Below, one piece after another: positions 1 to 63,118 of a stretch of DNA of 63,118 nucleotides. This DNA comes from Methanobacteriota archaeon. Its GTDB lineage: Archaea > Thermoplasmatota > Poseidoniia > Poseidoniales > Poseidoniaceae. Each line of letters starts with the position of its first letter. The first letter of the stretch is position 1. The position numbers and the translations under genes are program-made. The stretch spans positions 1 through 63,118 of the forward strand of contig PBMS01000046.1 in the NCBI GenBank assembly GCA_002722695.1. Direction: 5' to 3'. The notes beneath the pieces were generated by a model that saw only the letters and a program-made list of their open reading frames with translations, was not told where the DNA came from and ran no database searches.

Positions 1-56
1 CCATGCACGAGATTTCCAAGGTCGAATGACGGTAAAATGTCGTCGATTTTCTTCAT
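1..56 (-). CDS. 5' end of an unidentified CDS running off the left edge (MKKIDDILPSFDLGNLVH...)
   Basis: The reverse complement of nt 56-3 reads ATG AAG AAA ATC GAC GAC ATT TTA CCG TCA TTC GAC CTT GGA AAT CTC GTG CAT with no stop. An AT-rich TATA-like tract lies about 30 nt upstream on that strand. At 18 codons it is too short to identify. Confidence 0.25.
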   Translation of the reverse strand, partial: MKKIDDILPSFDLGNLVH

Positions 57-84
57 TGAATCGAAGTTTGTGGACGGTCAGTCT

Positions 85-130
85 CCGTTTTATGCATATT
101 TAGTACCTAATATGCTTATTGAATAAACCG
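85..130. promoter_or_regulatory. AT-rich divergent intergenic tract with tandem TATGC(A/T)TATT boxes
   Basis: This is the only strongly AT-rich stretch at this end of the window. TATGCATATT (91-100) and TATGCTTATT (111-120) repeat with a 20-nt period. On the minus strand it reads AATATGCATAAAA about 30 nt upstream of the ATG at nt 56. Confidence 0.3.
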
Positions 131-216
131 TTCAACTTTCTCTTTGAGCAACCGACGCACGATGCACCTCCAACCCCAATGTGCACCGAGGTTGGCTCAA
201 CCCCCGTCATACACAT

Positions 217-226
217 CCTCATAAGC
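217..226 (+). promoter_or_regulatory. candidate TATA box (CCTCATAAGC) for the decarboxylase gene
   Basis: CCTCATAAGC is centred about 33 nt upstream of the ATG at 255, which would give a near-leaderless mRNA. The same decamer core recurs upstream of two other genes (29397, 52238). Confidence 0.3.
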
Positions 227-254
227 GGGATGCGGGCAACGCCGTTTGAGGCCC

Positions 255-1670
255 ATGGAGACCGCTGCCTTCATCGATGAAGTCGCAACACGGCTGGTGG
301 ACTACCTCGAATCCAAAGACCCCAACGAGCGGGTCAACCCATCCAGAAGCCTCGCGAGCATGCGCAGAACCCTTGACCTCCAGCTGCCGCTTGAGGGACA
401 CGGGATGGATGCCGTTTTGGACGACTTGGACGCGTTCATCGCAAACAGCGTCAAAACCCACCGACCCGAATTCATGAACCCCTTGTGGGGCGGCTTGACG
501 CTCCCTGCGCTGGCCGGGGAAATTGTTGCCTCCATGACGAACAACTCAATGTACACTTACGAGCTGTCGCCCATCGCTACGGTTATTGAACAGACGGTTG
601 TCAAACGAATGTGCGAAATGGTGGGCTTCCCCGATGGATTTGGTACGTTCACCACCGGTGGTTCAAACGGAAACATGCTCGGGATGCTGTGCGCTCGTGA
701 GCACTTGATTTCAGGTTCCACAAAAAATGGCTTTGACGGTCGGTCAACGGTGATCTTCGTTTCTGCAGAAGCGCACTATTCGGTCCTCATGGCGGCCAAC
801 GTCATCGGCATTGGCCATCAAAACATCATCAAGGTCCAATGCGATGAACACGGGCGGATGGACCCCGACAGGCTCCAGGAGGAAATTGCCTTTGCACGCC
901 AGGAAGGCATGCGCCCGTTGTGCATCGTGGCCACAGCTGCAACAACCGTCCGTGGTGCTTACGACGACCTAGAAGCACTTTCGGACATCGCCCACCGGGA
1001 AGGTCTGTGGCTTCACGTCGATGCGGCTTGGGGCGGCACGTGCTTGTTCTCGAACAGGCATCGCACATTGATGGACGGTGTGGACAAGGCCGACAGTGTT
1101 TGTTGGGATGCGCACAAAATGATGGGGGTGCCGCTGATATGCAGTGCGTTTTTGGTGAAGAAACCCGAGGTGCTTCGGAGACTCTGCGATCACACCAACG
1201 TGGCGCACTACCTGTTTCACGCCGACGCTGAACTTGACGACCTCGGTCGCTACTCGCTCCAGTGCGCCCGACGAAACGATGCTCTGAAATTGTGGCTCGA
1301 TTGGCGTGCGCGGGGCGATGCAGGGTGGGCCCGAATGGTGGACGAGCGCATGGCAGACGCCGACCACCTCCAACAAAACATCGAGGACCACCCCTCGCTT
1401 GAGATGATGTCCAGCCGCATGTGGACCAACGTCTGCTTCCGATACACGGTCGACGATGACGACGTGGACTTAAACGACCTCAACACCGACCTACGCAACC
1501 GATTGATTCAGGAGGGGTCGTTTATGGTGAGTCGTTCCAACATTGGAGACGACGTTGTGCTTCGAATGATCGTCGCCAACCAAAACCTCGACCGGGATAC
1601 ACTCGATCGATTCTTGGCCCGTGTGGTCCATCACGGCCAGGAAATCTTACGCGGTCTCCCAGCAGCCTGA
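255..1670 (+). CDS. group II PLP-dependent amino-acid decarboxylase (GAD/CSAD-like)
   Basis: Group II decarboxylase pattern: NPLWGG...ALAGE..AS..N.SMYTYE.SP, TTGGSNGNMLGM, and the PLP-lysine motif DAHKMMGVP. The track ORF starts at a TTG (246), and the first ATG is at 255. Confidence 0.85.
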   Translation: METAAFIDEVATRLVDYLESKDPNERVNPSRSLASMRRTLDLQLPLEGHGMDAVLDDLDAFIANSVKTHRPEFMNPLWGGLTLPALAGEIVASMTNNSMYTYELSPIATVIEQTVVKRMCEMVGFPDGFGTFTTGGSNGNMLGMLCAREHLISGSTKNGFDGRSTVIFVSAEAHYSVLMAANVIGIGHQNIIKVQCDEHGRMDPDRLQEEIAFARQEGMRPLCIVATAATTVRGAYDDLEALSDIAHREGLWLHVDAAWGGTCLFSNRHRTLMDGVDKADSVCWDAHKMMGVPLICSAFLVKKPEVLRRLCDHTNVAHYLFHADAELDDLGRYSLQCARRNDALKLWLDWRARGDAGWARMVDERMADADHLQQNIEDHPSLEMMSSRMWTNVCFRYTVDDDDVDLNDLNTDLRNRLIQEGSFMVSRSNIGDDVVLRMIVANQNLDRDTLDRFLARVVHHGQEILRGLPAA

Positions 1671-1684
1671 CGAATTCATGACGG

Positions 1685-2836
1685 ATGTTTATTGAGCGCG
1701 TTGCCCATCCTGAGCCCATGAGCGACCACCCACCGGTACGGACAGCGTTGTACGAGGAGCATTTGGCGTTGAACGCCAACATGGTTGATTTTCACGGTTT
1801 TGAGCTCCCCATTTGGTACTCCAACATCAAAGAAGAGCACCTCGCGACTCGGTCGGGAGCGGGTCTGTTTGACGTGTCCCACATGGGTTCGTTTCGATTC
1901 AGCGGTGATGGCGTCCGCACGTGGCTGGAGACCATCGCAACGCAGCGCATCACCTCCATCGCACCGTCGCGATGTGCGTACACACATTTCCTTGATGCTG
2001 ACGGTTGTCTCATCGACGACATGATCTTTGCAGTCGTGAGTGAGCATGAAATTCTTGGCGTTCCCAACGCCTCAATGATCGACGTGATGTGGTCCTGGTT
2101 CACCCAACACCTTCCCACCGACGGGTCGGTTTCCATGGAGAACCTCTCCGACCAAACGTCCATCATGGCCCTTCAGGGCCCTGGCGCCCGAGATGTTCTC
2201 GATGCGGCCATGGGTGATGGCCAACACGTTGGCCGATTCAAATGGCGAGCTCTGACCGACAACGACCTCAAAACCACGGGGTGGATTCAAGGAACGGGCT
2301 ACACGGGTGAGCCGGGTTACGAAATCTTCGTGCCCAACGATGATGCGCCAACACTGTGGCGAGCGCTGGTGGAGCACGGAGCCACTCCCATTGGTCTTGG
2401 TGCTCGGGACACACTTCGACTGGAAAAGGGGTACTTGCTCTCTGGCGTGGACTTTTGCTCACCCTCGCTGGCCCCGGCGGAAGACGACGGATTCTTGGCT
2501 CGGGACTCTTGGGAAACCAACGTACCGTTTGGACTGGATTTGGACCACGATTTCATCGGAAAGCATCGAGTGGTCAGTCATGCTGAGACCGACGAGCGAT
2601 GGTGGGGCATCAAGTATCTGGAGAAAGGCCCACTGCCGCGCCCTGGAAAATCCGTGACCTCCCCTGAGGGCGTTCCGATCGGTCGACTCTCGTCGGGTGC
2701 TCCCTCCCCAAGCCTGGGCAACATCGGCATCGGCTTGGGCTATTTGGCTGGAGTGAGCGAAGGCGATGAAGTCATGGTTGTTGCAAGTCCCCGTAAATCG
2801 GTCAGGGCCGTGGTTGTCCGGCCACCGTTCTACTGA
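1685..2836 (+). CDS. gcvT: glycine cleavage system T protein (aminomethyltransferase)
   Basis: RTALYEEHLALNANMVDFHGFELPIWYS...EHLATRSGAGLFDVSHMG is the canonical GcvT N-terminus, and the length is right. An alternative start is the ATG at 1718 (MSDHPP...). Confidence 0.9.
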   Translation: MFIERVAHPEPMSDHPPVRTALYEEHLALNANMVDFHGFELPIWYSNIKEEHLATRSGAGLFDVSHMGSFRFSGDGVRTWLETIATQRITSIAPSRCAYTHFLDADGCLIDDMIFAVVSEHEILGVPNASMIDVMWSWFTQHLPTDGSVSMENLSDQTSIMALQGPGARDVLDAAMGDGQHVGRFKWRALTDNDLKTTGWIQGTGYTGEPGYEIFVPNDDAPTLWRALVEHGATPIGLGARDTLRLEKGYLLSGVDFCSPSLAPAEDDGFLARDSWETNVPFGLDLDHDFIGKHRVVSHAETDERWWGIKYLEKGPLPRPGKSVTSPEGVPIGRLSSGAPSPSLGNIGIGLGYLAGVSEGDEVMVVASPRKSVRAVVVRPPFY

Positions 2837-3978
2837 AGGTTCACGAACACCGGCTTCATGGCGGCCAACCAGCGCTGGTGCTCTCGTTCCCCAGTTGCCC
2901 GCAACTCGACGGAGGCGTCACGCATGGAGCGCAAGGCTTGGCCCACCGCTTCGGGTTCGCCCCACGGTGCACTCGCTCCAATGCGTTCATCCTCAACGAG
3001 GTCCGCCATCAAGCAGTCAGCGTTCACCACGCTCGGCACGCCCCGAGACGCTGCGTCGAAGACCTTGACGGGCAACGCACCTTGCACGATGTTGCCCCTG
3101 AGCGGTGAATACATGGCGTACATGACGTCAACACTCTCCAGCAGCTCGGGCAGTTCATGTTGCGAGAAGGCGCCGGTCACCTCGGCCTCGAGCGCTCCTT
3201 CCTCGACCTCATGCATCAACAGTGCCCGAACTCGTGCCGCGGCCGTTCCGTCGCCCGCAACCCGTATGTTGGGCCGTTCAAAGGCGGGGAGGGTCTTTAC
3301 GGCCTCCACGAGGAGTTCGAACGATTTGATGTCTCGGACTCGACCGATGTAGCCCACCGTCCAAGCCTCAACGGGGGTTTGCTTGGGTGTTCCAAACGGG
3401 GGCATCGGGCGGTTTTCAACGACTTTACTGTCCAACCCATGATGCGTCAACCACTCCACGAAGCCTCGGTGTCCATCGGAGCGAACCTGTTCGCTGGAAG
3501 CGATGATCACCTCCGCCTGTCGGGCCCGAGATAGCATTTGCTTTTTCATCCGTCCACTGACCGCTTTGCGCAGTGCGGATTGGGGTGAATCGAACCGGAC
3601 CCAAGTGTGCTGGAGGTCATGCATGTCAAAAACGAACGGCACACCGAGGCGCGATTTGAGCTCGCTTCCCACTCGCAGTGTGTCTGCATCATGGCAGTAC
3701 ACCAAACCAGGTGGTTCGTTGAGGAGCGTTCGCACGACGGTGCGCTGGAAACGACGAATCCCTCGATAGGTGCCAATCGTTCCGCCGTAAGCCACCTTTC
3801 CAACTCGGTACCGCATGATGCGAACACCCCGATGGTTTTCGCTCATCGGGTGATGTTCTTTGCGATCAAAAGCGTGCACGGTGACACGGAAACCGGCTTG
3901 TTGCATCCAGACGGCGTGGCGCAGAACACGCGGGTCCGGAGCGCACGCGTTGGTCACCACCATCGCCACTCGGACCAT
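2830..3978 (-). CDS. GT-B fold glycosyltransferase (GT4 / glycosyl transferase group 1-like)
   Basis: N-terminal MVRVAMVVTNA... Rossmann start and a C-terminal half with the G(Y)IGR...K....L.EA pattern and ...VFDAASRGVPSVV (E/x7E-region-like). The gene is antisense to the surrounding gcv genes. Its 3' end overlaps the gcvT stop by 7 nt. Confidence 0.75.
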   Translation of the reverse strand: MVRVAMVVTNACAPDPRVLRHAVWMQQAGFRVTVHAFDRKEHHPMSENHRGVRIMRYRVGKVAYGGTIGTYRGIRRFQRTVVRTLLNEPPGLVYCHDADTLRVGSELKSRLGVPFVFDMHDLQHTWVRFDSPQSALRKAVSGRMKKQMLSRARQAEVIIASSEQVRSDGHRGFVEWLTHHGLDSKVVENRPMPPFGTPKQTPVEAWTVGYIGRVRDIKSFELLVEAVKTLPAFERPNIRVAGDGTAAARVRALLMHEVEEGALEAEVTGAFSQHELPELLESVDVMYAMYSPLRGNIVQGALPVKVFDAASRGVPSVVNADCLMADLVEDERIGASAPWGEPEAVGQALRSMRDASVELRATGEREHQRWLAAMKPVFVNLQ

Positions 3979-4090
3979 GGTTCACGGAGGAGACATTGGA
4001 ACATAGGCTGTTCCCTCTTTCCAAGTGTAACGAAGCAATGGATTATGAGCGTCGCGCGTATCGTTTTCTCCGACCCCAGCGAGGGGGAGC

Positions 4091-5473
4091 GTGAACGACG
4101 TGGTTGACCAACTGCCGAACAGAGGCCGAGAGGCAGAAATGTTGCTGGAAATGGGACTCGATTCCATGGAAGATTTGTTCTCGGATATTCCGGAGGATGT
4201 GCGCTTCAATGGCGACCTTCCACTGCCCGGTCCCCAATCTGAAGAGGAGATCATCAGCGATGCTCGTCGTCTGCTGGGCGCCAACATCGACATGGGAAGC
4301 CGCCCCTCTTTCCTGGGAGCGGGCTTGTACCGAAATTACGTCCCCGCCGCTGTCTTCCAACTCGTTACGCGGGGCGAATTCCTCACCGCCTACACGCCGT
4401 ATCAGCCGGAGGTGAGTCAGGGCATGCTCCAGGCCATGTGGGAATTCCAAACGCTGATCTCCGAACTCGTCGGTCTGCCCATCGCCAACCTATCCCTTTA
4501 CGACGGTTCCACTGCAGCCGCCGAGGCGTTGACCTGCGCCGTGCGTGTCCACAACCGAAAAGCCAGCCAACCCAACACGGTGTACGTGTCTGCTTTGACC
4601 CCACCCGACAAACTCTCCGTCATGCACAACTACTGCCAAGGAGCTGAGATCGAGATTCGCACTCTGGCACACAACGCCGACGGGACCCTCGACCTTGAGG
4701 CTCTCAACGAAGCGGCCGGATCCTGCGGTGTTTATCTCGAACAACCCAATCCGTTGGGTGTTTTGGACGAGGGACTGACCACCGTGAAATCGATCATCGG
4801 CGATCACACAGCGCTCATCGTTGGTGTACAACCCGTGTCGTTGGGCGTCGTTGAAGCCCCTGGCCATTACGGCGCCGACATCGTGGTGGGCGAGGGTCAG
4901 CCGTTGGGCAGCCCCGTCACCGGCGGCGGCCCGTTGTACGGCATCTTTGCGTGTTCCAAACCGTACCTGCGCCTGATGCCCGGACGCATTGTTGGTCGAA
5001 GCATCGACGTCGACGGGAAAGAGGCCTACTGCCTGACCCTTTCAACCCGAGAACAGCACATCCGGCGGCATCGCGCAACGTCCAACATCTGCACCAACGA
5101 GACGCTCATCGCCCTCATGGGCGCCATGCACATGGCGCTCCTGGGTCCTGACGGGCTCAGAGACCTTGCAAACCGAAACATGATGGCGTGCCAGAGGGCC
5201 AAGGAAGTCCTCTCAGCCACACCCGGGGTTCGCTTGGTCCACGACGCACCTCATTTCAACGAATTTGTCATTGAAGTTCAGGGTTCAGCAGCCCAGTGCC
5301 TGGCTTATCTCGACAGCAACGGCATCATCGGGGGCTTGGACATGAGCCGCTGGTACGAGGAAGCCACCAGCCAAATTTTGATCACCACAACCGACCAAAC
5401 CACGCTGGCAGACATTGAGTCGCTTTCGGCTCAATTGGCGTTGTGGTCGACCCACATGGAGGTGCTCGCATGA
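4091..5473 (+). CDS. gcvPA: glycine dehydrogenase (decarboxylating) subunit 1
   Basis: EMLLEMGLDSMEDLFSDIPEDVRF, FLGAGLYRNYVPAAV and TAYTPYQPEVSQGMLQAMWEFQT are diagnostic P-protein alpha-subunit motifs. It has a GTG start preceded by the GAGGGGGAG SD. Confidence 0.92.
   Translation: MNDVVDQLPNRGREAEMLLEMGLDSMEDLFSDIPEDVRFNGDLPLPGPQSEEEIISDARRLLGANIDMGSRPSFLGAGLYRNYVPAAVFQLVTRGEFLTAYTPYQPEVSQGMLQAMWEFQTLISELVGLPIANLSLYDGSTAAAEALTCAVRVHNRKASQPNTVYVSALTPPDKLSVMHNYCQGAEIEIRTLAHNADGTLDLEALNEAAGSCGVYLEQPNPLGVLDEGLTTVKSIIGDHTALIVGVQPVSLGVVEAPGHYGADIVVGEGQPLGSPVTGGGPLYGIFACSKPYLRLMPGRIVGRSIDVDGKEAYCLTLSTREQHIRRHRATSNICTNETLIALMGAMHMALLGPDGLRDLANRNMMACQRAKEVLSATPGVRLVHDAPHFNEFVIEVQGSAAQCLAYLDSNGIIGGLDMSRWYEEATSQILITTTDQTTLADIESLSAQLALWSTHMEVLA
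5458..5464 (+). promoter_or_regulatory. Shine-Dalgarno GGAGGTG for gcvPB
   Basis: GGAGGTG lies 5 nt upstream of the ATG at 5470, inside the 3' end of gcvPA. The ATG overlaps the gcvPA TGA (ATGA). Confidence 0.6.
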
Positions 5474-6969
5474 GTCGTTTGTTTGAGCACAACGGAGCCG
5501 TGAACACCGGCTACAGCCAACCCACGCCCATCCAATGCGAATCACCACCCGCCGTTCCTGCAGGACTGGTGCGCAACCGAGCTGCACGATGGCCACGCCT
5601 CTCCGAGCCGGAAATGGTACGCCATTTCACCTGGCTGTCCAAGCGCAATTTCGGAATCGACACGGGGTTCTATCCGTTGGGGTCGTGCACAATGAAACAC
5701 AACCCTCGGGTCAACGAAGTCATTGCGCAACTCCCGGGAATCGCAGACATTCATCCTCACCAACCAGAGCATCACCTTCAGGGGTTGTTGTCCATTTTCT
5801 ACGAGATGCAGCACATGTTGGAAGTCTGTGCTGGAATGGACCAAGTCACGCTTCAGCCCGTGGCCGGTGCGCAAGGAGAATTCACCGCCGTGCGCTGCAT
5901 TCAGGAATACTTCCGCCATCGAGGCGAAGCGCAACGAACCAAGGTCATCGTTCCTGACTCCGCCCACGGAACCAACCCTGCGAGCGCCGCGATGTCCGGC
6001 TTTGAAATCGTGGAAATCCCCAGTTTGGAAGACGGGCGAATGGACCTTGATGCCCTTGCCGCCGTCGCCGACGAGACGACTGCGGCGATGATGATCACCA
6101 ACCCCAACACGCTGGGTCTTTTCGAAGCGGACATCAAAGCCGCCAGTGAAATCGTGCACCAAGCGGGCGGGCAGATGTACTACGACGGTGCCAACTTCAA
6201 CGCCATCTTGGGCATCACATCGCCCGGTCTTATGGGCTTCGATGCTGTTCACTTCAATCTGCACAAGACGTTTTCACAACCGCACGGTGGCGGAGGGCCC
6301 GGTTCCGGTCCCATCGGCGTCAAAGCCCATCTGGCACCGTTCCTGCCCGGACCACTGGCTGCTCGAAGGCCGGCCTCTTCGGGTGAATTGGCTCAAGCCG
6401 TTGATGAGCACTGGTACCATTGGGAGCAACCCAAACACAGCATAGGAAAAGTCCAGCAGTGGCACGGAAACGCCGGGGCCGTCATTCGATGCTGGGCGTA
6501 TTACCGACGATACGGATCGGGTCTCAAGGCGATGTCCGAACACGCCGTTCTCAACGCCAATTATTTGCGCCACGCCATTCATAGAGAGGCCAAGAAAGCT
6601 GGTGTTGACCACCTGTTTGTGGACGGTGCAGAAACGGACGTTGCCAAGCACGAGTTTACTTTGTCCATGCAACCCGCCAAAGAGGCGCTCGGTGTCTCGG
6701 CGATGGACGTTGCAAAGGGGTTGTTGGATCGAGGGTACATGGCGCCGACGGTTTACTTCCCACTGGTCGTTCCTGAGTGCATGATGATCGAGCCGACCGA
6801 AACCGAGTCAAAGGACACGTTGGACACCTTCGCTGAGCACTTCGCTCAAGTCCTCAAGACCGATGCTGAAGCACTGCACGAGGCTCCCACCACGACCCCC
6901 GTGCGGCGGGTGGATGAGGTCTACGCCGCACGCAACCTTTGCCTGCGTCATCCGTACGAGGAAGCCTGA
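5470..6969 (+). CDS. gcvPB: glycine dehydrogenase (decarboxylating) subunit 2
   Basis: PRLSEPEMVRHFTWLSKRNFGIDTGFYPLGSCTMKHNP, SAHGTNPASA and HFNLHKTFSQPHGGGGPG (PLP lysine) are all present. The start was trimmed from the track GTG 5443 to ATG 5470, based on the ATGA overlap with gcvPA and the strong SD. Confidence 0.92.
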   Translation: MSRLFEHNGAVNTGYSQPTPIQCESPPAVPAGLVRNRAARWPRLSEPEMVRHFTWLSKRNFGIDTGFYPLGSCTMKHNPRVNEVIAQLPGIADIHPHQPEHHLQGLLSIFYEMQHMLEVCAGMDQVTLQPVAGAQGEFTAVRCIQEYFRHRGEAQRTKVIVPDSAHGTNPASAAMSGFEIVEIPSLEDGRMDLDALAAVADETTAAMMITNPNTLGLFEADIKAASEIVHQAGGQMYYDGANFNAILGITSPGLMGFDAVHFNLHKTFSQPHGGGGPGSGPIGVKAHLAPFLPGPLAARRPASSGELAQAVDEHWYHWEQPKHSIGKVQQWHGNAGAVIRCWAYYRRYGSGLKAMSEHAVLNANYLRHAIHREAKKAGVDHLFVDGAETDVAKHEFTLSMQPAKEALGVSAMDVAKGLLDRGYMAPTVYFPLVVPECMMIEPTETESKDTLDTFAEHFAQVLKTDAEALHEAPTTTPVRRVDEVYAARNLCLRHPYEEA

Positions 6970-7009
6970 AGTCAGGAAGGATTATTCCGAAACTGTTCGA
7001 GGGCATCTT

Positions 7010-7678
7010 GTGGAAGAACCACCGGCCCCCTGGACCGAAGTCGAGGTTGAAGCCCAGTACACCGTGACGCTGTTCGCCTTTTCGTGGGCATTGCTCCCTG
7101 TGATGTTCATGTTGATGATGACGGTGTTCGACCGTTACGAGAACCACCGGCTTCCTCTCGCAGCTGCTGCCTTGTTGATGCTCGTGCTGGCGTTTGTCAG
7201 CGGGGTCGGCCAGCGTCGATCGGCGTGGTCCGAAGGGCGTGTTCAACTCGCCACAGCATCCCTCGTTGGCGCGGCAGCCAGTCTGGGTCTGGTCTGGGGT
7301 CTGAATCTTGTTGAATGGTGGTGGGTGCCCTACGGTTTGGTGTTTGGAAGTGTAGCGACGATGTTTGTTGCGTTGAATCGTTTGGCATCGTGCACAACCC
7401 CCACCATCCGGTGCGCTTGGCCGGCTCAATCCCGCCTGCCGATGACAGCCTTTGATGGATGGCGAATCCACCACGGCGCATGGACCAACGGCACCATGGG
7501 CAACAACCACCTTTCCGACGGAACGATTCTCACGCTTTTCGGCCAGGTGGACAACGACGCCACGTACCTCTGCATTGACCGGTTGTGCCCTGTGGAACTC
7601 CGTCCAAAATGGGACGCTCTCGGGGTTGATTTCGGTCAACTTGCCATCGTCTCAAACGCGCTCGACGGCGAGGAATGA
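7010..7678 (+). CDS. hypothetical polytopic membrane protein
   Basis: Four hydrophobic helices (FAFSWALLPVMFMLMMTVF, LAAAALLMLVLAFVSGV, LVGAAASLGLVWGL, WWWVPYGLVFGSVATMFVAL) are followed by a soluble tail of about 100 aa. The track ORF (6863) overlaps gcvPB by 107 nt, and the GTG at 7010 is the first in-frame start after the gcvPB stop. The start is uncertain. Its stop overlaps an ATG at 7675 (ATGA). Confidence 0.5.
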   Translation: MEEPPAPWTEVEVEAQYTVTLFAFSWALLPVMFMLMMTVFDRYENHRLPLAAAALLMLVLAFVSGVGQRRSAWSEGRVQLATASLVGAAASLGLVWGLNLVEWWWVPYGLVFGSVATMFVALNRLASCTTPTIRCAWPAQSRLPMTAFDGWRIHHGAWTNGTMGNNHLSDGTILTLFGQVDNDATYLCIDRLCPVELRPKWDALGVDFGQLAIVSNALDGEE

Positions 7679-7734
7679 GGTCCGGACGGCCATTGGTTGA
7701 ATCAGTCATCATAAAGAACCATCCGCGACGGCGG

Positions 7735-8220
7735 ATGGCCATGGATGTAACCATTTTGTTGGGGTCCTCTTCTGACCTACCCATCGCCCAAAAATGCACG
7801 AAAATTTTGGAACATTTCGATGTTCCTTACCAGCTCCGAGTCGCCTCGGCACATCGCTCTCCTAAATTCGTTGAGCAAATCGTGGGCGACGCACTTGATG
7901 ATGGCTGTTCCGTGTTTATCGCCATGGCCGGTTTGGCCGCCGCCCTTCCCGGGGCGGTCGCAGCGTTGACCACCAAGCCGGTCATCGGTGTTCCGTGTGG
8001 CGGCCGTGTTCCCTACGACTCCCTCCTGTCCATCGCTCAGCTCCCACCCGGCGTTCCCGCCGCCACCGTTGGTGTCGACCGAGGGGACAACGCAGGCTAC
8101 CTTGCTGTCCAAATGCTCGCCCTTTCCAATGCAAAGTACGCTTCCGCCCTGGAGCAAAACAAACTCGATCAAATTGACCGCGTAAAGGCCCAAGACAAAG
8201 AAGTCAACGGCGGTGCCTGA
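7735..8220 (+). CDS. purE: N5-carboxyaminoimidazole ribonucleotide mutase (class I PurE)
   Basis: MAMDVTILLGSSSDLP...ASAHRSPKF...AMAGLAAALPGAVAALTTKPVIGVP matches the PurE pattern (SAHR = class I). The upstream ATG at 7675 would add 20 non-conserved residues, so either start is possible. Confidence 0.88.
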   Translation: MAMDVTILLGSSSDLPIAQKCTKILEHFDVPYQLRVASAHRSPKFVEQIVGDALDDGCSVFIAMAGLAAALPGAVAALTTKPVIGVPCGGRVPYDSLLSIAQLPPGVPAATVGVDRGDNAGYLAVQMLALSNAKYASALEQNKLDQIDRVKAQDKEVNGGA

Positions 8221-8221
8221 G

Positions 8222-9169
8222 ATGTTTGACGCTGAGGAATTCATTGCCGAGAGCATTGAATCCCTCAAAGCGACCATCGACGATGTGGCCATCATCGCAT
8301 GCTCTGGTGGTGTGGATTCCACGGTTGCTGCCGTGATCGCCAATCAAGCCGTCGGCAACCTGCTTCACTGCGTTTACGTCGACACCGGTTTCATGCGAAA
8401 AAACGAGACCGAGCAAATTGAAGCCCTCCTCGAAGAGCAAGGCATCAACCTGATCACCGTCAAAGCGGCGGACCGCTACTTTGAGGCGCTTCAAGGGGTG
8501 ACCGAGCCCGAGCATAAACGGAGGGTCATCGGTGAGTTGTTCATTCGAATTTTTGAAGACGAACAGAAAAAATGCGGTGCAAAATACCTCGTCCAAGGGA
8601 CGATTGCACCCGACTGGATTGAGTCGGGAGGCGGTGTGCGAGACACCATCAAATCGCATCACAACGTGGGCGGTCTCCCCGAGGACATGACCCTTCAAGT
8701 TGTGGAGCCTCTGCGAGAACTCTACAAGGACGAGGTTCGTGAGTTGGCTCGAAACCTGGACATCAACGTCGCCGAGCGACAACCGTTCCCCGGCCCCGGG
8801 CTTGCGGTACGAACCCTGGGCGAATTGACGCCCGACCGCGTGGCCGTCGTTCGCGAGGCCTGCGCCATCGTCGAAGAGGAGTTTGAGGCGGCTGCAGAGC
8901 GGGGCGAGATGGACCTTCCTTGGCAATACTTCGCAGCCTTGCTTCCGGTTCGAAGTGTGGGCGTCCACGGCGATGTTCGCGCTTACGGCGAAACCATCGT
9001 CGTTCGGGCCGTGCAATCCATGGACGGCATGTCAGCACGCTATTCCGAGATTCCCCACAAAATTCTCCAAACCATCAGCACGCGCATCACCAACACGGTG
9101 AAGGGTGCTGCCAACCGGGTGGTGTACGACATCACGCACAAACCACCCGGCACCATCGAATGGGAGTGA
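8222..9169 (+). CDS. guaAB: GMP synthase subunit B (ATP pyrophosphatase domain, archaeal split type)
   Basis: MFDAEEFIAESIESLK...ACSGGVDSTVAAV (SGGVDS PP-loop)...KSHHNVGGLPE...PFPGPGLAVR...YDITHKPPGTIEWE. No glutamine amidotransferase domain is attached, which fits the split archaeal enzyme. The ATG lies 1 nt after the purE stop. Confidence 0.9.
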   Translation: MFDAEEFIAESIESLKATIDDVAIIACSGGVDSTVAAVIANQAVGNLLHCVYVDTGFMRKNETEQIEALLEEQGINLITVKAADRYFEALQGVTEPEHKRRVIGELFIRIFEDEQKKCGAKYLVQGTIAPDWIESGGGVRDTIKSHHNVGGLPEDMTLQVVEPLRELYKDEVRELARNLDINVAERQPFPGPGLAVRTLGELTPDRVAVVREACAIVEEEFEAAAERGEMDLPWQYFAALLPVRSVGVHGDVRAYGETIVVRAVQSMDGMSARYSEIPHKILQTISTRITNTVKGAANRVVYDITHKPPGTIEWE

Positions 9170-9216
9170 ATCCCTTCGGGCATACCTTCTTGAACAAGAC
9201 CAAGCGAGGATTCCGT

Positions 9217-10611
9217 ATGTCTGCAATGGATGCATCCGACGCTGGTGTCGTCGGCTTGCTGGTGGCCGACGAGGTCGCGCCCGGGAGAAAAACAAGGATT
9301 CTCGGATCCGTGTTCGTGGTGTTGCTTCTGATCGGTCTCATGGTCGGTGCGAACACCCTCATGGGCAGGGAGGAATCCGATACGTCCTTTGTCGAGGGTC
9401 AACCGCTCTCCAGCAACTGGCGACCGTACTCTGTGGTGGCACCCATCGACACGGGCATCAACGTCTACCACGACCATTTCCGTACAAACGAGACCTATCC
9501 GGACTGGCTTCTTGACGGACTGGGTGTGACCAAAACATGCACCCCTACCTTCAACGGCACGTGGGAGGAACGGTTTGACGCGGACAAAGAAACATGTTGG
9601 GACACCATCACCACCTCCGACATCGTTTACTTCAAGGGCACAAAAATCATCGGAACTTCACCCGATGGGAACACAGACGTGCATATTCTCGACGATCCCT
9701 CAGACGGCCACGGTACGGCCGTGACCGGTGCAGTGCTCGACGCAAACCCAGATGCAGTCATCTTCTTTGTCGAGGGGTTCTCCACCGCAGCTGTCCTTGC
9801 GGCCGGCAATCAACCTCTCGTTGACATTGTCACAACTTCGTTCGGGGCCATCGGCTCGCTGCCCGTCCCCGGCATCGAAACCGGAACTTACCAAACGGTC
9901 GTGGTGAACAACAAAATCCACACCGGTGCAGCCGACAACACGCCCTCTCCAGCGGTCCAAGACGCCACCGCCGGTCCGCCATGGTCCATCGGAATTGCAG
10001 GCTACGCTGAGGAAGGGGACGACCAGAAGGAGACCATGAGCGGGTCCTACCCCGACATCGCTGCCGATTGGACCCAGATGCTTCCAAACCACGACGATGT
10101 GGACGGGTACCACGAAACGTCGGGTACATCGTTCGCAACACCCAGAACCGCGGGTATTCTCTCCTTCGTGCTCGAGCATCTTCGAGAAGAGGCTGGGGAC
10201 CACGGCTCAGGTGCATCCTCTGAAGACCGCAACGGTTCCCTTGTCCACGGTGTGTGGCCCGATTCCAATCCCAACGCCGGTGCCGAAGTGGAAATCACCA
10301 ACGCCGTGATTCGAGACGCTCTCAACCTTTCAGCGTGGTACCCCTCGTTCACCACGTGGGATCCTTCGGCCGGAACAATGCCGATTTCACCCGTTGCGCC
10401 CTGCACTCAGGTCGGCTGGGGCGTGGTGAACATGTCGAACATCCCACCGATGATCAAGCATCTCAACGGCACGGAATCAATCCCTGACCGCCCGGGCGAT
10501 GTCGTCCTGTGCATGCAAATCAACCAGGAGGCGCGAGAGGCGTATTGGGGTGTTTATCCTTCGGAGGAGCAACCCCTGCGTGTCTTGCAAACGGCCACTC
10601 GAGACGACTGA
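9217..10611 (+). CDS. membrane-anchored subtilisin-like serine protease (peptidase S8)
   Basis: The catalytic triad motifs are DTGINVYHDHF (Asp), DGHGTAVTGAVL (His) and SGTSFATPRTAGI (Ser). An N-terminal signal-anchor ILGSVFVVLLLIGLMVGA is present. The start was trimmed to ATG 9217, which has a GAGGA SD 6 nt upstream. The track start at 8920 lies inside guaAB. Confidence 0.85.
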   Translation: MSAMDASDAGVVGLLVADEVAPGRKTRILGSVFVVLLLIGLMVGANTLMGREESDTSFVEGQPLSSNWRPYSVVAPIDTGINVYHDHFRTNETYPDWLLDGLGVTKTCTPTFNGTWEERFDADKETCWDTITTSDIVYFKGTKIIGTSPDGNTDVHILDDPSDGHGTAVTGAVLDANPDAVIFFVEGFSTAAVLAAGNQPLVDIVTTSFGAIGSLPVPGIETGTYQTVVVNNKIHTGAADNTPSPAVQDATAGPPWSIGIAGYAEEGDDQKETMSGSYPDIAADWTQMLPNHDDVDGYHETSGTSFATPRTAGILSFVLEHLREEAGDHGSGASSEDRNGSLVHGVWPDSNPNAGAEVEITNAVIRDALNLSAWYPSFTTWDPSAGTMPISPVAPCTQVGWGVVNMSNIPPMIKHLNGTESIPDRPGDVVLCMQINQEAREAYWGVYPSEEQPLRVLQTATRDD

Positions 10612-10679
10612 TGTCCGAAATGGGTGCCGTTGAGACCTCGAACCCAGCCTTCAAACAACCATGCAGTTGCGTGATTTTA

Positions 10680-10752
10680 CGCCGATTGTGGGGCTCGAAC
10701 CCACGACCTTGGGATTAACAGTCCCACGCTCCACCAGCTAAGCTAAATCGGC
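10680..10752 (-). tRNA. tRNA-Asn (anticodon GTT)
   Basis: The minus strand reads GCCGATT-TA-GCTT-AGCTGGTG-GAGC-G-TGGGA-CTGTTAA-TCCCA-AGGTC-GTGGG-TTCGAGC-CCCAC-AATCGGC-G. This folds as a full cloverleaf with the GTT anticodon in a 7-nt loop. No CCA is encoded. Confidence 0.9.
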
Positions 10753-10775
10753 AAAGTTGGCGACAGGCCTCCCCT

Positions 10776-12110
10776 TTATGACGCCTTCGTTGATGCAAAA
10801 TCAATCACTTCGAGCAGTCGGTGCACATGCTCAGGTTCAGATTCACCAACGGTGCACATTGCTTTGAGTGACACCAGTTCTGATTCCTTCAACGGACGGT
10901 TGTGGTGAAACGTGAACAGTGGATCGTTCTTGGCGATGTTCGTTCCCTTCGATGCCTCAATGAGAAAGCCCACGTGCGTATCGATCGGGTCGTCCAACTC
11001 AAAGCGGCCAGCTCCGTGGTTTCGTGCGAGTTGGGCCATCGCCATGGCGTCGTAACTGGAAACGTAGCCTGAGTGCTCAGCGAGGATGGTGGTCTGATGA
11101 ACCGACGACCCAAGCACCTTTTCTGGCGTTGAAATCAAGGTCTTCGCCGTCAACGGTTCGACCCCCTGTTGAACGCACATGGCTCGGAAGACATCGAGCG
11201 CCTCTCCGTTGGTCAACACCAACTCCATCCGCCTCCTCCCTTCGGCGAGGTCGACATCCTCGAAGGACATCGCCAGCAATTCAGCCCCCTGGAGGACAAC
11301 AAGTTCCCGAGTGTCCGCTGAACCTTCGCCCTGCAGGACCTCGATGCTGCCGAGGACTTCCAGTGCATTACCGATGTGAGATCCGATGGGTTCTGACATG
11401 GTCGTGAGTTGCGCAACGGTTCGTATGCCGAGTCCTTCGGCTGTTTGGACCATCGAATGAGCAAGTGCTCGTGCCTCATCCACGGTTTTCATGAACGCGG
11501 CCGACCCCGTTTTGACGTCGAGCACCAACGATTGCAGCCCCTCAGCAGCCTTCTTTGAGATGATGGACGCCGTGATGAGCGGAACGCTGTCGATGGTGTC
11601 CGTCACATCCCTGAGTGCGTACAACACGCCATCCGCAGGCGCGATGGCGTCGTTTTGGACCGCAATGCAGCAACCAACAACGTCGACGGCGGCGGTCATG
11701 GCATCTGGACTCAGCGCACAGGTGAACCCCGGAATCGACTCCAATTTGTCGATGGTACCCCCGGTGTGTCCCAGGCCCCGTCCAGCCAGCATGGGGACGC
11801 GGCACCCGCACGCCGCCAGCGCAGGCGCGAGGATGAGTGACATTTTGTCACCCACCCCACCGGTGCTGTGTTTGTCCACAACCGGGGGTCCCGCCGGCCA
11901 AGTCAGGCGCGCTCCGGAATCGATCATCGCCTCGGTCAAAATAACCGTGTCCGCAGTGGTCATTCCGTGTTTGTGAACAGCTTTGAGCCAACGCGTCGCG
12001 GTCTCGGTTGAAATCGTTCCGTTGGCGACGTTGGCTGCAAAGATCTGCAGTTCCTCAGCGGGTTGGGATTCACCTCGCAGGACCGCTTTGATGAGGTCTT
12101 CCACATCCAT
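10776..12110 (-). CDS. deoA: thymidine / pyrimidine-nucleoside phosphorylase
   Basis: VDKHSTGGVGDKMSLILAPALAACG, LGHTGGTIDKLESIPGF and a length of about 440 aa match the thymidine phosphorylase family. This is shorter than the roughly 500-aa archaeal AMP phosphorylases. A GAGGGAG SD overlaps the upstream stop. Confidence 0.85.
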   Translation of the reverse strand: MDVEDLIKAVLRGESQPAEELQIFAANVANGTISTETATRWLKAVHKHGMTTADTVILTEAMIDSGARLTWPAGPPVVDKHSTGGVGDKMSLILAPALAACGCRVPMLAGRGLGHTGGTIDKLESIPGFTCALSPDAMTAAVDVVGCCIAVQNDAIAPADGVLYALRDVTDTIDSVPLITASIISKKAAEGLQSLVLDVKTGSAAFMKTVDEARALAHSMVQTAEGLGIRTVAQLTTMSEPIGSHIGNALEVLGSIEVLQGEGSADTRELVVLQGAELLAMSFEDVDLAEGRRRMELVLTNGEALDVFRAMCVQQGVEPLTAKTLISTPEKVLGSSVHQTTILAEHSGYVSSYDAMAMAQLARNHGAGRFELDDPIDTHVGFLIEASKGTNIAKNDPLFTFHHNRPLKESELVSLKAMCTVGESEPEHVHRLLEVIDFASTKAS

Positions 12111-12119
12111 CTAGCTCCC

Positions 12120-13067
12120 TCAAATCAAACCGATTTCTTTGAGGCGTTGATGCAGGTAATCCCCTGCGTTGATGGAGGCGTAGTTTGCCTCCCCTCCCGT
12201 CATGGCCACGAAGTCAGGGTGAGGCGTAAGGTCAACCTCGTTCCGGGGGTGGACGAACATCGGCATGGAGTAACGACGCGTGTTGGCGTCCTTTGGATTC
12301 ACGACGCGATGGGTCGTTGATTTGAACAAACCGTTGGTGAGGTTCTGCAGCATATCGCCTGAGTCAACAATGATGGCGTCTTGATCTCCCTTCACTTGAA
12401 TCCACGTGCCGTCGTGGTCCATGACTTCCAAGCCGTCTGCGGTTGCTGTGACCAAGAGCGTGATGAAATTGATGTCCTCGTGAGCAGCGGAGCGCACGGC
12501 GCCTTCCGGGGTGTTTTCGCTCAGAGGGGGATAGTGAATCATGCGCATGATGGTGTTGCCTTCGGTCGACATGTTTGAGAGCCAATCTTCCGGTTTCCCA
12601 AGGTAGAGCGAACAGGCTGAGAGCAGGTGATGCGCCAGCGTTTCCATACCGGAAAAAAGCGTTTCCGTCACGTCTTGAAACCCGCTTACATGGGCGGACG
12701 GCCAGATGTTTTGCGGGTAGGTCGGGACGGTGCCATCAAGCGGGTAAGGCCGGCCGGATTGCCAGAATTCCTTGAGGTCGGGTGCGGGGTTGTCCTTTGC
12801 ATGTTCAACACCAAAGGCGGTGTAGCCACGCTGGTGGGCCATCTCAGGACGTAGATACATTCGTTTGGTTTGTTCATCCATGTCGAAGAAGGCATCGCAT
12901 TGCTCGTAGGTGTTGTCGATCAGTTCCTTTGGTATGCCGTGATGGGTAAGCGCAAAGAAACCGATGTCCTTGAGAGCGTCGCCCACCTCGTTGACGAAGC
13001 GTTGTCGCTCATTCTGATCGGCCGAGGTGGCCAAACGAAAGTCGATGGAGGGTATACTCCGAGGCAT
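12120..13067 (-). CDS. 2-oxoglutarate/Fe(II)-dependent oxygenase (isopenicillin-N-synthase-like)
   Basis: The N-terminal IPSIDF...FGFFALTHHGIP segment is DIOX_N-like. The facial triad is HEDINFITLL (HxD) plus STTHRV, followed by RYSMPMFVHP (2OG-binding RxS). Confidence 0.85.
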   Translation of the reverse strand: MPRSIPSIDFRLATSADQNERQRFVNEVGDALKDIGFFALTHHGIPKELIDNTYEQCDAFFDMDEQTKRMYLRPEMAHQRGYTAFGVEHAKDNPAPDLKEFWQSGRPYPLDGTVPTYPQNIWPSAHVSGFQDVTETLFSGMETLAHHLLSACSLYLGKPEDWLSNMSTEGNTIMRMIHYPPLSENTPEGAVRSAAHEDINFITLLVTATADGLEVMDHDGTWIQVKGDQDAIIVDSGDMLQNLTNGLFKSTTHRVVNPKDANTRRYSMPMFVHPRNEVDLTPHPDFVAMTGGEANYASINAGDYLHQRLKEIGLI

Positions 13068-13073
13068 GCGGCC

Positions 13074-13838
13074 TCAATCCCTGTATGCGTTCAACTTCGC
13101 CAGCAAGCGCAGGGTCTCGATGTAGATCCAGATAACGGAGATCAGGATGCCGAAGGCGGCGTACCACTCCATGAGCTTCGGTGCGCCGTTGCGAGTACCG
13201 GATTCGATGAACCCAAAGTCGCTGATGAGCGTCAATGCTGCCACGACCAAAATGAAGCACGTCAGGCCGATACCGATGGGCCCAGAGCTGTGGAGGAAGG
13301 GCACGTCGTATGGCGAGAACAATCCGAGAACGAAGGAGGTGAGGTAGAGGAGCATGATGCTCACGACCAGTCCAGAGATGATTTTGTTGAAAGCGGGTGT
13401 GGGGCGGATGATTCGAGAAGCGTACATGACGTACATCGTACCGGTGATGGCCATGGTTCCAAACACGGCTTGGAGCGCAATGCCGCTGTAGGCCGTCAGT
13501 TCAAGCGCAAGCGACATCGACCCGACGGCCATGCCTTCGAGGAGCGCATAGAGACTCATCAAGGTGGCAGGGTTGGCGGGGCGAGTCAGGAAAATCACGA
13601 GGGCCAAGATGAATCCACCGACAAAGCCAATGAGCATGAAGGCGGAAATGTACAGGCCTCCGTTGCCGTTGTTGATGGCGTTCATGCACAACACGGCCGA
13701 GACCAGAGCGCTGGCGATCGTGAGAGAAAGAAGGTAGCCGATTTTCTTCATGCTGCCCTCGACCGTCATTCGGTCGAACCCAGTGAGGTTTGGCCAGAAT
13801 TTGTTGGACAGGACGGGGTTGCTGCTGCGGATTTCCAT
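13074..13838 (-). CDS. Bax inhibitor-1/YccA-like membrane protein (BaxI_1-type)
   Basis: MEIRSSNPVLSNKFW... N-terminus followed by about 7 hydrophobic helices. The start was trimmed to ATG 13838, because the track start at 14051 overlaps the upstream giant gene. There is a 32-nt gap to the upstream stop. Confidence 0.7.
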   Translation of the reverse strand: MEIRSSNPVLSNKFWPNLTGFDRMTVEGSMKKIGYLLSLTIASALVSAVLCMNAINNGNGGLYISAFMLIGFVGGFILALVIFLTRPANPATLMSLYALLEGMAVGSMSLALELTAYSGIALQAVFGTMAITGTMYVMYASRIIRPTPAFNKIISGLVVSIMLLYLTSFVLGLFSPYDVPFLHSSGPIGIGLTCFILVVAALTLISDFGFIESGTRNGAPKLMEWYAAFGILISVIWIYIETLRLLAKLNAYRD

Positions 13839-13870
13839 GGCTATCAGCGTTGTCTCGCCGAGGTCCTGTT

Positions 13871-16800
13871 TCAATGTTGCTCTGTTCGTGTGTGTTGAGC
13901 GACCTGTTCCTGATAGTAGGTGACCAGCTGGTCCATCGTCCATCCTTGAGCGAGGTACTGCTCGACCATTTCTGCCGTCCAGCCCGGCACCTTGGCCAGC
14001 ATTTCTGGTGTGGCGCCCGAAACGCTCGCATTCAAGACCGGCTGCTGCCAACCTTGGTTGTCAACCGTTCCACCGCTCACTTCGGCAAACGCAGCTTCGC
14101 TGATGGCGTCCTTCACGTTTTCGGATTCGGTGCGCATGCCGCGAAGAATGACGTAGGCTCCGGCCGAGAGCACCAGCGCCAAGATCATCAGAATCAGGAA
14201 GAACGACTCAGCAGAATCGCCCGCACTGCTTTCTGTGCTGTCGCCAACGAGTGCTGCGCGTTGTTCGGAGGAACATCCTTCCGCATCTGTGGCCACGCCA
14301 ACGGGCGTGTCGGGGCACTGGTCGGCTCCGTTGAGAATGCCGTCGTCGTCGAGATCGGTGTCCACCACGATCGTACCGGTTCCGCCGGTGTCGTCCACGG
14401 GTTGAATGTCCACACCAGCAAGGTCACAACCAAGCACCTCGCTGTCGTTGGTCCCGTCGAGGTCGGCATCCCACTGCGTGAGTGCGGCGAGCGGTTCAAC
14501 ATCGTCCATGCTGGAGTTAAGGGCGGTTGCTAGGGCCCATGCGACCTCAAGGTCGTCGGTGATGCAATCCCCGTCCGTGTCGGCGTTGTTGGGGTCGCCA
14601 CCGTGAAGTTGTTCGGCGAAATTGCTCAACCCGTCTTGGTCGCTGTCCATCATCGATTCGTCCATGAGAGCATCGCCCACCACGCTTCGTTGGGTTCGGT
14701 TGAGCCCGTGGGCAACCTCCCACGCATCGGTGAGTCTGTCCTGGTCGGTGTCGGTGGCGTTGTCCAATCGATGCCAGTCTTCGTACCATGAATTCATGTA
14801 AACGCCTGCAATCGCTTCGCTGGAGAGCACAAGCCCCATCTCTCGGTTGCGAACAAGCGCAGAGTCGCCCCAATTGATGGAGGACACGAGAACGTGTTCA
14901 CCGTCAACGATGACGCCTTTGTTGTGCAGTTTCGTGACGACTTCATCGCTGCTCATGACGATGGCCGCCGTGTCGTAGCCGAGGGTGTGGTTCCATTCCT
15001 CATTGAAGCGGTCGACCACGCTCTGAATGTCCTCGTCAAGGTAAGCGCCGTTCAAAATAAGCCGCAACCGAACGTTGCGCTGCGCCGCTTTCTCGAGCGA
15101 TTCAAGAATGGGGTTTTCCCCCCATCCCCACGACCAGTCCATGTCAAGGTACTGAAGTGAGAGTAAAATTTCCTCGTCGGCGCTGTCCAAAACAGCCACC
15201 AGATCATCGATGCAGTTGTCCGGGCACACGAGCAGTTGTGCGTCCACGTCGCCTTGGATGCTCGCAGCCGTCTCGCCAACGATGGCGGACGCCGATGGCA
15301 TCGTCCAGCCGGTAGGAGCATCGGTGGCCACGACCGGTGTGATGTGCTCGCGGGCTTGATTTTCATCGAAGGCAAGATGAGCAGCCACCATGGTGGCCAG
15401 GCCCGCATCGTCCACGATGACGCCCCAGTCCCGATTCCCAGCTTCACCGGGCATCGGATGGGACGAAGATTTCCAATTGCCTGAACCGACCCAAACGCTG
15501 GCGTTGTCCTTGACCGCAACTTTGCTGTGGATGTACGCATAGGGGTTCTCGCCCGTGTCGCCAAACCAACTCACCTGTGCACCGGACGCAAGGAGTTCGG
15601 TGGCCATGCCACGCTGCGTGTCGAGGTCGTATTGATTCCACCAGCTGTCGCCGTAATCCAGCACGACGGTCACCTCGACGCCTCGGTTTTGTGCATCGAT
15701 CATGGCTTGAACGAGGTGAACCTCGTGAAGCAGGTACATGTGAACGTGGAGGGAACTCGAAGCGTCGTTGATCCATGCCAGCAGGTCCGTTAGCCCGTGT
15801 TCAGGTCCCAGAAGCGGGGTCACCGATGCTGTCGTGCTGATGCTTGTGTCAATGCAGAACGTGCTGCCGCCCAAACGACTCCACTGCTCGTGCCAGTCGG
15901 CCACCGTGTCGGTGTCGGGCGTGTCTCCGCAGCCGCTTCCACGGAGGTAAATCAAATTGTCAAGGTTGGCCAGAGGTTCGGCCAAGGCGATGCCGTTCCA
16001 CCCGGGAACGGACACGGGCCCGTTGCCGTAGACGATGGTGTCGACCTCAGCACCCGACCCGTCCAACAGTTGTAGGGCAGCACCAGAATTGGGGAAGTAG
16101 AAATTCCGGTCAAGTGCCCCGTCGGCGTCGACCACGTTTCCGTCTTCGTACACCCTGACGGCGTCTGCATCGTTGGCGAGAAGCACGCTTGAGCCCGGTT
16201 GAATCATCAGGTTGCTGACGGTGGCGTTGTAGGAGCTGAGCGAACCGGTTGTGGTGCGCATCGTCCAACCGTTGAGCACCGCCAGTTTCTCGCCTTGGTT
16301 GCTGATTTCGATGAACTCCATGTCGCTGGAGATGTCCGTTGAGGCCGACGGCATGAAGCGTGTAAATCGCAAGTCGTCCTTGGTGGCGAAGTCCGCCGGG
16401 TTGGGTTCGGCTTGACCGGGTGTTGGCCAGAGTGCATGTTGCCAATCATCGCTGTCTTGCTCCCCCGGCATGAGCGTCTGGCAGTCCGTGATGACCGTCC
16501 AAGAGGCGCCGTCCACAGAACCTCCATCCGGGTGGAGAAGATCAAAAGCGTCGCCAAGTCCCGTGAGAATGTACTCGTCCATGGTGAACACGGCGCGTTC
16601 GTCGGGGTTCAGCAGAACCTTGGCGGTGTGATTGCCCTCGGTCCAGAGGCTGTCGAGGCGCATGAAGCGTCGTTCACCCTCGGCGTTGATCACCGACCAC
16701 CGACTGATGTTGAGAGGCGTGGCACCGGTGTTGTGAACTTCGACCCAGTCCTCGGTGGGTTGGATGGAGTCGTCGTTGCAGTACGGGAGGACTTCGGTGA

Positions 16801-18757
16801 TGGCAAGGTCGGTGGAACCGGTGTAGGGTGCCCAAACAGGGTTCACTTCCCCTGGGGTTACCCACGCTGACAAAATCCAATTTCCGGTGGCGTTGGCGGC
16901 GTCGGGTCCAACGCCGGCGTGCGTGCTGTTGGGGGCGACGAGGGATTCGCCTTCGACGGTGTCGGACCACGAAACGGTGTCAACGGCGGCTCCGTTGATG
17001 TCGACCAGTCCGATGGAATCCGATGAGGTGTGTTTGAGGTAGAAACTGCTTGTACCGTTCAACGCGATGAGCACGGCTTCTCCGCCTTTGACGACGGTTG
17101 TGTCCTGCAACGGCATGTTGAACTCGTGCAGGGTCAGCGAGCGTGAAGCCGCTTGAAGTTTCCAACCCGCAACATCAACGTCCATCGTTCCGTAGTTGTA
17201 AAGCTCTATCCATTCACCCATCGGCCACATTTGGCTGTCGGAGCCGACGGCGTCTGGAAGCAGCTCAGAGAAACGGACGGTTGTGGCCGAAGGCATGCTT
17301 CCCGGTTCGGGCTGCCCGGGCGTCTTCCACGCAGCAGGGGTCCAAGAATCGGCTGGGTCGCTTCCTCGAATCAGCGCCATGTCCTCTCCGTAGTCGGTGG
17401 TGTAGTCGGCGGTGTCCACGACAGTTCCCGTCATGTCTCTTAGGAAGACGTGGTTGTAATTGTCCCAAAGTTGTGTAAAACTCGTAAACTGGACCAATCG
17501 TCGACCGTCGGGGTCGATGAAGGTCGCCCCTTGCGTGGTGTTGAACACGAGGGTGCCCGGGTCGATGTGGGTGATGTTGCCCAGCCCGTCCATGATGCTC
17601 CACCCCATCAGGTCGATTGAGTTGGTGCCAGTGTTGTGAATTTCGACCCATTCGCCGTCCGGGAATGCAGCACCGTCGTTGGTGGCGTTCGGGAGGATTT
17701 CCGTAATATGGACGTCTCCAACCTGTCGTGCCATCAGTTCCATCGGCAACGGGTTCATGGCTTCGGGGGTCGGGTAAGGTGCGTTGACCCAGGGTGTGTT
17801 TGGCTGACCTGCGTCCATCAGCGCAAAGCCTTGAACGGTTGACGTCCACGAAATCTCCTGGGACTTGCTGCCGTTGGGCCATTTCAGCGTGATGCTTTCG
17901 ACGCCGTTGTTGAGCAACCCGTAGCCTGTGGTTGAATTGACGGCGACGATCCGATGCTGGCCGGGGCTGATGAACATGCTCTGAGATGCGTTAACGAGGT
18001 GTGCGCTGTTGAACGGGAATGCATGACCAGCGGCGTCCTCAATGCTGTAACCCGTCAAGTCGATGTCCGATGTTCCCGTGTTCAGGATTTCAATCCATTC
18101 ACCGCCAGGCCACGATTCATTGTCGTCGCCGGGCCACGAATTGGCCATCACTTCGGTCATGATGATGTCACCCGGGATGAGGTTGTTCGAAACCGTCGCC
18201 GTGTTGACTTGACCCGGTGTCGGGTTGTTGGTTTGAACCCAGTTTGCGGTGGCGCTGCTTGGGTCTTGCTGGTAGCTCTTGCCGGATGTTACGCTTCCCC
18301 ACGTGGCCTGGTGGAGGTTGTTGTTGTTGCTGTCCACGAGGGTCATGGACATCCCGGTGTTGGTCATGTAAAAGCCGGAAAGTCCGTTTCGAGCGATAAC
18401 GACGTACTCCCCAGCGCTGATGGTCCATGTTGAGGCGTTGCCACTCTGGTAGCCGACGATGGTGGTTGAATTGAAATCCAAGCTTTGCGATGCGCTGTTC
18501 GTGACCTTCCATCCCGTCAGGTCCACGTCAAGGGTTCCGCTGTTGTACAGCTCCAACCATTCGCCACCGGGGTAGGTGGCGTCGTCGTACCCGTTCGGAT
18601 TTGGTATCACTTCATTGATGCAAATGGAGCCGGTGCACGCCGTTGACCGACCCGCCGTGTTGACACTCGCTTCAGAGGGCAGCGTGGTCAACAACGGGGA
18701 GGTCAGCGAAAGCAAAAACAAAACGATGAGGCTGGAGGCGGTTAGGGTCTTTTTCAT
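13871..18757 (-). CDS. membrane-anchored surface protein: signal peptide + 6 lamin-tail domains + double-HKD phospholipase D/nuclease module + TSP3-like Ca-binding repeats + TM + cytoplasmic tail
   Basis: Signal peptide MKKTLTASSLIVLFLLSL. There are six LTD cores: GGEWLELYN, GGEWIEILN, DGEWVEIHN, MGEWIELYN, TEDWVEVHN and DMEFIEISN, each followed by a ...L.GW.. segment. The HKD motifs are YIHSKVAVKDNASVWVGSGNW (nt about 15470-15529) and LHNKGVIVDGEHVLVSSINW (nt about 14860-14926). D-rich repeats include DTDQDRLTDAWE, DSDQDGLSNFAE and DTDGDCITDD. The TM helix is FFLILMILALVLSAGAYVIL. The start was trimmed from GTG 18766 to ATG 18757. Confidence 0.9.
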   Translation of the reverse strand: MKKTLTASSLIVLFLLSLTSPLLTTLPSEASVNTAGRSTACTGSICINEVIPNPNGYDDATYPGGEWLELYNSGTLDVDLTGWKVTNSASQSLDFNSTTIVGYQSGNASTWTISAGEYVVIARNGLSGFYMTNTGMSMTLVDSNNNNLHQATWGSVTSGKSYQQDPSSATANWVQTNNPTPGQVNTATVSNNLIPGDIIMTEVMANSWPGDDNESWPGGEWIEILNTGTSDIDLTGYSIEDAAGHAFPFNSAHLVNASQSMFISPGQHRIVAVNSTTGYGLLNNGVESITLKWPNGSKSQEISWTSTVQGFALMDAGQPNTPWVNAPYPTPEAMNPLPMELMARQVGDVHITEILPNATNDGAAFPDGEWVEIHNTGTNSIDLMGWSIMDGLGNITHIDPGTLVFNTTQGATFIDPDGRRLVQFTSFTQLWDNYNHVFLRDMTGTVVDTADYTTDYGEDMALIRGSDPADSWTPAAWKTPGQPEPGSMPSATTVRFSELLPDAVGSDSQMWPMGEWIELYNYGTMDVDVAGWKLQAASRSLTLHEFNMPLQDTTVVKGGEAVLIALNGTSSFYLKHTSSDSIGLVDINGAAVDTVSWSDTVEGESLVAPNSTHAGVGPDAANATGNWILSAWVTPGEVNPVWAPYTGSTDLAITEVLPYCNDDSIQPTEDWVEVHNTGATPLNISRWSVINAEGERRFMRLDSLWTEGNHTAKVLLNPDERAVFTMDEYILTGLGDAFDLLHPDGGSVDGASWTVITDCQTLMPGEQDSDDWQHALWPTPGQAEPNPADFATKDDLRFTRFMPSASTDISSDMEFIEISNQGEKLAVLNGWTMRTTTGSLSSYNATVSNLMIQPGSSVLLANDADAVRVYEDGNVVDADGALDRNFYFPNSGAALQLLDGSGAEVDTIVYGNGPVSVPGWNGIALAEPLANLDNLIYLRGSGCGDTPDTDTVADWHEQWSRLGGSTFCIDTSISTTASVTPLLGPEHGLTDLLAWINDASSSLHVHMYLLHEVHLVQAMIDAQNRGVEVTVVLDYGDSWWNQYDLDTQRGMATELLASGAQVSWFGDTGENPYAYIHSKVAVKDNASVWVGSGNWKSSSHPMPGEAGNRDWGVIVDDAGLATMVAAHLAFDENQAREHITPVVATDAPTGWTMPSASAIVGETAASIQGDVDAQLLVCPDNCIDDLVAVLDSADEEILLSLQYLDMDWSWGWGENPILESLEKAAQRNVRLRLILNGAYLDEDIQSVVDRFNEEWNHTLGYDTAAIVMSSDEVVTKLHNKGVIVDGEHVLVSSINWGDSALVRNREMGLVLSSEAIAGVYMNSWYEDWHRLDNATDTDQDRLTDAWEVAHGLNRTQRSVVGDALMDESMMDSDQDGLSNFAEQLHGGDPNNADTDGDCITDDLEVAWALATALNSSMDDVEPLAALTQWDADLDGTNDSEVLGCDLAGVDIQPVDDTGGTGTIVVDTDLDDDGILNGADQCPDTPVGVATDAEGCSSEQRAALVGDSTESSAGDSAESFFLILMILALVLSAGAYVILRGMRTESENVKDAISEAAFAEVSGGTVDNQGWQQPVLNASVSGATPEMLAKVPGWTAEMVEQYLAQGWTMDQLVTYYQEQVAQHTRTEQH
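14762..15830 (-). other. duplicated PLD-family (HxK(x)4D) catalytic module
   Basis: There are two HKD motifs in one chain. HKD1 has H at 15527-15529, K at 15521-15523 and D at 15506-15508. HKD2 has H at 14924-14926, K at 14918-14920 and D at 14903-14905. Each is followed by the GS.N / SS.N segment typical of the PLD superfamily. Confidence 0.8.
15990..18628 (-). repeat. array of six lamin-tail-domain (LTD) modules (protein-level tandem repeat, about 140 aa period)
   Basis: A recurrent pattern of [IV]x[IF][TN]E[VIL]xP..........P.GEW[ILV]E[ILV].N.G....[DN][ILV].GW is seen six times. Confidence 0.8.
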
Positions 18758-18775
18758 GAGGTTCACGTCCGATGT

Positions 18776-20278
18776 TCAAATGAAGCCAAAACTGTCGAAT
18801 TTTTGGGCAAAAGTGTAGATCATGATGGGCACGAGAATAATGCCCATTCCGTGTGAGCGACGGATGCCGATTCGTGGCGGGAGCAGGCCGATGATGGTGC
18901 CGACGATGAGGACGCCAATCCCGACGAATCCTGTTGAGAGCCAAACGAGGGCGACGACAAAGAGGATGACACCCATCACCATTTGCTGCAGTGGAATGGC
19001 AGCGTGCAATCGAAGCATCCCCATTCCAACATAGCGCATCATGGGCATGGCAAGAAGGCCAGCGGCGAGGGTAACCGCCAACAAGCGAATAAAATCGGAG
19101 GTTGGTTCAAGGGAGGACCACGTCTCGATGGGGTACATCATCTTCAACGCCAAGGTTGCACCTGAACGGGAACGGCTGATGATGTAGAGGAAACCGAGGA
19201 CCATCACGGTGACCGCAGTGTTGGTCGCCGAAAGGATGGCGATGATCTCCAAATCCTGTTTGGTCTGGGGGCCTTCAACGCCCTCTTCGGCTTCGGCCTT
19301 TGCGATTTCCAGGAGTTCATCGTCGCTCAGTTCAGTCAACCGACGTGTTTCCCAATCCATGCCGAAACCTTGCTTCCCCTGGGCTTTTGCCGCCAGGTTC
19401 CGCCCGCCCATCACGAGGACGGTGGCTTGCGAGGCGGTCATTCCGGGCAGCACCCCCATGGAGGCACCAGCCACGCTCGACCAGAAGCAGGGGACGACGA
19501 GGGGTCGGGTGGGCGGCAGGGCCCAATTTTCACGCTGTGGGGGGAGGTGCGAGGTCGTTGCGTAGATGTCGAGGAGATTGGCAATACCGAACAAACCGGC
19601 CAAGCTTGGCAGCAGCAGGCTGGCATCGGGCATGCCGATCGGGGAGCGTGCGGGCAAGGTGAACACACCCCATCCATACATGCCTGCCAGCAGGAAGAAG
19701 GCCGTGGCTGCGAGAAACCCTGCAAAACGCGAGTCGCGACCGAGCACGCCTCGAGTTGATTTCTGCATCCACATCGGCCAGTCGAGCCGGGTGGTCTCGG
19801 TGGCCAAGAGCAAAAGCGAGATGGCGAGGAGGACGAAGGGAAGGACGGATCGGAGGTCGTCGTACCATCCCAGTTCTGGGCCAAACGCGATGCGAGCCAA
19901 CACGATCAACGGCAACGACAGGAACAGCCCCAATTGCGAGCCTCGAGCCGACCAGGCAACGCCTCGCGCAGCATTACCGGAAAGCAGCATGCGATGGCCG
20001 GGAAGCAGGGACAGCGCGGTGTCCCCATCCGGTGCCCCAATCAGAGCCGACGGTATGTAGTTGAGGAAGGTGTGAACGGTGCCCGTCGACACGATGATGG
20101 CGGCCACCGAAGCAAGAGGTATGCCCAAATCCAACAGAGCGGGCGAGAGCGCCAACAAAATCAGGGCGACGTTGTTCACGTGAAAACCAGGAATGAGTCC
20201 GGTCAGTGAACCCAGCATCACGCCGAAGAACAAAGCGCCCAACAACCATGCAAGGTCCAAGAAATACCCCTCGAGCAT
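18776..20278 (-). CDS. TctA-family (DUF112/COG1784-like) polytopic membrane protein
   Basis: GSLTGLIPGFHVNNVALILLAL...IPSALIGAPDGDTALSLLPGHRMLLSGNAARGV resembles the TctA/DUF112 signature. There are at least 10 hydrophobic helices with a central soluble loop. It lies 9 nt upstream of the LTD-PLD gene. Confidence 0.65.
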   Translation of the reverse strand: MLEGYFLDLAWLLGALFFGVMLGSLTGLIPGFHVNNVALILLALSPALLDLGIPLASVAAIIVSTGTVHTFLNYIPSALIGAPDGDTALSLLPGHRMLLSGNAARGVAWSARGSQLGLFLSLPLIVLARIAFGPELGWYDDLRSVLPFVLLAISLLLLATETTRLDWPMWMQKSTRGVLGRDSRFAGFLAATAFFLLAGMYGWGVFTLPARSPIGMPDASLLLPSLAGLFGIANLLDIYATTSHLPPQRENWALPPTRPLVVPCFWSSVAGASMGVLPGMTASQATVLVMGGRNLAAKAQGKQGFGMDWETRRLTELSDDELLEIAKAEAEEGVEGPQTKQDLEIIAILSATNTAVTVMVLGFLYIISRSRSGATLALKMMYPIETWSSLEPTSDFIRLLAVTLAAGLLAMPMMRYVGMGMLRLHAAIPLQQMVMGVILFVVALVWLSTGFVGIGVLIVGTIIGLLPPRIGIRRSHGMGIILVPIMIYTFAQKFDSFGFI

Positions 20279-20287
20279 GCGTTCACC

Positions 20288-22039
20288 TCAGGATTGATTG
20301 TTCACGTGCTCTTCTCGGTCGGAGACACCGTCGTCGTTGCTGTCTTCGGAGGTCGAGGACGTGCCGATTTGATCTTCAAGCGTGTCGCCCAGTCCGTCGC
20401 CGTCGCTGTCCAGCACATCGGCTTGGTCCAGAGTGTAGACCAGACTCATGCCGTCGTCGCTCTGCACTTGCCGCAGGCGGCCGGACCAGGTCATGGACTG
20501 GTCGAGGTGGTACTCGTCGACCCCGATGGCTTGACTCTGGAGGTTGAGAACCACCGAATCGTTGGAACCTTCTCGGACGAGGTGCCACTGGCCGTCCGTT
20601 TCGATGGCTTTGCCGTTGAGCAGAACGTTTTGGTCTCGGGCATAACTCCACTGGGTCGCTCCATCGTCCCAGAGGAGGGTCCGGGATGAGGGGACCGTTC
20701 CAAGCGTGTAATCGTGGACGACCAGTCGTATTCGCATGTCCTCGTCGTCCCACGACACCGAGACGTTGGCGATGATGTTCTGGCCGGTCTCCAGCCAGGC
20801 CGTGCGGGGTCCGGGAACGGACACCGCCACGGTGGTCCAACCGGGTGTGTAGGCCGCAGCGTCCACAAAATACGCTTCTTCATTTTCAACGCCGGGCTCC
20901 ACGGCGTACTTGACGTAGGCCGAGAGCGTGTAGGTCGCTTCCGGGTCGGCCACCATTCCGACGGGGTCCGCCGACAGCATGGCGAGGAGTCGGATGGGTG
21001 TTTCTGGATTGATGAGCGTCGGGGAACCACCCTCGTTCGCGTCGATGCACCAACCGTTTTCGGATTCAGACCACAGCAGACGACCTTCCACGGTTTCCAC
21101 AGTGTTGTGGACCGAAGTTGCCTCGTCCCTCGCTCGGTCTGCATCGCTGGGCAGCAAGCAAATGCTGGTTCCGCTTGGCCCGTACAGACGCCAGATCTCC
21201 GACCCGTTGGCCAGCGTCCCGGTCATGGTGACGGTCTGGCCGGATTGGTAACTCCACGTCGCCTCAGCGTTCCAGTCGAGCTGGGGAGGAGAAATGAGGT
21301 GGTTCCTGTCGACAAGAATCTCAGGCCCTTGGACCTGCAAACTCCACCGGAGGTCCCGCGTTTGATAATTGAGGGTGCCCGTGACTTCGATCTTGGAACT
21401 TGCTTCGATCCAGTCACCGATGGCCGAACGGATGATCAGGTGCATTTGGTGCTCAGAATTGCCGTAGTTGGGATGATCGCCAAGGTATGCGGACGTGAAG
21501 GTGGAGTCGGGTGCAATGGCCTCTCCAATGAAGCCCGTGAGGCTGATCACTTTTCCGTCGTAGGCGGCCGGATTTTGAGCCACATCAGCGATCGCCAGCC
21601 TCTCCACCTCGGGCAGGTCGGCCGATGTCCATTCCATCGCTCCCGCTCCAAGCGACTGAATCCATATTCTGCCGTCGTACTCAATGACGTCACCCATGAC
21701 GGTCACCGTTGTACCAATGGGCGGCATTTCGCCCGGACGATACCATCGGGATTCCACCACGCCTGTTCCATCGTCAATGATGGCGTCAACCCGATCGTCC
21801 CCCGAGGCGTAGGGGTCTTCCACCCAAGAGATGAGAGTGCCCTCAACCTTGACGACTTCGTTTTTGTATTCCAGCAACTGGCGGATTTCAATGACCTCGG
21901 GCTCGCGGACGTAGGCGTACCAGTTGAGCGTGGCCACGAGGAACATGGCAAGGGCAAACATCACCCACAATTGCTGGCCCCGCGTCTCGGGGTCGTCGTT
22001 GGTGATGCGGTCCATAAGTCCCTTCACCGCATCGGCCAT
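20288..22039 (-). CDS. hypothetical N-terminally anchored extracellular protein with OB-fold-like modules and C-terminal TSP3-like acidic repeats
   Basis: N-terminal TM LWVMFALAMFLVATLNWYAYV. Repeated V.V.G.L....D....D...DDGTG....R......G..V.V.G.V..Y.G patterns are tRNA_anti/BOF-like. The C-terminus reads DSDGDGLGDTLED...DSNDDGVSDREE. There is no recognisable catalytic motif. Confidence 0.65.
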   Translation of the reverse strand: MADAVKGLMDRITNDDPETRGQQLWVMFALAMFLVATLNWYAYVREPEVIEIRQLLEYKNEVVKVEGTLISWVEDPYASGDDRVDAIIDDGTGVVESRWYRPGEMPPIGTTVTVMGDVIEYDGRIWIQSLGAGAMEWTSADLPEVERLAIADVAQNPAAYDGKVISLTGFIGEAIAPDSTFTSAYLGDHPNYGNSEHQMHLIIRSAIGDWIEASSKIEVTGTLNYQTRDLRWSLQVQGPEILVDRNHLISPPQLDWNAEATWSYQSGQTVTMTGTLANGSEIWRLYGPSGTSICLLPSDADRARDEATSVHNTVETVEGRLLWSESENGWCIDANEGGSPTLINPETPIRLLAMLSADPVGMVADPEATYTLSAYVKYAVEPGVENEEAYFVDAAAYTPGWTTVAVSVPGPRTAWLETGQNIIANVSVSWDDEDMRIRLVVHDYTLGTVPSSRTLLWDDGATQWSYARDQNVLLNGKAIETDGQWHLVREGSNDSVVLNLQSQAIGVDEYHLDQSMTWSGRLRQVQSDDGMSLVYTLDQADVLDSDGDGLGDTLEDQIGTSSTSEDSNDDGVSDREEHVNNQS

Positions 22040-22108
22040 GCATCTGCGTGCAAACGACCATGCTTAGGCGTTGTCTTCTTCGTCGCTGGTCGGGTTCCCG
22101 AGAAGGGC

Positions 22109-22114
22109 TATAAA
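22109..22114 (+). promoter_or_regulatory. candidate TATA box (TATAAA) for the HD-domain gene
   Basis: GGGCTATAAAGAAACG lies 25-30 nt upstream of the ATG at 22139, which matches archaeal leaderless promoter geometry. It sits in the 99-nt divergent intergenic region. Confidence 0.4.
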
Positions 22115-22138
22115 GAAACGACTGGACGGCAAGCCATC

Positions 22139-23440
22139 ATGAACGGTCGAGACCGCGTGATTCGCGACGAGATTCACCGGGACATTTTGGTCCCTGCTGC
22201 TCACGCCGTCATCATCGACACGCCTGAGTTTCAGCGTCTACGAGCCATTCAGCAACTTTCGACGTGCGAATACGTCTTTCCAGCCGCCACCCACAATCGC
22301 TTTGCCCATTCCCTTGGCGCCTATCACCTTGCAGGATGTCTGGCTGCGCACCTCAACGATGTCCACCCCGGTCTGATTTCCGAAGACGATGAGGAACTCG
22401 TTCAACTTGCAGCGTTGCTTCACGACATCGGCCACCCACCCTATTCCCACCTCCTCGAAACCCCCCGGGTCTACGCCACCTTTCGCTCGCACGAGGCCTG
22501 GGGTCGCGACATTTTGGAATCCACATCCACCGCCATCGGCGTCGCGGTGCGAGAGGTGCTGGGAGAGCGCCGTTTGGGTCGACTGTTTGCACTGATGGAC
22601 GGGGCTGATGAACACGATGGGCAACCCATTCCCAGATTCATGAAGGAAATCGTCAGCAGCCAACTTGACGTGGATCGGATGGACTACATGATTCGGGATC
22701 AAGCCAACACGGGTGCACAAATTGGAGGCTTTGACAGCGCACGCGTCATCCGAGCCCTCCGGGTCGGAGACGATGGACGCATGTACGTGAAGCGGTGGGG
22801 GCTACCGGCCATCGAAGCCTACCTCGTCACACGGTACCACATGTACCAGCAGGTCTACTTCCACAAGGTCAACATGCTCACGCAGGCTTACCTCGTCAAC
22901 ATGCTCGAGCGAGCCAAGGAACTGGCAACGACCGGGGACCTCGTGGTCTCAAAGGAACTTGAGCACATGCTGCTCAACGAAGCGTTGTCCCCCGACGAGT
23001 ACGTCCTGCTCAACGACGCTCACATCAAGGTCGCTCTCCCCGCTTGGGCCAACCACAGCGATGCAAAACTCTCGGGCTACGCCGGCCGGCTCCTGGCGCG
23101 AAAGAATTTCCACAAATCCCTCCGCATCGACCATCTCACCGTGGAAATGTGCGATGTGGTCATCCCGCGGATAGGTGCATCTCTTTCCGAGATGGGCTAC
23201 GATGTTGAATTCGACTTGATTCAGGCGACCATCCGAAAGCGAGGCTACCTCCCCTACAACGGCGGTATTTTGCTGGAAGACGGGCGAGACGCATCCGAAC
23301 ATTCGGCGTTGATTCAATCGTTGGCCCAGCCTCACGAGCGGTGTCTCATCTTCGTCCCGGAAGCCGTTCGGGACGAATTGGAGCGGAACGTTCGTGAATG
23401 GATCAAACCGTCTCAATCATCCCTTGCTCAATTTGACTGA
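22139..23440 (+). CDS. HD-domain phosphohydrolase (SAMHD1/COG1078-like, putative dNTP triphosphohydrolase)
   Basis: TPEFQRLRAIQQLS...THNRFAHSLGAYHLAG, LLHDIGHPPYSH and DVDRMDYMIRD are the three conserved blocks of this HD family. The first 475 codons of the track ORF (20714-) are an antisense shadow of the 20288-22039 gene. Confidence 0.85.
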   Translation: MNGRDRVIRDEIHRDILVPAAHAVIIDTPEFQRLRAIQQLSTCEYVFPAATHNRFAHSLGAYHLAGCLAAHLNDVHPGLISEDDEELVQLAALLHDIGHPPYSHLLETPRVYATFRSHEAWGRDILESTSTAIGVAVREVLGERRLGRLFALMDGADEHDGQPIPRFMKEIVSSQLDVDRMDYMIRDQANTGAQIGGFDSARVIRALRVGDDGRMYVKRWGLPAIEAYLVTRYHMYQQVYFHKVNMLTQAYLVNMLERAKELATTGDLVVSKELEHMLLNEALSPDEYVLLNDAHIKVALPAWANHSDAKLSGYAGRLLARKNFHKSLRIDHLTVEMCDVVIPRIGASLSEMGYDVEFDLIQATIRKRGYLPYNGGILLEDGRDASEHSALIQSLAQPHERCLIFVPEAVRDELERNVREWIKPSQSSLAQFD

Positions 23441-23481
23441 GCGGGCGAAGGTTCATGATGCGATTGTTTGAGTCCAGCACG

Positions 23482-23555
23482 GGGCCCGTAGCTTAGTTGG
23501 TTAGAGCGCCCGGCTCATAACCGGGAGGTCAGGGGTTCAACTCCCTTCGGGCCCA
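23482..23555 (+). tRNA. tRNA with CAT anticodon (elongator Met or Ile2)
   Basis: GGGCCCG-TA-GCTT-AGTTGGTTA-GAGC-G-CCCGG-CTCATAA-CCGGG-AGGTC-AGGGG-TTCAACT-CCCTT-CGGGCCC-A, 74 nt, a clean cloverleaf. It is not an initiator type, since it lacks the AGCGGG acceptor. Confidence 0.9.
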
Positions 23556-23650
23556 CCTCTTCAGTGGCTTGCAAGGTTGCCTTCATTTCGCACAACAGAC
23601 CCATAATGGTTATGAGGTGGGGGGGGTTGGGAAGAACGATTGGTGAGACT

Positions 23651-24586
23651 ATGTCGGCATGGAAGCGAGTCGCTGCTTTGATGGGAATTTACCTCTGTTC
23701 GCTTATGGTGGTCGCTGTTCCAGCGGCCGCACAGGTGTCCGGTGCTGCGGTTTCCATGACCTGTGCGCCTGGTCAAATCCAGGTCGAAGTCAAACCCGGT
23801 GCCACCCTCACGGGCTACACCACCTGCACGGTGTCCAACCCCACGGCCTATGTGGAAAAGGTCGCTATACAGGTCACCAGCGATGGATTGGCCACCGCCG
23901 CTCCCGGCGACATGTACGTTGGAGCGAGTCAGGAAGTTGATTTCCAAGTCGTCGTCCGAGCCAACCCCTACATGCAGATGCAATCCCGCCAGCTAACCGT
24001 CTCCGCCTCGGTGCAGGAAATTAACAACCTCCCACCTCCCAACACAGCTTCCTCGCAAGTCAACGCTCTGATCAACATCATGCAGTTCAGCATCGTCCAA
24101 GTTGAAGCGGTTGAACCCTTTGTCCAACTGATGCCGAAGACCGACAAGAACTTCCAGTTCAAGGTGTACAACTTCGGAAACCAAATCGACCGAATGAAAA
24201 TCGGCGTAACCGAGAACACTCGTGAAACCTTGGAAGAGGCCGGCTTCACCGTCAACCTCCCACAAACCGTGGTCACCATCGAGCCCAACACCGCTCCTGA
24301 AACCGCTCGCATCATGGTCCGCACACCCAAGAATCAAGGCTGGTCCGACGCCTACCACGTGCTCGAGTTCTACGCCGAGTCCGAGTTCGCTTGCCAGAAC
24401 GGCGGCTGCAACCGAGAGTCCCAGATGATCACCGTCTACGTTCGTGGCGTGTACCTGCCCGGCTTCGAAATCGTTCCGGCCATCTCCATGATTGCACTGG
24501 CTGGGGCCGTTGCTGGGCGTCGCTTCCTCAACACCGAAGAAGAGGGTGAGGAAGAGGCCTGGCGAGAATCGGCCCCCGGTCTCTGA
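23651..24586 (+). CDS. secreted hypothetical protein with PGF-CTERM-like anchor
   Basis: Signal peptide MSAWKRVAALMGIYLCSLMVVAVPAAAQ. The body is beta-rich. The C-terminus has LPGFEIVPAISMIALAGAVAGRR followed by an acidic tail of 21 aa. The start was trimmed to ATG 23651, which has GGTGAG 3 nt upstream. Confidence 0.7.
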   Translation: MSAWKRVAALMGIYLCSLMVVAVPAAAQVSGAAVSMTCAPGQIQVEVKPGATLTGYTTCTVSNPTAYVEKVAIQVTSDGLATAAPGDMYVGASQEVDFQVVVRANPYMQMQSRQLTVSASVQEINNLPPPNTASSQVNALINIMQFSIVQVEAVEPFVQLMPKTDKNFQFKVYNFGNQIDRMKIGVTENTRETLEEAGFTVNLPQTVVTIEPNTAPETARIMVRTPKNQGWSDAYHVLEFYAESEFACQNGGCNRESQMITVYVRGVYLPGFEIVPAISMIALAGAVAGRRFLNTEEEGEEEAWRESAPGL

Positions 24587-24676
24587 CGCACTGTTCTCAA
24601 ACAGCCACCCTGTGATTCACACAGGCGTTGATTTGATAACACCGGTTGGCAAACAACACGATAACGGGGACTGACC

Positions 24677-25909
24677 ATGGGTGGATTACTGGACAAAGCA
24701 AACGCTGCTAAAGAACCTGAAACGGACATAAAAACGGTCGAACCTGAGCCGGTTGTCCAAGAAAAAGCAGCCCCCGCCTCCAAAGCAGCTTCTCCCTCCA
24801 AAGCAACACCTGCGATGTCCAGTGCGTCGGGTTCTCCTGACAACGCCACCAAACTCAACCTTGCGGGCTGGGTAATCATTCTCGTTGGGGCCATCCTTTC
24901 GTTGCAGGGCGGCTCTTGGGGCTTCGCTGTTGTGGCGGTCGTTCTCATTCTTGGAATCGGTGCCATCGTGCAGGCCGACAGGATGCGTGGGAGCGTCAGC
25001 AAACCCAAGCTCTACGGAAGCATCGTTGTGGCTCTGCTGATCGCCACCACACCCTACGCTGCCGTCATGCTCGTTCCAACAAACGCTTCGATGGCCATCT
25101 CCGAGGTGGAACTCAACGAAGAAACCGATGAGCTCTCGTTCAAAGTCCGTGGCACCATGTCGTCGGTGGACGTTTCAATCGAAGCCGACGGCGTTGAGAT
25201 GTGGACCGGTTCAGGTGATGTCAGCAACGACATGAAGAAATTCAAGGTCCCACTCGCAGACTTCTTTGCCGGCAACGGTGAAAACCACGCCGGAACCGAA
25301 GTCGTGGAGTACATCATCAAGGGTGCTGGTTCGAACGGTCAAGAAGGCGAAATAAAAATCCCGTCCCGTTTCACGACACGAGAGGCTCAGGATGCTGGCG
25401 TCCGAATTGCTGAGCTTCACGACAGCAACGATGCAGAAGAATACGTTGGTATCACGATGGAAATCCTTGTTGGCCTCCTCAGTCCGAATGAAGATGCTGT
25501 GGACGGTGGCGGCTTCAGTGCAGTGGGTTTACGACCGATGAATGCAGACTACCAAGTTCAGGTAACCGTTAGCGGTGGGGAAACGTGGACTGAGAGTTTG
25601 ATCTCCGTGGATGGAGACATGGCGACCTGGTCGCCTCAGGGCGGTGGAACAGGGAGCGGTTCAACCGCAGGATGGTTCGGACTCACAGGCTCGGGCACCG
25701 ACAATTCCGGCGTCTTTTACCTCGATAAATCAGAATTTTACGAAGGCGCAGGATGCTACACGTTCACCGTTGACATCACCAACACGCTCGGAGATCAATC
25801 CGTCTTCACGTCGGAATACAGCTGGAACATCGATCTTTCATCGGGCGAACGGGACAGCAACAATGATCCCGTTCGACCCAAAGGCGACGGCGTAACCACG
25901 ACCTGCTGA
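24677..25909 (+). CDS. hypothetical membrane protein (low-complexity K/P/A/S N-terminus, 3 TM, extracellular beta-rich domain)
   Basis: The N-terminus is EKAAPASKAASPSKATPAMSSASGSP. The TM helices are LAGWVIILVGAILSL, WGFAVVAVVLILGIGAIV and LYGSIVVALLIATTPYAAVMLV. The frame has a coding-like composition, and there is no competing frame. Confidence 0.65.
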   Translation: MGGLLDKANAAKEPETDIKTVEPEPVVQEKAAPASKAASPSKATPAMSSASGSPDNATKLNLAGWVIILVGAILSLQGGSWGFAVVAVVLILGIGAIVQADRMRGSVSKPKLYGSIVVALLIATTPYAAVMLVPTNASMAISEVELNEETDELSFKVRGTMSSVDVSIEADGVEMWTGSGDVSNDMKKFKVPLADFFAGNGENHAGTEVVEYIIKGAGSNGQEGEIKIPSRFTTREAQDAGVRIAELHDSNDAEEYVGITMEILVGLLSPNEDAVDGGGFSAVGLRPMNADYQVQVTVSGGETWTESLISVDGDMATWSPQGGGTGSGSTAGWFGLTGSGTDNSGVFYLDKSEFYEGAGCYTFTVDITNTLGDQSVFTSEYSWNIDLSSGERDSNNDPVRPKGDGVTTTC

Positions 25910-25958
25910 ACAGGACGATATTACAGCCGTCGGCACCGCCAGACGTACGTCTTAACCG

Positions 25959-26207
25959 TCATTGTTTCGAACGAACCAACGACCAGTTGTCCCTGCGGAG
26001 ACCTTCCAAAGCGACGCCTGTCAGCGCACCCCACAGCCACGCAGCCCCCACGTCAAGGGCGAACATCACCAGCATTGCAGCGGCCGCAAGAATCCAATGA
26101 TGAACCCAAACCCGTTTCGTTCGGAGGTGGAACTTCAGACGTTCAGTGGCCCATCTCGCCGCTGCAAACGAACCGATGATGGAAACCGAATACACAGCGA
26201 AGTCCAT
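25959..26207 (-). CDS. small hypothetical membrane protein (about 82 aa, 3 TM)
   Basis: MDFAVYSVSIIGSFAAA...WILAAAAMLVMFAL...AWLWGALTGVAL. A TTATAC box (plus-strand 26229-26234) lies about 25 nt upstream of the ATG at 26207, suggesting a leaderless mRNA. Confidence 0.45.
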   Translation of the reverse strand: MDFAVYSVSIIGSFAAARWATERLKFHLRTKRVWVHHWILAAAAMLVMFALDVGAAWLWGALTGVALEGLRRDNWSLVRSKQ

Positions 26208-26287
26208 GGACACTCCCTGGCCCGTGCAGTATAACCCGTTTGTGGTGGCTTTTCAGTCCCACACTGCGGACCGATGGCTGGTTCGCT

Positions 26288-27997
26288 TCACTGGGCGTCC
26301 CCGTCTGCGGTGCTCTCGGGCTGTTCGCTCGTGTTGGGTGCCAGTTCTTCCACCGTATCGTAGGATTTCTCATCCGTCTGGGACTGACGAGCCACGATGA
26401 CGGCTAAGCCGACAAAACCCAAGGCAGCGGCGAGGATGATCAGAATCGGAGCGTCTTCGTCTTCCTCCGCGTACTCCCACGTCACCACCGGAGATGCGGC
26501 ACCGGCAGAAACAACGACGCTGTCGGCAATGCCTTGCAAGGAGTCCGGAAGCAGCGGCTTGCAGGTGAGCGTTTCATCCCCTGCGGTGTATCCATACCAT
26601 GTGAACGGAACGTCTTTTGTTTCCCCGGGAGCAAGACTGACTTTCATTTGCGTGGTGTCCGCTGGTGTGTTGTCGTCCGAAAGGTAACACCACACGTCGA
26701 TGCTGTTCGCTGCCGCTGCACCGGTGTTCGCTACGGTCACCATGCCTGAGACACTCTTGTTGGCCACACCTTGGGTGGTCTCGGGAGCGACGGCGGTCAC
26801 CTCAACGAACGGTAGGGCGACCTCCAGTGTTGCAGTGGATGTTTTTGGCGCGTTGATGGTGGTGGAATACACACCCCAACTGCTCGAGACGGAGAGCGTA
26901 ATTTGTGCGTCCTCCTCGTGAAGCACGCCGTCGCCGTCCATCCATTCAACGATTCGCTTGTGTTCATTGGTTGGCCCGTCCTCAACAAGCACGAGATGTC
27001 CGTTTTCATCGGTGAGGTCGTTCCAGTCCGCAGCTCCCCAACCCATGTCGTACACGTCCACGCTCCCGTTCGGGAGATTGGTGCTGAGTGCACGCTGGGA
27101 GAGCACACGAATCCAAGCGTCCGTGGTGCCTCCGGTTCCCTGGCTGTTGGTGTAAACGATGGAGGCGTTGTCGTGCAAAACGATGTCCTCGTCGGTGCGG
27201 GAACCGTCCAGCATGCTGTTGATCACCGAGACCGACGCAGTGGTGGCGGCGTCAACCGGTGCGCTTCCGACCAACTCTGACGTGTCAAATTGGCACAACG
27301 ATTTGCAGTGGATTTCAGCGCCGAGCAGAGTGCTGCTGGTAACCGTTAAGTCGCCGTGTGCGTGGATGTGGAAGCCGGATTGGAACCAATACAGCGGTGC
27401 GTTCACGGCGTCAATGTCCTGTGCGTAGACGGTTTCGGTGTTTCCTCCACCATAGATGGCCTTGGCCCACATAAGGTAGGTCGGCGTGAAGTAGTAGGAA
27501 TCGAACGAGAGGGTTAGATTCGTTCCGTTGAGTGGGGCGTCAAACTGCACGAGGTCGTGGCCGGAGGCGTTGACGGTTTGCTCGCCCAACGTGACCTCCA
27601 TCTTCGCACCCTCGGCGACGACGTGGTCAAACTTCAGTTGCAGGACGCCGTCGTCAGCAAGATCACCAAAGTTGAGCGTGAGAACCGCGTAGATGCTGTT
27701 CACCATCAGTCCAGCGTTGAGGTCGTCGCTGAGCAGAGCTCCGTTCGTCACCACGAGTTGCCCGCCTTCTTCGACGGTGATGGACGAGCCCGTCGCCATG
27801 CTGATGTTGGCGTTTACGGTCAGGGATGCACCGCTCTGGACAACCACATGCCCGTCCATCGCTCCGTCCTCGTCCCAAATCTCAGACTCGGAGACGGTGT
27901 GTGTGCCCCCGTCTCCTGGGGGCACGGCTGCCGCAATCGGCAGACTGAGCAGTAGGAAACAGAGCACAACAGACAACAAACGTTCGGAGGTTCGCAT
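26288..27997 (-). CDS. hypothetical cell-surface protein (signal peptide, beta-helix/CARDB-like body, C-terminal TM anchor)
   Basis: Signal peptide MRTSERLLSVVLCFLLLSLPIAAA. A CARDB-like segment reads VTVANTGAAAANSIDVWCYL...VSLAPGETKDVPFTW. The C-terminal TM is ILIILAAALGFVGLAVIVA, followed by an acidic tail. The start was trimmed from GTG 28036 to ATG 27997. Confidence 0.72.
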   Translation of the reverse strand: MRTSERLLSVVLCFLLLSLPIAAAVPPGDGGTHTVSESEIWDEDGAMDGHVVVQSGASLTVNANISMATGSSITVEEGGQLVVTNGALLSDDLNAGLMVNSIYAVLTLNFGDLADDGVLQLKFDHVVAEGAKMEVTLGEQTVNASGHDLVQFDAPLNGTNLTLSFDSYYFTPTYLMWAKAIYGGGNTETVYAQDIDAVNAPLYWFQSGFHIHAHGDLTVTSSTLLGAEIHCKSLCQFDTSELVGSAPVDAATTASVSVINSMLDGSRTDEDIVLHDNASIVYTNSQGTGGTTDAWIRVLSQRALSTNLPNGSVDVYDMGWGAADWNDLTDENGHLVLVEDGPTNEHKRIVEWMDGDGVLHEEDAQITLSVSSSWGVYSTTINAPKTSTATLEVALPFVEVTAVAPETTQGVANKSVSGMVTVANTGAAAANSIDVWCYLSDDNTPADTTQMKVSLAPGETKDVPFTWYGYTAGDETLTCKPLLPDSLQGIADSVVVSAGAASPVVTWEYAEEDEDAPILIILAAALGFVGLAVIVARQSQTDEKSYDTVEELAPNTSEQPESTADGDAQ

Positions 27998-28097
27998 GGT
28001 CTTCTCAGAGCGCTGCGGCGAATAAGGGTTCTTCACACCGGAGCGGTCAACCCCTCGCCACGAAGGCCTTATTCATCGTCCGGGCGTCAGCCGATTC

Positions 28098-29372
28098 ATG
28101 AAGAACGCAACGGTAGTTGTGGTGGGCGGGGGAGGTCGTGAACACGCCCTTTGCCTTTCTCTTGACGCGTCGCCCCTGGTCGATTCCATCCATTGCGTTC
28201 CAGGCAACGCCGGCACCGCTCGTCTCGCAACCAATCACGCGTGCGACATGTCGATTGAGGCGTTGTTGGACGTGTTCGGACGGGTCGGGGCAAATCTGGT
28301 TGTGGTGGGGCCCGAGGCACCGCTGTGCGAGGGTCTGGCCGATGCGTGTTCGGATGCTCACATTCCGTGCTTCGGACCGGTTGCAGCCCTGGCACATTTG
28401 GAAGGCTCCAAGCTTCACGCCAAGCGAACCATGGAGCAGGCAGGCGTTCCCACCGCAGACTACCAACGATTGGATCACCACAGCGACGTAAACGCTGCTC
28501 TCGACGCCTTCTCAGGAGCGCCCTGGGTGGTGAAGAGAGACGTCCTCGCAGGCGGCAAAGGCGTCGTGGTCACCGAAGACAGGGACGAAGCAGCTTCCTT
28601 CATCGAGGCATCGATTCGCAGCGATGGATTCGTTCTCCTCGAGGCGTTCCTTCCGGGTGAGGAAGCCAGCATGCTTGTGGTGATGGACGGCACGGCTTTC
28701 CACACCCTACCGCCAAGTCAAGACCACAAGCGTGCCTACGACGGAGATTTGGGACCGAACACAGGTGGCATGGGTGCGTATTGCCCCGCACCGGTGATCT
28801 CAGAAGCTGTCCATGAGAAAATCATACATCGAATCGTTGAGCCCATGCACGCTTACCTTTCGGCCAACGAAACGCCCTATCGAGGCGTGCTCTTCATCGG
28901 TTTGATGATCGATGACAACGACGACCCTTTCGTGGTGGAATTTAACGTTCGTTTTGGCGACCCTGAATGTCAGGTGACCTTGCCGTTGGTGAAAACGGAC
29001 GTCTTCAGCTTGCTTTACGGGGCCGCAACCGATGGCCTGCATGCGCTGTCACTCGAGGTCCATTCGGGCAGCTCGGTGACCGTTGTGTTGGCGTCCGAAG
29101 GCTACCCGGCAGCCCCCATCAAAGGTCGTCCAATCCACGGTTTGGATAAGGCGTTGACGACCACTGCGTACGGGGAAAAATGGGTGAACTTTGCAGGGGT
29201 CAGCACCTCAGAAGACGGAGGCTACATCGCCTCCGGCGGCAGGGTTCTCTCCTGCACAGCGTTGGGTGCCGACCTTGCTGAGACCCAAAAAACGGCGTAC
29301 AGCTTGATGTCAGCACTGCAACTAGAAGGGGGCCATTACCGCTCAGACATTGCCCATCGAGCCATGCGCTGA
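28098..29372 (+). CDS. purD: phosphoribosylamine-glycine ligase
   Basis: VVVVGGGGREHAL...CVPGNAGTA, an ATP-grasp core (VVKRDVLAGGKGVVV) and GMGAYCPAP match PurD, and the length of 424 aa is typical. Confidence 0.92.
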   Translation: MKNATVVVVGGGGREHALCLSLDASPLVDSIHCVPGNAGTARLATNHACDMSIEALLDVFGRVGANLVVVGPEAPLCEGLADACSDAHIPCFGPVAALAHLEGSKLHAKRTMEQAGVPTADYQRLDHHSDVNAALDAFSGAPWVVKRDVLAGGKGVVVTEDRDEAASFIEASIRSDGFVLLEAFLPGEEASMLVVMDGTAFHTLPPSQDHKRAYDGDLGPNTGGMGAYCPAPVISEAVHEKIIHRIVEPMHAYLSANETPYRGVLFIGLMIDDNDDPFVVEFNVRFGDPECQVTLPLVKTDVFSLLYGAATDGLHALSLEVHSGSSVTVVLASEGYPAAPIKGRPIHGLDKALTTTAYGEKWVNFAGVSTSEDGGYIASGGRVLSCTALGADLAETQKTAYSLMSALQLEGGHYRSDIAHRAMR

Positions 29373-29396
29373 ACGGGTTGAAAATCATCGATGTTT

Positions 29397-29406
29397 CCTC
29401 ATAAAG
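29397..29406 (+). promoter_or_regulatory. candidate TATA box (CCTCATAAAG) upstream of the giant aglB ORF
   Basis: This is the same CCTCATAA core as at 217 and 52238. It would give a 5' UTR of about 90 nt. Confidence 0.25.
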
Positions 29407-29518
29407 AAAAGGGCTACTGAGGGACCGACCTCTCGTAGGTAACCCATCATCTTCAAAAGGGGTTCAGAAGTGGCCAACGACGCCAGCCTTGAGGCTGGAC
29501 CTAAAATGAGGGATACAA

Positions 29519-32500
29519 ATGGAAGAACAATTGGATACGAAGGCGGTTCAGCCAAGTGCCACAATGGGGTTGCTGCTCGCACCCTTGGCCGTGCTGCTCG
29601 CTCTTGCCACCACCCGGGTCGTGGGCATTGACTACGACTTGACGTTGAACAACATGACGCCGATGCTGGTTGTCGCCGTCGCAAGCATGGCCGCTTTGCT
29701 GCCACGCATCCTGAAAGAAACTCAACCCCATTTGTCCACCTCCACCGTTTCCCTCGGCGTGTTGGTGTTGGCCATCGTCGGTGCCGAGTTGCTTTACATG
29801 TTCGCAGACGTCGACGCCGTTGCTGCATTGATGTTCGCCATCATCGTCGTGCTCGGCTCAAACCTCGACCTTCGCGGTCGACACGAATGGATGACGACGA
29901 TGGTGTTCACAGCCGTCGGTTTTTGGATTGCTGTTTCCGCAGCAGGGGACGCCTACGCTGCCCTCCCAACCACCTACACCATGGCCAGCGGTGAACTCGT
30001 TTCAACAATGAATCTGGAGCGTCAAGCCACGGCCTACGTTTTCTTTGCCTACTGGACCATGTTTGCACTCGCTGGCTTGTTGGCTGGTGTGCTCGCACGA
30101 GGAAACCTCAACCCGGGTGCCGAAGACGGCTGGTTTTCTTTCCTGGGCCAAACCAAAGGATTCAATCGATCGGCAACGCCGCTGATCCTCGCTCTTGTCG
30201 TGTCGATTCTCGCCTTTGCGGGTTCGCTGTGGCACTTTAACTCGGTTGAGGTTTTCAACCAGTTGGGCATCACCACTGAAGACGGTTACCACGGCTACGT
30301 GGGGTATTGGAGCGCCTTCTTGACCGGTGTTGTTGCGTTGATGATCGCAGGCATGGTTGCCGAGCGGTGGTACACTCGATCGATGCTTCTTGGATCCATG
30401 TGGGTGCTGTACCAAGTCTCCGCATCGTTCGAGGCCGGCATGTGGTACAATGAAAACTTGGACGGAACATGGGGCGCTTTGATTTGGCTCGCCATCACGT
30501 TCTTCCTGTGCGTCGGTGTGTACTCAATCGGCAATCACGAGCGATACGGAGGCTGGGCCAACCGCGGTGAGCACGAACCTTCCCAGGCTCGCTTGTTCCT
30601 GCGAGCCCACGGTGCCGGCATGATGATCGCTCTGGCGTTCATCGTTGGCCTCGCCATCCGCATCCAGTGGTACGCTGTGCCGTCAATGAATGCGTTTGGA
30701 ACAGGAAACTGGGACATGACCGGAGGCTCCGACCCATGGTACATGAAGCGAGTTGTGGACTACATTCTGGCCAACAACGCTCACCTGGTGGTCGACCCCG
30801 ACCGGTTCTACCCCATCGGTGGTATCAACCCCCGTCCGCCGCTGTTTTCGTGGTCCATGGCCCTTGGCGCCATGGCGGTCGAACCCTTCTTGGGTTCACC
30901 TGAAAATGCGGTCTGGTGGAGCATGCTTGCTCTGCCAGCCGTTTACGGCGCGCTCACGGTGTTCCCCATCGCCAGCATGGCCCGGGATCATTTCGGCAAA
31001 GGCGCCGCTGTTCTGGCTGCTTGGCTCATCGCCTTCATGCCAGCCCACGTGACCCACTCGACATGGGCACTCGCCGACCACGATTCGTTTGTGATGCTCT
31101 TCATCTCGATCGGATTCATGTATTGGCTGCGAGCGGTGAAGTACGCTGGCTCAGCCCGTCTCACCAAGACCACAACCCCCCATCCGCTGTCCTTTGTTCG
31201 TGCGTTCCACGACGTGGCCGAACAGCGCAAGGCGGCCATGGCCAACGCGGTCCTCGCCGGCGTTGCGTTCGGTATCGTTGCGCTTGGCTGGAAAGGGTTC
31301 GTGGTCGGCCCGTCCATTCTTTTCCTGGCTTACGCATTGCAGGTCGCTCTGAACATGTTCCGCCGCCGAGACTCCACGGTCCTCAGCGTGATGTTCTTGG
31401 TAATGCTGACGACCACGTTCTTGATGGCCTTGCCCTTCTACGCACACCCTCAGCTCAACCTGGTGTTCGATTCGACCGGATTGCAGCCGTTCCTGTTCAT
31501 CTTCGGCTTCACCATCGCCATCGCCTACATCACCACCGGATTCCGAGACAAGCCCTGGTTGCTGGTTCTCGGTACTCTTGGCAGCGTGGCTCTGGTCTTC
31601 TTTGCCGTGTTGTATGCGCTCAAAGTGGCTGACATCTCGGACGCATGGGATGTGTTGTTCACCGGTAGCGGATACTTCACGAAGACCAAGATCTTCGGGA
31701 CTGTTGCTGAAGCCAATGCGCCCAATCGCGCTCAATTGTTTGCCTCCTTCGGACCCATCACGTTCCTGCTCGCTCTCATCATGGGCGGCGGCTTGTTGTG
31801 GCGCGGTCTGCGGTCGCGAAACGGCACCGCTCTCGTGTTTGGTGTCTGGGTCTTTGCGGCGACCTTCATGGCATGGAACGCCGCTCGTTTCATGTTCAAC
31901 GCCACGCCCATCATGGCCATTCTCGGTGCAGCGGGCATCGTTGCCTTTTGGCGATGGGCGGAGTGGAGCAGTTTGGTCCGCTCGTGGAAGAAATTTGGAA
32001 TCCGAACACCGGGCGATCGAATCGCTGGTGCTCGTAAGGCTGTTTGGCGCACACCTCAATTCTCCGCAGTGTTCCTCGTCATGATCATGATTTTCAGTCA
32101 ACAAGCCACCTACGGACTGGACTCCGCCATCCCCGGCACCTCAACCCAAGAGCAGGAAATCGACGAACGCATCTACAACATTGTCCCGGACATCCTCCGA
32201 TTCGATGAATTAGGCTTCTCTCTGTTGGACAACAAAGACGACGATGGTCGTCGATACCTCGGAAGTTTCGGATCGTCGTTCAACGACAACGGCTGGAACG
32301 CCGCCTACCAATGGCTGGAAAATCAAGACAGGCAAATGAAGTACTCGGACAAACCGGCCTTTGTCTCGTGGTGGGACTACGGATTCCAAGCTCTCAGCAC
32401 GGGCCAGCACCCCTCTGTCTCGGACAACTTCCAGTCGGGAATCCCCGCAGCAGGAAACATGCTGCTCGCACGAAGTCAGGACGACTTGACAGCGATGTTC

Positions 32501-35500
32501 ATTTGGCAACTCTCAGAGGGCGATCGCACGTACGCCAGCGACGGTGAGGATTACAAGATGACGGAACGGTTCATCGACACGGTTGACGCCTACCTGACCG
32601 ATGACCAAATGGACGACTTCCAAACCATGCAAATGACCTTTGATGAAACCATGATCGACTTCATCGAGACGCGGTCCTTCAACGTCGTGAAAACCAATCG
32701 AAACATCGTGATGGCGGAGGGTTACACCCACGAGGCCGGTGTTTTCGACAGCACCACCAAGGTCTACAAGATTTACAAGGACTATGAACCCATTCCCTGC
32801 ACGGACGCCGTTTCAACGTCGTGCGTCGGTGATGCTTGGGGTTCAATGGACCAAGCCGACATCACGTTCAACAACAACGTTCGAACTGCATCGGAAACCG
32901 TTGAAGGCCGAACTCACACCATCTTTGGCGATTATTGGTACACCGACGACCTTCTCGACGAATACACCTCGGTTTCAACGTCGATTCATCGAAAGAACGC
33001 ACGCTTGGCCATGGCGGTTCAGCTGTTGACTGAAGCGTTTGATGCTCACCCAACCGCAAGTATACACGATCTGTACCACGACCTCATCAACCTTGAGGGA
33101 CACTACAAAGTTCAAGATTACGAAGGCGCACCCGGCGAAACCATCAGCAGAGACCATGAAATTCGGTACTTCGCTGTCGACGATCGGTTGTACCCTCGAG
33201 CCGGCCGATACACGGCCGATGCGCAGTACAATCGAGGACAACCCATGGGCATCTTTGGTGCTCCCACCATTTTGGCAGGCCAAGACATCACCACCTACAT
33301 GGACGAAGTGTACGAAACCGTGCGAGGCGATTTCCAAGATGAAATGACCCGAGAGGAGGTGGACGAAGCCATGCAGAAGGACTTCCTGAACCAACAAGCC
33401 GGTGCCGACATCGACATGCTGCAGATTGAAGACGTGCGAGTGGACCACAACCCCGCCTTCTTCGACACCATGGTCGCACGAACTTACGTCGGATACGGTG
33501 CGTCCACGTTGGGTCTTGACGTTGGCTCAAGCAATCCACAACCCGCTCAGCACTTCGGGCAGTCGGGCTCTCCAGGGAGCATTCTCACCAATTCGTTGCC
33601 GCTTCCGGGGGCCATGATGAACCACTTTGTGGTCTCCAACTGGTACAGCGAGGTTGAGGAATCATCGATACAGAGCACCAACACCCTCGTTAAAATTCTG
33701 AAGTACTATCCCGGTGCAACCCTGACCGGCCAAGTCACCATGGGCGATAACGGCGAGCCCCTGCCGGGCGTGCGGTTGCTCATTGAGCGAGATGCATTCT
33801 CCGGTGAGAATGGAGAGGACTTGGACGCCGATACATACTGGGTCCCCATCGGATTCGTGGACGCCGACGACGAAGGAAACTATGAGTTCCTCGTCCCCGC
33901 TGGCCGCATCCGAATTTCCGCCTTTGCGGGCATCTTTGACGCCACCGCAGCGCGCGACAACATCCGAGACGGTTCGTACGGGCAGCGACTCGGTGACATT
34001 CTCACCGAGTACAATGAGGACCGAGAGATCAACGAAATCACTGCAATTTTGGGCCAAGTGGCCAACATGACCTGGATGGGCGAATCTCAGTTGAACGTCA
34101 CTTCAGAGGAAGCGAACCGTTCGGTTTCGTTTGACAAGACCCTCGATCTTGCCGTCCAAAGCAGCGGTGTTTCTGGCACCGTCGTTTGGTCCGGTGATGA
34201 AGCGTTCAGCGGTGATCCAATTTCGGAAACCACGTTCATCCTGAGAAACATTTGGTCGATGACGGACAACTACACCGTCGAAACCACCAGCGGTTCATTC
34301 ACCTCTGAAGACTCCCGCATCCTCCAAGGAACGGGCGAAGCGACTCTGGTTGAGAACGGCTCCTTTGACAGCGAAGGCATCGCTCTTGCGAGCAACTTCA
34401 TCGGAACCTTCACTCGAGACATCGGCAACGAGCGCTCGTTCTTTGCCAACGGTACGTGGTCTGGAAACGGTGTGCTTGAAGCTTCGTGGGTCGATGCTAC
34501 CGACGTGGTGGAGTGCGATACGGACAACGAATCCAACGCCATCATGCCCACCAACCAAACGCTTTGTGTCATTGAATCCGGCGACACGCCTTCCTATCGA
34601 CTGGAGGGCACCGTCGAAGCCTTTGGCACCTTTACGTCCGAAGGGACATCCACGCTGAGCCGCACCTACGGAGATGCTGATACCTCTCAAGGAGAAACCC
34701 TCGAGGGAGCCGGACTCTTCGAAGGGACTGGAACCTTCAACGGCACCGGGTTGTTCGTTGGTGTAGGGTCCTTCTCTGGCCCCATGGTGGAACCCGGTTC
34801 CTTTTACAAGACCGGACTTTTGCCAGGGACCTACAACATGATTGCACAATTGGCCAACGGAAAGGAAGTCCTCCTACCCGACCCGGTTGAAATCGGCGTC
34901 GAACCCAGCTACGATCTTGACATGAACATGCCAGGTGCCATCTTCAAGGACACCCTGTTTGACATGAACGGTGAAATCATGCCCAACCAAACCATCGAAT
35001 TTGTTGACGTTGACTTGGGTGAGGAGTTTACCGTGATGATCGACACCGATGAAAACGGCAACTTTTCCTACGGACCGATTCCGGTGGGCGACTACTACTA
35101 CAGAGGTGACGTCGATAACGACGGCTGGTACGACTTCAACGAATCCACGTTCGTCACCGACGCTGTCACGAACATCACGATGGCTTTGAACGTTCCAGAA
35201 ACCGCCGACGTCTCGCTGACGCTCGTTTCCCCGGTCGACCCCGTGTCAGCGGAACCCTTGTTCGATGTGGCCAATCGTACCATCACCTTCCAAAACGAAG
35301 TTGACGTTCTCGATCCGATCAACGTGACGAGTGACGAGAACGGTGAACTCTACGTCGAACTTCTCTACGGCGTCTGGAACATACGCGATGACGTAAACCC
35401 GGAATTTGTGCTCTTCGACCAAATTGAGCTGGAACCAGGAACCGGCGATGTGGTTCAAGACGTCACCTACGCTCAAGCAGCGTACATCAACGGAACGATG

Positions 35501-38500
35501 CGCAACTACCCAGCAACAAGCGTCTTGGAATGGCAAACATGGAACAACGAAACACCCACTGCTGAAAAGTTGGAAACATCGGAAGCGGCTTCCGGATTGA
35601 CCGTGAACGTGGTTTCCGGCGACCTTGAGTTTTCTACGGTCGCCAACGTGACCGGTGACTTCTCGATTCGTGTTCCGTCCGGGTTCACCTACCATCTGAC
35701 CACAGAAAGCGTTGTCACCAACCGTGCTTACGGAAGCTTGGTGAACGTTGAAATCGGCACCGATCTTGATCTCGGCCCCTTGTACATCGAGCCCACCACC
35801 TTGGTCAACGGTGTTGTTTACCTCTACGAAAACACCACCCGCTGGGACTCCAGCCTACCGAGTTGGGAACCCACCGAAATCGTGGCGACCAACGAGGACG
35901 GCCTCCAATGGCGAGCAACCACCAACGAACTGGGAGAGTTTGCATTTGACCTCACCGACGGAACATGGGACATTGACGTCTCCGACGATCGCCTCAACGT
36001 GAGCACCGTGGACGGCTTGTCCGTTTCCTACGTCAGTACGGAGGCCTTGTCGGTGATGGAACTCACCGCTGAGCCGGACATGGTGAACGTGCTGATGCAC
36101 GTCTTCCTCAACTCTGCCGAAGACGGTACGTTTGAGAACGGAACGATGGCAACACCCGCGTTTAGCCTGGACCCGATCGATGAAAGCAAGGACACTCTGT
36201 ACTTCACCTCTGATGATTACACCGAACCCGGTGTCATTACGGTCTCGCTCGCTCCCGGCGGCTACGACCTGACGTTCAACCGAACATCAGCGACCAACGA
36301 AAACGCCACGGACTACGACTTGGTCGGGGAGCAGTTCTTTGACGCTCTGCGAATCGGATTGGACGCCATCGACGAGCCCTTTGAGGTGGCGTTGAAGAAC
36401 ACCTATCTTGTTTCGGGAACACTGACCAACACGACCGGCGATGGCATTGCCAACGACTTCCTGCTTTACAACGAGGCTGGGGATGAATGGTTCAACATCG
36501 GTTCGGACGCAAACGGTTCCTTTGCCGCTTACGTCCCTGCGGGCGAATGGTTGGTCATTGTGGCTCCGTTCAACAACGCAAACCACACCGAAACCTTGCG
36601 ACAACCTCTGACCGTCGCTGCGGAATCGGACCGAACCGGACTTGACATCACCACCTCAATCAGTGTAGAAGTCTCCATGCAACTCATGGAGGCCGTCACC
36701 GAGTCCGCCCTCTCTGACATGACGGTGACGGCCGTCAGTCATGATGGATTTGGCAACGTGACCTTTGAGCGTACCAACGAGGATGGCAACGCCACCGAAT
36801 TGTTGATGCCCGGCACGTGGAGTTTCTACTTCAACCGAACCATCGGCACGAAATCGTGGTTCATGGACACCAGCGACGCACCGTTCACGACCGACGATGC
36901 GGATGAAAACAACTCGCTTGTTTTGGACCCTGTCTATGCAACGCTCGAAGTTGAAATCGGTGGCAAAGTCTACTGGGATCTCAACAACAACAGTGCGCCC
37001 AGCCTCGGTGAAGGCATCCCAGACATGAACGTCACCATCCTCGGCAACAACAACACCGACGTCTCTCAAACCGTCTCGACCGACGAAGAGGGTGTTTGGC
37101 GTGTCTTTGTGCCGATTCGCGACGTCTACAACGTGACCGTGGAAAAGGAAGGCTTCGAGACCGTGTACTACGAAACGGAAAACCAAACAGGCTACACCGT
37201 TCACGACAGCCCAGACTCCACGGACATTGAAGTCAGCGCTGGATTGGTGCTGGTTGAAGGAACCGTAACCGACCAGCTCGACGCTGACCGACTGATCGAT
37301 GCCGACATCGTGTTGTACCCTGTCGCAGGCATTGAGCGAGAGCCAGTCCACGTGGACGGCGGAATGAACGACACCACACTTGAATGGTCAGCCAGTGTTG
37401 AGCCAGGCGAATGGGTGGTTGTCGTGACTCAATCCAATCCAGGAATCAACGGCGGTGGCGTTTCCATTGGACTGCTCGACGCCACGGTCGCCAACGGCGG
37501 CAACGTCAGCATGGTGATGGCGCTCGGTGGCTACGTGGACCTTCTCACGGCGTGGACAGACTTTGAACAAAACACGCACCACGCCGGCAGCGGTGATGAC
37601 GGTGCGGACATGATCCAAGACGATGTTGAGTTGGAGGTCACCTTTGACGAGATGTCGTGGGTCATGAGCGTCCCCACCTCTGGAGAACTCCGAGCCCTCT
37701 TCCCAGAAGGGTCCGTCTCGTTTGACAGTGAGTTCACGACGGTCCAGCACGAATCTGAGCTCGAAATGGAGTACTACGGCGGACAAACCACCACGGTAAA
37801 CGCCGATTCCACCATTGCAGCCACGCTGCAGTTCAACCGTCGTGTCAATTCAGCCTTGGACATCACCTTGGACGTGCCCTCCGTTGTGGACGCCAACGTG
37901 CTTGACGCCGATGATTCCGAACTTGAAGCAATTGTTGACATGACCAACGAGTCCGCCTACAAGAAAATCGAGTTTGACTACAACGTTGTCTACAACGGAA
38001 CAGAAACCTTGGATGTGTTCACCGTTGGAGGCGAGATGAGTCTTGCTCAGGATTCTGATTTGTGGACCGTTGAGTTCTACAACCAAAGCAGCAACGAATA
38101 CGAGGAGACCATCAACGTGGCTCTTGGCATCGGCGAAAACGCTTCGGTCTCAACAACCATCTCGGTGAGAATCTCCCTGCCTGATGTGGCCGATGCGTGG
38201 CATTTGGCCAACGGGCATCGCATGACAATGCGTCTTCAAACCGATCTCGGTGAGTCTTCACAAGCATCGATCAAGATCTTCGTGCCGCAAACGTTTGGAT
38301 TTACCATCTCGGAAGAAACCGAAGAGGTCGGTATGTCGGCTCTCGTCGAGCGTCAGTTCACCTTTGATTTGACCAACGATGGAAACGGTCAGGATTCGTT
38401 CACGATTGCGTTGTTGGAAAGCGGTGTACCTGCCGAGTGGTCGGTCACACCGATGTCCTCAACCCTGACCCTCAACAAGGGTGAAACCCGGACGCAACAG

Positions 38501-39064
38501 TTCACGGTCTTCGCACCGAGCACCTACACAGACGGCGACGACTTTGAATTGGTTGTCTACGTCTCAAGCGAAAACGAAGAGGTCGAACGCAAGGAAGTCA
38601 AGGTCCAAATCAAGAAGGCCGTGATTGCCCTCACACTGGACACCGATCGAATCGCCACGGAGTCCGACCTCATCGCCGGCAAGAGTGGAGCCGTGCGCGT
38701 TCCTGTGGAGAACGTTGGGCTTTTGGACGCACCGTCGGTCATCGTCTACCTTACACCACCCAACGGTGTTGAACTCTCGCAGACCATCTCGGTTCCCGCC
38801 GGTGGCGAAGGGATGGCGGTGTTTGACGATCTGACGTTCAACCAAGGCAACCAGCGCTTCGATTACCGAATCGAGGTGGCCGGTGCTGAATCAGCCAGCG
38901 TTGAATCCCTCCCAGCAGACGGTGATTTCCCGCTTGAGTACAACACCGAGACCACTGCAGACGGTGAATCCGTGTGGATGACCCTTCTGATTGTGGTGTT
39001 GGGCCTGCTCGTGATTTACGGTGGCGTTCGCACCGCCCGCAGCCGAGGCGGAACCCGCTTCTGA
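29519..39064 (+). CDS. aglB: giant oligosaccharyltransferase fusion protein (extra N-terminal TM module + AglB/STT3 core + beta-sandwich array of about 1,750 aa + C-terminal TM)
   Basis: This is a single open frame of 3,181 codons. The WWDYG motif is at nt 32369-32383 (residues 951-955). The first-loop acidic motif is GGSDPWYMKRVVDY. There are about 13 STT3-type helices at residues 370-950 and about 10 further helices at residues 1-370. CarboxypepD_reg-like and CARDB-like repeats lie downstream. The terminal segment is WMTLLIVVLGLLVIYGGVRTARSRGGTRF. Confidence 0.9.
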   Translation: MEEQLDTKAVQPSATMGLLLAPLAVLLALATTRVVGIDYDLTLNNMTPMLVVAVASMAALLPRILKETQPHLSTSTVSLGVLVLAIVGAELLYMFADVDAVAALMFAIIVVLGSNLDLRGRHEWMTTMVFTAVGFWIAVSAAGDAYAALPTTYTMASGELVSTMNLERQATAYVFFAYWTMFALAGLLAGVLARGNLNPGAEDGWFSFLGQTKGFNRSATPLILALVVSILAFAGSLWHFNSVEVFNQLGITTEDGYHGYVGYWSAFLTGVVALMIAGMVAERWYTRSMLLGSMWVLYQVSASFEAGMWYNENLDGTWGALIWLAITFFLCVGVYSIGNHERYGGWANRGEHEPSQARLFLRAHGAGMMIALAFIVGLAIRIQWYAVPSMNAFGTGNWDMTGGSDPWYMKRVVDYILANNAHLVVDPDRFYPIGGINPRPPLFSWSMALGAMAVEPFLGSPENAVWWSMLALPAVYGALTVFPIASMARDHFGKGAAVLAAWLIAFMPAHVTHSTWALADHDSFVMLFISIGFMYWLRAVKYAGSARLTKTTTPHPLSFVRAFHDVAEQRKAAMANAVLAGVAFGIVALGWKGFVVGPSILFLAYALQVALNMFRRRDSTVLSVMFLVMLTTTFLMALPFYAHPQLNLVFDSTGLQPFLFIFGFTIAIAYITTGFRDKPWLLVLGTLGSVALVFFAVLYALKVADISDAWDVLFTGSGYFTKTKIFGTVAEANAPNRAQLFASFGPITFLLALIMGGGLLWRGLRSRNGTALVFGVWVFAATFMAWNAARFMFNATPIMAILGAAGIVAFWRWAEWSSLVRSWKKFGIRTPGDRIAGARKAVWRTPQFSAVFLVMIMIFSQQATYGLDSAIPGTSTQEQEIDERIYNIVPDILRFDELGFSLLDNKDDDGRRYLGSFGSSFNDNGWNAAYQWLENQDRQMKYSDKPAFVSWWDYGFQALSTGQHPSVSDNFQSGIPAAGNMLLARSQDDLTAMFIWQLSEGDRTYASDGEDYKMTERFIDTVDAYLTDDQMDDFQTMQMTFDETMIDFIETRSFNVVKTNRNIVMAEGYTHEAGVFDSTTKVYKIYKDYEPIPCTDAVSTSCVGDAWGSMDQADITFNNNVRTASETVEGRTHTIFGDYWYTDDLLDEYTSVSTSIHRKNARLAMAVQLLTEAFDAHPTASIHDLYHDLINLEGHYKVQDYEGAPGETISRDHEIRYFAVDDRLYPRAGRYTADAQYNRGQPMGIFGAPTILAGQDITTYMDEVYETVRGDFQDEMTREEVDEAMQKDFLNQQAGADIDMLQIEDVRVDHNPAFFDTMVARTYVGYGASTLGLDVGSSNPQPAQHFGQSGSPGSILTNSLPLPGAMMNHFVVSNWYSEVEESSIQSTNTLVKILKYYPGATLTGQVTMGDNGEPLPGVRLLIERDAFSGENGEDLDADTYWVPIGFVDADDEGNYEFLVPAGRIRISAFAGIFDATAARDNIRDGSYGQRLGDILTEYNEDREINEITAILGQVANMTWMGESQLNVTSEEANRSVSFDKTLDLAVQSSGVSGTVVWSGDEAFSGDPISETTFILRNIWSMTDNYTVETTSGSFTSEDSRILQGTGEATLVENGSFDSEGIALASNFIGTFTRDIGNERSFFANGTWSGNGVLEASWVDATDVVECDTDNESNAIMPTNQTLCVIESGDTPSYRLEGTVEAFGTFTSEGTSTLSRTYGDADTSQGETLEGAGLFEGTGTFNGTGLFVGVGSFSGPMVEPGSFYKTGLLPGTYNMIAQLANGKEVLLPDPVEIGVEPSYDLDMNMPGAIFKDTLFDMNGEIMPNQTIEFVDVDLGEEFTVMIDTDENGNFSYGPIPVGDYYYRGDVDNDGWYDFNESTFVTDAVTNITMALNVPETADVSLTLVSPVDPVSAEPLFDVANRTITFQNEVDVLDPINVTSDENGELYVELLYGVWNIRDDVNPEFVLFDQIELEPGTGDVVQDVTYAQAAYINGTMRNYPATSVLEWQTWNNETPTAEKLETSEAASGLTVNVVSGDLEFSTVANVTGDFSIRVPSGFTYHLTTESVVTNRAYGSLVNVEIGTDLDLGPLYIEPTTLVNGVVYLYENTTRWDSSLPSWEPTEIVATNEDGLQWRATTNELGEFAFDLTDGTWDIDVSDDRLNVSTVDGLSVSYVSTEALSVMELTAEPDMVNVLMHVFLNSAEDGTFENGTMATPAFSLDPIDESKDTLYFTSDDYTEPGVITVSLAPGGYDLTFNRTSATNENATDYDLVGEQFFDALRIGLDAIDEPFEVALKNTYLVSGTLTNTTGDGIANDFLLYNEAGDEWFNIGSDANGSFAAYVPAGEWLVIVAPFNNANHTETLRQPLTVAAESDRTGLDITTSISVEVSMQLMEAVTESALSDMTVTAVSHDGFGNVTFERTNEDGNATELLMPGTWSFYFNRTIGTKSWFMDTSDAPFTTDDADENNSLVLDPVYATLEVEIGGKVYWDLNNNSAPSLGEGIPDMNVTILGNNNTDVSQTVSTDEEGVWRVFVPIRDVYNVTVEKEGFETVYYETENQTGYTVHDSPDSTDIEVSAGLVLVEGTVTDQLDADRLIDADIVLYPVAGIEREPVHVDGGMNDTTLEWSASVEPGEWVVVVTQSNPGINGGGVSIGLLDATVANGGNVSMVMALGGYVDLLTAWTDFEQNTHHAGSGDDGADMIQDDVELEVTFDEMSWVMSVPTSGELRALFPEGSVSFDSEFTTVQHESELEMEYYGGQTTTVNADSTIAATLQFNRRVNSALDITLDVPSVVDANVLDADDSELEAIVDMTNESAYKKIEFDYNVVYNGTETLDVFTVGGEMSLAQDSDLWTVEFYNQSSNEYEETINVALGIGENASVSTTISVRISLPDVADAWHLANGHRMTMRLQTDLGESSQASIKIFVPQTFGFTISEETEEVGMSALVERQFTFDLTNDGNGQDSFTIALLESGVPAEWSVTPMSSTLTLNKGETRTQQFTVFAPSTYTDGDDFELVVYVSSENEEVERKEVKVQIKKAVIALTLDTDRIATESDLIAGKSGAVRVPVENVGLLDAPSVIVYLTPPNGVELSQTISVPAGGEGMAVFDDLTFNQGNQRFDYRIEVAGAESASVESLPADGDFPLEYNTETTADGESVWMTLLIVVLGLLVIYGGVRTARSRGGTRF
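33680..38930 (+). repeat. array of Ig/CarboxypepD_reg/CARDB-like beta-sandwich modules inside the aglB mega-ORF
   Basis: Recurrent patterns include ...G.V....G.P.....V........T.D..G.[YF].F..[VL]P.G.[YW]... (for example ATLTGQVTMGDNGEPLPGVRLL...DDEGNYEFLVPAGRIRI and VSGTLTNTTGDGIANDFLL...DANGSFAAYVPAGEWLV). CARDB-like modules occur near the C-terminus (VRVPVENVGLLDAPSVIVYL...VPAGGEGMAVF). Confidence 0.7.
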
Positions 39065-39128
39065 TGTTCACTTTCACGTGGATTTTCAAACAAGGGTTCA
39101 TGAGGACCACAACTGGGTAGCGCAAGCC

Positions 39129-40337
39129 ATGGAAGGGCTGCGAGATGTGGAATACCTTCCCGAGCCATCCGACCGGCGCATCGTGTCTGCGGTGGACCCC
39201 ACGGTGATCGGTTTCCAAGATCAGTGGCGTTCAGAGACCATGGGTTGGGCCCCGTTGACCGTTGAACCGGTGGTTCAACATCAACGAGGGAGATTTTCCA
39301 TCTCAGGTCTGGTTGTGTTTGCGTTGCTGGTCTCGGTAAGCCTCCTGATGTGGCAGAACCAGTGGCTCGTCGTCGAATTACCACTTCCGCAATCCGAGTG
39401 GGCGTTTGAGGAAACAGAACTTCGCGAGGCTCAGGCATCCGGATTGACCGGAGAGGGTGTGCGAGTGTGCATGGTCGACACCGGTATGGACACGAACCAT
39501 GAGGCCTTCAGCGGCGTCAGCGTCCAGTTCAAAGACCTCGTGGGGAATTCTCGAGCACCCGTTGATTACGGTGCTGTGGCGCACGGTACGCTGATGGCCG
39601 GCCTGCTGCTTTCCCAAGACGACCATCAACTCGGTGCGGCACCGAACGTATCGTTCGCCATGGTGGCGGCGCTTTCCGACAACGGCAACGGAGAGAACAC
39701 CGGCCTGGACGACGATGTTGCCGATGCCATTCGTTGGTGTCAATTTGAATTCAGTGCCGACATCATCTCCCTGTCCTTGGGCGGTTCAGAAGAACGAAGC
39801 GGGTCTGAAGGGGGCTCTTCGTCCGCAACTCGGCAGGCAACGGACGCAGGCATTTACGTGGTTGCTGCAGCAGGGAACGACGGCCTTGACGACGACGGCG
39901 ATGTCGCCTCACCCAGCAGCGCACGATTGGCCATATCCGTAGCAGCCTCGATCGAAGGCGGCGGTGTTTGGGCCAACTCTTCGGTTGGCTCACTTATCGA
40001 CCGAGAAGGCGGGGTTCGGGAACATCCGCACATGAAACCCGAGGTCGCAGCTCCCGGCGAGGGAATCATCAGCACGGGCGGAGAAAACCGTTGGTATTCA
40101 AGCAGCGGGACATCGGACGCCACCGTCTTTGTAACCGGAGCTCTTGCGCTCGTCCTCGAGGCGCGACCCATGTTGAAGCCCCAGTCCAACGGCGATGCGT
40201 CGTGCTTGATCGCAGTGAAGGAAGCCTTGATGGAGTCGATGCAAACCGACACGATTGTGCACGACGAGCGAGGAGGATACGGAGTCCTCAATGCGCAGTC
40301 CTGGTTGGAACACACTTCACAAATCACCTCCTGTTGA
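39129..40337 (+). CDS. membrane-anchored subtilisin-like serine protease (peptidase S8), paralogue of 9217-10611
   Basis: The triad motifs are VCMVDTGMDTNHEAF, VAHGTLMAGLLL and SGTSDATVFVTGAL. The signal-anchor is FSISGLVVFALLVSVSLLMW. The start is uncertain: GTG 39021 overlaps aglB by 44 nt, and GTG 39078 or ATG 39129 are alternatives. Confidence 0.8.
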   Translation: MEGLRDVEYLPEPSDRRIVSAVDPTVIGFQDQWRSETMGWAPLTVEPVVQHQRGRFSISGLVVFALLVSVSLLMWQNQWLVVELPLPQSEWAFEETELREAQASGLTGEGVRVCMVDTGMDTNHEAFSGVSVQFKDLVGNSRAPVDYGAVAHGTLMAGLLLSQDDHQLGAAPNVSFAMVAALSDNGNGENTGLDDDVADAIRWCQFEFSADIISLSLGGSEERSGSEGGSSSATRQATDAGIYVVAAAGNDGLDDDGDVASPSSARLAISVAASIEGGGVWANSSVGSLIDREGGVREHPHMKPEVAAPGEGIISTGGENRWYSSSGTSDATVFVTGALALVLEARPMLKPQSNGDASCLIAVKEALMESMQTDTIVHDERGGYGVLNAQSWLEHTSQITSC

Positions 40338-40447
40338 GGTGCGTTTTCTCGAGTACAATCAACCAAGTGGCCGCTTCCGTGGCCCGTTTACGAGTTAAAA
40401 AAAGCGTTTTCTGCATGGTTTACGGGTGAATTTTCGTGATATTCTCG

Positions 40448-40455
40448 ACATAAAT
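40448..40455 (+). promoter_or_regulatory. candidate TATA box (ACATAAAT) for the beta-helix adhesin / STAND regulator transcription unit
   Basis: This AT-rich box sits in the 190-nt intergenic region. The predicted TSS near 40479 would exclude the ATG at 40476 and fits the SD-preceded ATG at 40530. Confidence 0.3.
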
Positions 40456-40516
40456 TGATACTCTAAGATTGCCCAATGAGGCGCAGTATTATATTCGGGG
40501 CGTACATGGGGAAAAC

Positions 40517-40522
40517 AGGTGA
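40517..40522 (+). promoter_or_regulatory. Shine-Dalgarno AGGTGA
   Basis: AGGTGA lies 7 nt upstream of the ATG at 40530. Confidence 0.55.
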
Positions 40523-40529
40523 ATCGCCG

Positions 40530-43500
40530 ATGTCGCAAAAAAATCGTTTGAAATCAGTATCGCTCGTGATGCTCTACATGACCTCGCTCATGCTGGCGAT
40601 GGTGGCTGTACCGTCGGCAACGGCCGTCAACGAAACCACCCAAGGCATTGTCTCGGGCACCGAAACGTGGTCGGGCACCATGAATCTTCAAGGCGACGTC
40701 GAAGTGGCCGAGGGTGCTAAATTGATTGTGAACGCAGGAACCACGGTCAACATTCCCGCCGGCAATTTCATTGATGTTCGGGGTGCCATCTGCATCGGCG
40801 ATGCTGCTTGCGGTGCCAGTGCTGGATCATCCTCTGCCAAGGCTCGGTTCATCTGGTCCACGCCGACCGATGATACGAAAACCGGTCGCTGCCTTGACAC
40901 ACAGAGCAATGTCCTGAACAATCCGGACGCAGCCTGCGGGTCAGGTATGATCATCCGGGACACGATCGACCAGTCCATTACGTCCATCAACTTTGCACAT
41001 TTTGAGAACGCCTACGGCTTTCCCATCTACGTCGCATCCTTGCAATCTGTTCAGTACGGAGCACTGGTGTTTGACGGCTCAACCACGACCGCCAACGGAC
41101 TCTCGTTCACCTCCATCAACACCTCCAACGTTCTCGCAGTGGACTACGCCGCTCCCCTCCTAACGGATTCCACCTTTGAGTTGGGCGTGGACGGCCAAGG
41201 CTACGATGCAGCAGCGGTTCGCGCCTACGACGCAGGCGCCGGTATTCTTTCGACGTTTGAGTTGAAGAACTCCGATTTCACCGGCAACGATGCAGATTGC
41301 GGTCAACAGGGAGGCGGTCGAGCTGTCATCTACATTGAAAACTCCTACATCGATATGGACAATCTCGACATCAAGGACAACGCCTATGGGATTTTGATGA
41401 AGTCAAGTTCAGGTACCCTCACCAACTCCCAAATCAACGTCAAATGCAACGCTGTTGACACCAACTCGCTCAAAAAGACAGGAAACATTGAGCACACGCT
41501 TGAGGTCAACAACAACGACATCACCACGGCCGAGGGTGCTGGCATCACGGCGTACGACGGCGCCAAAGTCTACGCCGAGGGCAACACCATTTCCGGTGCC
41601 TCGGACGGGTCTGGCGTCGGCATCCGTGGCTCTGAGGTTGAACTTCATCGCAACACCATCGGGCCCATCGGCGGGTGGAACGGCTTGTGGATTTACGGCA
41701 CGTCCGACGTGATCGCAGAAAACAACACCATCCAAGAAACGGGCAAAGAGCCCGTCCTTATCGGTGAGTATCACTACCAAGACCAAGGTTGGCAGGTTCC
41801 TGCTCCGTCTGCTGCCCGTTTGTACTTGGCCAACAACGTCATCATGAACAACACCGGAACCTGCAATTCCCAGATGTATGGCGGTGATTTCCCTTGCCCT
41901 GCTGTTCACGTGTTCAGGTCCTCCGCTACGATTCTGGACAACGACATTTCGGGGAACAACGGCGACATCATCCGCGCCAAGGGCTCCCTCATCAACGTCC
42001 AACGAAACACAGCCGACTCGCAGGGCGGCTTTGCAGGGAACGTCAGCGCTCACGACACCAACTACGGCGACAAGTACGGTTCCATCGCTTACTTCTCAGG
42101 AAACACGTGGACGGGTGTTTCACAGGTCTACAACGTCACCGAGTCTCGTGTCACCGTGCAGTCCGAGCAGATTCCGTCCCCGGGCAACGGTGAACTCTAC
42201 CCCGTCAGCATCTCGTGGCTCGGCGCAGAGTGCCCCTTCGTGCAGAACGAGTGTCTCCAGCTGCCCGGAACCGTCGCTCTCCCACCCGCTGAAATGCCTC
42301 TCGCTCTGGAACTCGTCGAAAACGCAACCGTGTTCTCGTTCGCAGATCTCCAGAACTTTGACTCAAGCATGATTCACGTGCAGAATCAAAACACCGCTTG
42401 GGGTTCGCAAGTTCGCGAGGGTGAACTGGTCCGCTACCAGGTCAAGGCAAAGAACTCCAACGTTGAAGGGGCCACGGTCATCATCAAGGACTCTACAGGG
42501 CTTCCGCTCTACGAATTGACCACGGATGCGTTTGGCTTCACTCAGCAAGTTTCCCTTCCCTCCGACTTCTTGTTGGACCGAAATTGGAACCACGTGGTCG
42601 GCGACAAAAACGCCGCCATCCCCGGGACCAACGACGGAACGGGTCAACCCGTTGTGGTGGACGAGGACTCCTGCGCCGACGGCATTGACAACGACGGAGA
42701 CACCTACATCGACGGCGACGACAGCGACTGCATCAACGGTCGAGAGCGTCCATTTTATTCGGTTGAGGCGTTCAAATTCGGCAGCGGCCGGGACGATTTC
42801 TCCTACGTCTTGACGGGTCCGATCGACGACATCATCAATCTCGAAAACCTACGACCCAGCGTCAGCGTGAACGAACCCGATGGCTACTCTTACGCCACAA
42901 CCGTTCGAATCACCGGACAAGCTTGGGACGGAGCAAAATGGCCCTACGCCAACGACAACACCGCCCAGCAGGCGCAGTTTGGCATCGTCAAGCGTGTCGA
43001 AATTCAACCGCCCGGCTCCACCGACTGGTTCTACGCCTCCGATGCCTCGGGCGCAGGCGGCGAAATCACCATGGAAACGCACCCGTTCAAAAATTGGGTG
43101 TACGAGTGGGACGGTGCCGCTCATCCAGAGGGGGAGGGCGACATCACGTTCCGAATCCGATCCTACGACGGATTGGATTACTCACCGGTTGAAGTCCGCC
43201 AGTACAAACTCAATCTTGTTGCACCAACCCTCCTGGTGGACGTGCCGACCCAAGGCAGCGTGCACAACAACGGCAAGGTGCTCTTCCAAGGCACCGCCTC
43301 TGACCCGTATCAGGGCACCTACGGAAGCGACGTCAAGCAGATTTGGTTCAACATTGTCGGTCCAGGCACCACGCAATCCTTCTTCCAGCAGGGTTCAACC
43401 AGTTGGTCCTATGAATGGAACGTTGTTGATCTGCCCACCGGTGAATACACCGTCTCGGTTTGGGCTGCGGACAGCGATTTCTGCATCGGCGAAGCAACGG

Positions 43501-44927
43501 TATCGGATGGGTGCGTGGTTGAAACTCGCACCATCACCATCAACAACGACAACATTCCACCCAATCTCCAACTGTCGTGGATCGGTGCTGAGGACCAGTC
43601 GAGCGGTGGCATCGACGGCGGCACCTTGCGTGCTTCCGACGACACCAAGATCATGGGCGTTGCTCGAGACATCGGTGGATTTGTCACACGTGTGGAAATT
43701 GAAATCACCGATTTGGCCAACGGCTTGGTGCTGAACAACGGACCCCTACCGGTCACCAATTTTGCCGTTGACGGTTCTTGGGTGGCAACTTGGGACACGT
43801 CCAAACTCGTTCACGACAGCGTCTACGCCGTGACGGTACGAGCTTACGACGGCGACGACTACTCCGATGATGTTGTTTGGCGGATGACCGTCAACAACCC
43901 GTTGGATGCTGAAAACATCGATCCGGTGTTCAACGAAACAAACTGGGTCTCAACTTGGACCATCTTCTGCGATCAAAATTCGAACTCCTTCGACAAGTGC
44001 GGTGGCGGTGTTTCTTTTGACCTCGCTGAATTCTTCGAGGACCCCGACGGCACAGGAGAAGCTGGAAACGACCTCGAGTTCTACGTCTTTGACGACGAAG
44101 CGACCATTGAAGACGACTTCTACGACGATTTCATCACCATCACGTCCATGGGTGTGTTGACCTACGACCCGATGACCTACATGGCTCAAACAACCACCAA
44201 CATTCCGGACTGGTCGCTGAATTCCGTTATGGTCTATGCGCAAGACGACCAGGAATCCAAGGCTTTCTCGCTGAAGATGAATTTCCTTGTGGTCGCTGTT
44301 TCCTTCACGGTTGAACGAGTGGACTCGGGTGACATCACCGTCAACGACCCCGCCGAATTCCGAGGAAACGGCCTGCCCGGCAGCACCGTCATCGCTCGAT
44401 TTGCCGATGGAAACGCCAGGTTGAACTCGACACGGGTGCTTTCCGACGGCTCATGGAACATGGAACTGACGGCCGGTCAACTCAGTGGCATTGAGGGTTC
44501 ATCTGAGGTCATCTTTGAGATGGACGGTCAAATTTTCAAGTTCGCTGGTCAAACCGAAAACGCCGAGTTCTCGGTCATGGTTTCCAGCGGCAACGACGGT
44601 GGTTCCGGATTGCTGTTCATCGGTCTCATTGTGGTCGCAGTGTTGGCTCTTCTGGGCGTTGGCGCTTACTTCTTTATCGAGTTTGAAGAACTGCCTGACG
44701 AGGATGAGCTGACAGGAGACGATACGCCGGAGGAGGTTGACCCCTACGCTTGGGCCAAGAACAAGCAAACGCCCGAAATTCCCCAACAGCAGGCCCAACC
44801 AGAAGCCGCATCAGCTCCTGCACAAGCGGCAGCTCCCGCTGCCAGTCAACACCCAGGTTGGCTCTGGGATCAGGCCTCGAACCAGTGGGTGCCCGACCCC
44901 GACTACCAACAGCCACCACAGCAGTGA
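40530..44927 (+). CDS. giant surface protein: signal peptide + parallel beta-helix (PbH1/NosD-like) repeats + Ig-like modules + TM + acidic/PQ-rich cytoplasmic tail
   Basis: Signal peptide MSQKNRLKSVSLVMLYMTSLMLAMVAVPSATA. Beta-helix repeats include NSYIDMDNLDIKDNAYGILMKSS, NNDITTAEGAGITAYDGAKVYAEGNTISG and NNVIMNNTG. A Cys/Asp motif CADGIDNDGDTYIDGDDSDC lies at 42671-42731. The TM helix is LLFIGLIVVAVLALLGVGAYFFI (about 44608-44680). Confidence 0.85.
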   Translation: MSQKNRLKSVSLVMLYMTSLMLAMVAVPSATAVNETTQGIVSGTETWSGTMNLQGDVEVAEGAKLIVNAGTTVNIPAGNFIDVRGAICIGDAACGASAGSSSAKARFIWSTPTDDTKTGRCLDTQSNVLNNPDAACGSGMIIRDTIDQSITSINFAHFENAYGFPIYVASLQSVQYGALVFDGSTTTANGLSFTSINTSNVLAVDYAAPLLTDSTFELGVDGQGYDAAAVRAYDAGAGILSTFELKNSDFTGNDADCGQQGGGRAVIYIENSYIDMDNLDIKDNAYGILMKSSSGTLTNSQINVKCNAVDTNSLKKTGNIEHTLEVNNNDITTAEGAGITAYDGAKVYAEGNTISGASDGSGVGIRGSEVELHRNTIGPIGGWNGLWIYGTSDVIAENNTIQETGKEPVLIGEYHYQDQGWQVPAPSAARLYLANNVIMNNTGTCNSQMYGGDFPCPAVHVFRSSATILDNDISGNNGDIIRAKGSLINVQRNTADSQGGFAGNVSAHDTNYGDKYGSIAYFSGNTWTGVSQVYNVTESRVTVQSEQIPSPGNGELYPVSISWLGAECPFVQNECLQLPGTVALPPAEMPLALELVENATVFSFADLQNFDSSMIHVQNQNTAWGSQVREGELVRYQVKAKNSNVEGATVIIKDSTGLPLYELTTDAFGFTQQVSLPSDFLLDRNWNHVVGDKNAAIPGTNDGTGQPVVVDEDSCADGIDNDGDTYIDGDDSDCINGRERPFYSVEAFKFGSGRDDFSYVLTGPIDDIINLENLRPSVSVNEPDGYSYATTVRITGQAWDGAKWPYANDNTAQQAQFGIVKRVEIQPPGSTDWFYASDASGAGGEITMETHPFKNWVYEWDGAAHPEGEGDITFRIRSYDGLDYSPVEVRQYKLNLVAPTLLVDVPTQGSVHNNGKVLFQGTASDPYQGTYGSDVKQIWFNIVGPGTTQSFFQQGSTSWSYEWNVVDLPTGEYTVSVWAADSDFCIGEATVSDGCVVETRTITINNDNIPPNLQLSWIGAEDQSSGGIDGGTLRASDDTKIMGVARDIGGFVTRVEIEITDLANGLVLNNGPLPVTNFAVDGSWVATWDTSKLVHDSVYAVTVRAYDGDDYSDDVVWRMTVNNPLDAENIDPVFNETNWVSTWTIFCDQNSNSFDKCGGGVSFDLAEFFEDPDGTGEAGNDLEFYVFDDEATIEDDFYDDFITITSMGVLTYDPMTYMAQTTTNIPDWSLNSVMVYAQDDQESKAFSLKMNFLVVAVSFTVERVDSGDITVNDPAEFRGNGLPGSTVIARFADGNARLNSTRVLSDGSWNMELTAGQLSGIEGSSEVIFEMDGQIFKFAGQTENAEFSVMVSSGNDGGSGLLFIGLIVVAVLALLGVGAYFFIEFEELPDEDELTGDDTPEEVDPYAWAKNKQTPEIPQQQAQPEAASAPAQAAAPAASQHPGWLWDQASNQWVPDPDYQQPPQQ

Positions 44928-44936
44928 TGGTTCGTT

Positions 44937-44943
44937 GAGGTGG
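44937..44943 (+). promoter_or_regulatory. Shine-Dalgarno GAGGTGG for the STAND regulator
   Basis: It lies 5 nt upstream of the ATG at 44949 and only 10 nt after the stop of the preceding giant gene, which implies co-transcription. Confidence 0.55.
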
Positions 44944-44948
44944 ACTGC

Positions 44949-47474
44949 ATGGCCGTTCAGGCGAAACCCGGTGTTCAGGAGCGTATTCTGCTCCACTTGT
45001 TGGACTATTCCGACTTCAAAGACAGCATCGAGGTGCCCTTTGCCCTGTCCCAGATGGGCATCGCAAACGCCGTGGCCATCGCTCGTTCCAACGTACCTCG
45101 GGCCATTGCGGGATTGAAAGATCAAGGCATTTTGGTCGAGCGGCAAGCCCACGTGAAGGGTGTTTCGAGGAAGCGGAAAGCCTACTTTTTGACCGACAGC
45201 GGGGTATCGCTGGCTGGCGAGACCTGGGAGCGACTCTCTGAGTTCCCTGTTCGATGCATCTTGGACGACCAACCTGCGATCTCCACCACCCTTGGCGGCG
45301 CCAAATCCGTGCTGCCCTTTGAGATGCGTCCTGTTGATGTCATCCGCTACATCGACGAACACAACTGTTTGGACGTACGGAATCTCTCCGCTGATTTGGT
45401 TGAACGAGACTTGTCAAAGCACGTTGAGAAGCAACTGGTAACGGCTCTTGCCGATCTTCCTCGATTGCGTCATTTTTACGGTCGTGCCACCGAACTGGAC
45501 AACATGGTGAATTTGTTGGAGGCTCGCGCAACCACGCTTCTTGTTCCCGGCATTGCGGGTATCGGAAAAACCACGGTCGCTTCGAAGCTGATCGAGCGGT
45601 TCATGCACCGTCGAAATCTCCTGTACCACCGATGCCAAGATTGGGAAGGTTCTCGCTCCTTTTTTGAGTCGGTGGCCGATTGGCTTTCGAGCATGGGCAA
45701 CTCTGATTTTTCGACTTACCTCGCCGCAACACCCGTGCCTCAACCTGCGGACGCTGCAGGGTTGCTGGTGGAAGCTCTCGAAGGAACGCCCGCTCTTTTG
45801 GTCATTGACGACTTTCACAAAGTCTCGGACACGGTGCTGCACCAAACGTTCCAGGCCATGTCACTTGCCCTTTTGGGAAGCGAGGAGAAAATCGGTTTGG
45901 TGATCTTCTCTCGCTCGTTCAAACCCGTGGTCCCCACCAAAGACGCCGAAGGGAGGATTGCGAGCCTCGTTCTCCCTCTCGACGGTCTGGACCCTGAATC
46001 TGGGCGCAAACTTCTGACGAGTTTTGATTCACTTGAAGACGAGCAATGGCTTCACATCCACGGCTTGTCCCGAGGCCACCCGCTGGTACTGGAACTCATC
46101 AATCGAGGCGCTTCGGCCGGGGCCTTCCACGAAACGCTTGAGAATTACGTGACGGTTGAAATCTTTTCAAAACTCAGCGCAGAGCAAAAGCGCGTCCTGT
46201 CCGCACTGTCCATTTTCCGTGAACCCGTTGCCCTTGAAGCGCTGGCCCAGCAAGGACTCAACACCGACGAACTCGATGGACTTGTGGAATCGGGTCTTGC
46301 TCGACAAGCGGATTCCGAAACGTACGATGTTCACGACTTGATTCGAGAATTTCTTCTCAGGAGTCTGTCGAGTGCACTGCGAGAAGAGTTCCACGCCAAG
46401 TGCGTGGATTGGTATCGAAAACAAACCGCGTCCCAAGACGTGGTCATCGAGCTCATTTACCACACCATCAAATCAGGAAAATACGAAGATGCATCGGCGC
46501 TGGTGGTCAAGGAAGGACGCCAACTGGTGTCGCAGGGCCACATGGAGTTGCTCGGTCTGATTGAGCAAATTCAAACCGGTGAGTTGAACGCCGGGGTGGT
46601 CGTCCGTCTCGCTCAACTGCAAGGCGACATGCTTGCTCTTCTGGGTCGACTCGACGAAGCCGAGACGGTGCTGAGCAACAGTCATGATCGAGCCAAGACA
46701 TCCACCGATGAATTGGTCCAAGCTGAAATTCTTTCATCCATGGCTGACGTCAGCCGAAAGCAAGGCAACAGCGACCTCTCCCTTAGCCGACACAAAATGG
46801 CTCTTCAGCATTACATCTCACTCGGTGATGCTCGTTGGGCGGCCCGAACTTACAACAACATTGGGTACCTTTTACGCCGGAAGAACGAGCGAACCAAGGC
46901 TCTGGAAGCCTACGGCGAGGTTGAGGCGATTTTGGAAAGTTCCGATGATGTGGACCTCATCAACAGCCAGATTACGCTGGCCAGGTCCCTGATCGATCTG
47001 GGTGAAGTTGATCGCGCTCGTGAACACGCCATGGCATCGCACGAACGAACCTCCGCCCTCGGCGATTCAATTCTTCACGCTCGAGCCCAAGCCGTTTTGG
47101 GTCGATATTATTCAAAAGTGGAGCAATCTGAACTCGCTTTGTTCCACTACACGGAAGCCCTTGAGGCAATGACCGAGGCCGGCGACGTTCAGGCCTTGGT
47201 TGAAATCACCATGCTGCTTGGCGAGGTGCTTCACGATGCTGGCCGCACCGATGAGGCTGTGGAACACTACGGTCAAGCGCTCGTTTTGGCCGAGGCCAAC
47301 GACCTGCGGATGCAAATCGGTGAACTCCTGACTCGTTTGGGCGGTGTAGCACCGGACCGCCAAGGCCGAATGGAGTATCTCCAGCGGGCTCTGACGGTGT
47401 TCAGAGAGTTGGGTGCCAAGAATCGCATGCGTGAAGTGCAGGTGCTGGTCCACAGGGCCGTCATGAGCCGATGA
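44949..47474 (+). CDS. wHTH - STAND/Arch_ATPase-type NTPase - TPR signal-transduction regulator
   Basis: The N-terminal winged-helix pattern is ERILLHLLDY...LSQMGIANAVAIARSNVPRAIAGLKDQGILVER. The F.GR..EL lead-in is HFYGRATELDNMVNLL. Walker A is PGIAGIGKTT (45549-45575) and Walker B is ALLVIDDFH. The C-terminal 350 aa or so carries TPR-like repeats (ARTYNNIGYLLRRKNERTKALEAY..., ALFHYTEALEAM...). Confidence 0.82.
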   Translation: MAVQAKPGVQERILLHLLDYSDFKDSIEVPFALSQMGIANAVAIARSNVPRAIAGLKDQGILVERQAHVKGVSRKRKAYFLTDSGVSLAGETWERLSEFPVRCILDDQPAISTTLGGAKSVLPFEMRPVDVIRYIDEHNCLDVRNLSADLVERDLSKHVEKQLVTALADLPRLRHFYGRATELDNMVNLLEARATTLLVPGIAGIGKTTVASKLIERFMHRRNLLYHRCQDWEGSRSFFESVADWLSSMGNSDFSTYLAATPVPQPADAAGLLVEALEGTPALLVIDDFHKVSDTVLHQTFQAMSLALLGSEEKIGLVIFSRSFKPVVPTKDAEGRIASLVLPLDGLDPESGRKLLTSFDSLEDEQWLHIHGLSRGHPLVLELINRGASAGAFHETLENYVTVEIFSKLSAEQKRVLSALSIFREPVALEALAQQGLNTDELDGLVESGLARQADSETYDVHDLIREFLLRSLSSALREEFHAKCVDWYRKQTASQDVVIELIYHTIKSGKYEDASALVVKEGRQLVSQGHMELLGLIEQIQTGELNAGVVVRLAQLQGDMLALLGRLDEAETVLSNSHDRAKTSTDELVQAEILSSMADVSRKQGNSDLSLSRHKMALQHYISLGDARWAARTYNNIGYLLRRKNERTKALEAYGEVEAILESSDDVDLINSQITLARSLIDLGEVDRAREHAMASHERTSALGDSILHARAQAVLGRYYSKVEQSELALFHYTEALEAMTEAGDVQALVEITMLLGEVLHDAGRTDEAVEHYGQALVLAEANDLRMQIGELLTRLGGVAPDRQGRMEYLQRALTVFRELGAKNRMREVQVLVHRAVMSR

Positions 47475-47475
47475 G

Positions 47476-47955
47476 TCATTGCACGGCTTGTGGCCTGTCA
47501 AGGGATAAGAACGTCAATCCGTTGTCGTGAACCACCCAAATCCGGTCAACGCCTGCGAGGGGCACACGCCCTTCGTGGCTGGATGAGCCCGTCCCGCTCA
47601 GTGAGATTTCGGTGTCGAGTGGACCTCCCTCGTCGATGAGAATCAGGGCTGTATCGTGCAGTTCAAGCCAAAACAGAGACTCATCGGCTTCGGATGGCCG
47701 CCAAGCAATTTCCTCAGCATACGACACGTTTCCACCCAGTCGGCTTGCTTCATCCGCCCGCTCAACCGCCGCCGCAATGTCGTCCATGTTGGCTTGAATG
47801 GCTTCCTCGTTCCATCGCAGGCGTGTGTTGGTCTCGATGTCCCAAGCCCAGATGCTGAACATGCTCATCAAAAGGACGCCGAGTAAGAACGTGAAGATGT
47901 AACCGAGTTCGGTCGCTGCGGCACCGACGTCGCGGTTCAACCTTGTTCGCTTCAT
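47476..47955 (-). CDS. class III signal-peptide protein, TadE/Flp-like pseudopilin N-terminus
   Basis: MKRTRLNRDVG|AAATELGYIFTFLLGVLLMSMF has a basic leader, a Gly, then a hydrophobic helix with Glu at +5 and Tyr at +8. Its ATG overlaps the upstream stop (ATGA at 47952-47955). Confidence 0.65.
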   Translation of the reverse strand: MKRTRLNRDVGAAATELGYIFTFLLGVLLMSMFSIWAWDIETNTRLRWNEEAIQANMDDIAAAVERADEASRLGGNVSYAEEIAWRPSEADESLFWLELHDTALILIDEGGPLDTEISLSGTGSSSHEGRVPLAGVDRIWVVHDNGLTFLSLDRPQAVQ

Positions 47956-50186
47956 GCCAACACCTCTCGTGTCGTGACGTCCAAGGACGCCAGTTGAAGC
48001 GTGAATTCAATGACCTCACCGTTGGTGTGCCACACGGCTTCGGCCGTACCGTAGCTTGGATCGGGTACCCATCCAACGTAGTCCGTCAACAAATCAAGGC
48101 GTCCGGGGTAAACGGTCCAGTCTTCACTTGCCTCAAGCCCGACGCCTGCATAGTCTGCGACCGCCGTTCCGTAGGGTTCAGACCAACCGCGTCGCACTTC
48201 ATGGGCGGGGGTTGAAGCCAGTGAGGTGCGGTGCACCATCTCAATGTCCAATTCCAATTCACCCGCCCCGCTTTCACTGGATGCGGTTGGGTGGAGTGAA
48301 GGTATGGTCGCCGCAAATCGTGGACCAGGTCCACCTCGGTCGGAAGGAGGGACCACAACGTAGGGCACGAACTCGGGGTGATTGGTGACCACTGCACCTC
48401 CCGTGAACGCCACCTCCATGCCGTCAACGGACGATGAGAACTGGTACGATAGCCTGGAGAGGTGGAAGGCCCAAACCGTTCCGATGGAGCGGTGGGTGCT
48501 GACACCGTCGCTTCCCAGCACGTCGATGCTAACGCTTGCTGGGTGCCGTCCTTCCGTCCACGCGTTTCGAGTGTCAATTTCACCTCGGCCGCCCATCACC
48601 TCCCACGGTAGGTCGGTGGTGATCCATCCGCTGGCTTGGGTGCCCACGCTCGTGCAACGTTCTGCCCCATCGTGAGGAAGGTGGAGCAAACCGACGTCTC
48701 CTCCGAGCCGAAGGGCTCGCAACGGATGTCCTGAATCCACGCTGAGGGTGTTGTTGCCTTCTGCGAGAACGAGGCGCTCGTGGTCGTCGTTCTCCAGAAA
48801 AACACCGCTTTCTTGGTAGCCACCGGTGAGGTTCCATGCAGACGTGTAGCCAGCGAGTCGTGCAATCAAGCTCTCTTCAGTGGTGTTGTCAAGATTGGCG
48901 TAGGTGAAGCCTCCACCGGACAGCGCGCCGGTGTCGTCGGCCGGCAGGAACGTCATGCCTGCAACTGCGTCGGTGGTCGCGGCGCTTGTCGTGGCGGCCC
49001 ACGTCACGAAGACGTCCCCGTCTGCATCCAGCGCCAAGGCTCCTTCGTCATGGACAGGCGGCCAGTTGAGATGCTCAACACCGCCTGCAGCGACGGAGAT
49101 GCCACCACCTCTCCACGTCAACGTCACAACCTCGTCGCCGGGGTTCGTCATTCGCAGGGTGCCGTTCAGGTTGGGTGGCACGAACTCATGACCCAAATAC
49201 GCCCCGTTGGTCGACGGCCAAGCCGTCAGTCCGAAGTCGTGGCTGAGGTTGGTTTTGAGCAGGAGCCTGGACGGTGAACTTGTGGTGATGTGGGCTACGG
49301 TCTCTTCAACGACCGAGACCTGATGCGAGAACGAGACTGCGGTTCGAGCCAAGCCGCTGGGTGTTGCGTAGTGGATTCCAGTTTGGTCGTTGACGGTGAT
49401 GTGAATTTGATTGGCTGCGCTGCTGAGAAGGTGGAGCGTGGACTGGCCGGCTGGAAGTGGTACCGACCACGCATGACCCCGCTTGTCCGAGGGTTCGGGT
49501 GAGTTGGGCAGGACGTACGTGGCGCCGCCCTGTCCCACCAGAGCAAACACGTTGAGCTCGTGGGATGAGGAGAGCGTTGCTTCCCCGATGGCTGTGAGGT
49601 CGATGCTGGTGGTCTCGTCGACCCTGAGCGAGGTGGAGAGACGCTCCTCTCCGTCCTCGCTCAAAATCACATCAATGGGTCCCAGCGGCATGGCCAAGCC
49701 GGGCGTTACGGTGATGCTGACTCGGTCGATGACGCCCTCAAGTGTGTAGTGGTAGGGTCGGTCGGGACCCAAGCGCAAGTCGCTCAAGCAGACCGCTTCG
49801 ATGAAACTCTCGGGATGGCGAATTTCCACTTGGTCGTCGAAATCAAGAGCACCTCGCGCTCGAAGCGTCATGTCTTCCACCCAGGTCGCTGAGTACCACA
49901 TGCCACCACGCAAACTGTCCCACACCAATTCGCCGTCCACGGGTATGAGGGTGGCCTGCGCTGAATCACCGGGCATGCCACGCTCGCTTAACGCAGCGGT
50001 CTCGTGGGCGAGGAGTTTCATTTGAGACGACATATCGTGGCGCTCAACCGACCCTTCCATCTCCTCGATGACGGGCATCATCGACACCATCATGAGTCCG
50101 ATGATGGAGAGAACACCTCCGAACAACAACACGGTGGCGACGGCGGCTGAAACGCCGTCCTCGTCTCGGCGAAGCGCCCCCCTCAT
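47952..50186 (-). CDS. large (744 aa) class III signal-peptide (type IV pilin-like) protein
   Basis: MRGALRRDEDG|VSAAVATVLLFGGVLSIIGLMMV N-terminus followed by about 700 aa of beta-rich sequence with no other TM. It shares ATGA overlaps with both neighbours. Confidence 0.72.
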   Translation of the reverse strand: MRGALRRDEDGVSAAVATVLLFGGVLSIIGLMMVSMMPVIEEMEGSVERHDMSSQMKLLAHETAALSERGMPGDSAQATLIPVDGELVWDSLRGGMWYSATWVEDMTLRARGALDFDDQVEIRHPESFIEAVCLSDLRLGPDRPYHYTLEGVIDRVSITVTPGLAMPLGPIDVILSEDGEERLSTSLRVDETTSIDLTAIGEATLSSSHELNVFALVGQGGATYVLPNSPEPSDKRGHAWSVPLPAGQSTLHLLSSAANQIHITVNDQTGIHYATPSGLARTAVSFSHQVSVVEETVAHITTSSPSRLLLKTNLSHDFGLTAWPSTNGAYLGHEFVPPNLNGTLRMTNPGDEVVTLTWRGGGISVAAGGVEHLNWPPVHDEGALALDADGDVFVTWAATTSAATTDAVAGMTFLPADDTGALSGGGFTYANLDNTTEESLIARLAGYTSAWNLTGGYQESGVFLENDDHERLVLAEGNNTLSVDSGHPLRALRLGGDVGLLHLPHDGAERCTSVGTQASGWITTDLPWEVMGGRGEIDTRNAWTEGRHPASVSIDVLGSDGVSTHRSIGTVWAFHLSRLSYQFSSSVDGMEVAFTGGAVVTNHPEFVPYVVVPPSDRGGPGPRFAATIPSLHPTASSESGAGELELDIEMVHRTSLASTPAHEVRRGWSEPYGTAVADYAGVGLEASEDWTVYPGRLDLLTDYVGWVPDPSYGTAEAVWHTNGEVIEFTLQLASLDVTTREVLA

Positions 50187-51268
50187 CGGCTGACCTCCAC
50201 GCGCTGGATGTCGACCTCGAAGTAGAGGGGAAGTTGTTGCGAAGAGACACTGAACCCGTCGGCTCCGCTCGCCCGTTCATAAGGCGCAAAGCCGATGTAC
50301 GTGTCCAACGTTCCGGCGGATCGCTCGATGGTGTAGTCGGCCAGCCAGTTGTTGTGGTACTGAGGTGTGATGACGTCGTGAAGAGCGTTCTGGACGTTGA
50401 AGTTCACGTTGTAGGCTTGCCCAGAAAACAGGGTGAGCGGTCCTTGAGACACAAATTGCATGCCCACGTTGGACCCGGACCCGATGCTTCCGTTCGAGAC
50501 GATGTCCGTGAGCAGCATGGACAGGCGAAGTTCGTCGTTGGCCATCCGGTCAAATTCCACCAGCGGCATGGCACTTACTTCCCAAGCACCGTTGGGGAAG
50601 CGCTCCGCTCGAGCGTTGTTCATCAACACGATTTGGTGTTCACCCTGGCCCAACGACGTGGTGATTTGAAGCCCTGAGAGGGTCCAAGTCACGTGTTGAT
50701 GCAGGGGTTGTCCATCAGCATCGTAAACGGTGACAATCATCCAGTGTGCGGCGCTTGCGTTGTGGGTGATGAACACTTCCAGGTGGCTGGCAGGCACTGT
50801 TTTTTCAACGGTCACCCCGGGTGACTCGACACGTATGCTGCGTGCGGTTTCGTTGGCAGCGAGAACACCAACAACCGTGTCGTTGACGTGGCGTAGGTCA
50901 ATGCTCTCTCGGTCCGTTAGGTCAGCGCTGATGGTCCAGTGTTCAACGTTTTGCACAGAGCGTATGGCGGTGGACTGAATGGCAAGTGTGTTTCGAAAGC
51001 CCGTACCCTCAGGAGCGTTTCCAGCAACCTCAAGCCGATCTTCGATCCGATCGGCCAGGCCGGTGGCGGAGTTCCAGTTGGTGTTGTCTTCAAAATCGGA
51101 AAGATACGGGTTCAGGAACACCCACACGCCGCCCATGATGGTGATGACCATGGCCAAGAGCATGACCACGCCCAACACTTCGCTGACGGCGCGTTCATCG
51201 TCGGGTCGACGAAGGACGGTCTGTCGGACGGTGCGTCGGTTCACAAGGTGAACACAACCCCGTATCAT
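50183..51268 (-). CDS. archaeal type IV pilin-like protein (class III signal peptide)
   Basis: RRPDDERA|VSEVLGVVMLLAMVITIMGGV closely matches the archaeal pilin N-terminal domain pattern (D.RAVS.V[IL]GV.LM.A[IM]). An AGGTGA SD lies 8 nt upstream. Confidence 0.8.
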   Translation of the reverse strand: MIRGCVHLVNRRTVRQTVLRRPDDERAVSEVLGVVMLLAMVITIMGGVWVFLNPYLSDFEDNTNWNSATGLADRIEDRLEVAGNAPEGTGFRNTLAIQSTAIRSVQNVEHWTISADLTDRESIDLRHVNDTVVGVLAANETARSIRVESPGVTVEKTVPASHLEVFITHNASAAHWMIVTVYDADGQPLHQHVTWTLSGLQITTSLGQGEHQIVLMNNARAERFPNGAWEVSAMPLVEFDRMANDELRLSMLLTDIVSNGSIGSGSNVGMQFVSQGPLTLFSGQAYNVNFNVQNALHDVITPQYHNNWLADYTIERSAGTLDTYIGFAPYERASGADGFSVSSQQLPLYFEVDIQRVEVSR

Positions 51269-51276
51269 TTAGGCAT

Positions 51277-51282
51277 TCACCT
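51277..51282 (-). promoter_or_regulatory. Shine-Dalgarno AGGTGA for the first pilin-like gene
   Basis: The plus strand reads TCACCT and the minus strand AGGTGA, 8 nt upstream of the ATG at 51268. It lies within the 32-nt gap after the MBL gene. Confidence 0.5.
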
Positions 51283-51300
51283 TGAACGGTCGGAAACCGC

Positions 51301-52113
51301 TCATTTGAGCGGCTTGTTGGGCGCCGTGGTTTCGGTGGCTTCTTGCCCGATGTAGTGCGAAAAGTCTGGCCCGTTTTGTGCGGAAATCCTCAGGTCGCCC
51401 GTGAAGATCTCGTCGATGTAATAGAGAACGGTGGACTCTGCGATGTGAGGGGCGTTGTTCTTCTCACTCAAGTGCGTAAGCGTGATGCTACGGGTTTGTT
51501 CGGTGCACACTTCGGCGAGGAATTCCCCGGTCTGTTGATTTGAGAGGTGGCCACCTCGTCCTGAAATGCGGTCCTTAAGTGAATACGGATAGGGTCCATG
51601 CATCAGCTTGTTGTGGTCGTAATTGGATTCGATGGAGATGTGCTCGCATCCTCTGACGTGGGCGATGAGTTCGTCGGTCCAAGAGCCCAAGTCGGTGATG
51701 ATGGCAGCACGCTCACCGCCATGGCTCGCCACGAACGCCACGTTGTCGGAGCCAGCGTGAGGAACGGGTACGGGAAGAACGGCAAGGTCCTCGCCAACAC
51801 GGACCAAGTCCAGCGCCTCAAAATGGGTCGTGAGTTCGGGCACGAGGTCCAGTTCGAGAGCCGTTCGCTCGTTGGCGAGAACGGGAATGTTCCACTTGGT
51901 TTGAACGAGTTTCGCACCGCCGCCGTGATCGCCGTGGTGGTGGGTGATGAACACGCAGTCTATGTCCTCCGGCGTAAGCTGCAGTCGGGCCAGTCGCTTA
52001 GCGAGTTGGGTCCCGCTGAACCCCTGATCGATGAGGACTTTTGCACGAGGGGTTTCAAGCAAGGTCGAGTTCCCTCGACTGCCCGTTCCCAAATGCGTGA
52101 TGGTCATCGTCAT
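51301..52113 (-). CDS. MBL-fold metallo-hydrolase (YycJ/WalJ-like)
   Basis: ITHLGTGSRGNSTLLE....VLIDQG, the Zn motif ITHHHGDHGGG, VPHAGSDNVAF, SNYDHNKLMHGPYPYSLKDRISGRGGHLSN. No signal peptide or TM is present. The start was trimmed from TTG 52170 to ATG 52113. Confidence 0.85.
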   Translation of the reverse strand: MTMTITHLGTGSRGNSTLLETPRAKVLIDQGFSGTQLAKRLARLQLTPEDIDCVFITHHHGDHGGGAKLVQTKWNIPVLANERTALELDLVPELTTHFEALDLVRVGEDLAVLPVPVPHAGSDNVAFVASHGGERAAIITDLGSWTDELIAHVRGCEHISIESNYDHNKLMHGPYPYSLKDRISGRGGHLSNQQTGEFLAEVCTEQTRSITLTHLSEKNNAPHIAESTVLYYIDEIFTGDLRISAQNGPDFSHYIGQEATETTAPNKPLK

Positions 52114-52237
52114 GCGAACATCGGTCCTTGGACGCGGGAAGGACTTGAACACACCGCCTGTGGCCTTCAAGAAGGAGCCGTTTCCGAGGGTTTGTTGGCG
52201 AACTCAACACCGATTTGTATGAACATTGTTCCATCAC

Positions 52238-52247
52238 CCTCATAAGC
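52238..52247 (+). promoter_or_regulatory. candidate TATA box (CCTCATAAGC) for the TSP3 giant gene
   Basis: This is an identical decamer to the one at nt 217-226. It lies about 58 nt upstream of the ATG at 52302, which itself has a GGTGAG SD. Confidence 0.3.
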
Positions 52248-52301
52248 AATTTGAGCAAGGTGAAAAGAGAGCAGGGCTCAGCCTTTGCCGACGGTGAGTT
52301 C

Positions 52302-55300
52302 ATGCGACGAAGTCAAACGACCATCCTGACCACCTTGGCCGTCATCGCCAGCCTTCTCTTCATGTCCCAATTCCCCGCCATCTCAAGCGTCTCCAACATT
52401 CACCCTGACGATACGGACGGTACGCCCCCGCCCAACACCGATACGGACGGCGATTTGATCCCAGACGTTCACGAAACGTTGTTTGAACAATGGACGAACT
52501 GGACGGCCGTCGACGGTCGAGACGTGGTCATGCAGGGTCTGGACAAGAACAACGCCTCGGATGCCTCCACCGACCGAGACCGGGATGGATTGAACGCAAC
52601 CGAAGAGTTCTGTTGGCCCTACCCCGCCAACTGCACAGATCCCGGGTTTCCGCGAGGACTCACGGGCCAACTCGATGAAAACAGCAATCGAATCTACCTC
52701 GACCCGAGGGTTTCTGACACCGACGGAGACGGCATGCCCGATGGATACGAAGCGTACATGTGCCAGCGAATGGGTGGGTTTGACCCGGTCGCCCTCCGCT
52801 TTTCTTGTCCTTCGTTCGATCCGTTGAACGCAAGCGACCTCACCTTGGACAGCGATAACGACGGATTTGACGTGGACCGGGATGGCATCATGAGCGATGC
52901 AGAGCGCTACACGGCTCCAGAGGAATACGCCTATGGCACACCAATGAATTTCACGGCGGAACTCGATGGTCTGTGGTGTCATGCCACCCTGCCCGAGGGT
53001 TCAGTGCTGAAGAGTTGGCCCTATTTACCGTCCGGCGCCAACGCAACCTTCCACAACCTGCTCGAAGCGTGCACCAATCGTGCAGTGAATACGGTGGGTG
53101 AAGACCTCTGGCTCGGCACCGATCCTCTCCTTGACGATTCGGACCGTTACCTGTGGGACGGCTTTTCAATCCGGTCCCTGTACCCATCGTTCGGCGATGG
53201 TATCCCCGACGGATGGGAGGTCCATTTTGGCCTCAACCCACTGAACCGATCCAACGCACTTGACGATCCCGACCGAGACGGGTGGGACGCCAATCGTGAC
53301 GGCGGTGTTTCAGACGATGTTTCTCGAACATTGACCGCCCTGAAAGTGGGTGAAGCCCTCTCCACGCTTGAGGAATACCTGGTGTATTACGACGAAGGCA
53401 ACACCGTGTACCCCGGATTGAAGTCCACCACGGTGGGCAACTCGGACGAATTTACGACCGTGCCGCTCATCTACGACACCCCGCAAGACGTGATGTCCAT
53501 CATGCACCACGATGTGCGGGCTCTGGAAGAACACGACGGGACCCTCTACGCCATGACCAAATACGGCGTCAGCGTTCTTGGATTGGACGACAACACGCAA
53601 AGCCATCACATGCTTCCACAGGGCGTTCTGCTCCACGATGGATTCCTCGCCACGTCCGACGGGTCGCCGTACGCCGCCGTTCTTGGGACGAGCATCGGTT
53701 TTGCCGTGGTGCCCTTGCTGGCGGACGGGGCCCTCGGTTCCATCGGCACGTGGGACTGGTCGCTCACCGGTCCGCTCCACGCCGTTGCACCGCTTGCAGG
53801 GGAGGATGTGAACCTCCACGCCATCGGGCTGGGGCAAGCAGGTGAAGGCAGCATCGTTGAAATCGACGGCAGTGCCTCCATCGTCTCCGCCTTCGAACTC
53901 GGAACGGGGCTGGTCGCCGGTCTGGCTGAGGCCAACGCATCCGTGTCGTCCATTCAGCATGGTCTGGTGAGCGGCACCACGTTCAACCTCTTCGTGGGTA
54001 CAGACCGGGGCTTGTTCATTCTCGAGACGTCCTCTGCTCGAGACGACGAAGTGGGTGAATGGCGATTTTTCTACACGCCGGAGAGCACACCAATCCAGAC
54101 CAATGTGGACGAAGTCCGCAGTTTGCCGTTGGGGGCAACCGGGAACCCCGCTGAAATCCGCGACATGGTTCTTGACGGCCCGTCGCCCTCCAACGCCCAA
54201 GCCTTGTGGTTCGGGACACCCTCGGGTCTGCACAAGTTGGATTTGAACGACGACTTCATTGAACACGGCGGGCTCATGGTTCACCCGGGCGTCGAGGGTA
54301 AGTTGTCCAGAGAAACCAACAGCATCCATTCCATTCATCCAACAGGTGATGAACTCCTCGTCGGTTCCGAGTGGGGGTTGTGGGCGCTGGCGGGAGACTA
54401 CACCGCTGTCTACGGCCTCCAGGACCAAACCCGACTCCCCGGCCAAATCACCGCCGTCGCAACCTCGGTCGAAGAAGGCAACGTTACGGTGTTTGGCGCA
54501 GCCTCCCCGGGTCAATTTGCCAATCTTCAACTCATGGATCCCGGCGCCAACGATTCGGACGCTGACGGCATGCCCGACGGGTGGGAGGTGGTTCACGGTT
54601 TGGACCCGACCGACCCGTGGGATGCGCTGTACGACAACGACGCTGACGGCTTGGATCTCGATCAGTCGGGCGACATGAACCTTGAGCGACTGTGGACCAA
54701 CCTCGACGAGTACAGGTACACCAAAATGACGCCTGAAGGCTACAACTCCACCGACCCGCGTGATGGCGACACCGACGGCGACGGTGTCGGCGACGGTGCG
54801 GAATACTACGGCTTCTTTTTCGAGCAGAGTAACCTTTGGTGCCACTACACGGTTCAGATGGCCTACGTGTGCGATTCGGTCAAAGGTGAGGCCGCCAACG
54901 CCACCTATCTCGCTCAAGCGAACGTGGACACTGCCACCGATCCGACCAACGAAGACACCGACGGCGACGGCATGCCCGACGGATGGGAAATTCAACATCG
55001 GCGCTGGATTGGCGACGCCTTCACGGGCGGCAACAACTGGAGTCTTGATCCGCTTCGACCCGAGGACGCGAACTGGGACGCTGACGGCGACGGTCTGCCC
55101 AACCTGTGCGAATACCAGTGGTCCGTCGTCCGCCTCATGGGCATCAACGGCGACTTGCTGGAACTCTATGGCGAGTCCCCTGAGGCAGCTGAAGCGTGGT
55201 CGGTTGCGGATCCAAACCTCATCGATTCGGACGGGGACACCTTGCCCGACGGATGGGAATCCAAAGGGCTCTGCTCGTGGGATCCCTCCCGAATCGGAGT

Positions 55301-58052
55301 GAATCCACTCAACGGTTCAGACGCCTTCGAGAACCCCGACGGGGACGGCTATGACGTGAACAGAGACGGCGTTCTCTCGGAGGATGAAGCCTTCGTAAAC
55401 TACCTTGAGTACCACATCCGAACGGATTTGTTCAGTGGAAACACGACGCTGGAAGGCGTCCCGCTTCCGTCGAACTTCACCACAACGCTGTTCGATAACA
55501 TTGGAGATTTGGGTGCACCCGACGACACCTTTGCCGACCGCGCATCGGGGTCGGTGACCGCCGGTCTTTCGACGTACAGCATCGGCGCTGCCGATCCGCT
55601 CAGCGCCGATACCGACGACGACGGCATGCCCGACGGATGGGAGATTTGGTACGCTCGCTGGAACCTATTGGACGATGCTTGGACGCTCAATCCTTTGGAC
55701 TCAACGGACCGTTGGCAGGACGCCGACGACGACGGCATGACCAACTGGGAAGAGTACAACGTGATCTCTCCATCGTATTCTGAAACCGACAACAACCGCT
55801 CTTCGCCCCAGTGGTTTGTGACCACCATCGGTACGGCCTTTGCCCTCCAGCAGTGGCCCGGCATTCCCACAACGGCCTCCTTTGGCGACTTCTTGACCGA
55901 AAATCAAACCAACCTGACCGGTCTCACGGCCGACCCCAACAACGTTGACACCGACGGCGACGGCATGTTGGACGGTGTTGAATTGCTCTTCACGGCATGG
56001 AACGTGACGGCTGCCACGTGGACGCTCAATCCTTTGGTGGCCGGAGACGGTGATTTCGACGGTGATGAGGACGGTCTCATCGACCGCCAGGAGTTTGCGC
56101 TTGCCTCGGAACAACCCGACAACGGCATGGAGCATCCAAGCGATGCTCCGTTGCTCCACGTGGACGGTGACTTCCAACAGCCCACCGAGAAAGCGCAGCG
56201 AGTGTTCAACATTCTCATCTCCAAAGAGACACGAGGGAAACGCTTGCTCAACGACTTCAATGCGTGGCAGCAAGGGGAACCGCCCAACGCCTTCATTTCG
56301 GTTGTCTTGGGCATGTCCGACCCGACCATCCCCGACACGGACGGCGACGGCATGTACGACGGGTTCGAGTACTGGTTTACGTCGTGGGACCTCGACCAGA
56401 ACCGGTGGTCCATCAACCCCCTGATCGACGGCGATGTCAACCTCGACTCCGACGGTGACAGTTTCGACTGCAACGGTGATGGGGAAATCGACGCCAACGA
56501 GACGTTCAGCAATCTGCGCGAATGGGAATCGAGAACGTGGGGCAAATTCCTCAATCGGAACACGGTCCCCGCAAGTTTGGGCATCATCGACTTCGGTGAA
56601 GACGCCATGGCTGCCTATCAGGAAGAACTGGGCTTTACACCGCTCCAAGCCCAGCAGGCGCTGTATCAGGACTTCGTAAAGAAGGGTCAATCGTCCGTTG
56701 ACCGCATGGACAAAATTAATTCCCTGGAAAACGATAACTTCAATCGCAGTCTGCGTGGCGTGGCCGACCCTACTCACTCCGATTCTGACAGCGACGGTAT
56801 CCCTGACGGCTGGGAATACTGTTACGCCATCTACGGCATGGACGATCCGACCACCATCAACCACTGGGCGGCCAACCCTCTGAACCCGTGGGACGCCAAC
56901 TACGACGGCGATCGAGACGGATGGTACGATCGTACGAGCTTCGACATACCCGCAACACAAGGAAGTTGGGAAGACCGAGTCTTCACGCCTTCCGGTGTGG
57001 TCGTGCAAAACGGGGTGGGAGATCTTCCCTTTACCAACTTCATGGAGTACGACAACCAAACCCGTCCGGACCTCAACGACAGCGACGAGGACAGTCGCAC
57101 CTTCATCACCACGGTGGAGAACGGCGCTGTGGTGTCCCACGTGCGCGATTACAACTATTCCGACGGTCGCGAGGTGTTCAAGTACGGGTCAAACCCAAGT
57201 GACAACGACTCCGATGGCGACATGTTGCCCGATTGGTACGAGTACAAGATGGGTTGGAACGAAAGCAACGACAATTTCAGTTCCTACATCGACATTCGAG
57301 TGGTTTGGATCGACGTCGCGACCGGGGGCTCATGCACGACGGACACGAATTCGTGTTTACCGCTGTCCCAAGACGGTTCGGGCGGAACACTCGCACGACC
57401 GGACACGGAGTTTACGTGGTTCACTTTGGACCCGGCTGACCCGAACGACGCCAACGAAGACCCCGATCAGGACGGGAATTGGGACTGTTCGGGGGCAGGA
57501 TGCAACTACGAAGCCTACACCAATTTCCAAGAGTTTTACGCCATCACCACCAGCGATTATTCCTCGCCCAACGCCGTGCGTTTGAGCGGTCTCACTCACG
57601 ACGGCATGCCGGTCTCGGAAGGGTGGCAATTTAGAGCCTCCATTCTCGGTCTTGGCCAGTCCAATGAACTTGTCCTGAATTATCTGAAGATCGACAAATT
57701 TGGAGGCCCAGACAATCAGTACGCCTACATCGTCGACGACAAGGATACCAACTACTTGATCGTGGACGCCTCGGATGACGTGGTCTTGATGGCGGGCAAC
57801 CGCACCGATGCGTGGGACATCTATTACGCCGGGTCCCCGGGTACGCCACCGGTTCGAGACGTGGGCGAGCACGAGTACGGCTGGTACCTGCTCGACTTTG
57901 ATGACGATCATCTTGCTGAAGGGAGCAACCCAAAGAATTGGGACACGGACGGCGATTGGATGAACGATTGGTTTGAGGTGAGGGACGATGAGGAAGACGG
58001 TGTTCGCGGCGATTCTTCACCCATTCGCTACGACTCTCGTCAAACCAGTTGA
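52302..58052 (+). CDS. giant secreted protein with more than 20 thrombospondin type-3-like Ca-binding repeats flanking a propeller-like core
   Basis: Signal peptide MRRSQTTILTTLAVIASLLFMSQFPAISS. It has many D.D.DG.PDGWE units (DTDGDGMPDGYE, DSDADGMPDGWE, DTDGDGMPDGWE, DTDDDGMPDGWE, DTDGDGMLDGVE, DTDGDGMYDGFE, DSDSDGIPDGWE, DSDGDMLPDWYE...). The central region at about 53500-54530 carries Reg_prop-like strands (LFVGTDRGLFILE, LWFGTPSGLHKLD, LLVGSEWGLWAL). There is no C-terminal TM. Confidence 0.88.
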   Translation: MRRSQTTILTTLAVIASLLFMSQFPAISSVSNIHPDDTDGTPPPNTDTDGDLIPDVHETLFEQWTNWTAVDGRDVVMQGLDKNNASDASTDRDRDGLNATEEFCWPYPANCTDPGFPRGLTGQLDENSNRIYLDPRVSDTDGDGMPDGYEAYMCQRMGGFDPVALRFSCPSFDPLNASDLTLDSDNDGFDVDRDGIMSDAERYTAPEEYAYGTPMNFTAELDGLWCHATLPEGSVLKSWPYLPSGANATFHNLLEACTNRAVNTVGEDLWLGTDPLLDDSDRYLWDGFSIRSLYPSFGDGIPDGWEVHFGLNPLNRSNALDDPDRDGWDANRDGGVSDDVSRTLTALKVGEALSTLEEYLVYYDEGNTVYPGLKSTTVGNSDEFTTVPLIYDTPQDVMSIMHHDVRALEEHDGTLYAMTKYGVSVLGLDDNTQSHHMLPQGVLLHDGFLATSDGSPYAAVLGTSIGFAVVPLLADGALGSIGTWDWSLTGPLHAVAPLAGEDVNLHAIGLGQAGEGSIVEIDGSASIVSAFELGTGLVAGLAEANASVSSIQHGLVSGTTFNLFVGTDRGLFILETSSARDDEVGEWRFFYTPESTPIQTNVDEVRSLPLGATGNPAEIRDMVLDGPSPSNAQALWFGTPSGLHKLDLNDDFIEHGGLMVHPGVEGKLSRETNSIHSIHPTGDELLVGSEWGLWALAGDYTAVYGLQDQTRLPGQITAVATSVEEGNVTVFGAASPGQFANLQLMDPGANDSDADGMPDGWEVVHGLDPTDPWDALYDNDADGLDLDQSGDMNLERLWTNLDEYRYTKMTPEGYNSTDPRDGDTDGDGVGDGAEYYGFFFEQSNLWCHYTVQMAYVCDSVKGEAANATYLAQANVDTATDPTNEDTDGDGMPDGWEIQHRRWIGDAFTGGNNWSLDPLRPEDANWDADGDGLPNLCEYQWSVVRLMGINGDLLELYGESPEAAEAWSVADPNLIDSDGDTLPDGWESKGLCSWDPSRIGVNPLNGSDAFENPDGDGYDVNRDGVLSEDEAFVNYLEYHIRTDLFSGNTTLEGVPLPSNFTTTLFDNIGDLGAPDDTFADRASGSVTAGLSTYSIGAADPLSADTDDDGMPDGWEIWYARWNLLDDAWTLNPLDSTDRWQDADDDGMTNWEEYNVISPSYSETDNNRSSPQWFVTTIGTAFALQQWPGIPTTASFGDFLTENQTNLTGLTADPNNVDTDGDGMLDGVELLFTAWNVTAATWTLNPLVAGDGDFDGDEDGLIDRQEFALASEQPDNGMEHPSDAPLLHVDGDFQQPTEKAQRVFNILISKETRGKRLLNDFNAWQQGEPPNAFISVVLGMSDPTIPDTDGDGMYDGFEYWFTSWDLDQNRWSINPLIDGDVNLDSDGDSFDCNGDGEIDANETFSNLREWESRTWGKFLNRNTVPASLGIIDFGEDAMAAYQEELGFTPLQAQQALYQDFVKKGQSSVDRMDKINSLENDNFNRSLRGVADPTHSDSDSDGIPDGWEYCYAIYGMDDPTTINHWAANPLNPWDANYDGDRDGWYDRTSFDIPATQGSWEDRVFTPSGVVVQNGVGDLPFTNFMEYDNQTRPDLNDSDEDSRTFITTVENGAVVSHVRDYNYSDGREVFKYGSNPSDNDSDGDMLPDWYEYKMGWNESNDNFSSYIDIRVVWIDVATGGSCTTDTNSCLPLSQDGSGGTLARPDTEFTWFTLDPADPNDANEDPDQDGNWDCSGAGCNYEAYTNFQEFYAITTSDYSSPNAVRLSGLTHDGMPVSEGWQFRASILGLGQSNELVLNYLKIDKFGGPDNQYAYIVDDKDTNYLIVDASDDVVLMAGNRTDAWDIYYAGSPGTPPVRDVGEHEYGWYLLDFDDDHLAEGSNPKNWDTDGDWMNDWFEVRDDEEDGVRGDSSPIRYDSRQTS
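52716..56369 (+). repeat. dispersed near-identical 36-nt DNA repeats encoding D-T-D-G-D-G-M-P-D-G-W-E
   Basis: Copies are at 52716-52751, 54552-54587, 54954-54989, 55608-55643, 55947-55982 and 56334-56369. They share the core GACACCGACGGCGACGGCATG(CCC/TTG/TAC)GACGG. Confidence 0.8.
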
Positions 58053-58114
58053 TGTCTCGGAGGCACCGACTCCAAACCGCATGGTTCAAATGGGGTTTGA
58101 GGCGTGTTGGCTCC

Positions 58115-61100
58115 ATGCAAGGCGGCGAACAGCAACGGTTCAGCGCCAAAGTTGTTTTTTTGTTGCTCGTCTCCGTCATGGCTCTGACGCCGCTTGGACC
58201 CATGGCAGGGCTCTTCGCCTCAGAGGCCGAAGCCGCTGCTGGGACGCGCCACGTCTACGAATTCAGCGACGGTTCGCTGGAGCACATCGCACTCTATCAG
58301 GGCGCAAACCCCGACATGGGCGCCAGCGTGTCCCTGCCGAGAGGTGCAATGGTCACCGATGTGAGCATGACGCTCTCAGGAGCGTCAGCAACCGGTTGGT
58401 CTCAGGTCGTCGCTGACGATCGAGTTCACTGGAATCGAGGTGTCGCTTCGAACGCCGATGCCCGTTCAGGCGATCTGACCCTTGCAATGGACAACGTAAG
58501 CCGCAATTTCATTCCTCACGGCAACGATGCCTACGTGGACACGAACTCCAACGCCTGGCTTGACAACGGTTCCTACGCCTTGCGTCAACCTCACACCAGC
58601 AACGCCACAGAGGCGCTGTTTTCACAACAATTGACCAAAACATCCTCGAGTTTCATGGCGCAAAGTCAGGGCGCCATACTCAAGCATCATGACTGGCTGT
58701 TCTTGTCAACGTGGTCCTCGTCAACGTTCCACAACATCGTGGAGCGACTGTATCCCAACAACGCCACGCGCGAATCGGTCATCACCTTGGACAAGGCGTC
58801 GTGCACGCTGCCCCAGAAGCATTCATCCTCGTATTACGCCTATTACGGCTTCCGAGACTGGACGGTGACCGATGACGAACGGTTGTTCGGCATCCTCTCC
58901 GGCTATCGTTACACCTACGGCTCCAACGCACCGGTGAACTACCATCGCGTCATGGAGATGGACATCTCGCGAGACGACACGTGGACCTGCATCGATTCGT
59001 ACGACATCTCACCCTCGGTTGGTGAATACACAGGCATCGCTTACGATCGTCAAACGGACAAGGTGTGGGTGGCGCACAACGCCATGAACCGACTCTATGC
59101 GTACGACTTTGCAGGCGACGGTACGTCGACCTACACCCGCAGCCCTGATTTCTACAGCTACACCTCCGCCTCCGGCTCAAGTTGGGAATGCGGCGGCACC
59201 TACGGCAGCAGCACCAAACAAATGCTTCGAGGCTTGGAGGTCAACGGCTCCACGTTTTACATGCGCTGCCAAGAGGATTCGCCCTACAACGACCGCGATC
59301 AAATCGAAGCTTGGTCGGTTTCAGGCTCGTCCTCGGCGCTGATTCCCGAGTCGACCACTCGTCAGATTTCGCGGCTCGGCTACGGCCTGCACTTTGACGG
59401 TGAGCGCTTTGTCACGGTTGATTGTGGCTATTCAACCTGGTCGGGAGCAACCTTGTACTACCGCGAATTTGGAACGGGATGGATGTACGAAACGACCCCC
59501 GCTCCCGGCACCACCACATGGTACGGTGAAGTGGTCCATTCTGGCGAAGACGTGCTGTCGGCCAATGTGGAAACCTATTGGTCGGCAGCGTCCGTTGGCG
59601 ATCGTGTTGACTACTGGATTTCAGCCGACAACGGCACGCATTGGGAAGAGGTGGAATCCGAGTCCACCATTCACTTCGATTACCCCGGCAACGAACTTGT
59701 CTGGAAGGCTCAGCTCATCGGTTCCACCGCCGTGTCGTGGTGGGTTGACATCGAGTACGCCACCGACTACCAGACAAGCGGCGACTGGACATCACCTCCC
59801 TTCAACACCGGTACCAAGGTTGGCAAGGTTCGACCGCAGTGGACGGCCGATGTACCAAGTCAAACCACACTTGTTGTCATGGTTTCCAACGACAACGGGA
59901 CCACGTGGTTAGCCGCCACCAACAATCAGGAAACGAGTTTCTCGACGGAAGCGGCTGGCAACACCCTTCAGTACTTCATCCAGTATCAGAGCACCGATGT
60001 GGACATCACGCCCAGCATTGACCGGTTCGTGCTCGAATACGAGGAAGGCTACCCCGACCGACCCATGTTGGACGTCGGAGGCGATGGCACGTACGATTGG
60101 GAATCGGATATTTTCCTCAACGAATCCGCTGTTGTGGCTTCCGATGACTCTCCAGTCGGCGTGATTGTGAAGTCAGCCCCCACGCTGGTCGACGCGTTTA
60201 ACGACCACGTTCCTGAAAACGGCGACGGCATGGTTGACATACCCATCGGGGTCAAGGCGGCCAGTTCGGGGCGCGTCAAGATTTCAAACATTGACATCAC
60301 GTACGCCATGCTGACCCGTGCTGTGGACGCATCGTTCGAAGGAGGTCTGGCGGCGCCCGACGGCCTGTATCGCAATTTCATAACCCGCGTGGCGCCCGGC
60401 GATGACGTCGACCACGTCAACAAAGCGGTGGTCGCCATTGAGCACACCCACGGTGTCAACCCCACCTTCACGTGGAATCGAGGGGACGTGTGTTCGGTCA
60501 ATTCCGACGCAGGTGGCATCGTGGTGTTTGACGCAGCCAACTGCACGTCAATGGAGGATGCAGACGGCATTGTTTCGATATGGATGCCCACGAAAGTGAA
60601 CTGGTCGTGGGACGATGAACGCAGCACAGAAGCCGTCATCACGGTCGAAGACGACCTTGGTGTTGCGGTGAATCAGTGGACGACCTCCGAGATGGAACTG
60701 ATCGTGGAAAACGACATCCAGCTCGACGGTCTTCGAGTCTGGGAAGAAACCGGCAGGCAACTCTTCCCCATGGATTGGGTTCGAGGAGGATTCAACATCA
60801 GCTTCAGCGGTTCGATCCATTTCCAGGACTCCCAACTCATGCCGCCCGCCGGCAGTTTTTCTCTTAGAGTGGTTGGGCAAAACGTGACCTTCGACGGTGA
60901 GCCAATTGGCGAACCAAGCGTGCTTTACGAAGAGATCAACCCCGCCTTTGGTGCGTACAACATGACGTTCACCTCGCCCATTGAATCTCAACCCGGTGGC
61001 ATGGTGTTCTACGTCCAAGCGGTGAATCTCGAGAACGGCTCCACCTACACCAACCCCAGTTACAACACCATTCGCTTGATTCTTGACGGCAACTCCCCGC

Positions 61101-63118
61101 TGGTCCTCACCACAACCCCCATCGACGGCGAGGAACGTCATGCAGGCGCACCGGGTGTGGGGCAGTCCGTCTCCATCGTTGTTCAAGACACCGTTGACCC
61201 ACCTCGCCAACTGAACCTCCACTATTGGGTGGGTTGCAAGGCGAGTGAAGCCATCGGTTGCACGGATTACAACTTTGATGGCCTGCCCAACGAGGATGAA
61301 TACGAGGTCAGGACGCTGACGTCCCCCGAAACCCGTGCGGGCGGCTTGAACATCTTCGAAGGTCTGATCGACGATTCCATGTTGCTGCACAAACAGCGGG
61401 TCTCATTTTACGTGTCGGGTGAAGACGAGCAGCAAAACGAAATTGCGATGGGACGCGGTCCTGTGTGCCCCGCTTCCTCCGTAACGTGTGGATACCGGCC
61501 CGGAGAGGTTCTCCCGGACTGGGACGCAGATTTGGTCACCTACCACATCCGTCAAGAGTTTGAACCCGAAGTCGATTTGGGCAACTCATCAATCCTCGGA
61601 CATGACGACTACGAACCGCTCCATCCCGGTGTCCCTTACACAGCTCAAATCAAGTTGATCGACGTCAACGGATGGCAGGACATTCAATACGTCCAAGTGG
61701 CCTTTGCCGGAGATTTTGACGACGACGAGTCGTCGATGTACATCTCGCTTGCCAAAGGCGCTGACGACATGCCCGTTGCCGTGATGACCTCTGGGTCTGA
61801 CAACGTCGCAGTGTCCAATCTTTACTCGACCGTCAGTCTGGAAGAAGGTGACGAATCGGTCATCATCATACAAGCGCGGTTTCAGTTGACCTGGCTGTTC
61901 CCCGAGACCTACGACACCGATGGAGCGTCCCACTTCCTCCCGAAAATCAGAGTCACGGACAAACCCTGCAACGACAACGAACTCACCCCGTGCTTCGAGG
62001 TTGAGGAAGGGCTGGGCGACGACTGGTGGAGTTTGGACAACGATTTCCGATTCGACACCGAGCAGGGTAAAATTCGGGCCATTGAACTTCGCAACAGCGA
62101 GAATCACTACAACGATGAAAATTTCGAGACCATCATCGGTGCCGGACAAGCGCTTCGTGTGTCGGGTCGAGTGCTCTTCTCAGAAGACGAGACGCCTGCG
62201 CCTGCAGGGGCGTTCGATGTGGTCTTTGGCGACTTTGAAAACAACTGGCGCACGTCGACACGAGACGATGGTGAGTTCAGTCTGGACCTTCTGGTTCCTT
62301 CCGTTCGTTCCGGGCGTCTTGACCTCCGGTTGAGCATGGACGACATGCCGGGTTTGGCGCTCGATGAAACGCCGTTCTCTCCCCGTGTACGCCTTGCCGT
62401 GGACAGCGTGCGACCGACCATTGACAGCATCACACTCAACGGTGTGGAGGGTGGGTCGCTTCTTTCCATCGGCGACGCAAGCAACCTTCAGGTGATCCTT
62501 GTCACCAACGATGAAAACGGATTTGACATCAACGATGCCGCAGTTTTGCACTACCGCGTGAAGGCCGGTGAAGCCGAGATCACACGAGGCAGTGTTCTCC
62601 TGCCAGGAGACACATCGTTTGGACAGACGTTCTATTGGAGCGGTGCGCTCGACCTGACGGATTCGGGAGCGACAACGTTGCTGCCCTCCTACACCGTGGA
62701 CGTGTGGGTTTCGGGCTCCGACGAAGCGGGCAACCCTTACGACACGGTCTCCAATTCCATGAACGAGCCGTTCTCATCGTGGCCCATGGCCTTGCTGGGT
62801 CCTCGGATTGATTTGCAACATGAAGACACATCGCTTCAGTGGGATGTTCCAAGCCCCTACCAAGGCAACACGGCCACCATGGTCGTGAGCACCCGCAATC
62901 TTGGTGGTGAAGGCCGGGTGGTGTTTGCCCTTCAAGAGTTGGTCGACGGCGGATTTTGGGCAACAATCGAAACGGATCTTATCGAAAATGTAAGAAGCGG
63001 CGGCACTGTGGTCGCATCGCTGCCTGTGGTCGCCGAAGCACCCGCCGGGTCCAGCATCGATTACCGCGTGGTGGTCCTTGTCGACGACGTTGAAATGGAC
63101 CGGCACACGGTTGATTCG
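58115..63118 (+). CDS. giant secreted protein, 3'-truncated by the window edge (at least 1,668 aa)
   Basis: This ORF is not in the ORF track because no stop is reached. I read frame 2 from the ATG at 58115 over nt 58115-60306 and 61382-63118, both without a stop. The roughly 1.1 kb between them was inferred open, because no closed frame-2 ORF appears in the track. The signal peptide is MQGGEQQRFSAKVVFLLLVSVMALTPLGPMAGLFASEAEA. Asp-box/BNR-like motifs are SADNGTHW (59621-59644) and SNDNGTTW (59885-59908). All listed plus-strand ORFs in this span are in other frames. Confidence 0.8.
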   Translation, partial: MQGGEQQRFSAKVVFLLLVSVMALTPLGPMAGLFASEAEAAAGTRHVYEFSDGSLEHIALYQGANPDMGASVSLPRGAMVTDVSMTLSGASATGWSQVVADDRVHWNRGVASNADARSGDLTLAMDNVSRNFIPHGNDAYVDTNSNAWLDNGSYALRQPHTSNATEALFSQQLTKTSSSFMAQSQGAILKHHDWLFLSTWSSSTFHNIVERLYPNNATRESVITLDKASCTLPQKHSSSYYAYYGFRDWTVTDDERLFGILSGYRYTYGSNAPVNYHRVMEMDISRDDTWTCIDSYDISPSVGEYTGIAYDRQTDKVWVAHNAMNRLYAYDFAGDGTSTYTRSPDFYSYTSASGSSWECGGTYGSSTKQMLRGLEVNGSTFYMRCQEDSPYNDRDQIEAWSVSGSSSALIPESTTRQISRLGYGLHFDGERFVTVDCGYSTWSGATLYYREFGTGWMYETTPAPGTTTWYGEVVHSGEDVLSANVETYWSAASVGDRVDYWISADNGTHWEEVESESTIHFDYPGNELVWKAQLIGSTAVSWWVDIEYATDYQTSGDWTSPPFNTGTKVGKVRPQWTADVPSQTTLVVMVSNDNGTTWLAATNNQETSFSTEAAGNTLQYFIQYQSTDVDITPSIDRFVLEYEEGYPDRPMLDVGGDGTYDWESDIFLNESAVVASDDSPVGVIVKSAPTLVDAFNDHVPENGDGMVDIPIGVKAASSGRVKISNIDITYAMLTRAVDASFEGGLAAPDGLYRNFITRVAPGDDVDHVNKAVVAIEHTHGVNPTFTWNRGDVCSVNSDAGGIVVFDAANCTSMEDADGIVSIWMPTKVNWSWDDERSTEAVITVEDDLGVAVNQWTTSEMELIVENDIQLDGLRVWEETGRQLFPMDWVRGGFNISFSGSIHFQDSQLMPPAGSFSLRVVGQNVTFDGEPIGEPSVLYEEINPAFGAYNMTFTSPIESQPGGMVFYVQAVNLENGSTYTNPSYNTIRLILDGNSPLVLTTTPIDGEERHAGAPGVGQSVSIVVQDTVDPPRQLNLHYWVGCKASEAIGCTDYNFDGLPNEDEYEVRTLTSPETRAGGLNIFEGLIDDSMLLHKQRVSFYVSGEDEQQNEIAMGRGPVCPASSVTCGYRPGEVLPDWDADLVTYHIRQEFEPEVDLGNSSILGHDDYEPLHPGVPYTAQIKLIDVNGWQDIQYVQVAFAGDFDDDESSMYISLAKGADDMPVAVMTSGSDNVAVSNLYSTVSLEEGDESVIIIQARFQLTWLFPETYDTDGASHFLPKIRVTDKPCNDNELTPCFEVEEGLGDDWWSLDNDFRFDTEQGKIRAIELRNSENHYNDENFETIIGAGQALRVSGRVLFSEDETPAPAGAFDVVFGDFENNWRTSTRDDGEFSLDLLVPSVRSGRLDLRLSMDDMPGLALDETPFSPRVRLAVDSVRPTIDSITLNGVEGGSLLSIGDASNLQVILVTNDENGFDINDAAVLHYRVKAGEAEITRGSVLLPGDTSFGQTFYWSGALDLTDSGATTLLPSYTVDVWVSGSDEAGNPYDTVSNSMNEPFSSWPMALLGPRIDLQHEDTSLQWDVPSPYQGNTATMVVSTRNLGGEGRVVFALQELVDGGFWATIETDLIENVRSGGTVVASLPVVAEAPAGSSIDYRVVVLVDDVEMDRHTVDS

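Follow-up and report, generated by a model that had tools for sequence, protein, structure and literature searches.

A conserved Poseidoniales gene block with a probable surface nuclease fits the harvesting of extracellular DNA

Gene content and boundaries of the block

The window, that is, the whole stretch of 63,118 nucleotides analyzed here, comes from a Poseidoniales (Marine Group II) archaeon; Marine Group II is among the most abundant archaea of the surface ocean. A first-pass annotation of this DNA had described six closely spaced minus-strand genes between positions 10776 and 22039. All six open reading frames were confirmed, as were the domain labels given to them and to a neighboring HD gene (Pfam and NCBIfam profile matches). 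In the direction of transcription, the run encodes a 583-aa surface protein with OB folds, a TctA-type permease, a giant surface hydrolase with LTD and PLD domains (LTD-PLD), a BI-1-like membrane protein (BI1), a 2OG/Fe(II) oxygenase and a thymidine phosphorylase (TP). The successive gaps are 9, 18, 32, 6 and 9 nt, the second being counted to an ATG at 18757.

The HD phosphohydrolase gene (433 aa; 22139..23440, plus strand) is indeed divergent from the OB gene, across a 99-nt spacer (22040..22138). Its product matches Pfam HD and HD_assoc_2, and its PDB relatives (2q14, 2.6e-44; EF1143, 2o6i, 2.2e-43; SAMHD1, about 1e-30) bear out the SAMHD1-like label and place it in the EF1143/SAMHD1 dNTP triphosphohydrolase type. 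The spacer holds two A/T boxes kept across species: CTATAAAG (22108-22115, plus strand), about 27 nt upstream of the HD ATG, and GCCTAAGC (complement of 22062-22069), about 23-30 nt upstream of the ATG of the OB gene. Neither gene is preceded by an SD site, so that both mRNAs are probably leaderless.

At the other end, a tRNA-Asn(GTT) gene (10679..10753, minus strand; ARAGORN) follows TP on the same strand at a distance of 22 nt and forms a conserved border of the block, which is bracketed by this tRNA and a tRNA-Met. The latter is located after the HD gene; neither tRNA figured in the earlier annotation.

The predicted surface proteins and the permease between them

The OB gene (20288..22039, minus strand) encodes an N-terminal TM helix (approximately aa 22-44) and five OB-fold modules (approximately aa 46-135, 136-245, 246-340, 341-450 and 451-545); the C-terminal tail that follows is acidic and bears two Ca-binding DxDxDG motifs of the TSP3 type. 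In Foldseek searches of the PDB with its AF2 model (m70b56a61d40e, mean pLDDT 79), the top matches were DNA-bound tandem OB proteins (E 3.6e-11 to 1e-6), the best being p204 HINab, RPA70, LEF-3, RADX and CTC1. Among ten members of the family, which is tiny and restricted to Poseidoniales, seven gave weak matches to PF01336, two to DUF4131, the ComEC OB domain (E about 0.04), and two to CBM_5_12. What had been annotated as OB-like modules are, according to the model, the Foldseek matches and the weak PF01336 hits, OB folds of the nucleic-acid-binding type, and the model suggests a type-II anchored chain of five such folds, presumably on the cell surface. The protein is very acidic (pI 4.15), each module having a pI of 4.1-4.5 and a net charge of about -9 to -11; binding of a polyanion is therefore disfavored, unless divalent cations bridge the two. 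Sugars and proteins are also ligands of OB folds.

The LTD-PLD gene (13871..18757, minus strand) can be extended, as an open reading frame, to a GTG at 18766. This GTG falls within GGACGTGA, a conserved SD-like sequence upstream of the ATG at 18757. The latter is the start chosen in independent gene calls, for a protein of 1628 aa. Pfam recognizes LTD over six stretches (268 bits) and PLDc_2 over two (119.8 bits). With motifs and anchors located by regular expressions and hydropathy, the order of parts is a signal peptide (aa 1-33), then six lamin-tail domains (approximately aa 40-950) and the two HKD lobes of the PLD core (approximately aa 985-1135 and 1185-1325, the motifs themselves being at aa 1077 and 1278). 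Acidic repeats of the TSP3 type (approximately aa 1360-1500) lead to a TM helix (approximately aa 1519-1541), behind which 87 aa form the cytoplasmic tail. As the PLD part is flanked by the signal peptide and the C-terminal TM helix, it should lie outside the cell.

The HxK(x)4D(x)6G(S/T)xN motif is intact in both lobes, and none of the HKD residues varies among 21 orthologues, the most distant of which is 44% identical. Compared with the PDB, a profile of the PLD core matched Nuc (1byr, 3.7e-15), Zucchini (4ggj, 1.9e-13) and NucT (8.6e-13) best, whereas lipid PLDs (PLD1/2, Streptomyces PLD) reached E values of 0.002 or worse. Among NCBIfam and PADLOC models, DrmC and NucT outrank the cardiolipin synthases, yet remain under their cut-offs (NCBIfam: DrmC, 85.6 bits versus 133; NucT, 46.7 versus 297). 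Zucchini is deposited as a 'cardiolipin hydrolase', and the small HKD clade also holds reported lipid hydrolases. It had been envisaged that the module might prove lipid-specific; its nearest relatives are instead nuclease-type PLDs, and the protein is most probably a nuclease, in the form of a type-I anchored surface phosphodiesterase.

The TctA-family permease encoded between these two genes (500 aa; 18776..20278, minus strand) is assigned by PF01970 (144.7 bits) and has multiple TM segments. We found no NCBIfam match and no PDB relative for it, and no TctB or TctC partner gene nearby. Across loci its identity is 80-99%, versus 44-60% for its neighbors. Archaeal TctA (arCOG04469) is widely conserved, usually stand-alone and predicted to be a carboxylate carrier; the family has a secondary-transporter fold for small anions, and its known substrates are carboxylates. 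The earlier proposal that the block imports the products of hydrolysis thus lacks a basis, as TctA proteins are known for carboxylates and not for nucleosides. Anionic hydrolysis products are a possible cargo, one without precedent.

The downstream genes

BI1 (254 aa; 13074..13838, minus strand) belongs to the BaxI_1 family (PF12811, 204.8 bits). The oxygenase (315 aa; 12120..13067, minus strand) is of the IPNS type (Pfam DIOX_N and 2OG-FeII_Oxy), and its top PDB matches are the uncharacterised 3oox and 3on7; thymine dioxygenase comes fifth, its substrate residues being only partly conserved. TP (444 aa; 10776..12110, minus strand) is a pyrimidine-nucleoside phosphorylase of bacterial type, scoring 440 bits with NF004490 (cut-off 269) and 423 with TIGR02644 (cut-off 409). 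With the AMP phosphorylase model it reaches no more than 190 bits (cut-off 535).

Conservation across Poseidoniales

The block is genuine, and its conservation is ancient and extends across the order Poseidoniales. Gene order and short gaps are kept in 80 species-representative genomes and 80 metagenome loci, and the order holds in about 170 loci in total, including distant lineages whose OB proteins are only 30-39% identical. The arrangement, whose synteny the first-pass annotation had proposed to check, was present in all relatives examined. Unrelated genes never intervene among OB, TctA and LTD-PLD, which show SD-type coupling at 9-18 nt, and TP closes the run wherever a locus reaches far enough to tell. 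Other members are less constant: BI1 is missing from the block in L167, L169, L172 and L174, the oxygenase, tightly coupled to TP elsewhere, from L088 and L089, and the HD gene from L167, L169 and L174, some lineages having lost it and others carrying an SSF symporter gene in its place. Two insertions were observed, each in one of 173 loci only: a signal-anchored MnuA/DNase-I-like membrane nuclease directly follows TP in L169, and PhoU with a PHO4/PhoU_div permease is placed between TctA and LTD-PLD in L171.

Conservation of order is, however, not specific to the six genes. From purD, through CarS or CARDB genes, two unknowns, HD and the block, to an S8 peptidase, 25-30 kb are collinear throughout the order. 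Nor does the packing, seen at first as operon-like and hard to explain, stand out in this genome: over the window, the median gap between genes on one strand is about 29 nt and about 92% of the DNA is coding, and functionally mixed runs that are just as tight, such as GMP synthase and then an S8 peptidase, occur there too. Since tight packing is normal and the whole region is collinear, synteny alone is weak evidence of a shared function.

Two probable transcription units

A motif, AACATTGAAAC(A/G)GGACC (13862..13878, minus strand), shares bases with the stop codon of LTD-PLD and precedes the BI1 ATG by about 25-40 nt. This TATA-like box is a candidate internal promoter, and it is kept across species, even where the LTD-PLD stop is further upstream. 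An SD of at least 5 nt precedes BI1 in 2% of 58 loci, and this absence is the pattern of promoter-proximal genes in the window. On the strength of the promoter-like box and the missing SD, the run most likely consists of two transcription units, OB-TctA-PLD and BI1-2OG-TP, and co-transcription of all six genes is doubtful.

The first unit would start at the TATA-like box about 25 nt before the leaderless OB gene, its two downstream genes being coupled in translation by SD-like sites that come directly behind the stop codon of the gene before; GAGGTGA is found 5-8 nt upstream of the TctA ATG in most species. The second unit, probably starting at the box in the LTD-PLD/BI1 spacer, would comprise BI1, the oxygenase, TP and perhaps tRNA-Asn. 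TP, its constant member, would act inside the cell, converting (deoxy)pyrimidine nucleosides to base and (deoxy)ribose-1-phosphate.

A possible route for harvesting extracellular DNA

The original proposal was a pathway of capture at the surface, hydrolysis, import and phosphorolysis. It is borne out in part: its surface OB and nuclease-type PLD parts hold up, there is no ground for the import step, and a single operon is doubtful. The block as a whole fits the harvesting of extracellular DNA, short of proof. We propose that it comprises two units and encodes a cell-bound phosphodiesterase, probably a nuclease, together with a separate polymer-holding OB protein; we regard this proposal as an even call. 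The first unit would supply the cell surface with two proteins that are very acidic and carry Ca motifs. In the type-I giant, six lamin-tail domains would bear an HKD phosphodiesterase of two lobes, akin to Nuc, Zucchini and NucT; the OB chain would hold the polymer and LTD-PLD would cleave it. The extracellular site of both proteins, nucleic acid as the substrate and a metabolic hand-over from the surface enzyme to TP are what we infer; the block encodes no nucleotidase, phosphatase or nucleoside transporter. The two lineage-specific additions, a DNase-I-like nuclease and PhoU/PHO4, fit a nucleic-acid theme.

These additions also bear on the reading that six unrelated genes, for surface proteins, a permease, a membrane protein of stress type, an oxygenase and a salvage enzyme, are simply adjacent in a genome that is compact and strongly collinear. 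The pathway would then be imposed by the reader. Much in the genome is as this reading would have it: gaps and coding density are ordinary, equally tight mixed runs exist, flanking genes are as syntenic as the six, and TctA, normally stand-alone in archaea, is conserved like a core housekeeping gene. Moreover, BI1, the oxygenase and HD drop out independently, and a probable promoter splits the run. The adjacency reading accounts poorly for three genes that are coupled by SD-type sites and never separated by unrelated genes in about 170 loci, for an OB fold, LTD and nuclease-type catalytic domain that together form the domain set of known surface nucleases, and for two independent insertions that brought a membrane DNase and Pho genes. 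We consider mere adjacency unlikely, though a serious contender. A different division of labor, in which the surface PLD hydrolyses lipids or general phosphodiesters from particles and vesicles, OB binds glycans or proteins, TctA imports a carboxylate or other anion and TP is unrelated, appears improbable to us. Nuc and NucT score much better than classical lipid PLDs or cardiolipin synthases, LTD fusions of documented function are nucleases, the OB matches are of the nucleic-acid-binding class, and one lineage added a DNase-I-like nuclease to the run. Many HKD enzymes are nevertheless lipid hydrolases (Zucchini/MitoPLD homologues among the best matches are deposited as cardiolipin hydrolases, 7e0m as a 'Phospholipase'), and acidic OB modules, the weak CBM_5_12 matches in two of ten members and the carboxylate substrates of TctA all suit such a function; the PHO4/PhoU insertion suits any phosphate-yielding substrate.

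The combination of proteins also recalls ComEC, in which a channel and a nuclease are joined to an OB domain (DUF4131). In a DNA-uptake device split over three proteins, DNA held by OB would lose one strand to the nuclease, and the other strand, or its fragments, would enter through the multi-TM protein; haloarchaeal 'ComA' proteins do join LTD to a metallo-beta-lactamase nuclease domain. The DUF4131 matches in two of ten OB proteins are, however, marginal, TctA has a fold suited to small anions, and the block has neither a competence channel domain nor genes for a pilus or of the DprA type, which makes uptake very improbable. Finally, a DrmC-like PLD nuclease beside a dGTPase-like, dNTP-depleting HD enzyme might suggest an antiviral defence locus, and defence models do respond (PADLOC: DrmC up to 72 bits, dGTPase 42 bits; NCBIfam: DISARM DrmC 85.6 bits, anti-phage dGTPase 32 bits). 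Every score is under its family cut-off, DrmA, DrmB, DrmE and methylase partners are lacking, and the locus belongs to the fixed core of the genome, syntenic everywhere, rather than to a variable island. With the predicted extracellular topology of the PLD added to the missing partner genes, defence is effectively refuted, and we give it almost no credence.

Comparison with known systems

Like TctABC and arCOG04469 proteins, the permease belongs to PF01970, and it lacks TctB and TctC as in most archaea. The block differs from TTT systems in that an anchored extracytoplasmic OB gene always precedes the permease gene (9 nt, with an SD site) and the LTD-PLD gene follows it; we know of no TTT system that has an OB-fold partner or that carries nucleotides or nucleosides. 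Nuc (Salmonella pKM101), NucT (Helicobacter) and Zucchini/MitoPLD, the best matches of the PLD core, resemble its lobes in having about 150 aa per HKD, but they are single-HKD, dimerising proteins, in contrast to the fusion of two lobes within one giant surface chain seen here.

Among whole systems, the Candidatus Izemoplasmatales, DNA degraders of marine sediment, possess 'DNA-degradation loci' that include an LTD/nuclease/nucleic-acid-binding protein. These loci differ from the archaeal block in being bacterial, in containing ABC and phosphate transporters, nucleotidases and phosphohydrolases, and in having an activity backed by DNA-SIP. In Haloferax volcanii, Hvo_1477, a surface lipoprotein required for extracellular DNA metabolism, provides an archaeal precedent of a surface-attached fusion of nuclease-type domain and LTD linked to nutrient use of extracellular DNA. 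Its nuclease is of the staphylococcal type instead of PLD, it is a small single-LTD lipoprotein rather than a 1628-aa type-I protein, and no OB partner, TctA or phosphorylase neighborhood has been reported for it.

A close parallel in domain content is offered by ExeM, Xds and NucH, the cell-bound extracellular endonucleases of Shewanella, Vibrio and Aeromonas. ExeM combines a signal peptide, lamin-tail domain(s), an OB-fold region that binds nucleic acid, a nuclease and a C-terminal membrane anchor, and it is a Ca-linked surface enzyme acting on DNA near the cell, as the Poseidoniales proteins would be; its LTD is dispensable for DNA degradation in vivo. The ExeM_NucH model matches none of the window proteins, and the differences are substantial: an EEP (DNase-I-like) catalytic domain versus the two-lobed HKD/PLD, one LTD versus six, and an OB region within the same chain versus five OB folds in an anchored protein of their own, whose gene lies two genes upstream, with a TctA-type permease gene in between and an archaeal host. 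The functional logic would be the same as in ExeM and Hvo_1477, which both have extracellular DNA as their target. As lamin-tail surface nucleases are already known from these two examples, the Poseidoniales block may be regarded, by analogy, as a variant of them.

Layout and conservation of the gene run

An ORF check of the window confirmed six consecutive minus-strand genes, which encode a 583-aa predicted surface protein with five OB folds (OB, 20288-22039), a TctA-like permease (TctA, 18776-20278), a giant protein of 1628 aa combining lamin-tail domains (LTDs) with a PLD module (LTD-PLD, 13871-18757), a BI-1-like protein (BI1, 13074-13838), a 2OG oxygenase (2OG, 12120-13067) and a thymidine phosphorylase (TP, 10776-12110). 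The short gaps that the first-pass annotation reported between them measure 9, 18, 32, 6 and 9 nt, and the spacer that separates OB from the divergent EF1143/SAMHD1-like gene (HD, 22139-23440, plus strand) is indeed 99 nt long (22040-22138). Pfam and NCBIfam upheld the domain labels of TctA, LTD-PLD, BI1 (BaxI_1, 204.8 bits in Pfam), 2OG (Pfam domains DIOX_N and 2OG-FeII_Oxy), TP and HD. A tRNA-Asn(GTT) gene (10679-10753, minus strand) lies 22 nt 3' of TP on the same strand, and a tRNA-Met(CAT) gene (23482-23557, plus strand) lies beyond HD.

The packing of the run, which the first-pass annotation found operon-like, is nothing special: the median same-strand gap over the whole window is about 29 nt, with a coding density of about 92%, and equally tight runs of mixed function occur elsewhere in it, among them glycine-cleavage genes, GMP synthase and an S8 peptidase. 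Because tight packing is usual in the window, close spacing says little here about common function. The tightest pair of the run is 2OG-TP, with a gap of 5-10 nt and a Shine-Dalgarno (SD) site, and the two genes overlap in the relative's locus L172. Another tight run, at 47476-52113 (minus strand), comprises four genes that overlap by 4 nt at start and stop and have strong SD sites. They encode two proteins of 159 and 744 aa that match no family, one with DUF7289 and one with a metallo-beta-lactamase fold; a gene for a 1916-aa TSP3-repeat protein (52302-58052) is divergent from this run.

Scanning species-representative genomes with the OB family yielded 80 loci. In every one that is long enough, OB, TctA, LTD-PLD, BI1, 2OG and TP have the same order and strand, with HD divergent, and the median gaps are 9, 18, 37, 6 and 9 nt; 80 metagenome loci agree with this gene order. 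The synteny check that had been proposed thus finds the block in the relatives examined, but a kept gene order does not set these six apart, since the flanking genes (those for two unknown proteins, purD, a giant containing STT3 and an S8 peptidase) are just as collinear. Of 13 loci checked, 10, drawn from all sampled lineages, have the tRNA-Asn and tRNA-Met genes on either side of the HD-to-TP segment, and only tRNA-Met was found in the remaining three. Where HD is lost, tRNA-Met stands directly upstream of the OB gene.

More distant contexts were obtained by a representative search, a profile search with the OB family and contig look-ups. In these lineages (OB identity 30-39%, GC 36-52%) the core is kept and the accessory genes vary. 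Loci L088 and L089 are without 2OG, and L172 is without BI1; L167 and L174 are also without BI1 and carry an SSF symporter in place of HD. BI1 and HD are both missing from L169, which has a signal-anchored MnuA/DNase-I-like nuclease directly 3' of TP; BioY is added in L168; and in L171 PhoU and a PHO4/PhoU_div permease are inserted between TctA and LTD-PLD. The DNase and Pho insertions were each found in only one locus of 173. The L169 nuclease (20044-20958, same strand as TP) is a 304-aa protein that begins with a signal anchor and contains an Exo_endo_phos domain; it matches the MnuA membrane-nuclease family best and ExeM/NucH weakly. In the L171 insertion (8017-11227) PhoU is a minus-strand gene, and the permease, of the PHO4 family, carries a fused PhoU_div domain; NCBIfam leaves undecided whether it is a phosphate or a sulfate permease.

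Past HD and tRNA-Met lie a 'choice-of-anchor T' surface protein (23564-24586, plus strand; NF041740, 295 bits) and a 410-aa protein without family match (24677-25909, plus strand), both of which stay in place, at identities down to 24-48%, in every Poseidoniales locus examined. Further on, a 3181-aa protein (29519-39064, plus strand) joins an N-terminal STT3 domain (oligosaccharyltransferase, AglB-like) to CarboxypepD_reg-type repeats; it is unusually large for an archaeal oligosaccharyltransferase, and adjoins purD in distant lineages too.

Transcription and translation signals

Homologues bear Poseidoniales or Poseidoniaceae names, which makes a Marine Group II archaeon the source of the window, and bacterial promoter logic therefore does not apply here. 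Two boxes in the 99-nt spacer are kept across species: CTATAAAG, about 27 nt upstream of the HD ATG, and GCCTAAGC (ATAAGC or ATAAAC in other species), about 23-30 nt upstream of the OB ATG. A cross-species comparison of start regions revealed no SD site before either gene. Window-wide, too, promoter-proximal genes have an A/T box near -30 without SD, and internal genes have strong SD sites.

Within the run, SD-like sequences immediately follow the preceding stop codon at internal genes. The TctA start has TGAGGTGA, with an SD of at least 5 nt in 67% of loci and at least 4 nt in 99%; LTD-PLD has the SD-like GGACGTGA; and an SD of at least 5 nt precedes TP in 41% of loci and 2OG in 28%. For BI1 this figure is just 2%, and its spacer of 25-47 nt contains a conserved AACATTGAAAC(A/G)GGACC, kept even where the LTD-PLD stop is upstream of the motif. 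Distant lineages have the same signal pattern at the LTD-PLD/2OG junction. Signals for a single operon are therefore mixed, short conserved gaps and SD coupling at TctA, LTD-PLD, 2OG and TP standing against the BI1 box without SD. Because BI1 combines the absence of an SD with a promoter-like box, as promoter-proximal genes do, we infer two transcription units, OB-TctA-LTD-PLD and BI1-2OG-TP, the second possibly including tRNA-Asn.

The predicted surface proteins

LTD-PLD consists of a signal peptide, six LTDs, two lobes with the PLD catalytic motif (HKD), TSP3-type acidic repeats, a TM helix and an 87-aa tail. Its two HxK(x)4D(x)6G(S/T)xN motifs read HSKVAVKDNASVWVGSGN (aa 1077) and HNKGVIVDGEHVLVSSIN (aa 1278), PLDc_2 gives two matches (119.8 bits), and none of the H, K, D and N residues varies among 21 orthologues with identities as low as 44%. 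With both motifs in place, the protein can be assigned to the PLD (HKD) superfamily. In a search of the PDB with a profile of the PLD core, the top matches were Nuc (1byr, 3.7e-15), Zucchini/MitoPLD (1.9e-13) and NucT (8.6e-13), and PLD1/2 and Streptomyces PLD appeared only at E >= 0.002. DrmC and NucT likewise outscore cardiolipin synthases (NCBIfam, PADLOC), all of them below curated cut-offs; the NucT models of NCBIfam reach 46.7 bits against cut-offs of 211-351. By its profile matches the module appears to belong to the minimal, nuclease-rich branch of the superfamily, with nucleic acid as a predicted substrate. The tail (13874-14134, minus strand), predicted to be cytoplasmic, carries a repeated GWT..(E/Q)...Y motif (GWTAEMVEQYLAQGWTMDQLVTYYQEQ), which could couple the surface enzyme to something intracellular.

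The 583-aa OB protein has no family match in Pfam or NCBIfam. An AF2 model based on 17 family members (mean pLDDT 79) predicts an N-terminal TM helix, five small beta-barrel modules and an acidic tail. Foldseek matches in the PDB are nearly all proteins with OB folds in tandem, solved with bound DNA: p204 HINab (3.6e-11), RPA70 (1.5e-8), LEF-3, RADX, CTC1 and Teb1, each with a probability of 1.00, and also the AspRS anticodon-binding domain. In 10 diverse family members, the OB-fold nucleic-acid-binding domain PF01336 gave weak matches in seven (best E 1.6e-4), and DUF4131, the ComEC OB domain, was matched in two. The description of the modules as OB-like, a guess from sequence, thus proved correct on the model, the structural matches and the domain matches. 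We assign the modelled modules to the OB fold of the nucleic-acid-binding class; binding itself is a prediction. All of them are acidic (pI 4.1-4.5; whole protein 4.15), which would make polyanion binding unfavourable unless cations bridge, and counts against nucleic-acid binding.

The OB protein is probably type-II anchored and extracellular. Two cysteines are invariant in its family, and its tail has two DxDxDG (TSP3-type) motifs, also present in the LTD-PLD ectodomain. The family is very small: in a set of 1.84 billion representatives it forms about 10 full-length clusters at 50% identity, and the source names attached to these are all Poseidoniaceae or the generic 'Euryarchaeota archaeon'.

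The permease and the predicted intracellular enzymes

TctA matches PF01970 (144.7 bits in Pfam). TctB and TctC domains were found in no neighbour gene, in the window or in distant loci, so that a complete tripartite tricarboxylate transporter (TctABC) was rejected for the loci examined. Archaeal TctA (arCOG04469) is conserved, usually stands alone and is predicted to transport carboxylates; nucleoside import by this permease is unsupported. From the window to loci L007-L174, TctA is 80-99% identical, versus 44-60% for the flanking OB, LTD-PLD, BI1 and TP; it therefore evolves as a core essential gene would, and its neighbours evolve fast. Its cytoplasmic loop is longer by about 100 aa in L170 and L172. 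A homologue search returned relatives of at least 82% identity among the matches listed, and no new gene context.

TP has all three domains Glycos_trans_3N, Glycos_transf_3 and PYNP_C, and exceeds the cut-offs of NF004490 (440.4 bits versus 269) and TIGR02644 (423.3 versus 409.05), the AMP phosphorylase model staying well under its own; these scores identify it as a bacterial-type pyrimidine-nucleoside/thymidine phosphorylase. As a candidate dNTP triphosphohydrolase of the SAMHD1/EF1143 type, HD has HD and HD_assoc_2 domains (Pfam) and PDB matches to EF1143 (2.2e-43) and SAMHD1 (about 1e-30 over the N-terminal 100 residues), with the NCBIfam dGTPase models far under their cut-offs. A domain search of the block found no nucleotidase, phosphatase or nucleoside transporter.

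Fungal thymine-7-hydroxylase (T7H) is among the characterised relatives of 2OG, which adjoins TP. The best PDB relatives are uncharacterised bacterial structures, 3oox and 3on7, and thymine dioxygenase is the fifth match (98 bits for T7H versus 184 for 3oox). We compared the substrate contacts of the fungal enzyme: Arg190, Tyr217 (or Phe/Trp), Phe292, Asn87, Glu122 and Asn294. Equivalents of Arg190 and Phe292 are kept, as they are in the other aligned IPNS-type relatives, and the other four are changed (Tyr217 to Ile, Asn87 to Gln, Glu122 to Gln, Asn294 to His). With four of six contacts altered and a fifth-place match, membership in the T7H family was rejected; a T7H-like role beside TP is kept as a weak lead. 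Prokaryotic thymine oxidation beside thymidine phosphorylase would be new, and the substrate residues match poorly.

Interpretation of the locus

The reading that we prefer, and whose chances we put at about even, is that of a conserved phosphodiesterase at the cell surface, probably of nuclease activity, with the OB protein as its separate partner and co-expressed TctA, followed by what is probably a separate unit containing TP, of which the pyrimidine-nucleoside phosphorylase would be the constant member. A metabolic link from the surface unit to the TP unit is plausible. The main rival is that these genes are merely neighbours in a compact, collinear genome; the collinear flanks and the window-wide packing are as it would have them, the core is kept in distant lineages where accessory genes vary, and we hold this rival to be somewhat unlikely. 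A stronger proposal is a dedicated archaeal machine for harvesting dissolved DNA, assembled from parts otherwise not so used, and this we consider quite unlikely. In such a machine the OB protein would capture nucleic acid, the LTD-borne PLD nuclease would cut it at the surface, and the anionic products would enter through TctA, whose extracytoplasmic partner would be the OB protein instead of TctB and TctC; TP would take over inside the cell, the divergent dNTPase (HD) might feed in, and 2OG might oxidise released thymine.

A further reading makes the PLD module a lipid or general phosphodiester hydrolase. A lipid-specific enzyme had been named as grounds for abandoning a nucleic-acid route; with nucleases closest by profile and lipid PLDs so distant, we judge this hydrolase very unlikely, the substrate being a matter of prediction. 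A competence-like device, next to which the ComEC-domain matches of the OB family may be set, appears highly improbable. Most improbable of all would be an antiviral defence locus built on DrmC and a dGTPase: DrmC of DISARM scores 85.6 bits against a cut-off of 133, and its partners (drmA, drmB, methylase/drmE) are absent among the neighbours. As the locus is moreover fixed and syntenic and its PLD is predicted to lie outside the cell, the defence-island reading was rejected.

Marine Group II archaea, of which no cultures exist, rank with the most abundant archaea of the sunlit ocean, and their diet is inferred from genomes only; dissolved DNA constitutes a major pool of organic phosphorus and nitrogen. 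A conserved surface enzyme of nuclease type with an OB partner would give them a concrete route into that pool, and were the full harvesting machine real, they would consume dissolved DNA and organic phosphorus to a significant extent in the surface ocean. That TctA is constantly paired with an anchored OB protein provides a testable lead on the function of arCOG04469, a large, uncharacterised archaeal transporter family. If the linkage reflects collinearity only, the locus becomes a caution that tight packing and kept order define no pathways in compact archaeal genomes. What interest the block has lies in how much these archaea weigh ecologically and in the constancy of the unexplained TctA-OB pairing.

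Comparison with known surface nucleases

In the literature that our searches reached, the block is not described for Marine Group II or Poseidoniales, and three known systems offer points of comparison. In ExeM of Shewanella, a signal peptide, an LTD and a YhcR-like OB region are combined with an EEP nuclease domain and a C-terminal membrane anchor; the enzyme remains membrane-bound and breaks down DNA close to the cell. In Haloferax, eDNA metabolism requires Hvo_1477, a surface lipoprotein that joins an LTD to a nuclease domain of staphylococcal type, and the 'DNA-degradation loci' of Izemoplasmatales combine an LTD/nuclease/nucleic-acid-binding protein with transporters. The archaeal block has the same functional elements, but differs in its PLD catalytic domain, its six LTDs and the placement of the OB folds on a separate anchored protein. 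LTD-PLD shares LTDs, signal peptide and anchor with ExeM/NucH; with PLD instead of EEP and OB folds on another protein, it was rejected as a member of that family, and the resemblance is functional only. The block is best classed as a variation on the known theme of LTD surface nucleases and eDNA utilisation, and would bring a PLD-type catalytic domain into a design that bacterial ExeM and haloarchaeal Hvo_1477 represent.

Follow-up and report, generated by a model that had tools for sequence, protein, structure and literature searches.

A candidate surface nuclease of marine Group II archaea joining six lamin tail domains to a phospholipase D-superfamily module

An open reading frame at 13871..18757 (minus strand) of the 63,118-nucleotide stretch of Poseidoniaceae DNA analyzed here (the window) encodes a 1628-aa protein in which six tandem lamin tail domains (LTDs) precede a double-HKD module of the phospholipase D (PLD) superfamily. 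From its sequence the product is probably a type I membrane protein of Poseidoniaceae (marine Group II; MGII), and the best reading, to which we give an even chance, is that of a surface nuclease scavenging extracellular DNA and/or RNA. The frame starts with ATG (MKKTL...), with an alternative GTG start at 18766. The six-LTD, double-HKD architecture proposed in an initial annotation was borne out by Pfam and by peptide mapping, which located all six LTD core peptides (aa 64, 218, 367, 513, 668, and 812) and both HKD peptides (aa 1075 and 1277, with the HxK(x)4D motifs starting at H1077 and H1278). The signal peptide, single transmembrane (TM) helix, and tail of about 90 aa in that proposal correspond to hydrophobic segments at aa 5-26 and ~1518-1540 followed by 88 aa, signal peptide and topology being assigned from hydropathy alone. 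LTD boundaries were set by a family-specific LTD HMM. The parts of the protein are as follows.

18665..18757, minus strand: predicted signal peptide, aa 1-31, hydrophobic core aa 5-26 (hydropathy scan)
18269..18640, minus strand: LTD1, aa 40-163, core GGEWLELYN (Pfam LTD; family HMM 136 bits)
17813..18175, minus strand: LTD2, aa 195-315, core GGEWIEILN (Pfam LTD; family HMM 128 bits)
17381..17725, minus strand: LTD3, aa 345-459, core DGEWVEIHN (Pfam LTD; family HMM 121 bits)
16934..17290, minus strand: LTD4, aa 490-608, core MGEWIELYN (Pfam LTD; family HMM 119 bits)
16466..16825, minus strand: LTD5, aa 645-764, core TEDWVEVHN (Pfam LTD; family HMM 120 bits)
16025..16387, minus strand: LTD6, aa 791-911, core DMEFIEISN (Pfam LTD; family HMM 89 bits)
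15878..16024, minus strand: Trp/Cys-rich connector from LTD6 to the catalytic module, aa 912-960 (conservation, 119 orthologues)
14753..15877, minus strand: double-HKD PLD-superfamily module, aa 961-1335 (two Pfam PLDc_2 matches; family profile 457 bits)
15473..15535, minus strand: HKD motif 1, YIHSKVAVKDNASVWVGSGNW (H1077, K1079, D1084, GSGN; invariant in 119 aligned sequences)
14870..14929, minus strand: HKD motif 2, LHNKGVIVDGEHVLVSSINW (H1278, K1280, D1285, SSIN; invariant in 119 aligned sequences)
14213..14752, minus strand: acidic, Asp-rich stalk, aa 1336-1515 (45 D/E versus 4 K/R)
14138..14206, minus strand: predicted single C-terminal TM helix, aa ~1518-1540 (hydropathy maximum 2.75)
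13874..14137, minus strand: presumed cytoplasmic tail of 88 aa, aa 1541-1628 (conservation)

The LTD assignment lies far above the Pfam threshold (268 bits, cutoff 34.3, E=7.8e-81, six stretches), and the six copies are mutually 18-34% identical. LTD6 has its counterpart in the N-terminal domain, LTD or LTD-like, of ~555-aa Methanomicrobiales proteins, with which it aligns and shares an invariant core Glu, and LTD6 plus the catalytic module appears to be the ancestral unit that is common to these short archaeal relatives. The connector bears the motif GW.G...RG.GC...DW...W, while the signal peptide sequence is little conserved among orthologues, as is usual for signal peptides. For the stalk, the earlier description as TSP3-like was upheld in part: the TSP3_bac match (19.2 bits, three stretches) falls below its cutoff of 25, and four calcium-type DxDxDG motifs (aa 1371, 1393, 1430, and 1468) are present together with a conserved Cys. 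The tail has a conserved motif, GW..(E)...Y...GW....L..YY..Q, and no Pfam match above noise (E>0.03); a similar W...G.T.EDL tail occurs in two 35%-identical relatives (L069 and L070).

That the protein is archaeal was confirmed by its nearest genomes, which are Poseidoniales metagenome-assembled genomes. The implied uniqueness of a PLD with six LTDs did not survive the comparison, since the six-LTD form is fixed in the Poseidoniales orthologues recovered and LTD-PLD fusions are common in other Archaea. In each of the >118 full-length orthologues, which range from 45 to 93% identity, there are six LTDs, neither more nor fewer, and both HKD motifs. No Poseidoniales species locus recovered lacks the gene, and database entries number in the hundreds. 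The core of LTD, double HKD, and C-terminal anchor is widespread in Methanomicrobiales, Halobacteriota, Thermoplasmatota, and ANME-1. We found no paper linking the lamin tail domain with PLD and archaea or with Marine Group II, and the enzyme was absent from the MGII comparative-genomics and metatranscriptomics papers searched; for Poseidoniales together with phospholipase D, the literature yielded only an MGII genome used within a survey of PLD homologues.

The catalytic module carries the PLD superfamily signature HxK(x)4D(x)6G(G/S)xN twice, as H1077-S-K-x4-D...GSGN and H1278-N-K-x4-D...SSIN, with S replacing G at the first G(G/S)xN position of motif 2, and it matches Pfam PLDc_2 strongly (E=9.5e-35, 119.8 bits against a cutoff of 27, two stretches). 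The catalytic residues are intact, all being kept in 119 of 119 aligned sequences; since the motifs are invariant among 119 orthologues at 45-93% identity, purifying selection on catalysis is the probable cause. A conserved RNREMG follows motif 2, which is invariant in distant relatives too, and within the aa 790-1345 segment W131, W166, G174, and S176 (segment numbering) are invariant family-wide.

PLD-superfamily motifs cannot tell nucleases from lipid enzymes. In a PDB profile search the module ranked Serratia plymuthica SpPLD highest (1.4e-22), followed by Nuc (1.6e-18), Zucchini (6.9e-17), NucT (2.8e-16), and PLD3 (9e-14), with PssA and lipid PLDs lower and the Streptomyces and human lipid PLDs at ~1e-4. 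Among NCBIfam models the order was DrmC (85.6 bits), NucT (46.7), and ClsB (28.5), and none of the nuclease equivalogs reached its threshold (297 for NucT). By sequence the module falls in the PLDc_2 branch, a branch dominated by nucleases. Both motifs have Ser at the G(G/S) position (GS/SS), a feature described as nuclease-like in the SpPLD paper (PMC8004604). The module spans just ~345 aa, the size of about two Nuc lobes, which leaves no space for long lipid-gate insertions. DrmC of the DISARM system, the top NCBIfam match, was rejected as an identity: the score falls short of 133 bits, the protein is predicted to be extracellular, and its neighbors are TctA, BaxI, a 2OG oxygenase, and thymidine phosphorylase, with DrmA/B and a methylase absent. 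The module is also very acidic (53 D/E versus 17 K/R), which we discarded as an argument against DNA binding because all surface proteins in the window share this property (pI ~4.1, K+R 3.6-5%), making it uninformative in either direction.

An AlphaFold2 (AF2) model of LTD6 plus the HKD module was confident (pLDDT 89.3, pTM 0.88) and predicts a two-lobed alpha/beta PLD fold, in which the motifs would meet at the lobe interface. Of 156 PDB matches at E<=1e-3, the best 50 all belonged to the PLD superfamily. Foldseek placed PLD3/PLD4 at the top (E 3e-20, TM 0.61-0.67 per target) at only 15-17% identity; SpPLD and F13 were nearly equal to them, and the sequence profile puts PLD3 behind Nuc and Zucchini. 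Streptomyces PLD reached a target-normalized TM of only about 0.5 and classical lipid PLDs about 0.45-0.5, although the Foldseek E-values of PLD3/4, SpPLD, F13, and lipid PLDs are only a few orders of magnitude apart. In the structural comparison suggested in the initial annotation, PLD3/PLD4 are by a small margin the nearest folds; in the profile search, SpPLD, Nuc, Zucchini, and NucT are the nearest sequences.

The gene belongs to a same-strand cluster of six genes with gaps of <=53 nt, in the order OB-fold protein, TctA, LTD-PLD, (BaxI, 2OG oxygenase), and thymidine phosphorylase, an order that every Poseidoniales locus of sufficient length preserves. Three conserved partners in the cluster are these.

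20288..22039, minus strand: putative membrane-anchored OB-fold partner, 583 aa (AF2 pLDDT 77.6, pTM 0.54; Foldseek)
18776..20278, minus strand: TctA-family permease, 18 nt upstream of the LTD-PLD gene (Pfam TctA 4.2e-42; synteny)
10776..12110, minus strand: thymidine/pyrimidine-nucleoside phosphorylase (NF004490 440 bits, cutoff 269; TIGR02644 423 bits, cutoff 409)

About five tandem OB-fold barrels and an acidic TSP3-like tail are predicted for the 583-aa partner; the AF2 model behind the barrels is of medium confidence. Its top Foldseek matches (HIN-dsDNA, RPA70-ssDNA, S1, CST, LEF-3, and the AspRS anticodon-binding domain) were without exception OB-fold DNA or RNA binders, and sequence searches with Pfam (E<=10), NCBIfam, and a PDB profile gave no support for OB folds. 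Some OB folds also bind sugars. The phosphorylase, which did not reach the NCBIfam threshold for AMP phosphorylase, lies in every case on the downstream side of the LTD-PLD gene, to which it is immediately adjacent in Thalassarchaeaceae loci; an HD dNTPase-like gene adjoins in divergent orientation. For the adjacent 2OG oxygenase, thymine-7-hydroxylase was considered and rejected (thymine dioxygenase 5.6e-27, yet 3oox, an uncharacterized 2OG oxygenase, 3.5e-53); ethylene-forming enzyme and others score equally well or better, so its specific identity cannot be called. Because MGII genomes are generally highly syntenic, conserved neighbors within one order are weak evidence of a functional link, and TctA, the OB-fold protein, and thymidine phosphorylase were not linked in the 35%-identical relatives (L068-L071) or Methanoculleus, whose neighborhoods gave no functional hint. 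A scan of the cluster for bacterial-type promoters and terminators, a model unsuited to archaea, returned counts at or below the shuffled expectation. Elsewhere the window encodes a giant AglB/STT3 fusion, surface glycoprotein genes, and several other giant surface proteins.

The observations are consistent with a model in which the protein would be exported by Sec, cleaved at its signal peptide, and retained by the C-terminal TM helix, so that an acidic, probably Ca2+-stiffened stalk would lead outward from the membrane to the two-lobed HKD phosphodiesterase and then to six Ig-like LTDs. Capture of the polymer would fall to the LTD array and to the separate surface OB-fold protein, and its cleavage to the HKD module. 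By analogy with the PLD superfamily, attack of one His on the phosphodiester would give a phospho-histidine intermediate, the other His would protonate the leaving group, and no metal would be needed. Products could then be imported, the neighboring TctA-family permease being a purely conjectural candidate, and pyrimidines might be salvaged by the co-clustered thymidine phosphorylase. In MGII metatranscriptomes, nucleotide and nucleobase transporters are strongly expressed (PMC9723583). More tentatively, these genes may constitute an MGII "nucleic-acid foraging" module of membrane-anchored multi-OB-fold capture protein, TctA-family permease, metal-independent hexa-LTD PLD-type nuclease, and thymidine phosphorylase, a possibility that we consider less likely than not.

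As the main alternative, a surface phospholipase D or transphosphatidylase could act on exogenous phospholipids of algal or bacterial membranes, vesicles, and detritus, freeing choline, ethanolamine, or serine head groups for uptake, with the LTDs as a spacer or membrane-contact device; we consider this somewhat unlikely. PLDc and PLDc_2 are the domains that define phospholipases D, the nearest PDB sequence relative (7e0m) was deposited as a phospholipase, and lipid PLDs, PssA, and the vaccinia F13 envelope phospholipase are significant structural matches. MGII are described as degraders of lipids, fatty acids, and peptides (PMC9723583 among other sources), and a proposal of Mans et al., as cited in PMC6085458, has LTDs steering hydrolases to membranes. 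Against this, classical lipid PLDs are weakest both by sequence (~1e-4) and by target-normalized TM (~0.45-0.5), and the ~345-aa module lacks the lipid-gate loops that PMC8004604 ascribes to lipid PLDs. The nutritional fit to MGII is also poor, since a PLD cut releases no fatty acids that could enter beta-oxidation and no free phosphate. The conserved cluster has no lipid-metabolism gene but does contain those for thymidine phosphorylase and the predicted OB-fold protein. A module placed behind a six-domain array, not at its tip, would be awkwardly positioned against the membrane of another cell. No more than ~20 aa separate the catalytic module from the membrane anchor in the short Methanomicrobiales relatives, an arrangement that counts against the nuclease reading in that it suits a lipid substrate too.

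The same membrane-proximal placement would suit an enzyme that remodels the cell's own envelope. Such an enzyme might exchange head groups in the outer leaflet, make cardiolipin-type lipids, or, as a phosphodiesterase or transferase, act on a surface polymer or glycan joined by phosphodiester links. The universal, apparently single-copy, housekeeping-like occurrence of the gene in MGII, and the AglB/STT3 fusion and surface glycoprotein genes in the window, fit this explanation, which we nevertheless judge improbable. Orthologues are labelled "lamin tail domain-containing," "PLD-like," "Cardiolipin synthase B," or "PS/PGP/cardiolipin synthase-like" in databases, and the NCBIfam ClsB and Cls models do match weakly, but the bit scores miss their thresholds by about 10-fold (ClsB 28.5, cutoff 281; Cls/bac_cardiolipin 26.7, cutoff 290), and the best alignments of the HKD region are to enzymes other than cardiolipin and phosphatidylserine synthases. 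By Pfam, PLDc_N and the N-terminal TM pair are absent; the catalytic domain is predicted to be exported, with a 180-aa stalk between module and membrane in MGII; and Methanoculleus marisnigri has a separate canonical Cls (PLDc_N plus two PLDc_2) 5 kb from its family member. Six LTDs are hard to account for in a housekeeping lipid enzyme. The cardiolipin synthase label on orthologues appears on these grounds to be wrong and should be corrected. Least probable by far is an adhesin or structural surface fiber with the PLD-like module as a noncatalytic binding domain: a long modular protein that combines Ig-like repeats with a Ca-binding-type stalk does resemble many adhesins, and several other giant surface proteins are encoded in the window, but the HKD residues, GSxN, and NRE are invariant in 119 orthologues and in 25-30%-identical relatives, and a degenerate pseudoenzyme would not be expected to keep every catalytic residue.

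The ecological role of MGII is inferred from genomes and is now summed up as protein and lipid degradation. Dissolved DNA and RNA are a large pool of phosphorus and nitrogen. If the protein is a nuclease working with the OB-fold protein, permease, and phosphorylase, the turnover of dissolved DNA and RNA would join the MGII repertoire, PLD would become the third independent catalytic fold fused to LTDs, beside EEP and SNase, and the question of what prokaryotic LTDs do would be sharpened. Were the foraging module real, one of the surface ocean's most abundant archaeal groups would consume dissolved DNA and RNA on a major scale, and prokaryotic LTDs would gain a defined role in nucleic acid handling within a module design not previously described. 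If the protein is a lipid PLD, on the other hand, MGII would gain their first assigned surface phospholipase. The LTD6-plus-HKD part would give a soluble fragment, for which AF2 predicts a confident fold.

Several known systems share parts of this design. SpPLD (PDB 7E0M), the top PDB sequence match, is likewise a compact double-HKD protein (391 aa), but it is bacterial and without LTD or anchor; its authors left the substrate unresolved and described its loops as nuclease-like (PMC8004604). After SpPLD, the nearest sequence relatives of known activity are Nuc of Salmonella plasmid pKM101, NucT of Helicobacter pylori, and Zucchini/MitoPLD. Their lobes match those of the HKD module in size (about 155 aa), but they are single-HKD homodimers, whereas here two HKD halves are fused in one chain as a pseudodimer. 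PLD3 and PLD4, homologous to the module at the superfamily level only, are single-chain double-HKD enzymes with a single-pass tether, placed on the noncytoplasmic side; the mammalian enzymes are 5'-3' exonucleases that act on ssDNA and ssRNA. They differ in being type II proteins (N-terminal anchor) of the acidic lysosome, without LTDs or stalk, whereas the MGII protein is probably type I. The ~555-aa "phospholipase D-like" proteins of Methanoculleus, Methanoregula, and Methanofollis are true homologues over LTD6 and the double-HKD module (25-30% identity, full-length alignment) and share the signal peptide, two HKD motifs, and C-terminal TM; they have one divergent LTD-like domain rather than six, lack the Asp-rich stalk and long cytoplasmic tail, and occupy a different gene neighborhood.

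To our knowledge, Hvo_1477 of Haloferax volcanii is the sole archaeal precedent backed by genetic evidence. It too is an archaeal, surface-tethered, nuclease-type enzyme with an LTD, a thermonuclease that the cells require to grow on extracellular DNA (PMC3929857), but it has an SNase fold, a single C-terminal LTD, a lipobox anchor, and ~330 aa, in contrast to the PLD module, C-terminal TM, and 1628 aa found here.

The ExeM/NucH proteins of Shewanella and Vibrio resemble the MGII protein in having a signal peptide, an N-terminal LTD, a phosphodiesterase domain, and a C-terminal hydrophobic anchor. Deletion of the ExeM LTD slows DNA degradation in vitro, although the domain is mostly dispensable in vivo (PMC6085458). 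ExeM is a bacterial, metal-dependent EEP enzyme with one LTD, whereas the archaeal protein has six LTDs and an HKD/PLD module that is presumably metal independent, like its superfamily; OB folds lie inside the ExeM chain but in a separately encoded predicted partner here. Homology in sequence between the two is confined to the LTD, and Pfam detected PLDc_2/PLDc but no EEP or SNase catalytic domain in the LTD-PLD protein. The hydrophobic N- and C-terminal segments suggest an export signal and an envelope anchor, as in the LTD-bearing surface nucleases, and on sequence evidence the kinship with those enzymes appears to be one of design, not of catalytic-domain homology.

The LTD-PLD protein, which the initial annotation described as six lamin-tail domains (LTDs) joined to a double-HKD hydrolase, is encoded by a single long open reading frame (13871..18757, minus strand; ATG start, MKKTL...; 1,628 aa), with an alternative in-frame GTG start at 18766. 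Every LTD core peptide quoted there was found (aa 64, 218, 367, 513, 668, and 812), as were both HxK(x)4D (HKD) peptides (aa 1075 and 1277), and in the Pfam scan proposed with it both LTD (E = 7.8e-81, 268 bits, cutoff 34.3, six stretches) and PLDc_2 (E = 9.5e-35, 119.8 bits, cutoff 27, two stretches) passed their gathering cutoffs. A family-built LTD HMM placed the six domains at aa 40-163, 195-315, 345-459, 490-608, 645-764, and 791-911. Pairwise identity among them is only 18 to 34%, so they are old duplications and not a recent expansion of repeats. Hydropathy, the sole basis for the topology, shows a signal-like N-terminal segment (aa 5-26) and one strong transmembrane (TM) segment (aa ~1518-1540) with an 88-aa tail beyond it, close to the ~90 aa first described, and points to an exported, membrane-tethered protein.

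The region at aa ~1336-1515 is extremely acidic, with 45 Asp/Glu against 4 Lys/Arg. The TSP3-like calcium-binding repeats claimed here stood in part: four DxDxDG motifs are present, but Pfam TSP3_bac scored 19.2 bits, under its cutoff of 25, and "TSP3-like" is a plausible label. No Pfam family matched the presumed cytoplasmic tail (aa 1541-1628; window 13874-14137, minus strand), which might serve in docking or signalling. Its double motif, PGWT.E...Y...GWT.DQL..YY..Q, is conserved, and two 35%-identical, 1000-aa relatives (loci L069 and L070) have a related W...G.T.EDL tail. Three other surface proteins in the window (40476-44927, 52215-58052, and 26288-28036) have a pI of ~4.1 and only 3.6-5% Lys plus Arg, so strong acidity is a general property of this organism's exoproteome.

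Other genes in the window
26288-28036, minus strand: CARDB surface protein
29519-39064, plus strand: 3181-aa protein, multi-TM STT3/AglB oligosaccharyltransferase domain at the N terminus fused to a very long extracellular part containing CarboxypepD_reg-like repeats, C-terminal TM; bigger than is usual for an AglB
40476-44927, plus strand: 1483-aa surface protein, beta-helix and Big_7
44940-47474, plus strand: 844-aa STAND-type NTPase (AAA_16/nSTAND6), N-terminal HTH, C-terminal TPR repeats, between surface-protein genes
52215-58052, plus strand: 1945-aa TSP3-containing surface protein

A search of 5.8 billion proteins matched LTD-PLD to more than 120 clusters, 118 of them full length (~1560-1650 aa) at 45 to 93% identity; those with names come from Candidatus Poseidoniales, Poseidoniaceae, or "Euryarchaeota" MAGs. 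When one genome per GTDB species was scanned, the catalytic module turned up in at least 72 species, practically all of them Poseidoniales, with both families represented; a few of the matches sit in obviously mis-binned contigs. Exactly six LTDs were counted in 118 of 118 full-length orthologues, and both HxK(x)4D motifs, GSxN/SSIN, and RNREMG were invariant in an alignment of 119 sequences, which shows an intact and strongly conserved active site behind the LTD array. The six-LTD form is a fixed feature of Poseidoniales and no curiosity of one genome. We found no paper describing or testing this architecture, in keeping with the initial view of it as unfamiliar; it is, however, fixed across the order and already catalogued in public databases, where the names given automatically include "lamin tail domain-containing protein," "hypothetical protein," "Cardiolipin synthase B," and "PS/PGP/cardiolipin synthase-like enzyme." No paralogue was found within the window. 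The nearest orthologues are at locus L008 (88%) and in "Poseidonia sp." MAGs (76-78%), so the window belongs to MGIIa, a subgroup of the marine Group II archaea (MGII). Three contigs filed as bacterial, NZEQ01000004 ("Verrucomicrobiales," L022), JAOMAZ010000032 ("Deltaproteobacteria" SAG, L025), and CAXRJJ010000095 ("Yoonia sp.," L026), carry the complete MGII cluster (OB-fold protein, TctA, LTD-PLD, 2OG oxygenase, and thymidine phosphorylase), with LTD-PLD 39 to 78% identical to that of the window; they can hardly be anything but archaeal contigs mis-binned into public genomes.

LTD-PLD lies among six same-strand genes separated by gaps of 6-53 nt.

Gene cluster around LTD-PLD
10776-12110, minus strand: pyrimidine-nucleoside phosphorylase
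12120-13067, minus strand: 2OG-Fe(II) oxygenase (DIOX_N)
13074-13817, minus strand: Bax-inhibitor-1-like membrane protein (BaxI)
13871-18757, minus strand: LTD-PLD
18776-20278, minus strand: TctA-family permease
20288-22039, minus strand: 583-aa predicted OB-fold protein, no Pfam or NCBIfam match
22067-23440, divergent: neighbouring HD-domain dNTPase-like gene

The phosphorylase passed the NCBIfam cutoffs for thymidine phosphorylase (440 bits versus 269) and for the pyrimidine-nucleoside phosphorylase subfamily and failed that for archaeal AMP phosphorylase (190 bits versus 535). By tblastn of the neighbours against 81 fetched loci, the order 583-aa protein, TctA, LTD-PLD, (BaxI, 2OG), phosphorylase was kept in every sufficiently long Poseidoniales locus; Thalassarchaeaceae-type loci lack BaxI and the oxygenase, and the phosphorylase directly follows LTD-PLD. 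LTD-PLD shares its conserved cluster with genes for a thymidine phosphorylase, a permease, and what is predicted to be a multi-OB-fold protein. The link was not found in the 35%-identical non-MGII relatives or in Methanoculleus. The oxygenase, which adjoins the thymidine phosphorylase on its upstream side, matches fungal thymine dioxygenase 5C3P (5.6e-27) among many 2OG oxygenases, of which 3OOX, itself uncharacterised, is the best match; the enzyme may have a part in pyrimidine salvage.

The 583-aa partner, found only in MGII and named "hypothetical protein," is always encoded two genes upstream of LTD-PLD. An AF2 model (pLDDT 77.6, pTM 0.54) predicts about five beta-barrel domains, together with a TM helix at the N terminus and a tail that is acidic and TSP3-like. 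Its Foldseek matches are uniformly tandem OB-fold nucleic-acid binders: p204 HIN-dsDNA (6e-11), RPA70-ssDNA (8e-8), ribosomal S1, CST, LEF-3, TEBP, and Teb1, with the AspRS/AsnRS anticodon-binding OB superposing at an rmsd of 2.0 A over 95 columns (20% identity). The protein is accordingly a predicted multi-OB-fold protein, an assignment for which sequence-level confirmation was sought and none found. Its composition (pI 4.15) is that of the genome's surface proteins, unlike cytoplasmic ones, from which we infer that it is displayed outside the cell.

The catalytic module reached none of the NCBIfam thresholds for DrmC (85.6 bits; cutoff, 133), NucT (46.7; 297), ClsB (28.5; 281), or Cls (26.7; 290), and Cls, DrmC, and NucT were each rejected as its identity on that ground. 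In a ranking of all PDB sequences by the family profile, Serratia plymuthica PLD (7E0M; E = 1.4e-22) came ahead of Nuc (1.6e-18), Zucchini/MitoPLD (6.9e-17), NucT (2.8e-16), PLD3 (9e-14), PssA (1e-9), PLD4, F13, and K4 (4.5e-9 to 2.4e-8), and the Streptomyces and human lipid PLDs (about 1e-4). The module therefore does not align best with cardiolipin or phosphatidylserine synthases, an outcome named at the outset as one that would refute the reading: ClsB and Cls are far below cutoff, and PssA trails Nuc, Zucchini, NucT, and PLD3. For 7E0M, its own authors consider substrate selectivity not settled and describe its loops and GS-type motifs as nuclease-like rather than Streptomyces lipid PLD-like (PMC8004604). 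An AF2 model of aa 790-1345 (LTD6, the connector, and the HKD module; 35 sequences) has a pLDDT of 89.3 and a pTM of 0.88; so high a pTM suggests a defined packing of LTD6 against the module, which agrees with the Trp, Gly, and Ser residues of the connector that are invariant throughout the family. The PLD3/PLD4 ssDNA 5'-exonucleases headed the Foldseek matches in the PDB (E = 3e-20 to 3e-18, with a TM per target of 0.61-0.67); behind them came 7E0M (9e-19), vaccinia F13 (3e-17), and the lipid PLDs at about 1e-16 (TM per target, 0.44-0.54). At ~345 aa, the module is roughly two Nuc-sized lobes and a poorly conserved ~50-aa linker, a size that leaves out the long insertions of 500-aa lipid PLDs. 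These data place it in a compact, nuclease-rich PLDc_2 branch; sequence and fold leave more than one substrate possible.

When only the catalytic module (aa 960-1335) was used as query, an exhaustive HMMER search matched 3493 cluster representatives at E<=1e-3, of which 94 reached E<=1e-30; alignments mostly covered the whole double-HKD module, at 25-35% identity. Pfam LTD was also present in 37 of 49 sampled distant representatives, others carrying PKD or CARDB Ig-like domains; LTD copy number across the family varies between 0 and 6, and four LTDs go with two double-HKD modules in some proteins. In five such metagenomic proteins (P0138, P0140, P0143, P0144, and P0150; ~1900-2100 aa), both double-HKD modules are complete (four PLDc_2 stretches), and CARDB domains are present besides the four LTDs. 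Profile searches placed the family in Halobacteriota, Thermoplasmata, Syntrophoarchaeum, and Methanophagales and, as a ~555-aa "phospholipase D-like domain-containing protein," in Methanoculleus, Methanoregula, Methanofollis, Methanocorpusculum, and Methanocalculus. The Methanoculleus protein comprises a signal peptide, a divergent LTD-like domain, two HKD motifs, and a C-terminal TM helix ~20 aa past the module; the LTD-like domain is under the Pfam threshold, yet aligns with LTD6 and retains the core Glu. By this layout and alignment, the ancestral unit is signal peptide, LTD, double HKD, and TM, to which MGII added five LTDs, the acidic stalk, and the conserved cytoplasmic tail. In Methanoculleus marisnigri JR1 (CP000562, locus L083), the gene for a canonical cardiolipin synthase of the PLDc_N type (2563-3996) lies 4 kb from that for the LTD-like PLD member (8001-9677); the presence of both in one genome shows that canonical Cls and the LTD-PLD family have distinct functions.

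HKD enzymes cleave phosphodiesters without metal, via a covalent phospho-histidine. We propose, with about even confidence, that LTD-PLD is a surface nuclease whose substrate is extracellular DNA, RNA, or both: the polymer would be captured by the LTDs and the OB-fold partner, cleavage products would be imported, and pyrimidine deoxynucleosides would then be cleaved by the phosphorylase. Surface nucleases with LTDs, of two other folds, offer precedents that support this reading. In ExeM (EEP), DNA is degraded more slowly in vitro once the LTD is deleted, and the enzyme cannot do without its OB-fold region (PMC6085458); Haloferax Hvo_1477 (thermonuclease plus LTD) is required for growth on extracellular DNA (PMC3929857); and LTD-nuclease proteins have been drawn as part of DNA foraging by marine sediment bacteria (PMC8289736).

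A genuine phospholipid PLD, which we consider rather unlikely, would agree with the names of its domains, the name under which the closest PDB entry was deposited, the reputation of MGII as lipid degraders, and the membrane-hugging position of the module in short relatives. Lipid PLDs are nevertheless the weakest matches, the module is without lipid-gate loops, a PLD cut gives neither fatty acids nor phosphate, and no lipid-metabolism genes are neighbours. Remodelling of a lipid or polymer of the cell's own envelope is less probable still, since the module failed the tests for a Cls, a stalk is present, and M. marisnigri has a canonical Cls of its own besides, while the invariance of the active site makes a non-catalytic adhesin highly improbable. 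The remaining probability falls to other phosphodiester substrates.

The gene is common and was foreseeable from domain scans. Its product is nonetheless a surface enzyme, conserved and unstudied, that every recovered lineage of this uncultured, globally abundant group carries, and it offers a concrete, testable link to the turnover of dissolved nucleic acids. In design LTD-PLD resembles the surface nucleases ExeM and Hvo_1477, but its catalytic fold differs, so it is not a member of either of their families; it belongs to the PLD superfamily and to an uncharacterised archaeal LTD-PLD family.

Follow-up and report, generated by a model that had tools for sequence, protein, structure and literature searches.

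The gene analysed here, located in a 63,118-nt stretch of DNA (the window), encodes a genuine AglB oligosaccharyltransferase (OST) of a Poseidonia (Marine Group II) archaeon, about three times the normal size. Characterised archaeal AglBs are about 600–1,050 aa long. The protein is probably an active enzyme and the fixed, enlarged form of AglB in Poseidoniales, bearing its own heavily N-glycosylated surface arch or glycoprotein module. This reading is drawn from the architecture, conservation, intact motifs, sequon statistics and synteny described below, and the features concerned are listed in Table 1.

Table 1. Positions in the window of the giant OST, its parts and the genes downstream, with the supporting evidence.
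Feature	Position (nt)	Strand	Evidence
Giant AglB/STT3 oligosaccharyltransferase, complete ORF, 3,181 aa + stop	29519..39064	+	ATG start, ORF listing and translation
N-terminal extension, residues 1–368, ~10 TM helices	29519..30622	+	hydropathy, AF2
STT3/AglB membrane domain, residues 369–870, ~13 TM helices, GT-C fold	30623..32128	+	PF02516, TIGR04154, phmmer, AF2
First external loop motif GGSDPWYMKRVVDY, residues 402–415, catalytic Asp405	30722..30763	+	aligned to AfAglB-L GGNDPWYY (D47)
LADHDSF, second acidic metal-binding motif D520-H521-D522	31070..31090	+	aligned to DHH region of AfAglB-L
GTVAEAN, TIXE-type motif of external loop 5, Glu731	31697..31717	+	aligned to TIAE of AfAglB-L
External catalytic domain, residues 871–1385, with lineage-specific insertion ~985–1200	32129..33673	+	AF2, motif spacing
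WWDYG motif, residues 951–955	32369..32383	+	118/118 homologues; matches PDB C-terminal domains 3VGP, 3VU0
Lineage-specific insertion, residues ~985–1200	32471..33118	+	AF2 and motif spacing
IRYFAVDDRLYP...MGIFGAPTIL, residues 1215–1252, DK/MI-motif candidate	33161..33274	+	conserved in 107–112/118
External chain, residues 1386–3151, acidic, sequon-rich beta-sandwich	33674..38971	+	Pfam, composition, sequon count
C-terminal TM helix and conserved predicted cytoplasmic tail VWMTLLIVVLGLLVIYGGV-RTARSRGGTRF	38972..39061	+	hydropathy, family alignment
Membrane-anchored S8 subtilase, overlaps or abuts OST stop	39021..40337	+	Pfam Peptidase_S8 E 3e-33
1,483-aa beta-helix surface protein, third gene of block; signal peptide, C-terminal TM	40476..44927	+	
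HTH + AAA/STAND + TPR protein, fourth gene, 13 nt past third	44940..47474	+	

The open reading frame and the catalytic core

The gene starts with ATG and was translated without internal stop, as the single unbroken frame reported in the preliminary description; an open frame of 3,181 codons cannot have arisen by chance. The same frame and length recur in more than 120 independent clusters at 90% identity (3,125–3,227 aa, 100% coverage, identity down to 48%), drawn from ENA, NCBI, JGI, Tara and Logan assemblies, and the giant OST is encoded in at least 580 GTDB species genomes. The family length is 3,183 ± 14 aa. The dN/dS ratio was 0.04–0.2 in each of five protein segments, values that are qualitative only because dS is saturated; since dN lies far below dS in all five, purifying selection acts along the full length.

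An artefact or a dead gene could be suspected from the unusual size and from the origin of the window in a single contig, and from nothing else; no support for it was found. The long frame would then result from wrong assembly or from read-through that joins AglB to a surface-protein gene next to it, or the gene would be a relic without catalytic activity. Frame, length and part order recur in these clusters and species genomes, the catalytic motifs are all invariant and purifying selection covers the whole length. The concern about a frameshift or chimera was thus removed without reads, assembly artefact and gene fusion were ruled out, and this explanation, of negligible probability, is for practical purposes refuted.

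An OST core had been proposed at about residues 370–955, and Pfam STT3, TIGR04154, phmmer and AF2/Foldseek all agree with it. The Pfam STT3 profile PF02516 matches residues 393–666 above its gathering score (46.3 bits vs cut-off 24.5). The archaeo_STT3 model TIGR04154 aligns with residues 368–988 (model positions 2–574 of 831) at 169 bits; as its curated cut-off is 450, the protein is not a member of this archaeosortase A-associated OST subfamily. A phmmer match to Archaeoglobus fulgidus AglB-L (3WAJ/5GMY) was obtained at E 1e-9. The AF2 model of the core was moderate (mean pLDDT 58; helices 60–89), and the leading Foldseek matches were STT3A, AglB, yeast STT3 and PglB (E 3e-11 to 3e-4), the best 16 being all STT3 or AglB chains (E 3e-11 to 2e-6) and PglB standing at about 2e-4.

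WWDYG was located precisely where it had been placed before, the first external loop motif lies at residues 402–415, and GGSDPWY and ADHD are present in 118 of 118 homologues and T[VI]AE in 117 of them. The soluble domain noted after the core does exist, but its identity was corrected: it is the normal external catalytic domain of AglB with a lineage-specific insertion. The insertion was modelled confidently by AF2 (~984–1199, pLDDT 75–89) as helices and a sheet, and it holds no sequon (0 vs 3.5 expected). In the family of the window protein, WWDYG and IRYFA are 256–276 aa apart. The family without N-terminal extension has a median spacing of ~145 aa, and in AfAglB-L about 60–70 aa, by reading, separate WWDYG from the DK-type motif. 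The segment IRYFAVDDRLYP...GIFGAP (residues 1215–1249) sits at the position expected for the DK/MI motif, where the model is of low confidence. Residues 1215–1252 are a candidate equivalent of that motif (the Ser/Thr pocket), with Ile where DK-type enzymes have Lys, according to a by-eye alignment in which the segment was likened to 'KYVVSDIEMETGKYYAM' and 'VSDIEMETGKYYAM' of AfAglB. Distant giants carry a related segment, IRYFAVDxRLFP...GIFYAP.

Compared with A. fulgidus AglB-L (3WAJ, 3WAK, 5GMY, 7E9S), the window protein has the same GT-C fold, ~13 TM helices, external catalytic domain with beta-rich peripheral units and EL1 Asp, D-x-D/H, TIXE and WWDYG motifs. It differs in being three times longer, with 10 extra N-terminal helices, a chain of 1,765 aa and a second membrane anchor. 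From the intact motifs and fold, residues 369–1385 should act as an ordinary AglB. The enzyme would take the lipid-linked glycan at the outer membrane face and transfer it to the Asn of N-x-S/T sequons, with the metal and acceptor amide held by D405, D520/D522 and E731 and the +2 Ser/Thr presumably bound by WWDYG plus the Ile-containing DK/MI-like segment.

The N-terminal membrane domain and the external chain

The extra N-terminal helices of the preliminary description were recovered, ~9–10 of them by hydropathy in residues 19–337 and ~10 long ones in the AF2 model (pLDDT 77.5, pTM 0.77). The predicted topology is N-in/C-in, and on this topology most of the invariant residues fall in loops assigned to the cytoplasm. 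Foldseek against PDB gave no fold match (best E 0.3, TM 0.19), no Pfam match was obtained at E ≤ 0.1, the PDB sequence-profile search was empty and no internal 5+5 repeat was detected by hhalign, so that an origin from a transporter, a flippase or a duplicated GT-C domain is unsupported. Secondary HMM matches to STT3 helices were insignificant (i-E 0.06 or worse). A profile HMM of the extension detected other Poseidoniales representatives (E 1e-22 to 1e-156) and gave no match in the AglB family without N-terminal extension. The 10-helix domain may be a docking or regulatory module and not a second enzyme.

The external chain (~1,765 aa) would hold roughly 15–18 beta-sandwich domains, a count estimated from its length. 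Six stretches match CarboxypepD_reg (E 9e-20). Weak matches to CARDB, FixG_C and NPCBM_assoc lie at about 2929–3026, and a choice-of-anchor-T-like match was obtained at 2910–3025, ahead of the membrane anchor. Only about half of the beta-sandwich part carries a Pfam signature. Repeated beta-sandwich modules had been described; the array is supported by Pfam, and the repetition in sequence did not stand, with three or four weak profile self-matches. Recent tandem repeats were likewise rejected, the window-vs-chain profile comparison giving only four matches at 69–78% probability. Searched by sequence against PDB, the chain gave matches to OST chains alone.

The composition of the chain is acidic (D+E 17%, K+R 4%). 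It contains 41 sequons vs 17.9 expected (z 6.3, 2.3-fold), all within residues 1516–2874. Over 118 family members the mean is 44.7 vs 19.2 expected (mean z 6.7, minimum 4.2), and distant giants have 34.7 vs 14.8 expected. Each sequon is kept in the same column by 67% of homologues on average, and Asn conservation is 0.70 in sequons vs 0.40 for other Asn. Given this enrichment and the conserved sequon positions, the chain is most likely heavily N-glycosylated. Ranking all proteins of the window by sequon enrichment placed the giant OST at the top.

No hydrophobic stretch was found in residues 871–3151, and a single strong helix follows at 3152–3170 (hydropathy 2.46), in accordance with the terminal TM helix and basic tail reported earlier. 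Of 127 family members, 125 have a C-terminal Phe in an [RK]F or PF ending, with the pattern YGG.[KR].[AS]R......[RK]F. The last 70 aa of the window protein and of two other family termini match no NCBIfam sorting-domain model, and P[GSA]F is absent from the last 40 aa of all 127 Poseidoniales proteins. As the external beta-sandwich chain returns to the membrane by the terminal helix, the polypeptide would form an arch anchored at both ends, the geometry of which is an estimate.

The arch is collinear with that of the MGIIb orthologue at 28% identity and is barely alignable between the Poseidoniales family and other giants, which fits a role as coat or spacer without proving it. Its first ~400 aa are the best conserved part of the chain, and conservation is higher in the terminal helix and tail than in the chain next to them. 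Conservation of the first 400 aa and the tail beyond the need of a passive coat hints at a specific interaction.

Gene neighbourhood and relatives

The gene order purD, OST, S8 protease, surface protein of ~1,450 aa and STAND/TPR protein is the same in both Poseidoniales families. The S8 subtilase has candidate starts at GTG 39021, GTG 39078 and ATG 39129 and a signal-anchor helix at residues 92–110; it lies downstream of the OST in 65 of 80 loci (the rest being cut contigs) and also in the MGIIb locus L085. The beta-helix surface protein is present in 62 of the 80 loci, with an MGIIb counterpart 34% identical across 1,500 aa, and the HTH + AAA/STAND + TPR protein has 52% identity in locus L085. 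An N-glycosylation gene cluster around the OST was considered and rejected: the OST is surrounded by purD, a protease, surface proteins and a regulator, with a GT4 gene 25 kb off.

The rarity suggested by the preliminary description was not upheld. The giant architecture is universal in Poseidoniales, in both families; one cluster that contains Thalassarchaeaceae shows it at 3,148 aa, with the same gene order. Shorter double-anchored versions of 2,000–2,800 aa prevail among the 150 nearest representatives of other Thermoplasmatota. All these proteins were already in public databases, under generic names such as 'STT3 domain-containing', 'GT39 family' or 'carboxypeptidase regulatory-like'. That 'short' representatives might be ordinary paralogues was considered and rejected, as most proved to be fragments of proteins of 2,040–2,201 aa. 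A search for a cultured host with a giant AglB, seeded by a Methanomethylophilaceae fragment, gave MAG proteins only.

The giants of other Thermoplasmatota (2,010–2,775 aa) belong to the same AglB subfamily, with core identity of 28–36%, and share IRYFAVD...GIFYAP...PxPGxMMxHF, the first CarboxypepD_reg domain, a sequon-rich chain and a C-terminal TM helix, which is present in 80 of 82 giants without N-terminal extension. They differ from the window protein in the missing N-terminal extension, a shorter insertion, a chain that is unalignable past the first domain and a neighbourhood without S8 or beta-helix gene. Some of them have archaeosortase-type P[GS]F ends, unlike the window protein: P[GSA]F precedes the terminal helix in 9 of 83 giants without N-terminal extension, and two of the seven scanned P[GSA]F termini of distant giants pass Loki-CTERM or Heimdall-CTERM cut-offs (archaeosortase-type). 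Thermoplasmata AglBs of 1,100–1,380 aa have the STT3 and AglB core with few C-terminal CarboxypepD_reg units; unlike the giants, they have a free C-terminus, without terminal TM helix, and they seem to be the shortest stage of the same expansion. The first beta-sandwich past the catalytic domain is common to Poseidoniales and distant families. Judged from their sequences, the relatives form a graded series, from ~1,150 aa with a free end, through anchored proteins of 2,000–2,800 aa, to 3,180 aa, where the extra membrane domain is present.

Interpretation and significance

On the favoured reading, of an active AglB that carries its own glycoprotein module, the N-glycans of the arch would be added by its own or a neighbouring catalytic site. 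In the arch itself, the peripheral beta units already present in ordinary AglBs may have been expanded to an extreme, and it would add to the glycan coat of the cell and keep the enzyme in the envelope. The coupling of glycan transfer to an envelope scaffold, put forward in the preliminary description, remains speculation. The Haloferax volcanii SLG is glycosylated by a separate AglB and is PGF-CTERM-anchored. Archaeal S-layer and surface glycoproteins of this kind resemble the chain in their acidic, sequon-rich Ig-like array and C-terminal anchor; they differ in that the presumed substrate of the giant OST is joined to it covalently and has neither a signal peptide of its own nor a PGF-CTERM.

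The polypeptide could alternatively be a precursor, a polyprotein cut near residues 1330–1390 by the downstream S8 protease into an AglB of ordinary size and a C-terminally anchored, heavily glycosylated surface protein, which would possibly form an S-layer-like coat. The S8 gene adjoins or overlaps the OST stop and is next to the OST in every locus of sufficient length, in MGIIa and MGIIb, and the C-terminal part of the protein resembles other surface proteins of the window, which have a signal peptide and a C-terminal TM helix. Residues 1339–1370 (NPQPAQHFGQSGSPGS...LPLPGAMMNHF) are nearly invariant, yet have pLDDT <50, a further point in favour. Against it, P[LM]PG.MM.HF is also conserved in distant giants, whose neighbourhoods have no S8 gene, so that the segment more probably belongs to the catalytic domain than marks a cleavage site. 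The fusion was retained by all complete relatives seen, no two-gene lineage was found, and the substrate of the S8 protease could just as well be the beta-helix protein or another surface protein. Cleavage is regarded as unlikely.

A similarly low probability is given to the proposal that the chain and terminal helix act as a built-in accessory subunit, like ribophorin I/II and OST48 of the eukaryotic OST. The terminal helix would then pack on STT3 or on the N-terminal domain, the chain would capture, shield or chaperone acceptors from the Sec pore, and a partner in the cytoplasm would bind to the ...[RK]F tail and to the conserved side of the N-terminal domain that faces the cytoplasm. In eukaryotes, STT3 is accompanied by ribophorin I/II and OST48, separate polypeptides with luminal beta-sandwich domains and a C-terminal TM helix, and NOMO is a similar beta-sandwich chain of BOS/translocon-associated complexes. 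The likeness is architectural, a catalytic STT3 amid external beta-sandwich domains tied by C-terminal helices, and any such likeness would be convergent, as Thermoplasmatota lie off the eukaryotic stem. The proposal would accommodate the conserved terminal helix and tail with its nearly constant Phe, the well-conserved start of the chain and the clustering of invariant N-terminal residues in loops assigned to the cytoplasm. The Pfam matches on which membership of the NOMO or TRAP-alpha families would depend are below cut-off (NOMO1-like_9th, near threshold at 26.4 bits vs 27; TRAP_alpha, weak at E 0.04 and 13.5 bits vs 24.7) and not specific beyond a prealbumin-like fold. The greater part of the chain diverges too rapidly to be an interface for a particular protein, and the strong, conserved sequon enrichment is unexpected for a chaperone platform.

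A bolder proposal, considered unlikely, is that a single polypeptide serves Poseidoniales both as OST and as a principal surface glycoprotein, and that a shorter one does so in many other Thermoplasmatota. The arch, with ~40 conserved, self-added N-glycans, would be a main structural element of the envelope, serving as a substitute for an S-layer or as pillars under a coat of the co-encoded beta-helix protein, and the N-terminal domain would link the enzyme to a cytoplasmic or lipid-carrier step, for example by aiding delivery of the lipid-linked glycan.

That no such enzyme had been characterised, as the preliminary description held, agrees with a full-text literature search, which found no giant or double-anchored AglB; the sole related item was an aglB transcript listed for an MGIIb MAG. 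Active MGIIb populations show enrichment of an aglB transcript (PMC9723583).

This enlarged N-glycosylation enzyme is carried by every Marine Group II member examined. These archaea are among the most abundant of surface ocean water, and we know of no cultured member and of no account of their cell-envelope make-up. Should the arch prove to be a genuine surface structure coated with glycans, it would be among the components that define the envelope of these cells, and viruses, grazers and particles would thus be likely to make contact with it. In that case the protein would also be one of the rare enzymes joined to what seems to be their own major substrate, and a natural one-chain counterpart of the multi-subunit eukaryotic OST. 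The graded series of relatives may represent a traceable path by which a membrane enzyme gains a scaffold.

Reading frame and catalytic core

The oligosaccharyltransferase (OST) gene was a single ORF of 3,181 codons, as the preliminary description had claimed; it starts with an ATG, and the base composition was even over the ORF and its flanks. The WWDYG motif was located exactly at nt 32369-32383, where it had been placed. The STT3 model of Pfam (PF02516) matched residues 393-666 with 46.3 bits (cut-off 24.5), and the archaeal STT3 model of NCBIfam (TIGR04154) was aligned to residues 368-988 with 169 bits, below its cut-off of 450.

By Kyte-Doolittle analysis, nine clear helices were present in residues 19-337, the STT3 helices occupied residues 369 to about 870, residues 871-3151 were free of hydrophobic segments, and a single strong helix (3152-3170) was followed by RTARSRGGTRF. 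The first helix of STT3 starts in the cytoplasm; because this start and the positive-inside rule require it from the flanking loops, we infer a tenth helix at about 288-308. Both the roughly ten extra N-terminal helices and the final transmembrane (TM) helix with a basic tail proposed previously were thus recovered.

A phmmer search against PDB sequences matched Archaeoglobus fulgidus AglB-L (3WAJ, 5GMY; E 1e-9), pairing GGSDPWY (D405) with GGNDPWY (D47), LADHD (D520-H-D522) with the DHH metal site, TVAE (E731) with TIAE, and WWDYG with WWDYG. These four motifs were kept in 117-118 of 118 full-length homologues. The AlphaFold2 model of residues 340-1500 was moderate overall (mean pLDDT 58); its helices scored pLDDT 60-89 and residues 984-1199 scored 75-89, and its top PDB folds in Foldseek were human STT3A, AfAglB, yeast STT3 and PglB (E 3e-11 to 3e-4). 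After WWDYG, the conserved segment IRYFAVDDRLYP...GIFGAP (residues 1215-1249) occupies the expected position of the DK/MI motif and, as a tentative candidate for it, resembles 'VSDIEMETGKYYAM' of AfAglB by eye, with Ile replacing Lys. The spacing from WWDYG to this segment was 256-276 aa in this family, whereas the nearest other family had a median of about 145 aa. We conclude that a lineage-specific insertion, the confidently modelled piece 984-1199, is present in the external catalytic domain. In this domain (871-1400) no sequon was present, versus 3.5 expected.

Distribution, N-terminal extension and distant relatives

A search of 5.8 billion proteins retrieved more than 120 clusters with 100% query coverage, 48-100% identity and lengths of 3,125-3,227 aa, drawn from ENA, NCBI, JGI, Tara and Logan assemblies; the family length was 3,183 ± 14 aa. 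When one genome per GTDB species was scanned, at least 580 genomes carried a relative; among the best 80, the label was almost always Poseidonia, Poseidoniaceae or Poseidoniales, and 87% identity over residues 340-1500 was reached by the top match. The window is accordingly assigned to a Poseidonia (Marine Group IIa) archaeon. The cluster of a 3,148-aa representative includes a member labelled Candidatus Thalassarchaeaceae, and the gene order at its locus is the same as in the window; the architecture is therefore order-wide in the Poseidoniales. Pairwise dN/dS against six related loci stayed at 0.04-0.2 in all five segments, among them the N-terminal extension and both chain halves, which is consistent with purifying selection in qualitative terms only, since dS was saturated.

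No other part of the protein evolved as fast as the N-terminal extension (residues 1-368). When residues 1-380 were modelled from 62 sequences, about ten long helices were obtained (pLDDT 77.5, pTM 0.77), with no fold match in the PDB by Foldseek (best E 0.3, TM 0.19), no Pfam or PDB profile match and no detected internal repeat. Its profile matched other Poseidoniales representatives (E 1e-22 to 1e-156) and none of the relatives lacking an extension. With an E limit of 1e-3, tblastn missed it at the MGIIb locus L085, although the P0130 representative from this locus has about ten helices ahead of the STT3 core. Most invariant residues (E123, R194-G195, G204-W205-F206, E282-x-W-x-T-R287, G344, W346 and S355) fall in loops that we assign to the cytoplasm, which suggests a cytoplasmic partner.

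Residues 368-1400 served as query for an exhaustive HMMER search of 1.84 billion representatives. Of its 770 hits, about a dozen were of the 3,146-3,228 aa type with the extension. The next tier (28-36% identity), labelled Thermoplasmata or Thermoplasmatota archaeon, was mostly 2,010-2,775 aa long, with the STT3 core starting near residue 20-130 and a terminal TM helix in 80 of 82. Alignment with the window protein was possible only in the core, in the segment that follows WWDYG, and in 1213-1372 with the first beta-sandwich. The gene neighbourhoods of these relatives differ, the S8 subtilase and beta-helix genes being absent. Loki-CTERM and Heimdall-CTERM are archaeosortase-type surface-protein signals; P[GSA]F preceded the terminal helix in 9 of 83 next-tier giants, and two of seven such termini scanned passed one of the curated cut-offs. 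Most apparently short representatives were fragments of giants; a further class of 1,100-1,380 aa had few CarboxypepD_reg domains and no terminal helix. Together, these sequences form a graded series, from a free end, through a long chain with an anchor, to the Poseidoniales form with an additional membrane domain.

On the Thermoplasmata contig that carries the 2,449-aa AglB P0140, the region directly upstream of this gene (L081/L082 1-7762) encodes a 1,077-aa Ig/PKD-rich protein and a product exceeding 8,300 aa, and the giant OST of other Thermoplasmata is therefore situated amid even larger surface-protein genes. In another cluster (P0230), AglB occurs in three pieces (954, 663 and 597 aa) on one 1.48-Mb contig, summing to about 2,201 aa as in an intact member; these are probably frameshift errors of long-read assembly and not a natural split.

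External chain, anchor and gene neighbourhood

Residues 1386-3151 are acidic (D+E 17%, K+R 4%). The CarboxypepD_reg-like and CARDB-like modules described previously were identified by Pfam as six CarboxypepD_reg stretches plus one or two units resembling CARDB, the latter region (near 2929-3026) giving weak matches to CARDB, FixG_C and NPCBM_assoc and, in NCBIfam, a sub-threshold choice-of-anchor-T domain (2910-3025). The rest had no Pfam match and is taken, by analogy, to be more beta-sandwich domains, an estimated 15-18 in the whole chain from length alone. Recent repeats were rejected, the domains being old and diverged.

The chain carries 41 of the 45 N-x-S/T sequons of the protein (17.9 expected from shuffles, z 6.3), the strongest enrichment among the window proteins. 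Homologues (n=118) averaged 44.7 versus 19.2 expected (mean z 6.7, minimum 4.2), and the distant giants 34.7 versus 14.8. On average, 67% of homologues (n=39, 48-81% identity) kept a sequon in the same alignment column, and Asn conservation was 0.70 in sequons versus 0.40 elsewhere. This enrichment and conservation are the main positive evidence that the chain itself is most likely N-glycosylated.

The terminal helix and tail were better conserved than the neighbouring chain; Phe was the last residue in 125 of 127 family members (pattern YGG.[KR].[AS]R......[RK]F), and sorting-signal models gave no match to this end.

Coordinates of selected features in the window
Feature	Position	Strand	Characteristics
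GT4-family glycosyltransferase	2830-3978	-	
Second, weaker S8-like ORF, 563 aa	8920-10611	+	E 4e-6
1,631-aa protein	13871-18766	-	Signal peptide, C-terminal TM anchor; five Lamin-tail domains (E 8e-81), two PLD-like domains (E 1e-34)
Variable membrane protein	24677-25909	+	27-81% identity among genomes
OST	29519-39064	+	3,181 aa
Right-handed beta-helix surface protein, 1,483 aa	40476-44927	+	Signal peptide, C-terminal TM, Pro/Gln-rich cytoplasmic tail
Two adjoining genes, 744 aa and 361 aa	47952-51268	-	Archaeal type IV pilin-like N-termini
Metallo-beta-lactamase-fold gene	51301-52170		Adjoins the pilin-like pair
1,945-aa protein	52215-58052	+	Very acidic (D+E 18%); no Pfam match

The block purD, OST, S8 subtilase, surface protein of about 1,450 aa and HTH-STAND-TPR protein was present in every Poseidoniaceae locus reaching far enough and at the MGIIb locus. 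In the subtilase there is a signal-anchor helix, and the ORF of this protease overlaps or adjoins the stop codon of the OST; a gap of 13 nt separates the last two genes. The block looks like an operon for envelope proteins; further N-glycosylation genes were not found near the OST. The beta-helix protein, always after the OST and S8 genes in Poseidoniales, was better conserved among Poseidonia loci than the OST chain and was depleted in sequons (9 versus 14.5 expected).

Elsewhere in the window, the 1,945-aa protein showed the second-strongest sequon enrichment (31 versus 15.5 expected, z 4.5), which makes it a probable further large surface protein with N-glycans. The 1,631-aa protein is possibly a nuclease or phospholipase-D-type enzyme anchored at the cell surface, and the 361-aa product weakly matched DUF7289 and Pilin_N. 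The second S8-like ORF and the glycosyltransferase gene occur 19-26 kb upstream from the OST, amid glycine-cleavage and nucleotide-metabolism genes. The neighbours of the variable membrane protein were far better conserved, several MAG contigs of independent origin stop 3-4.5 kb before the OST start, and many OST-bearing contigs are 72-77 kb long; these data suggest that assemblies break repeatedly at a hypervariable spot comprising this gene and about 26.0-26.3 kb.

Interpretation of the architecture

The best-supported reading, which we consider fairly probable, is an active AglB bearing its own heavily N-glycosylated, doubly anchored surface arch; this arch would correspond to the peripheral beta units of ordinary AglBs, expanded to an extreme degree. 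The adjacent S8 subtilase raises the alternative of a precursor cut by this protease; this is unlikely, and the conservation of the candidate linker in relatives without an S8 neighbour counts against it. That the chain is a built-in analogue of eukaryotic OST accessory subunits, or of NOMO, is likewise doubtful, the likeness being architectural only and the Pfam matches sub-threshold. An artefactual frame is extremely improbable. These readings are not fully exclusive of each other.

The catalytic family is already known. The preliminary description held that no such enzyme had been characterised: no OST of this size or topology was described in the full-text literature searched, whose coverage excluded most subscription journals, so that a prior description is possible; the sequences themselves were already public under generic names. 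The only related item found was the enrichment of the aglB transcript in active MGIIb populations (PMC9723583). The function assigned to the additions is conjecture. The size of the protein, the fact that it is fixed throughout an order of very abundant, uncultured archaea, and its enzyme-plus-substrate layout would be surprising to a glycosylation specialist.
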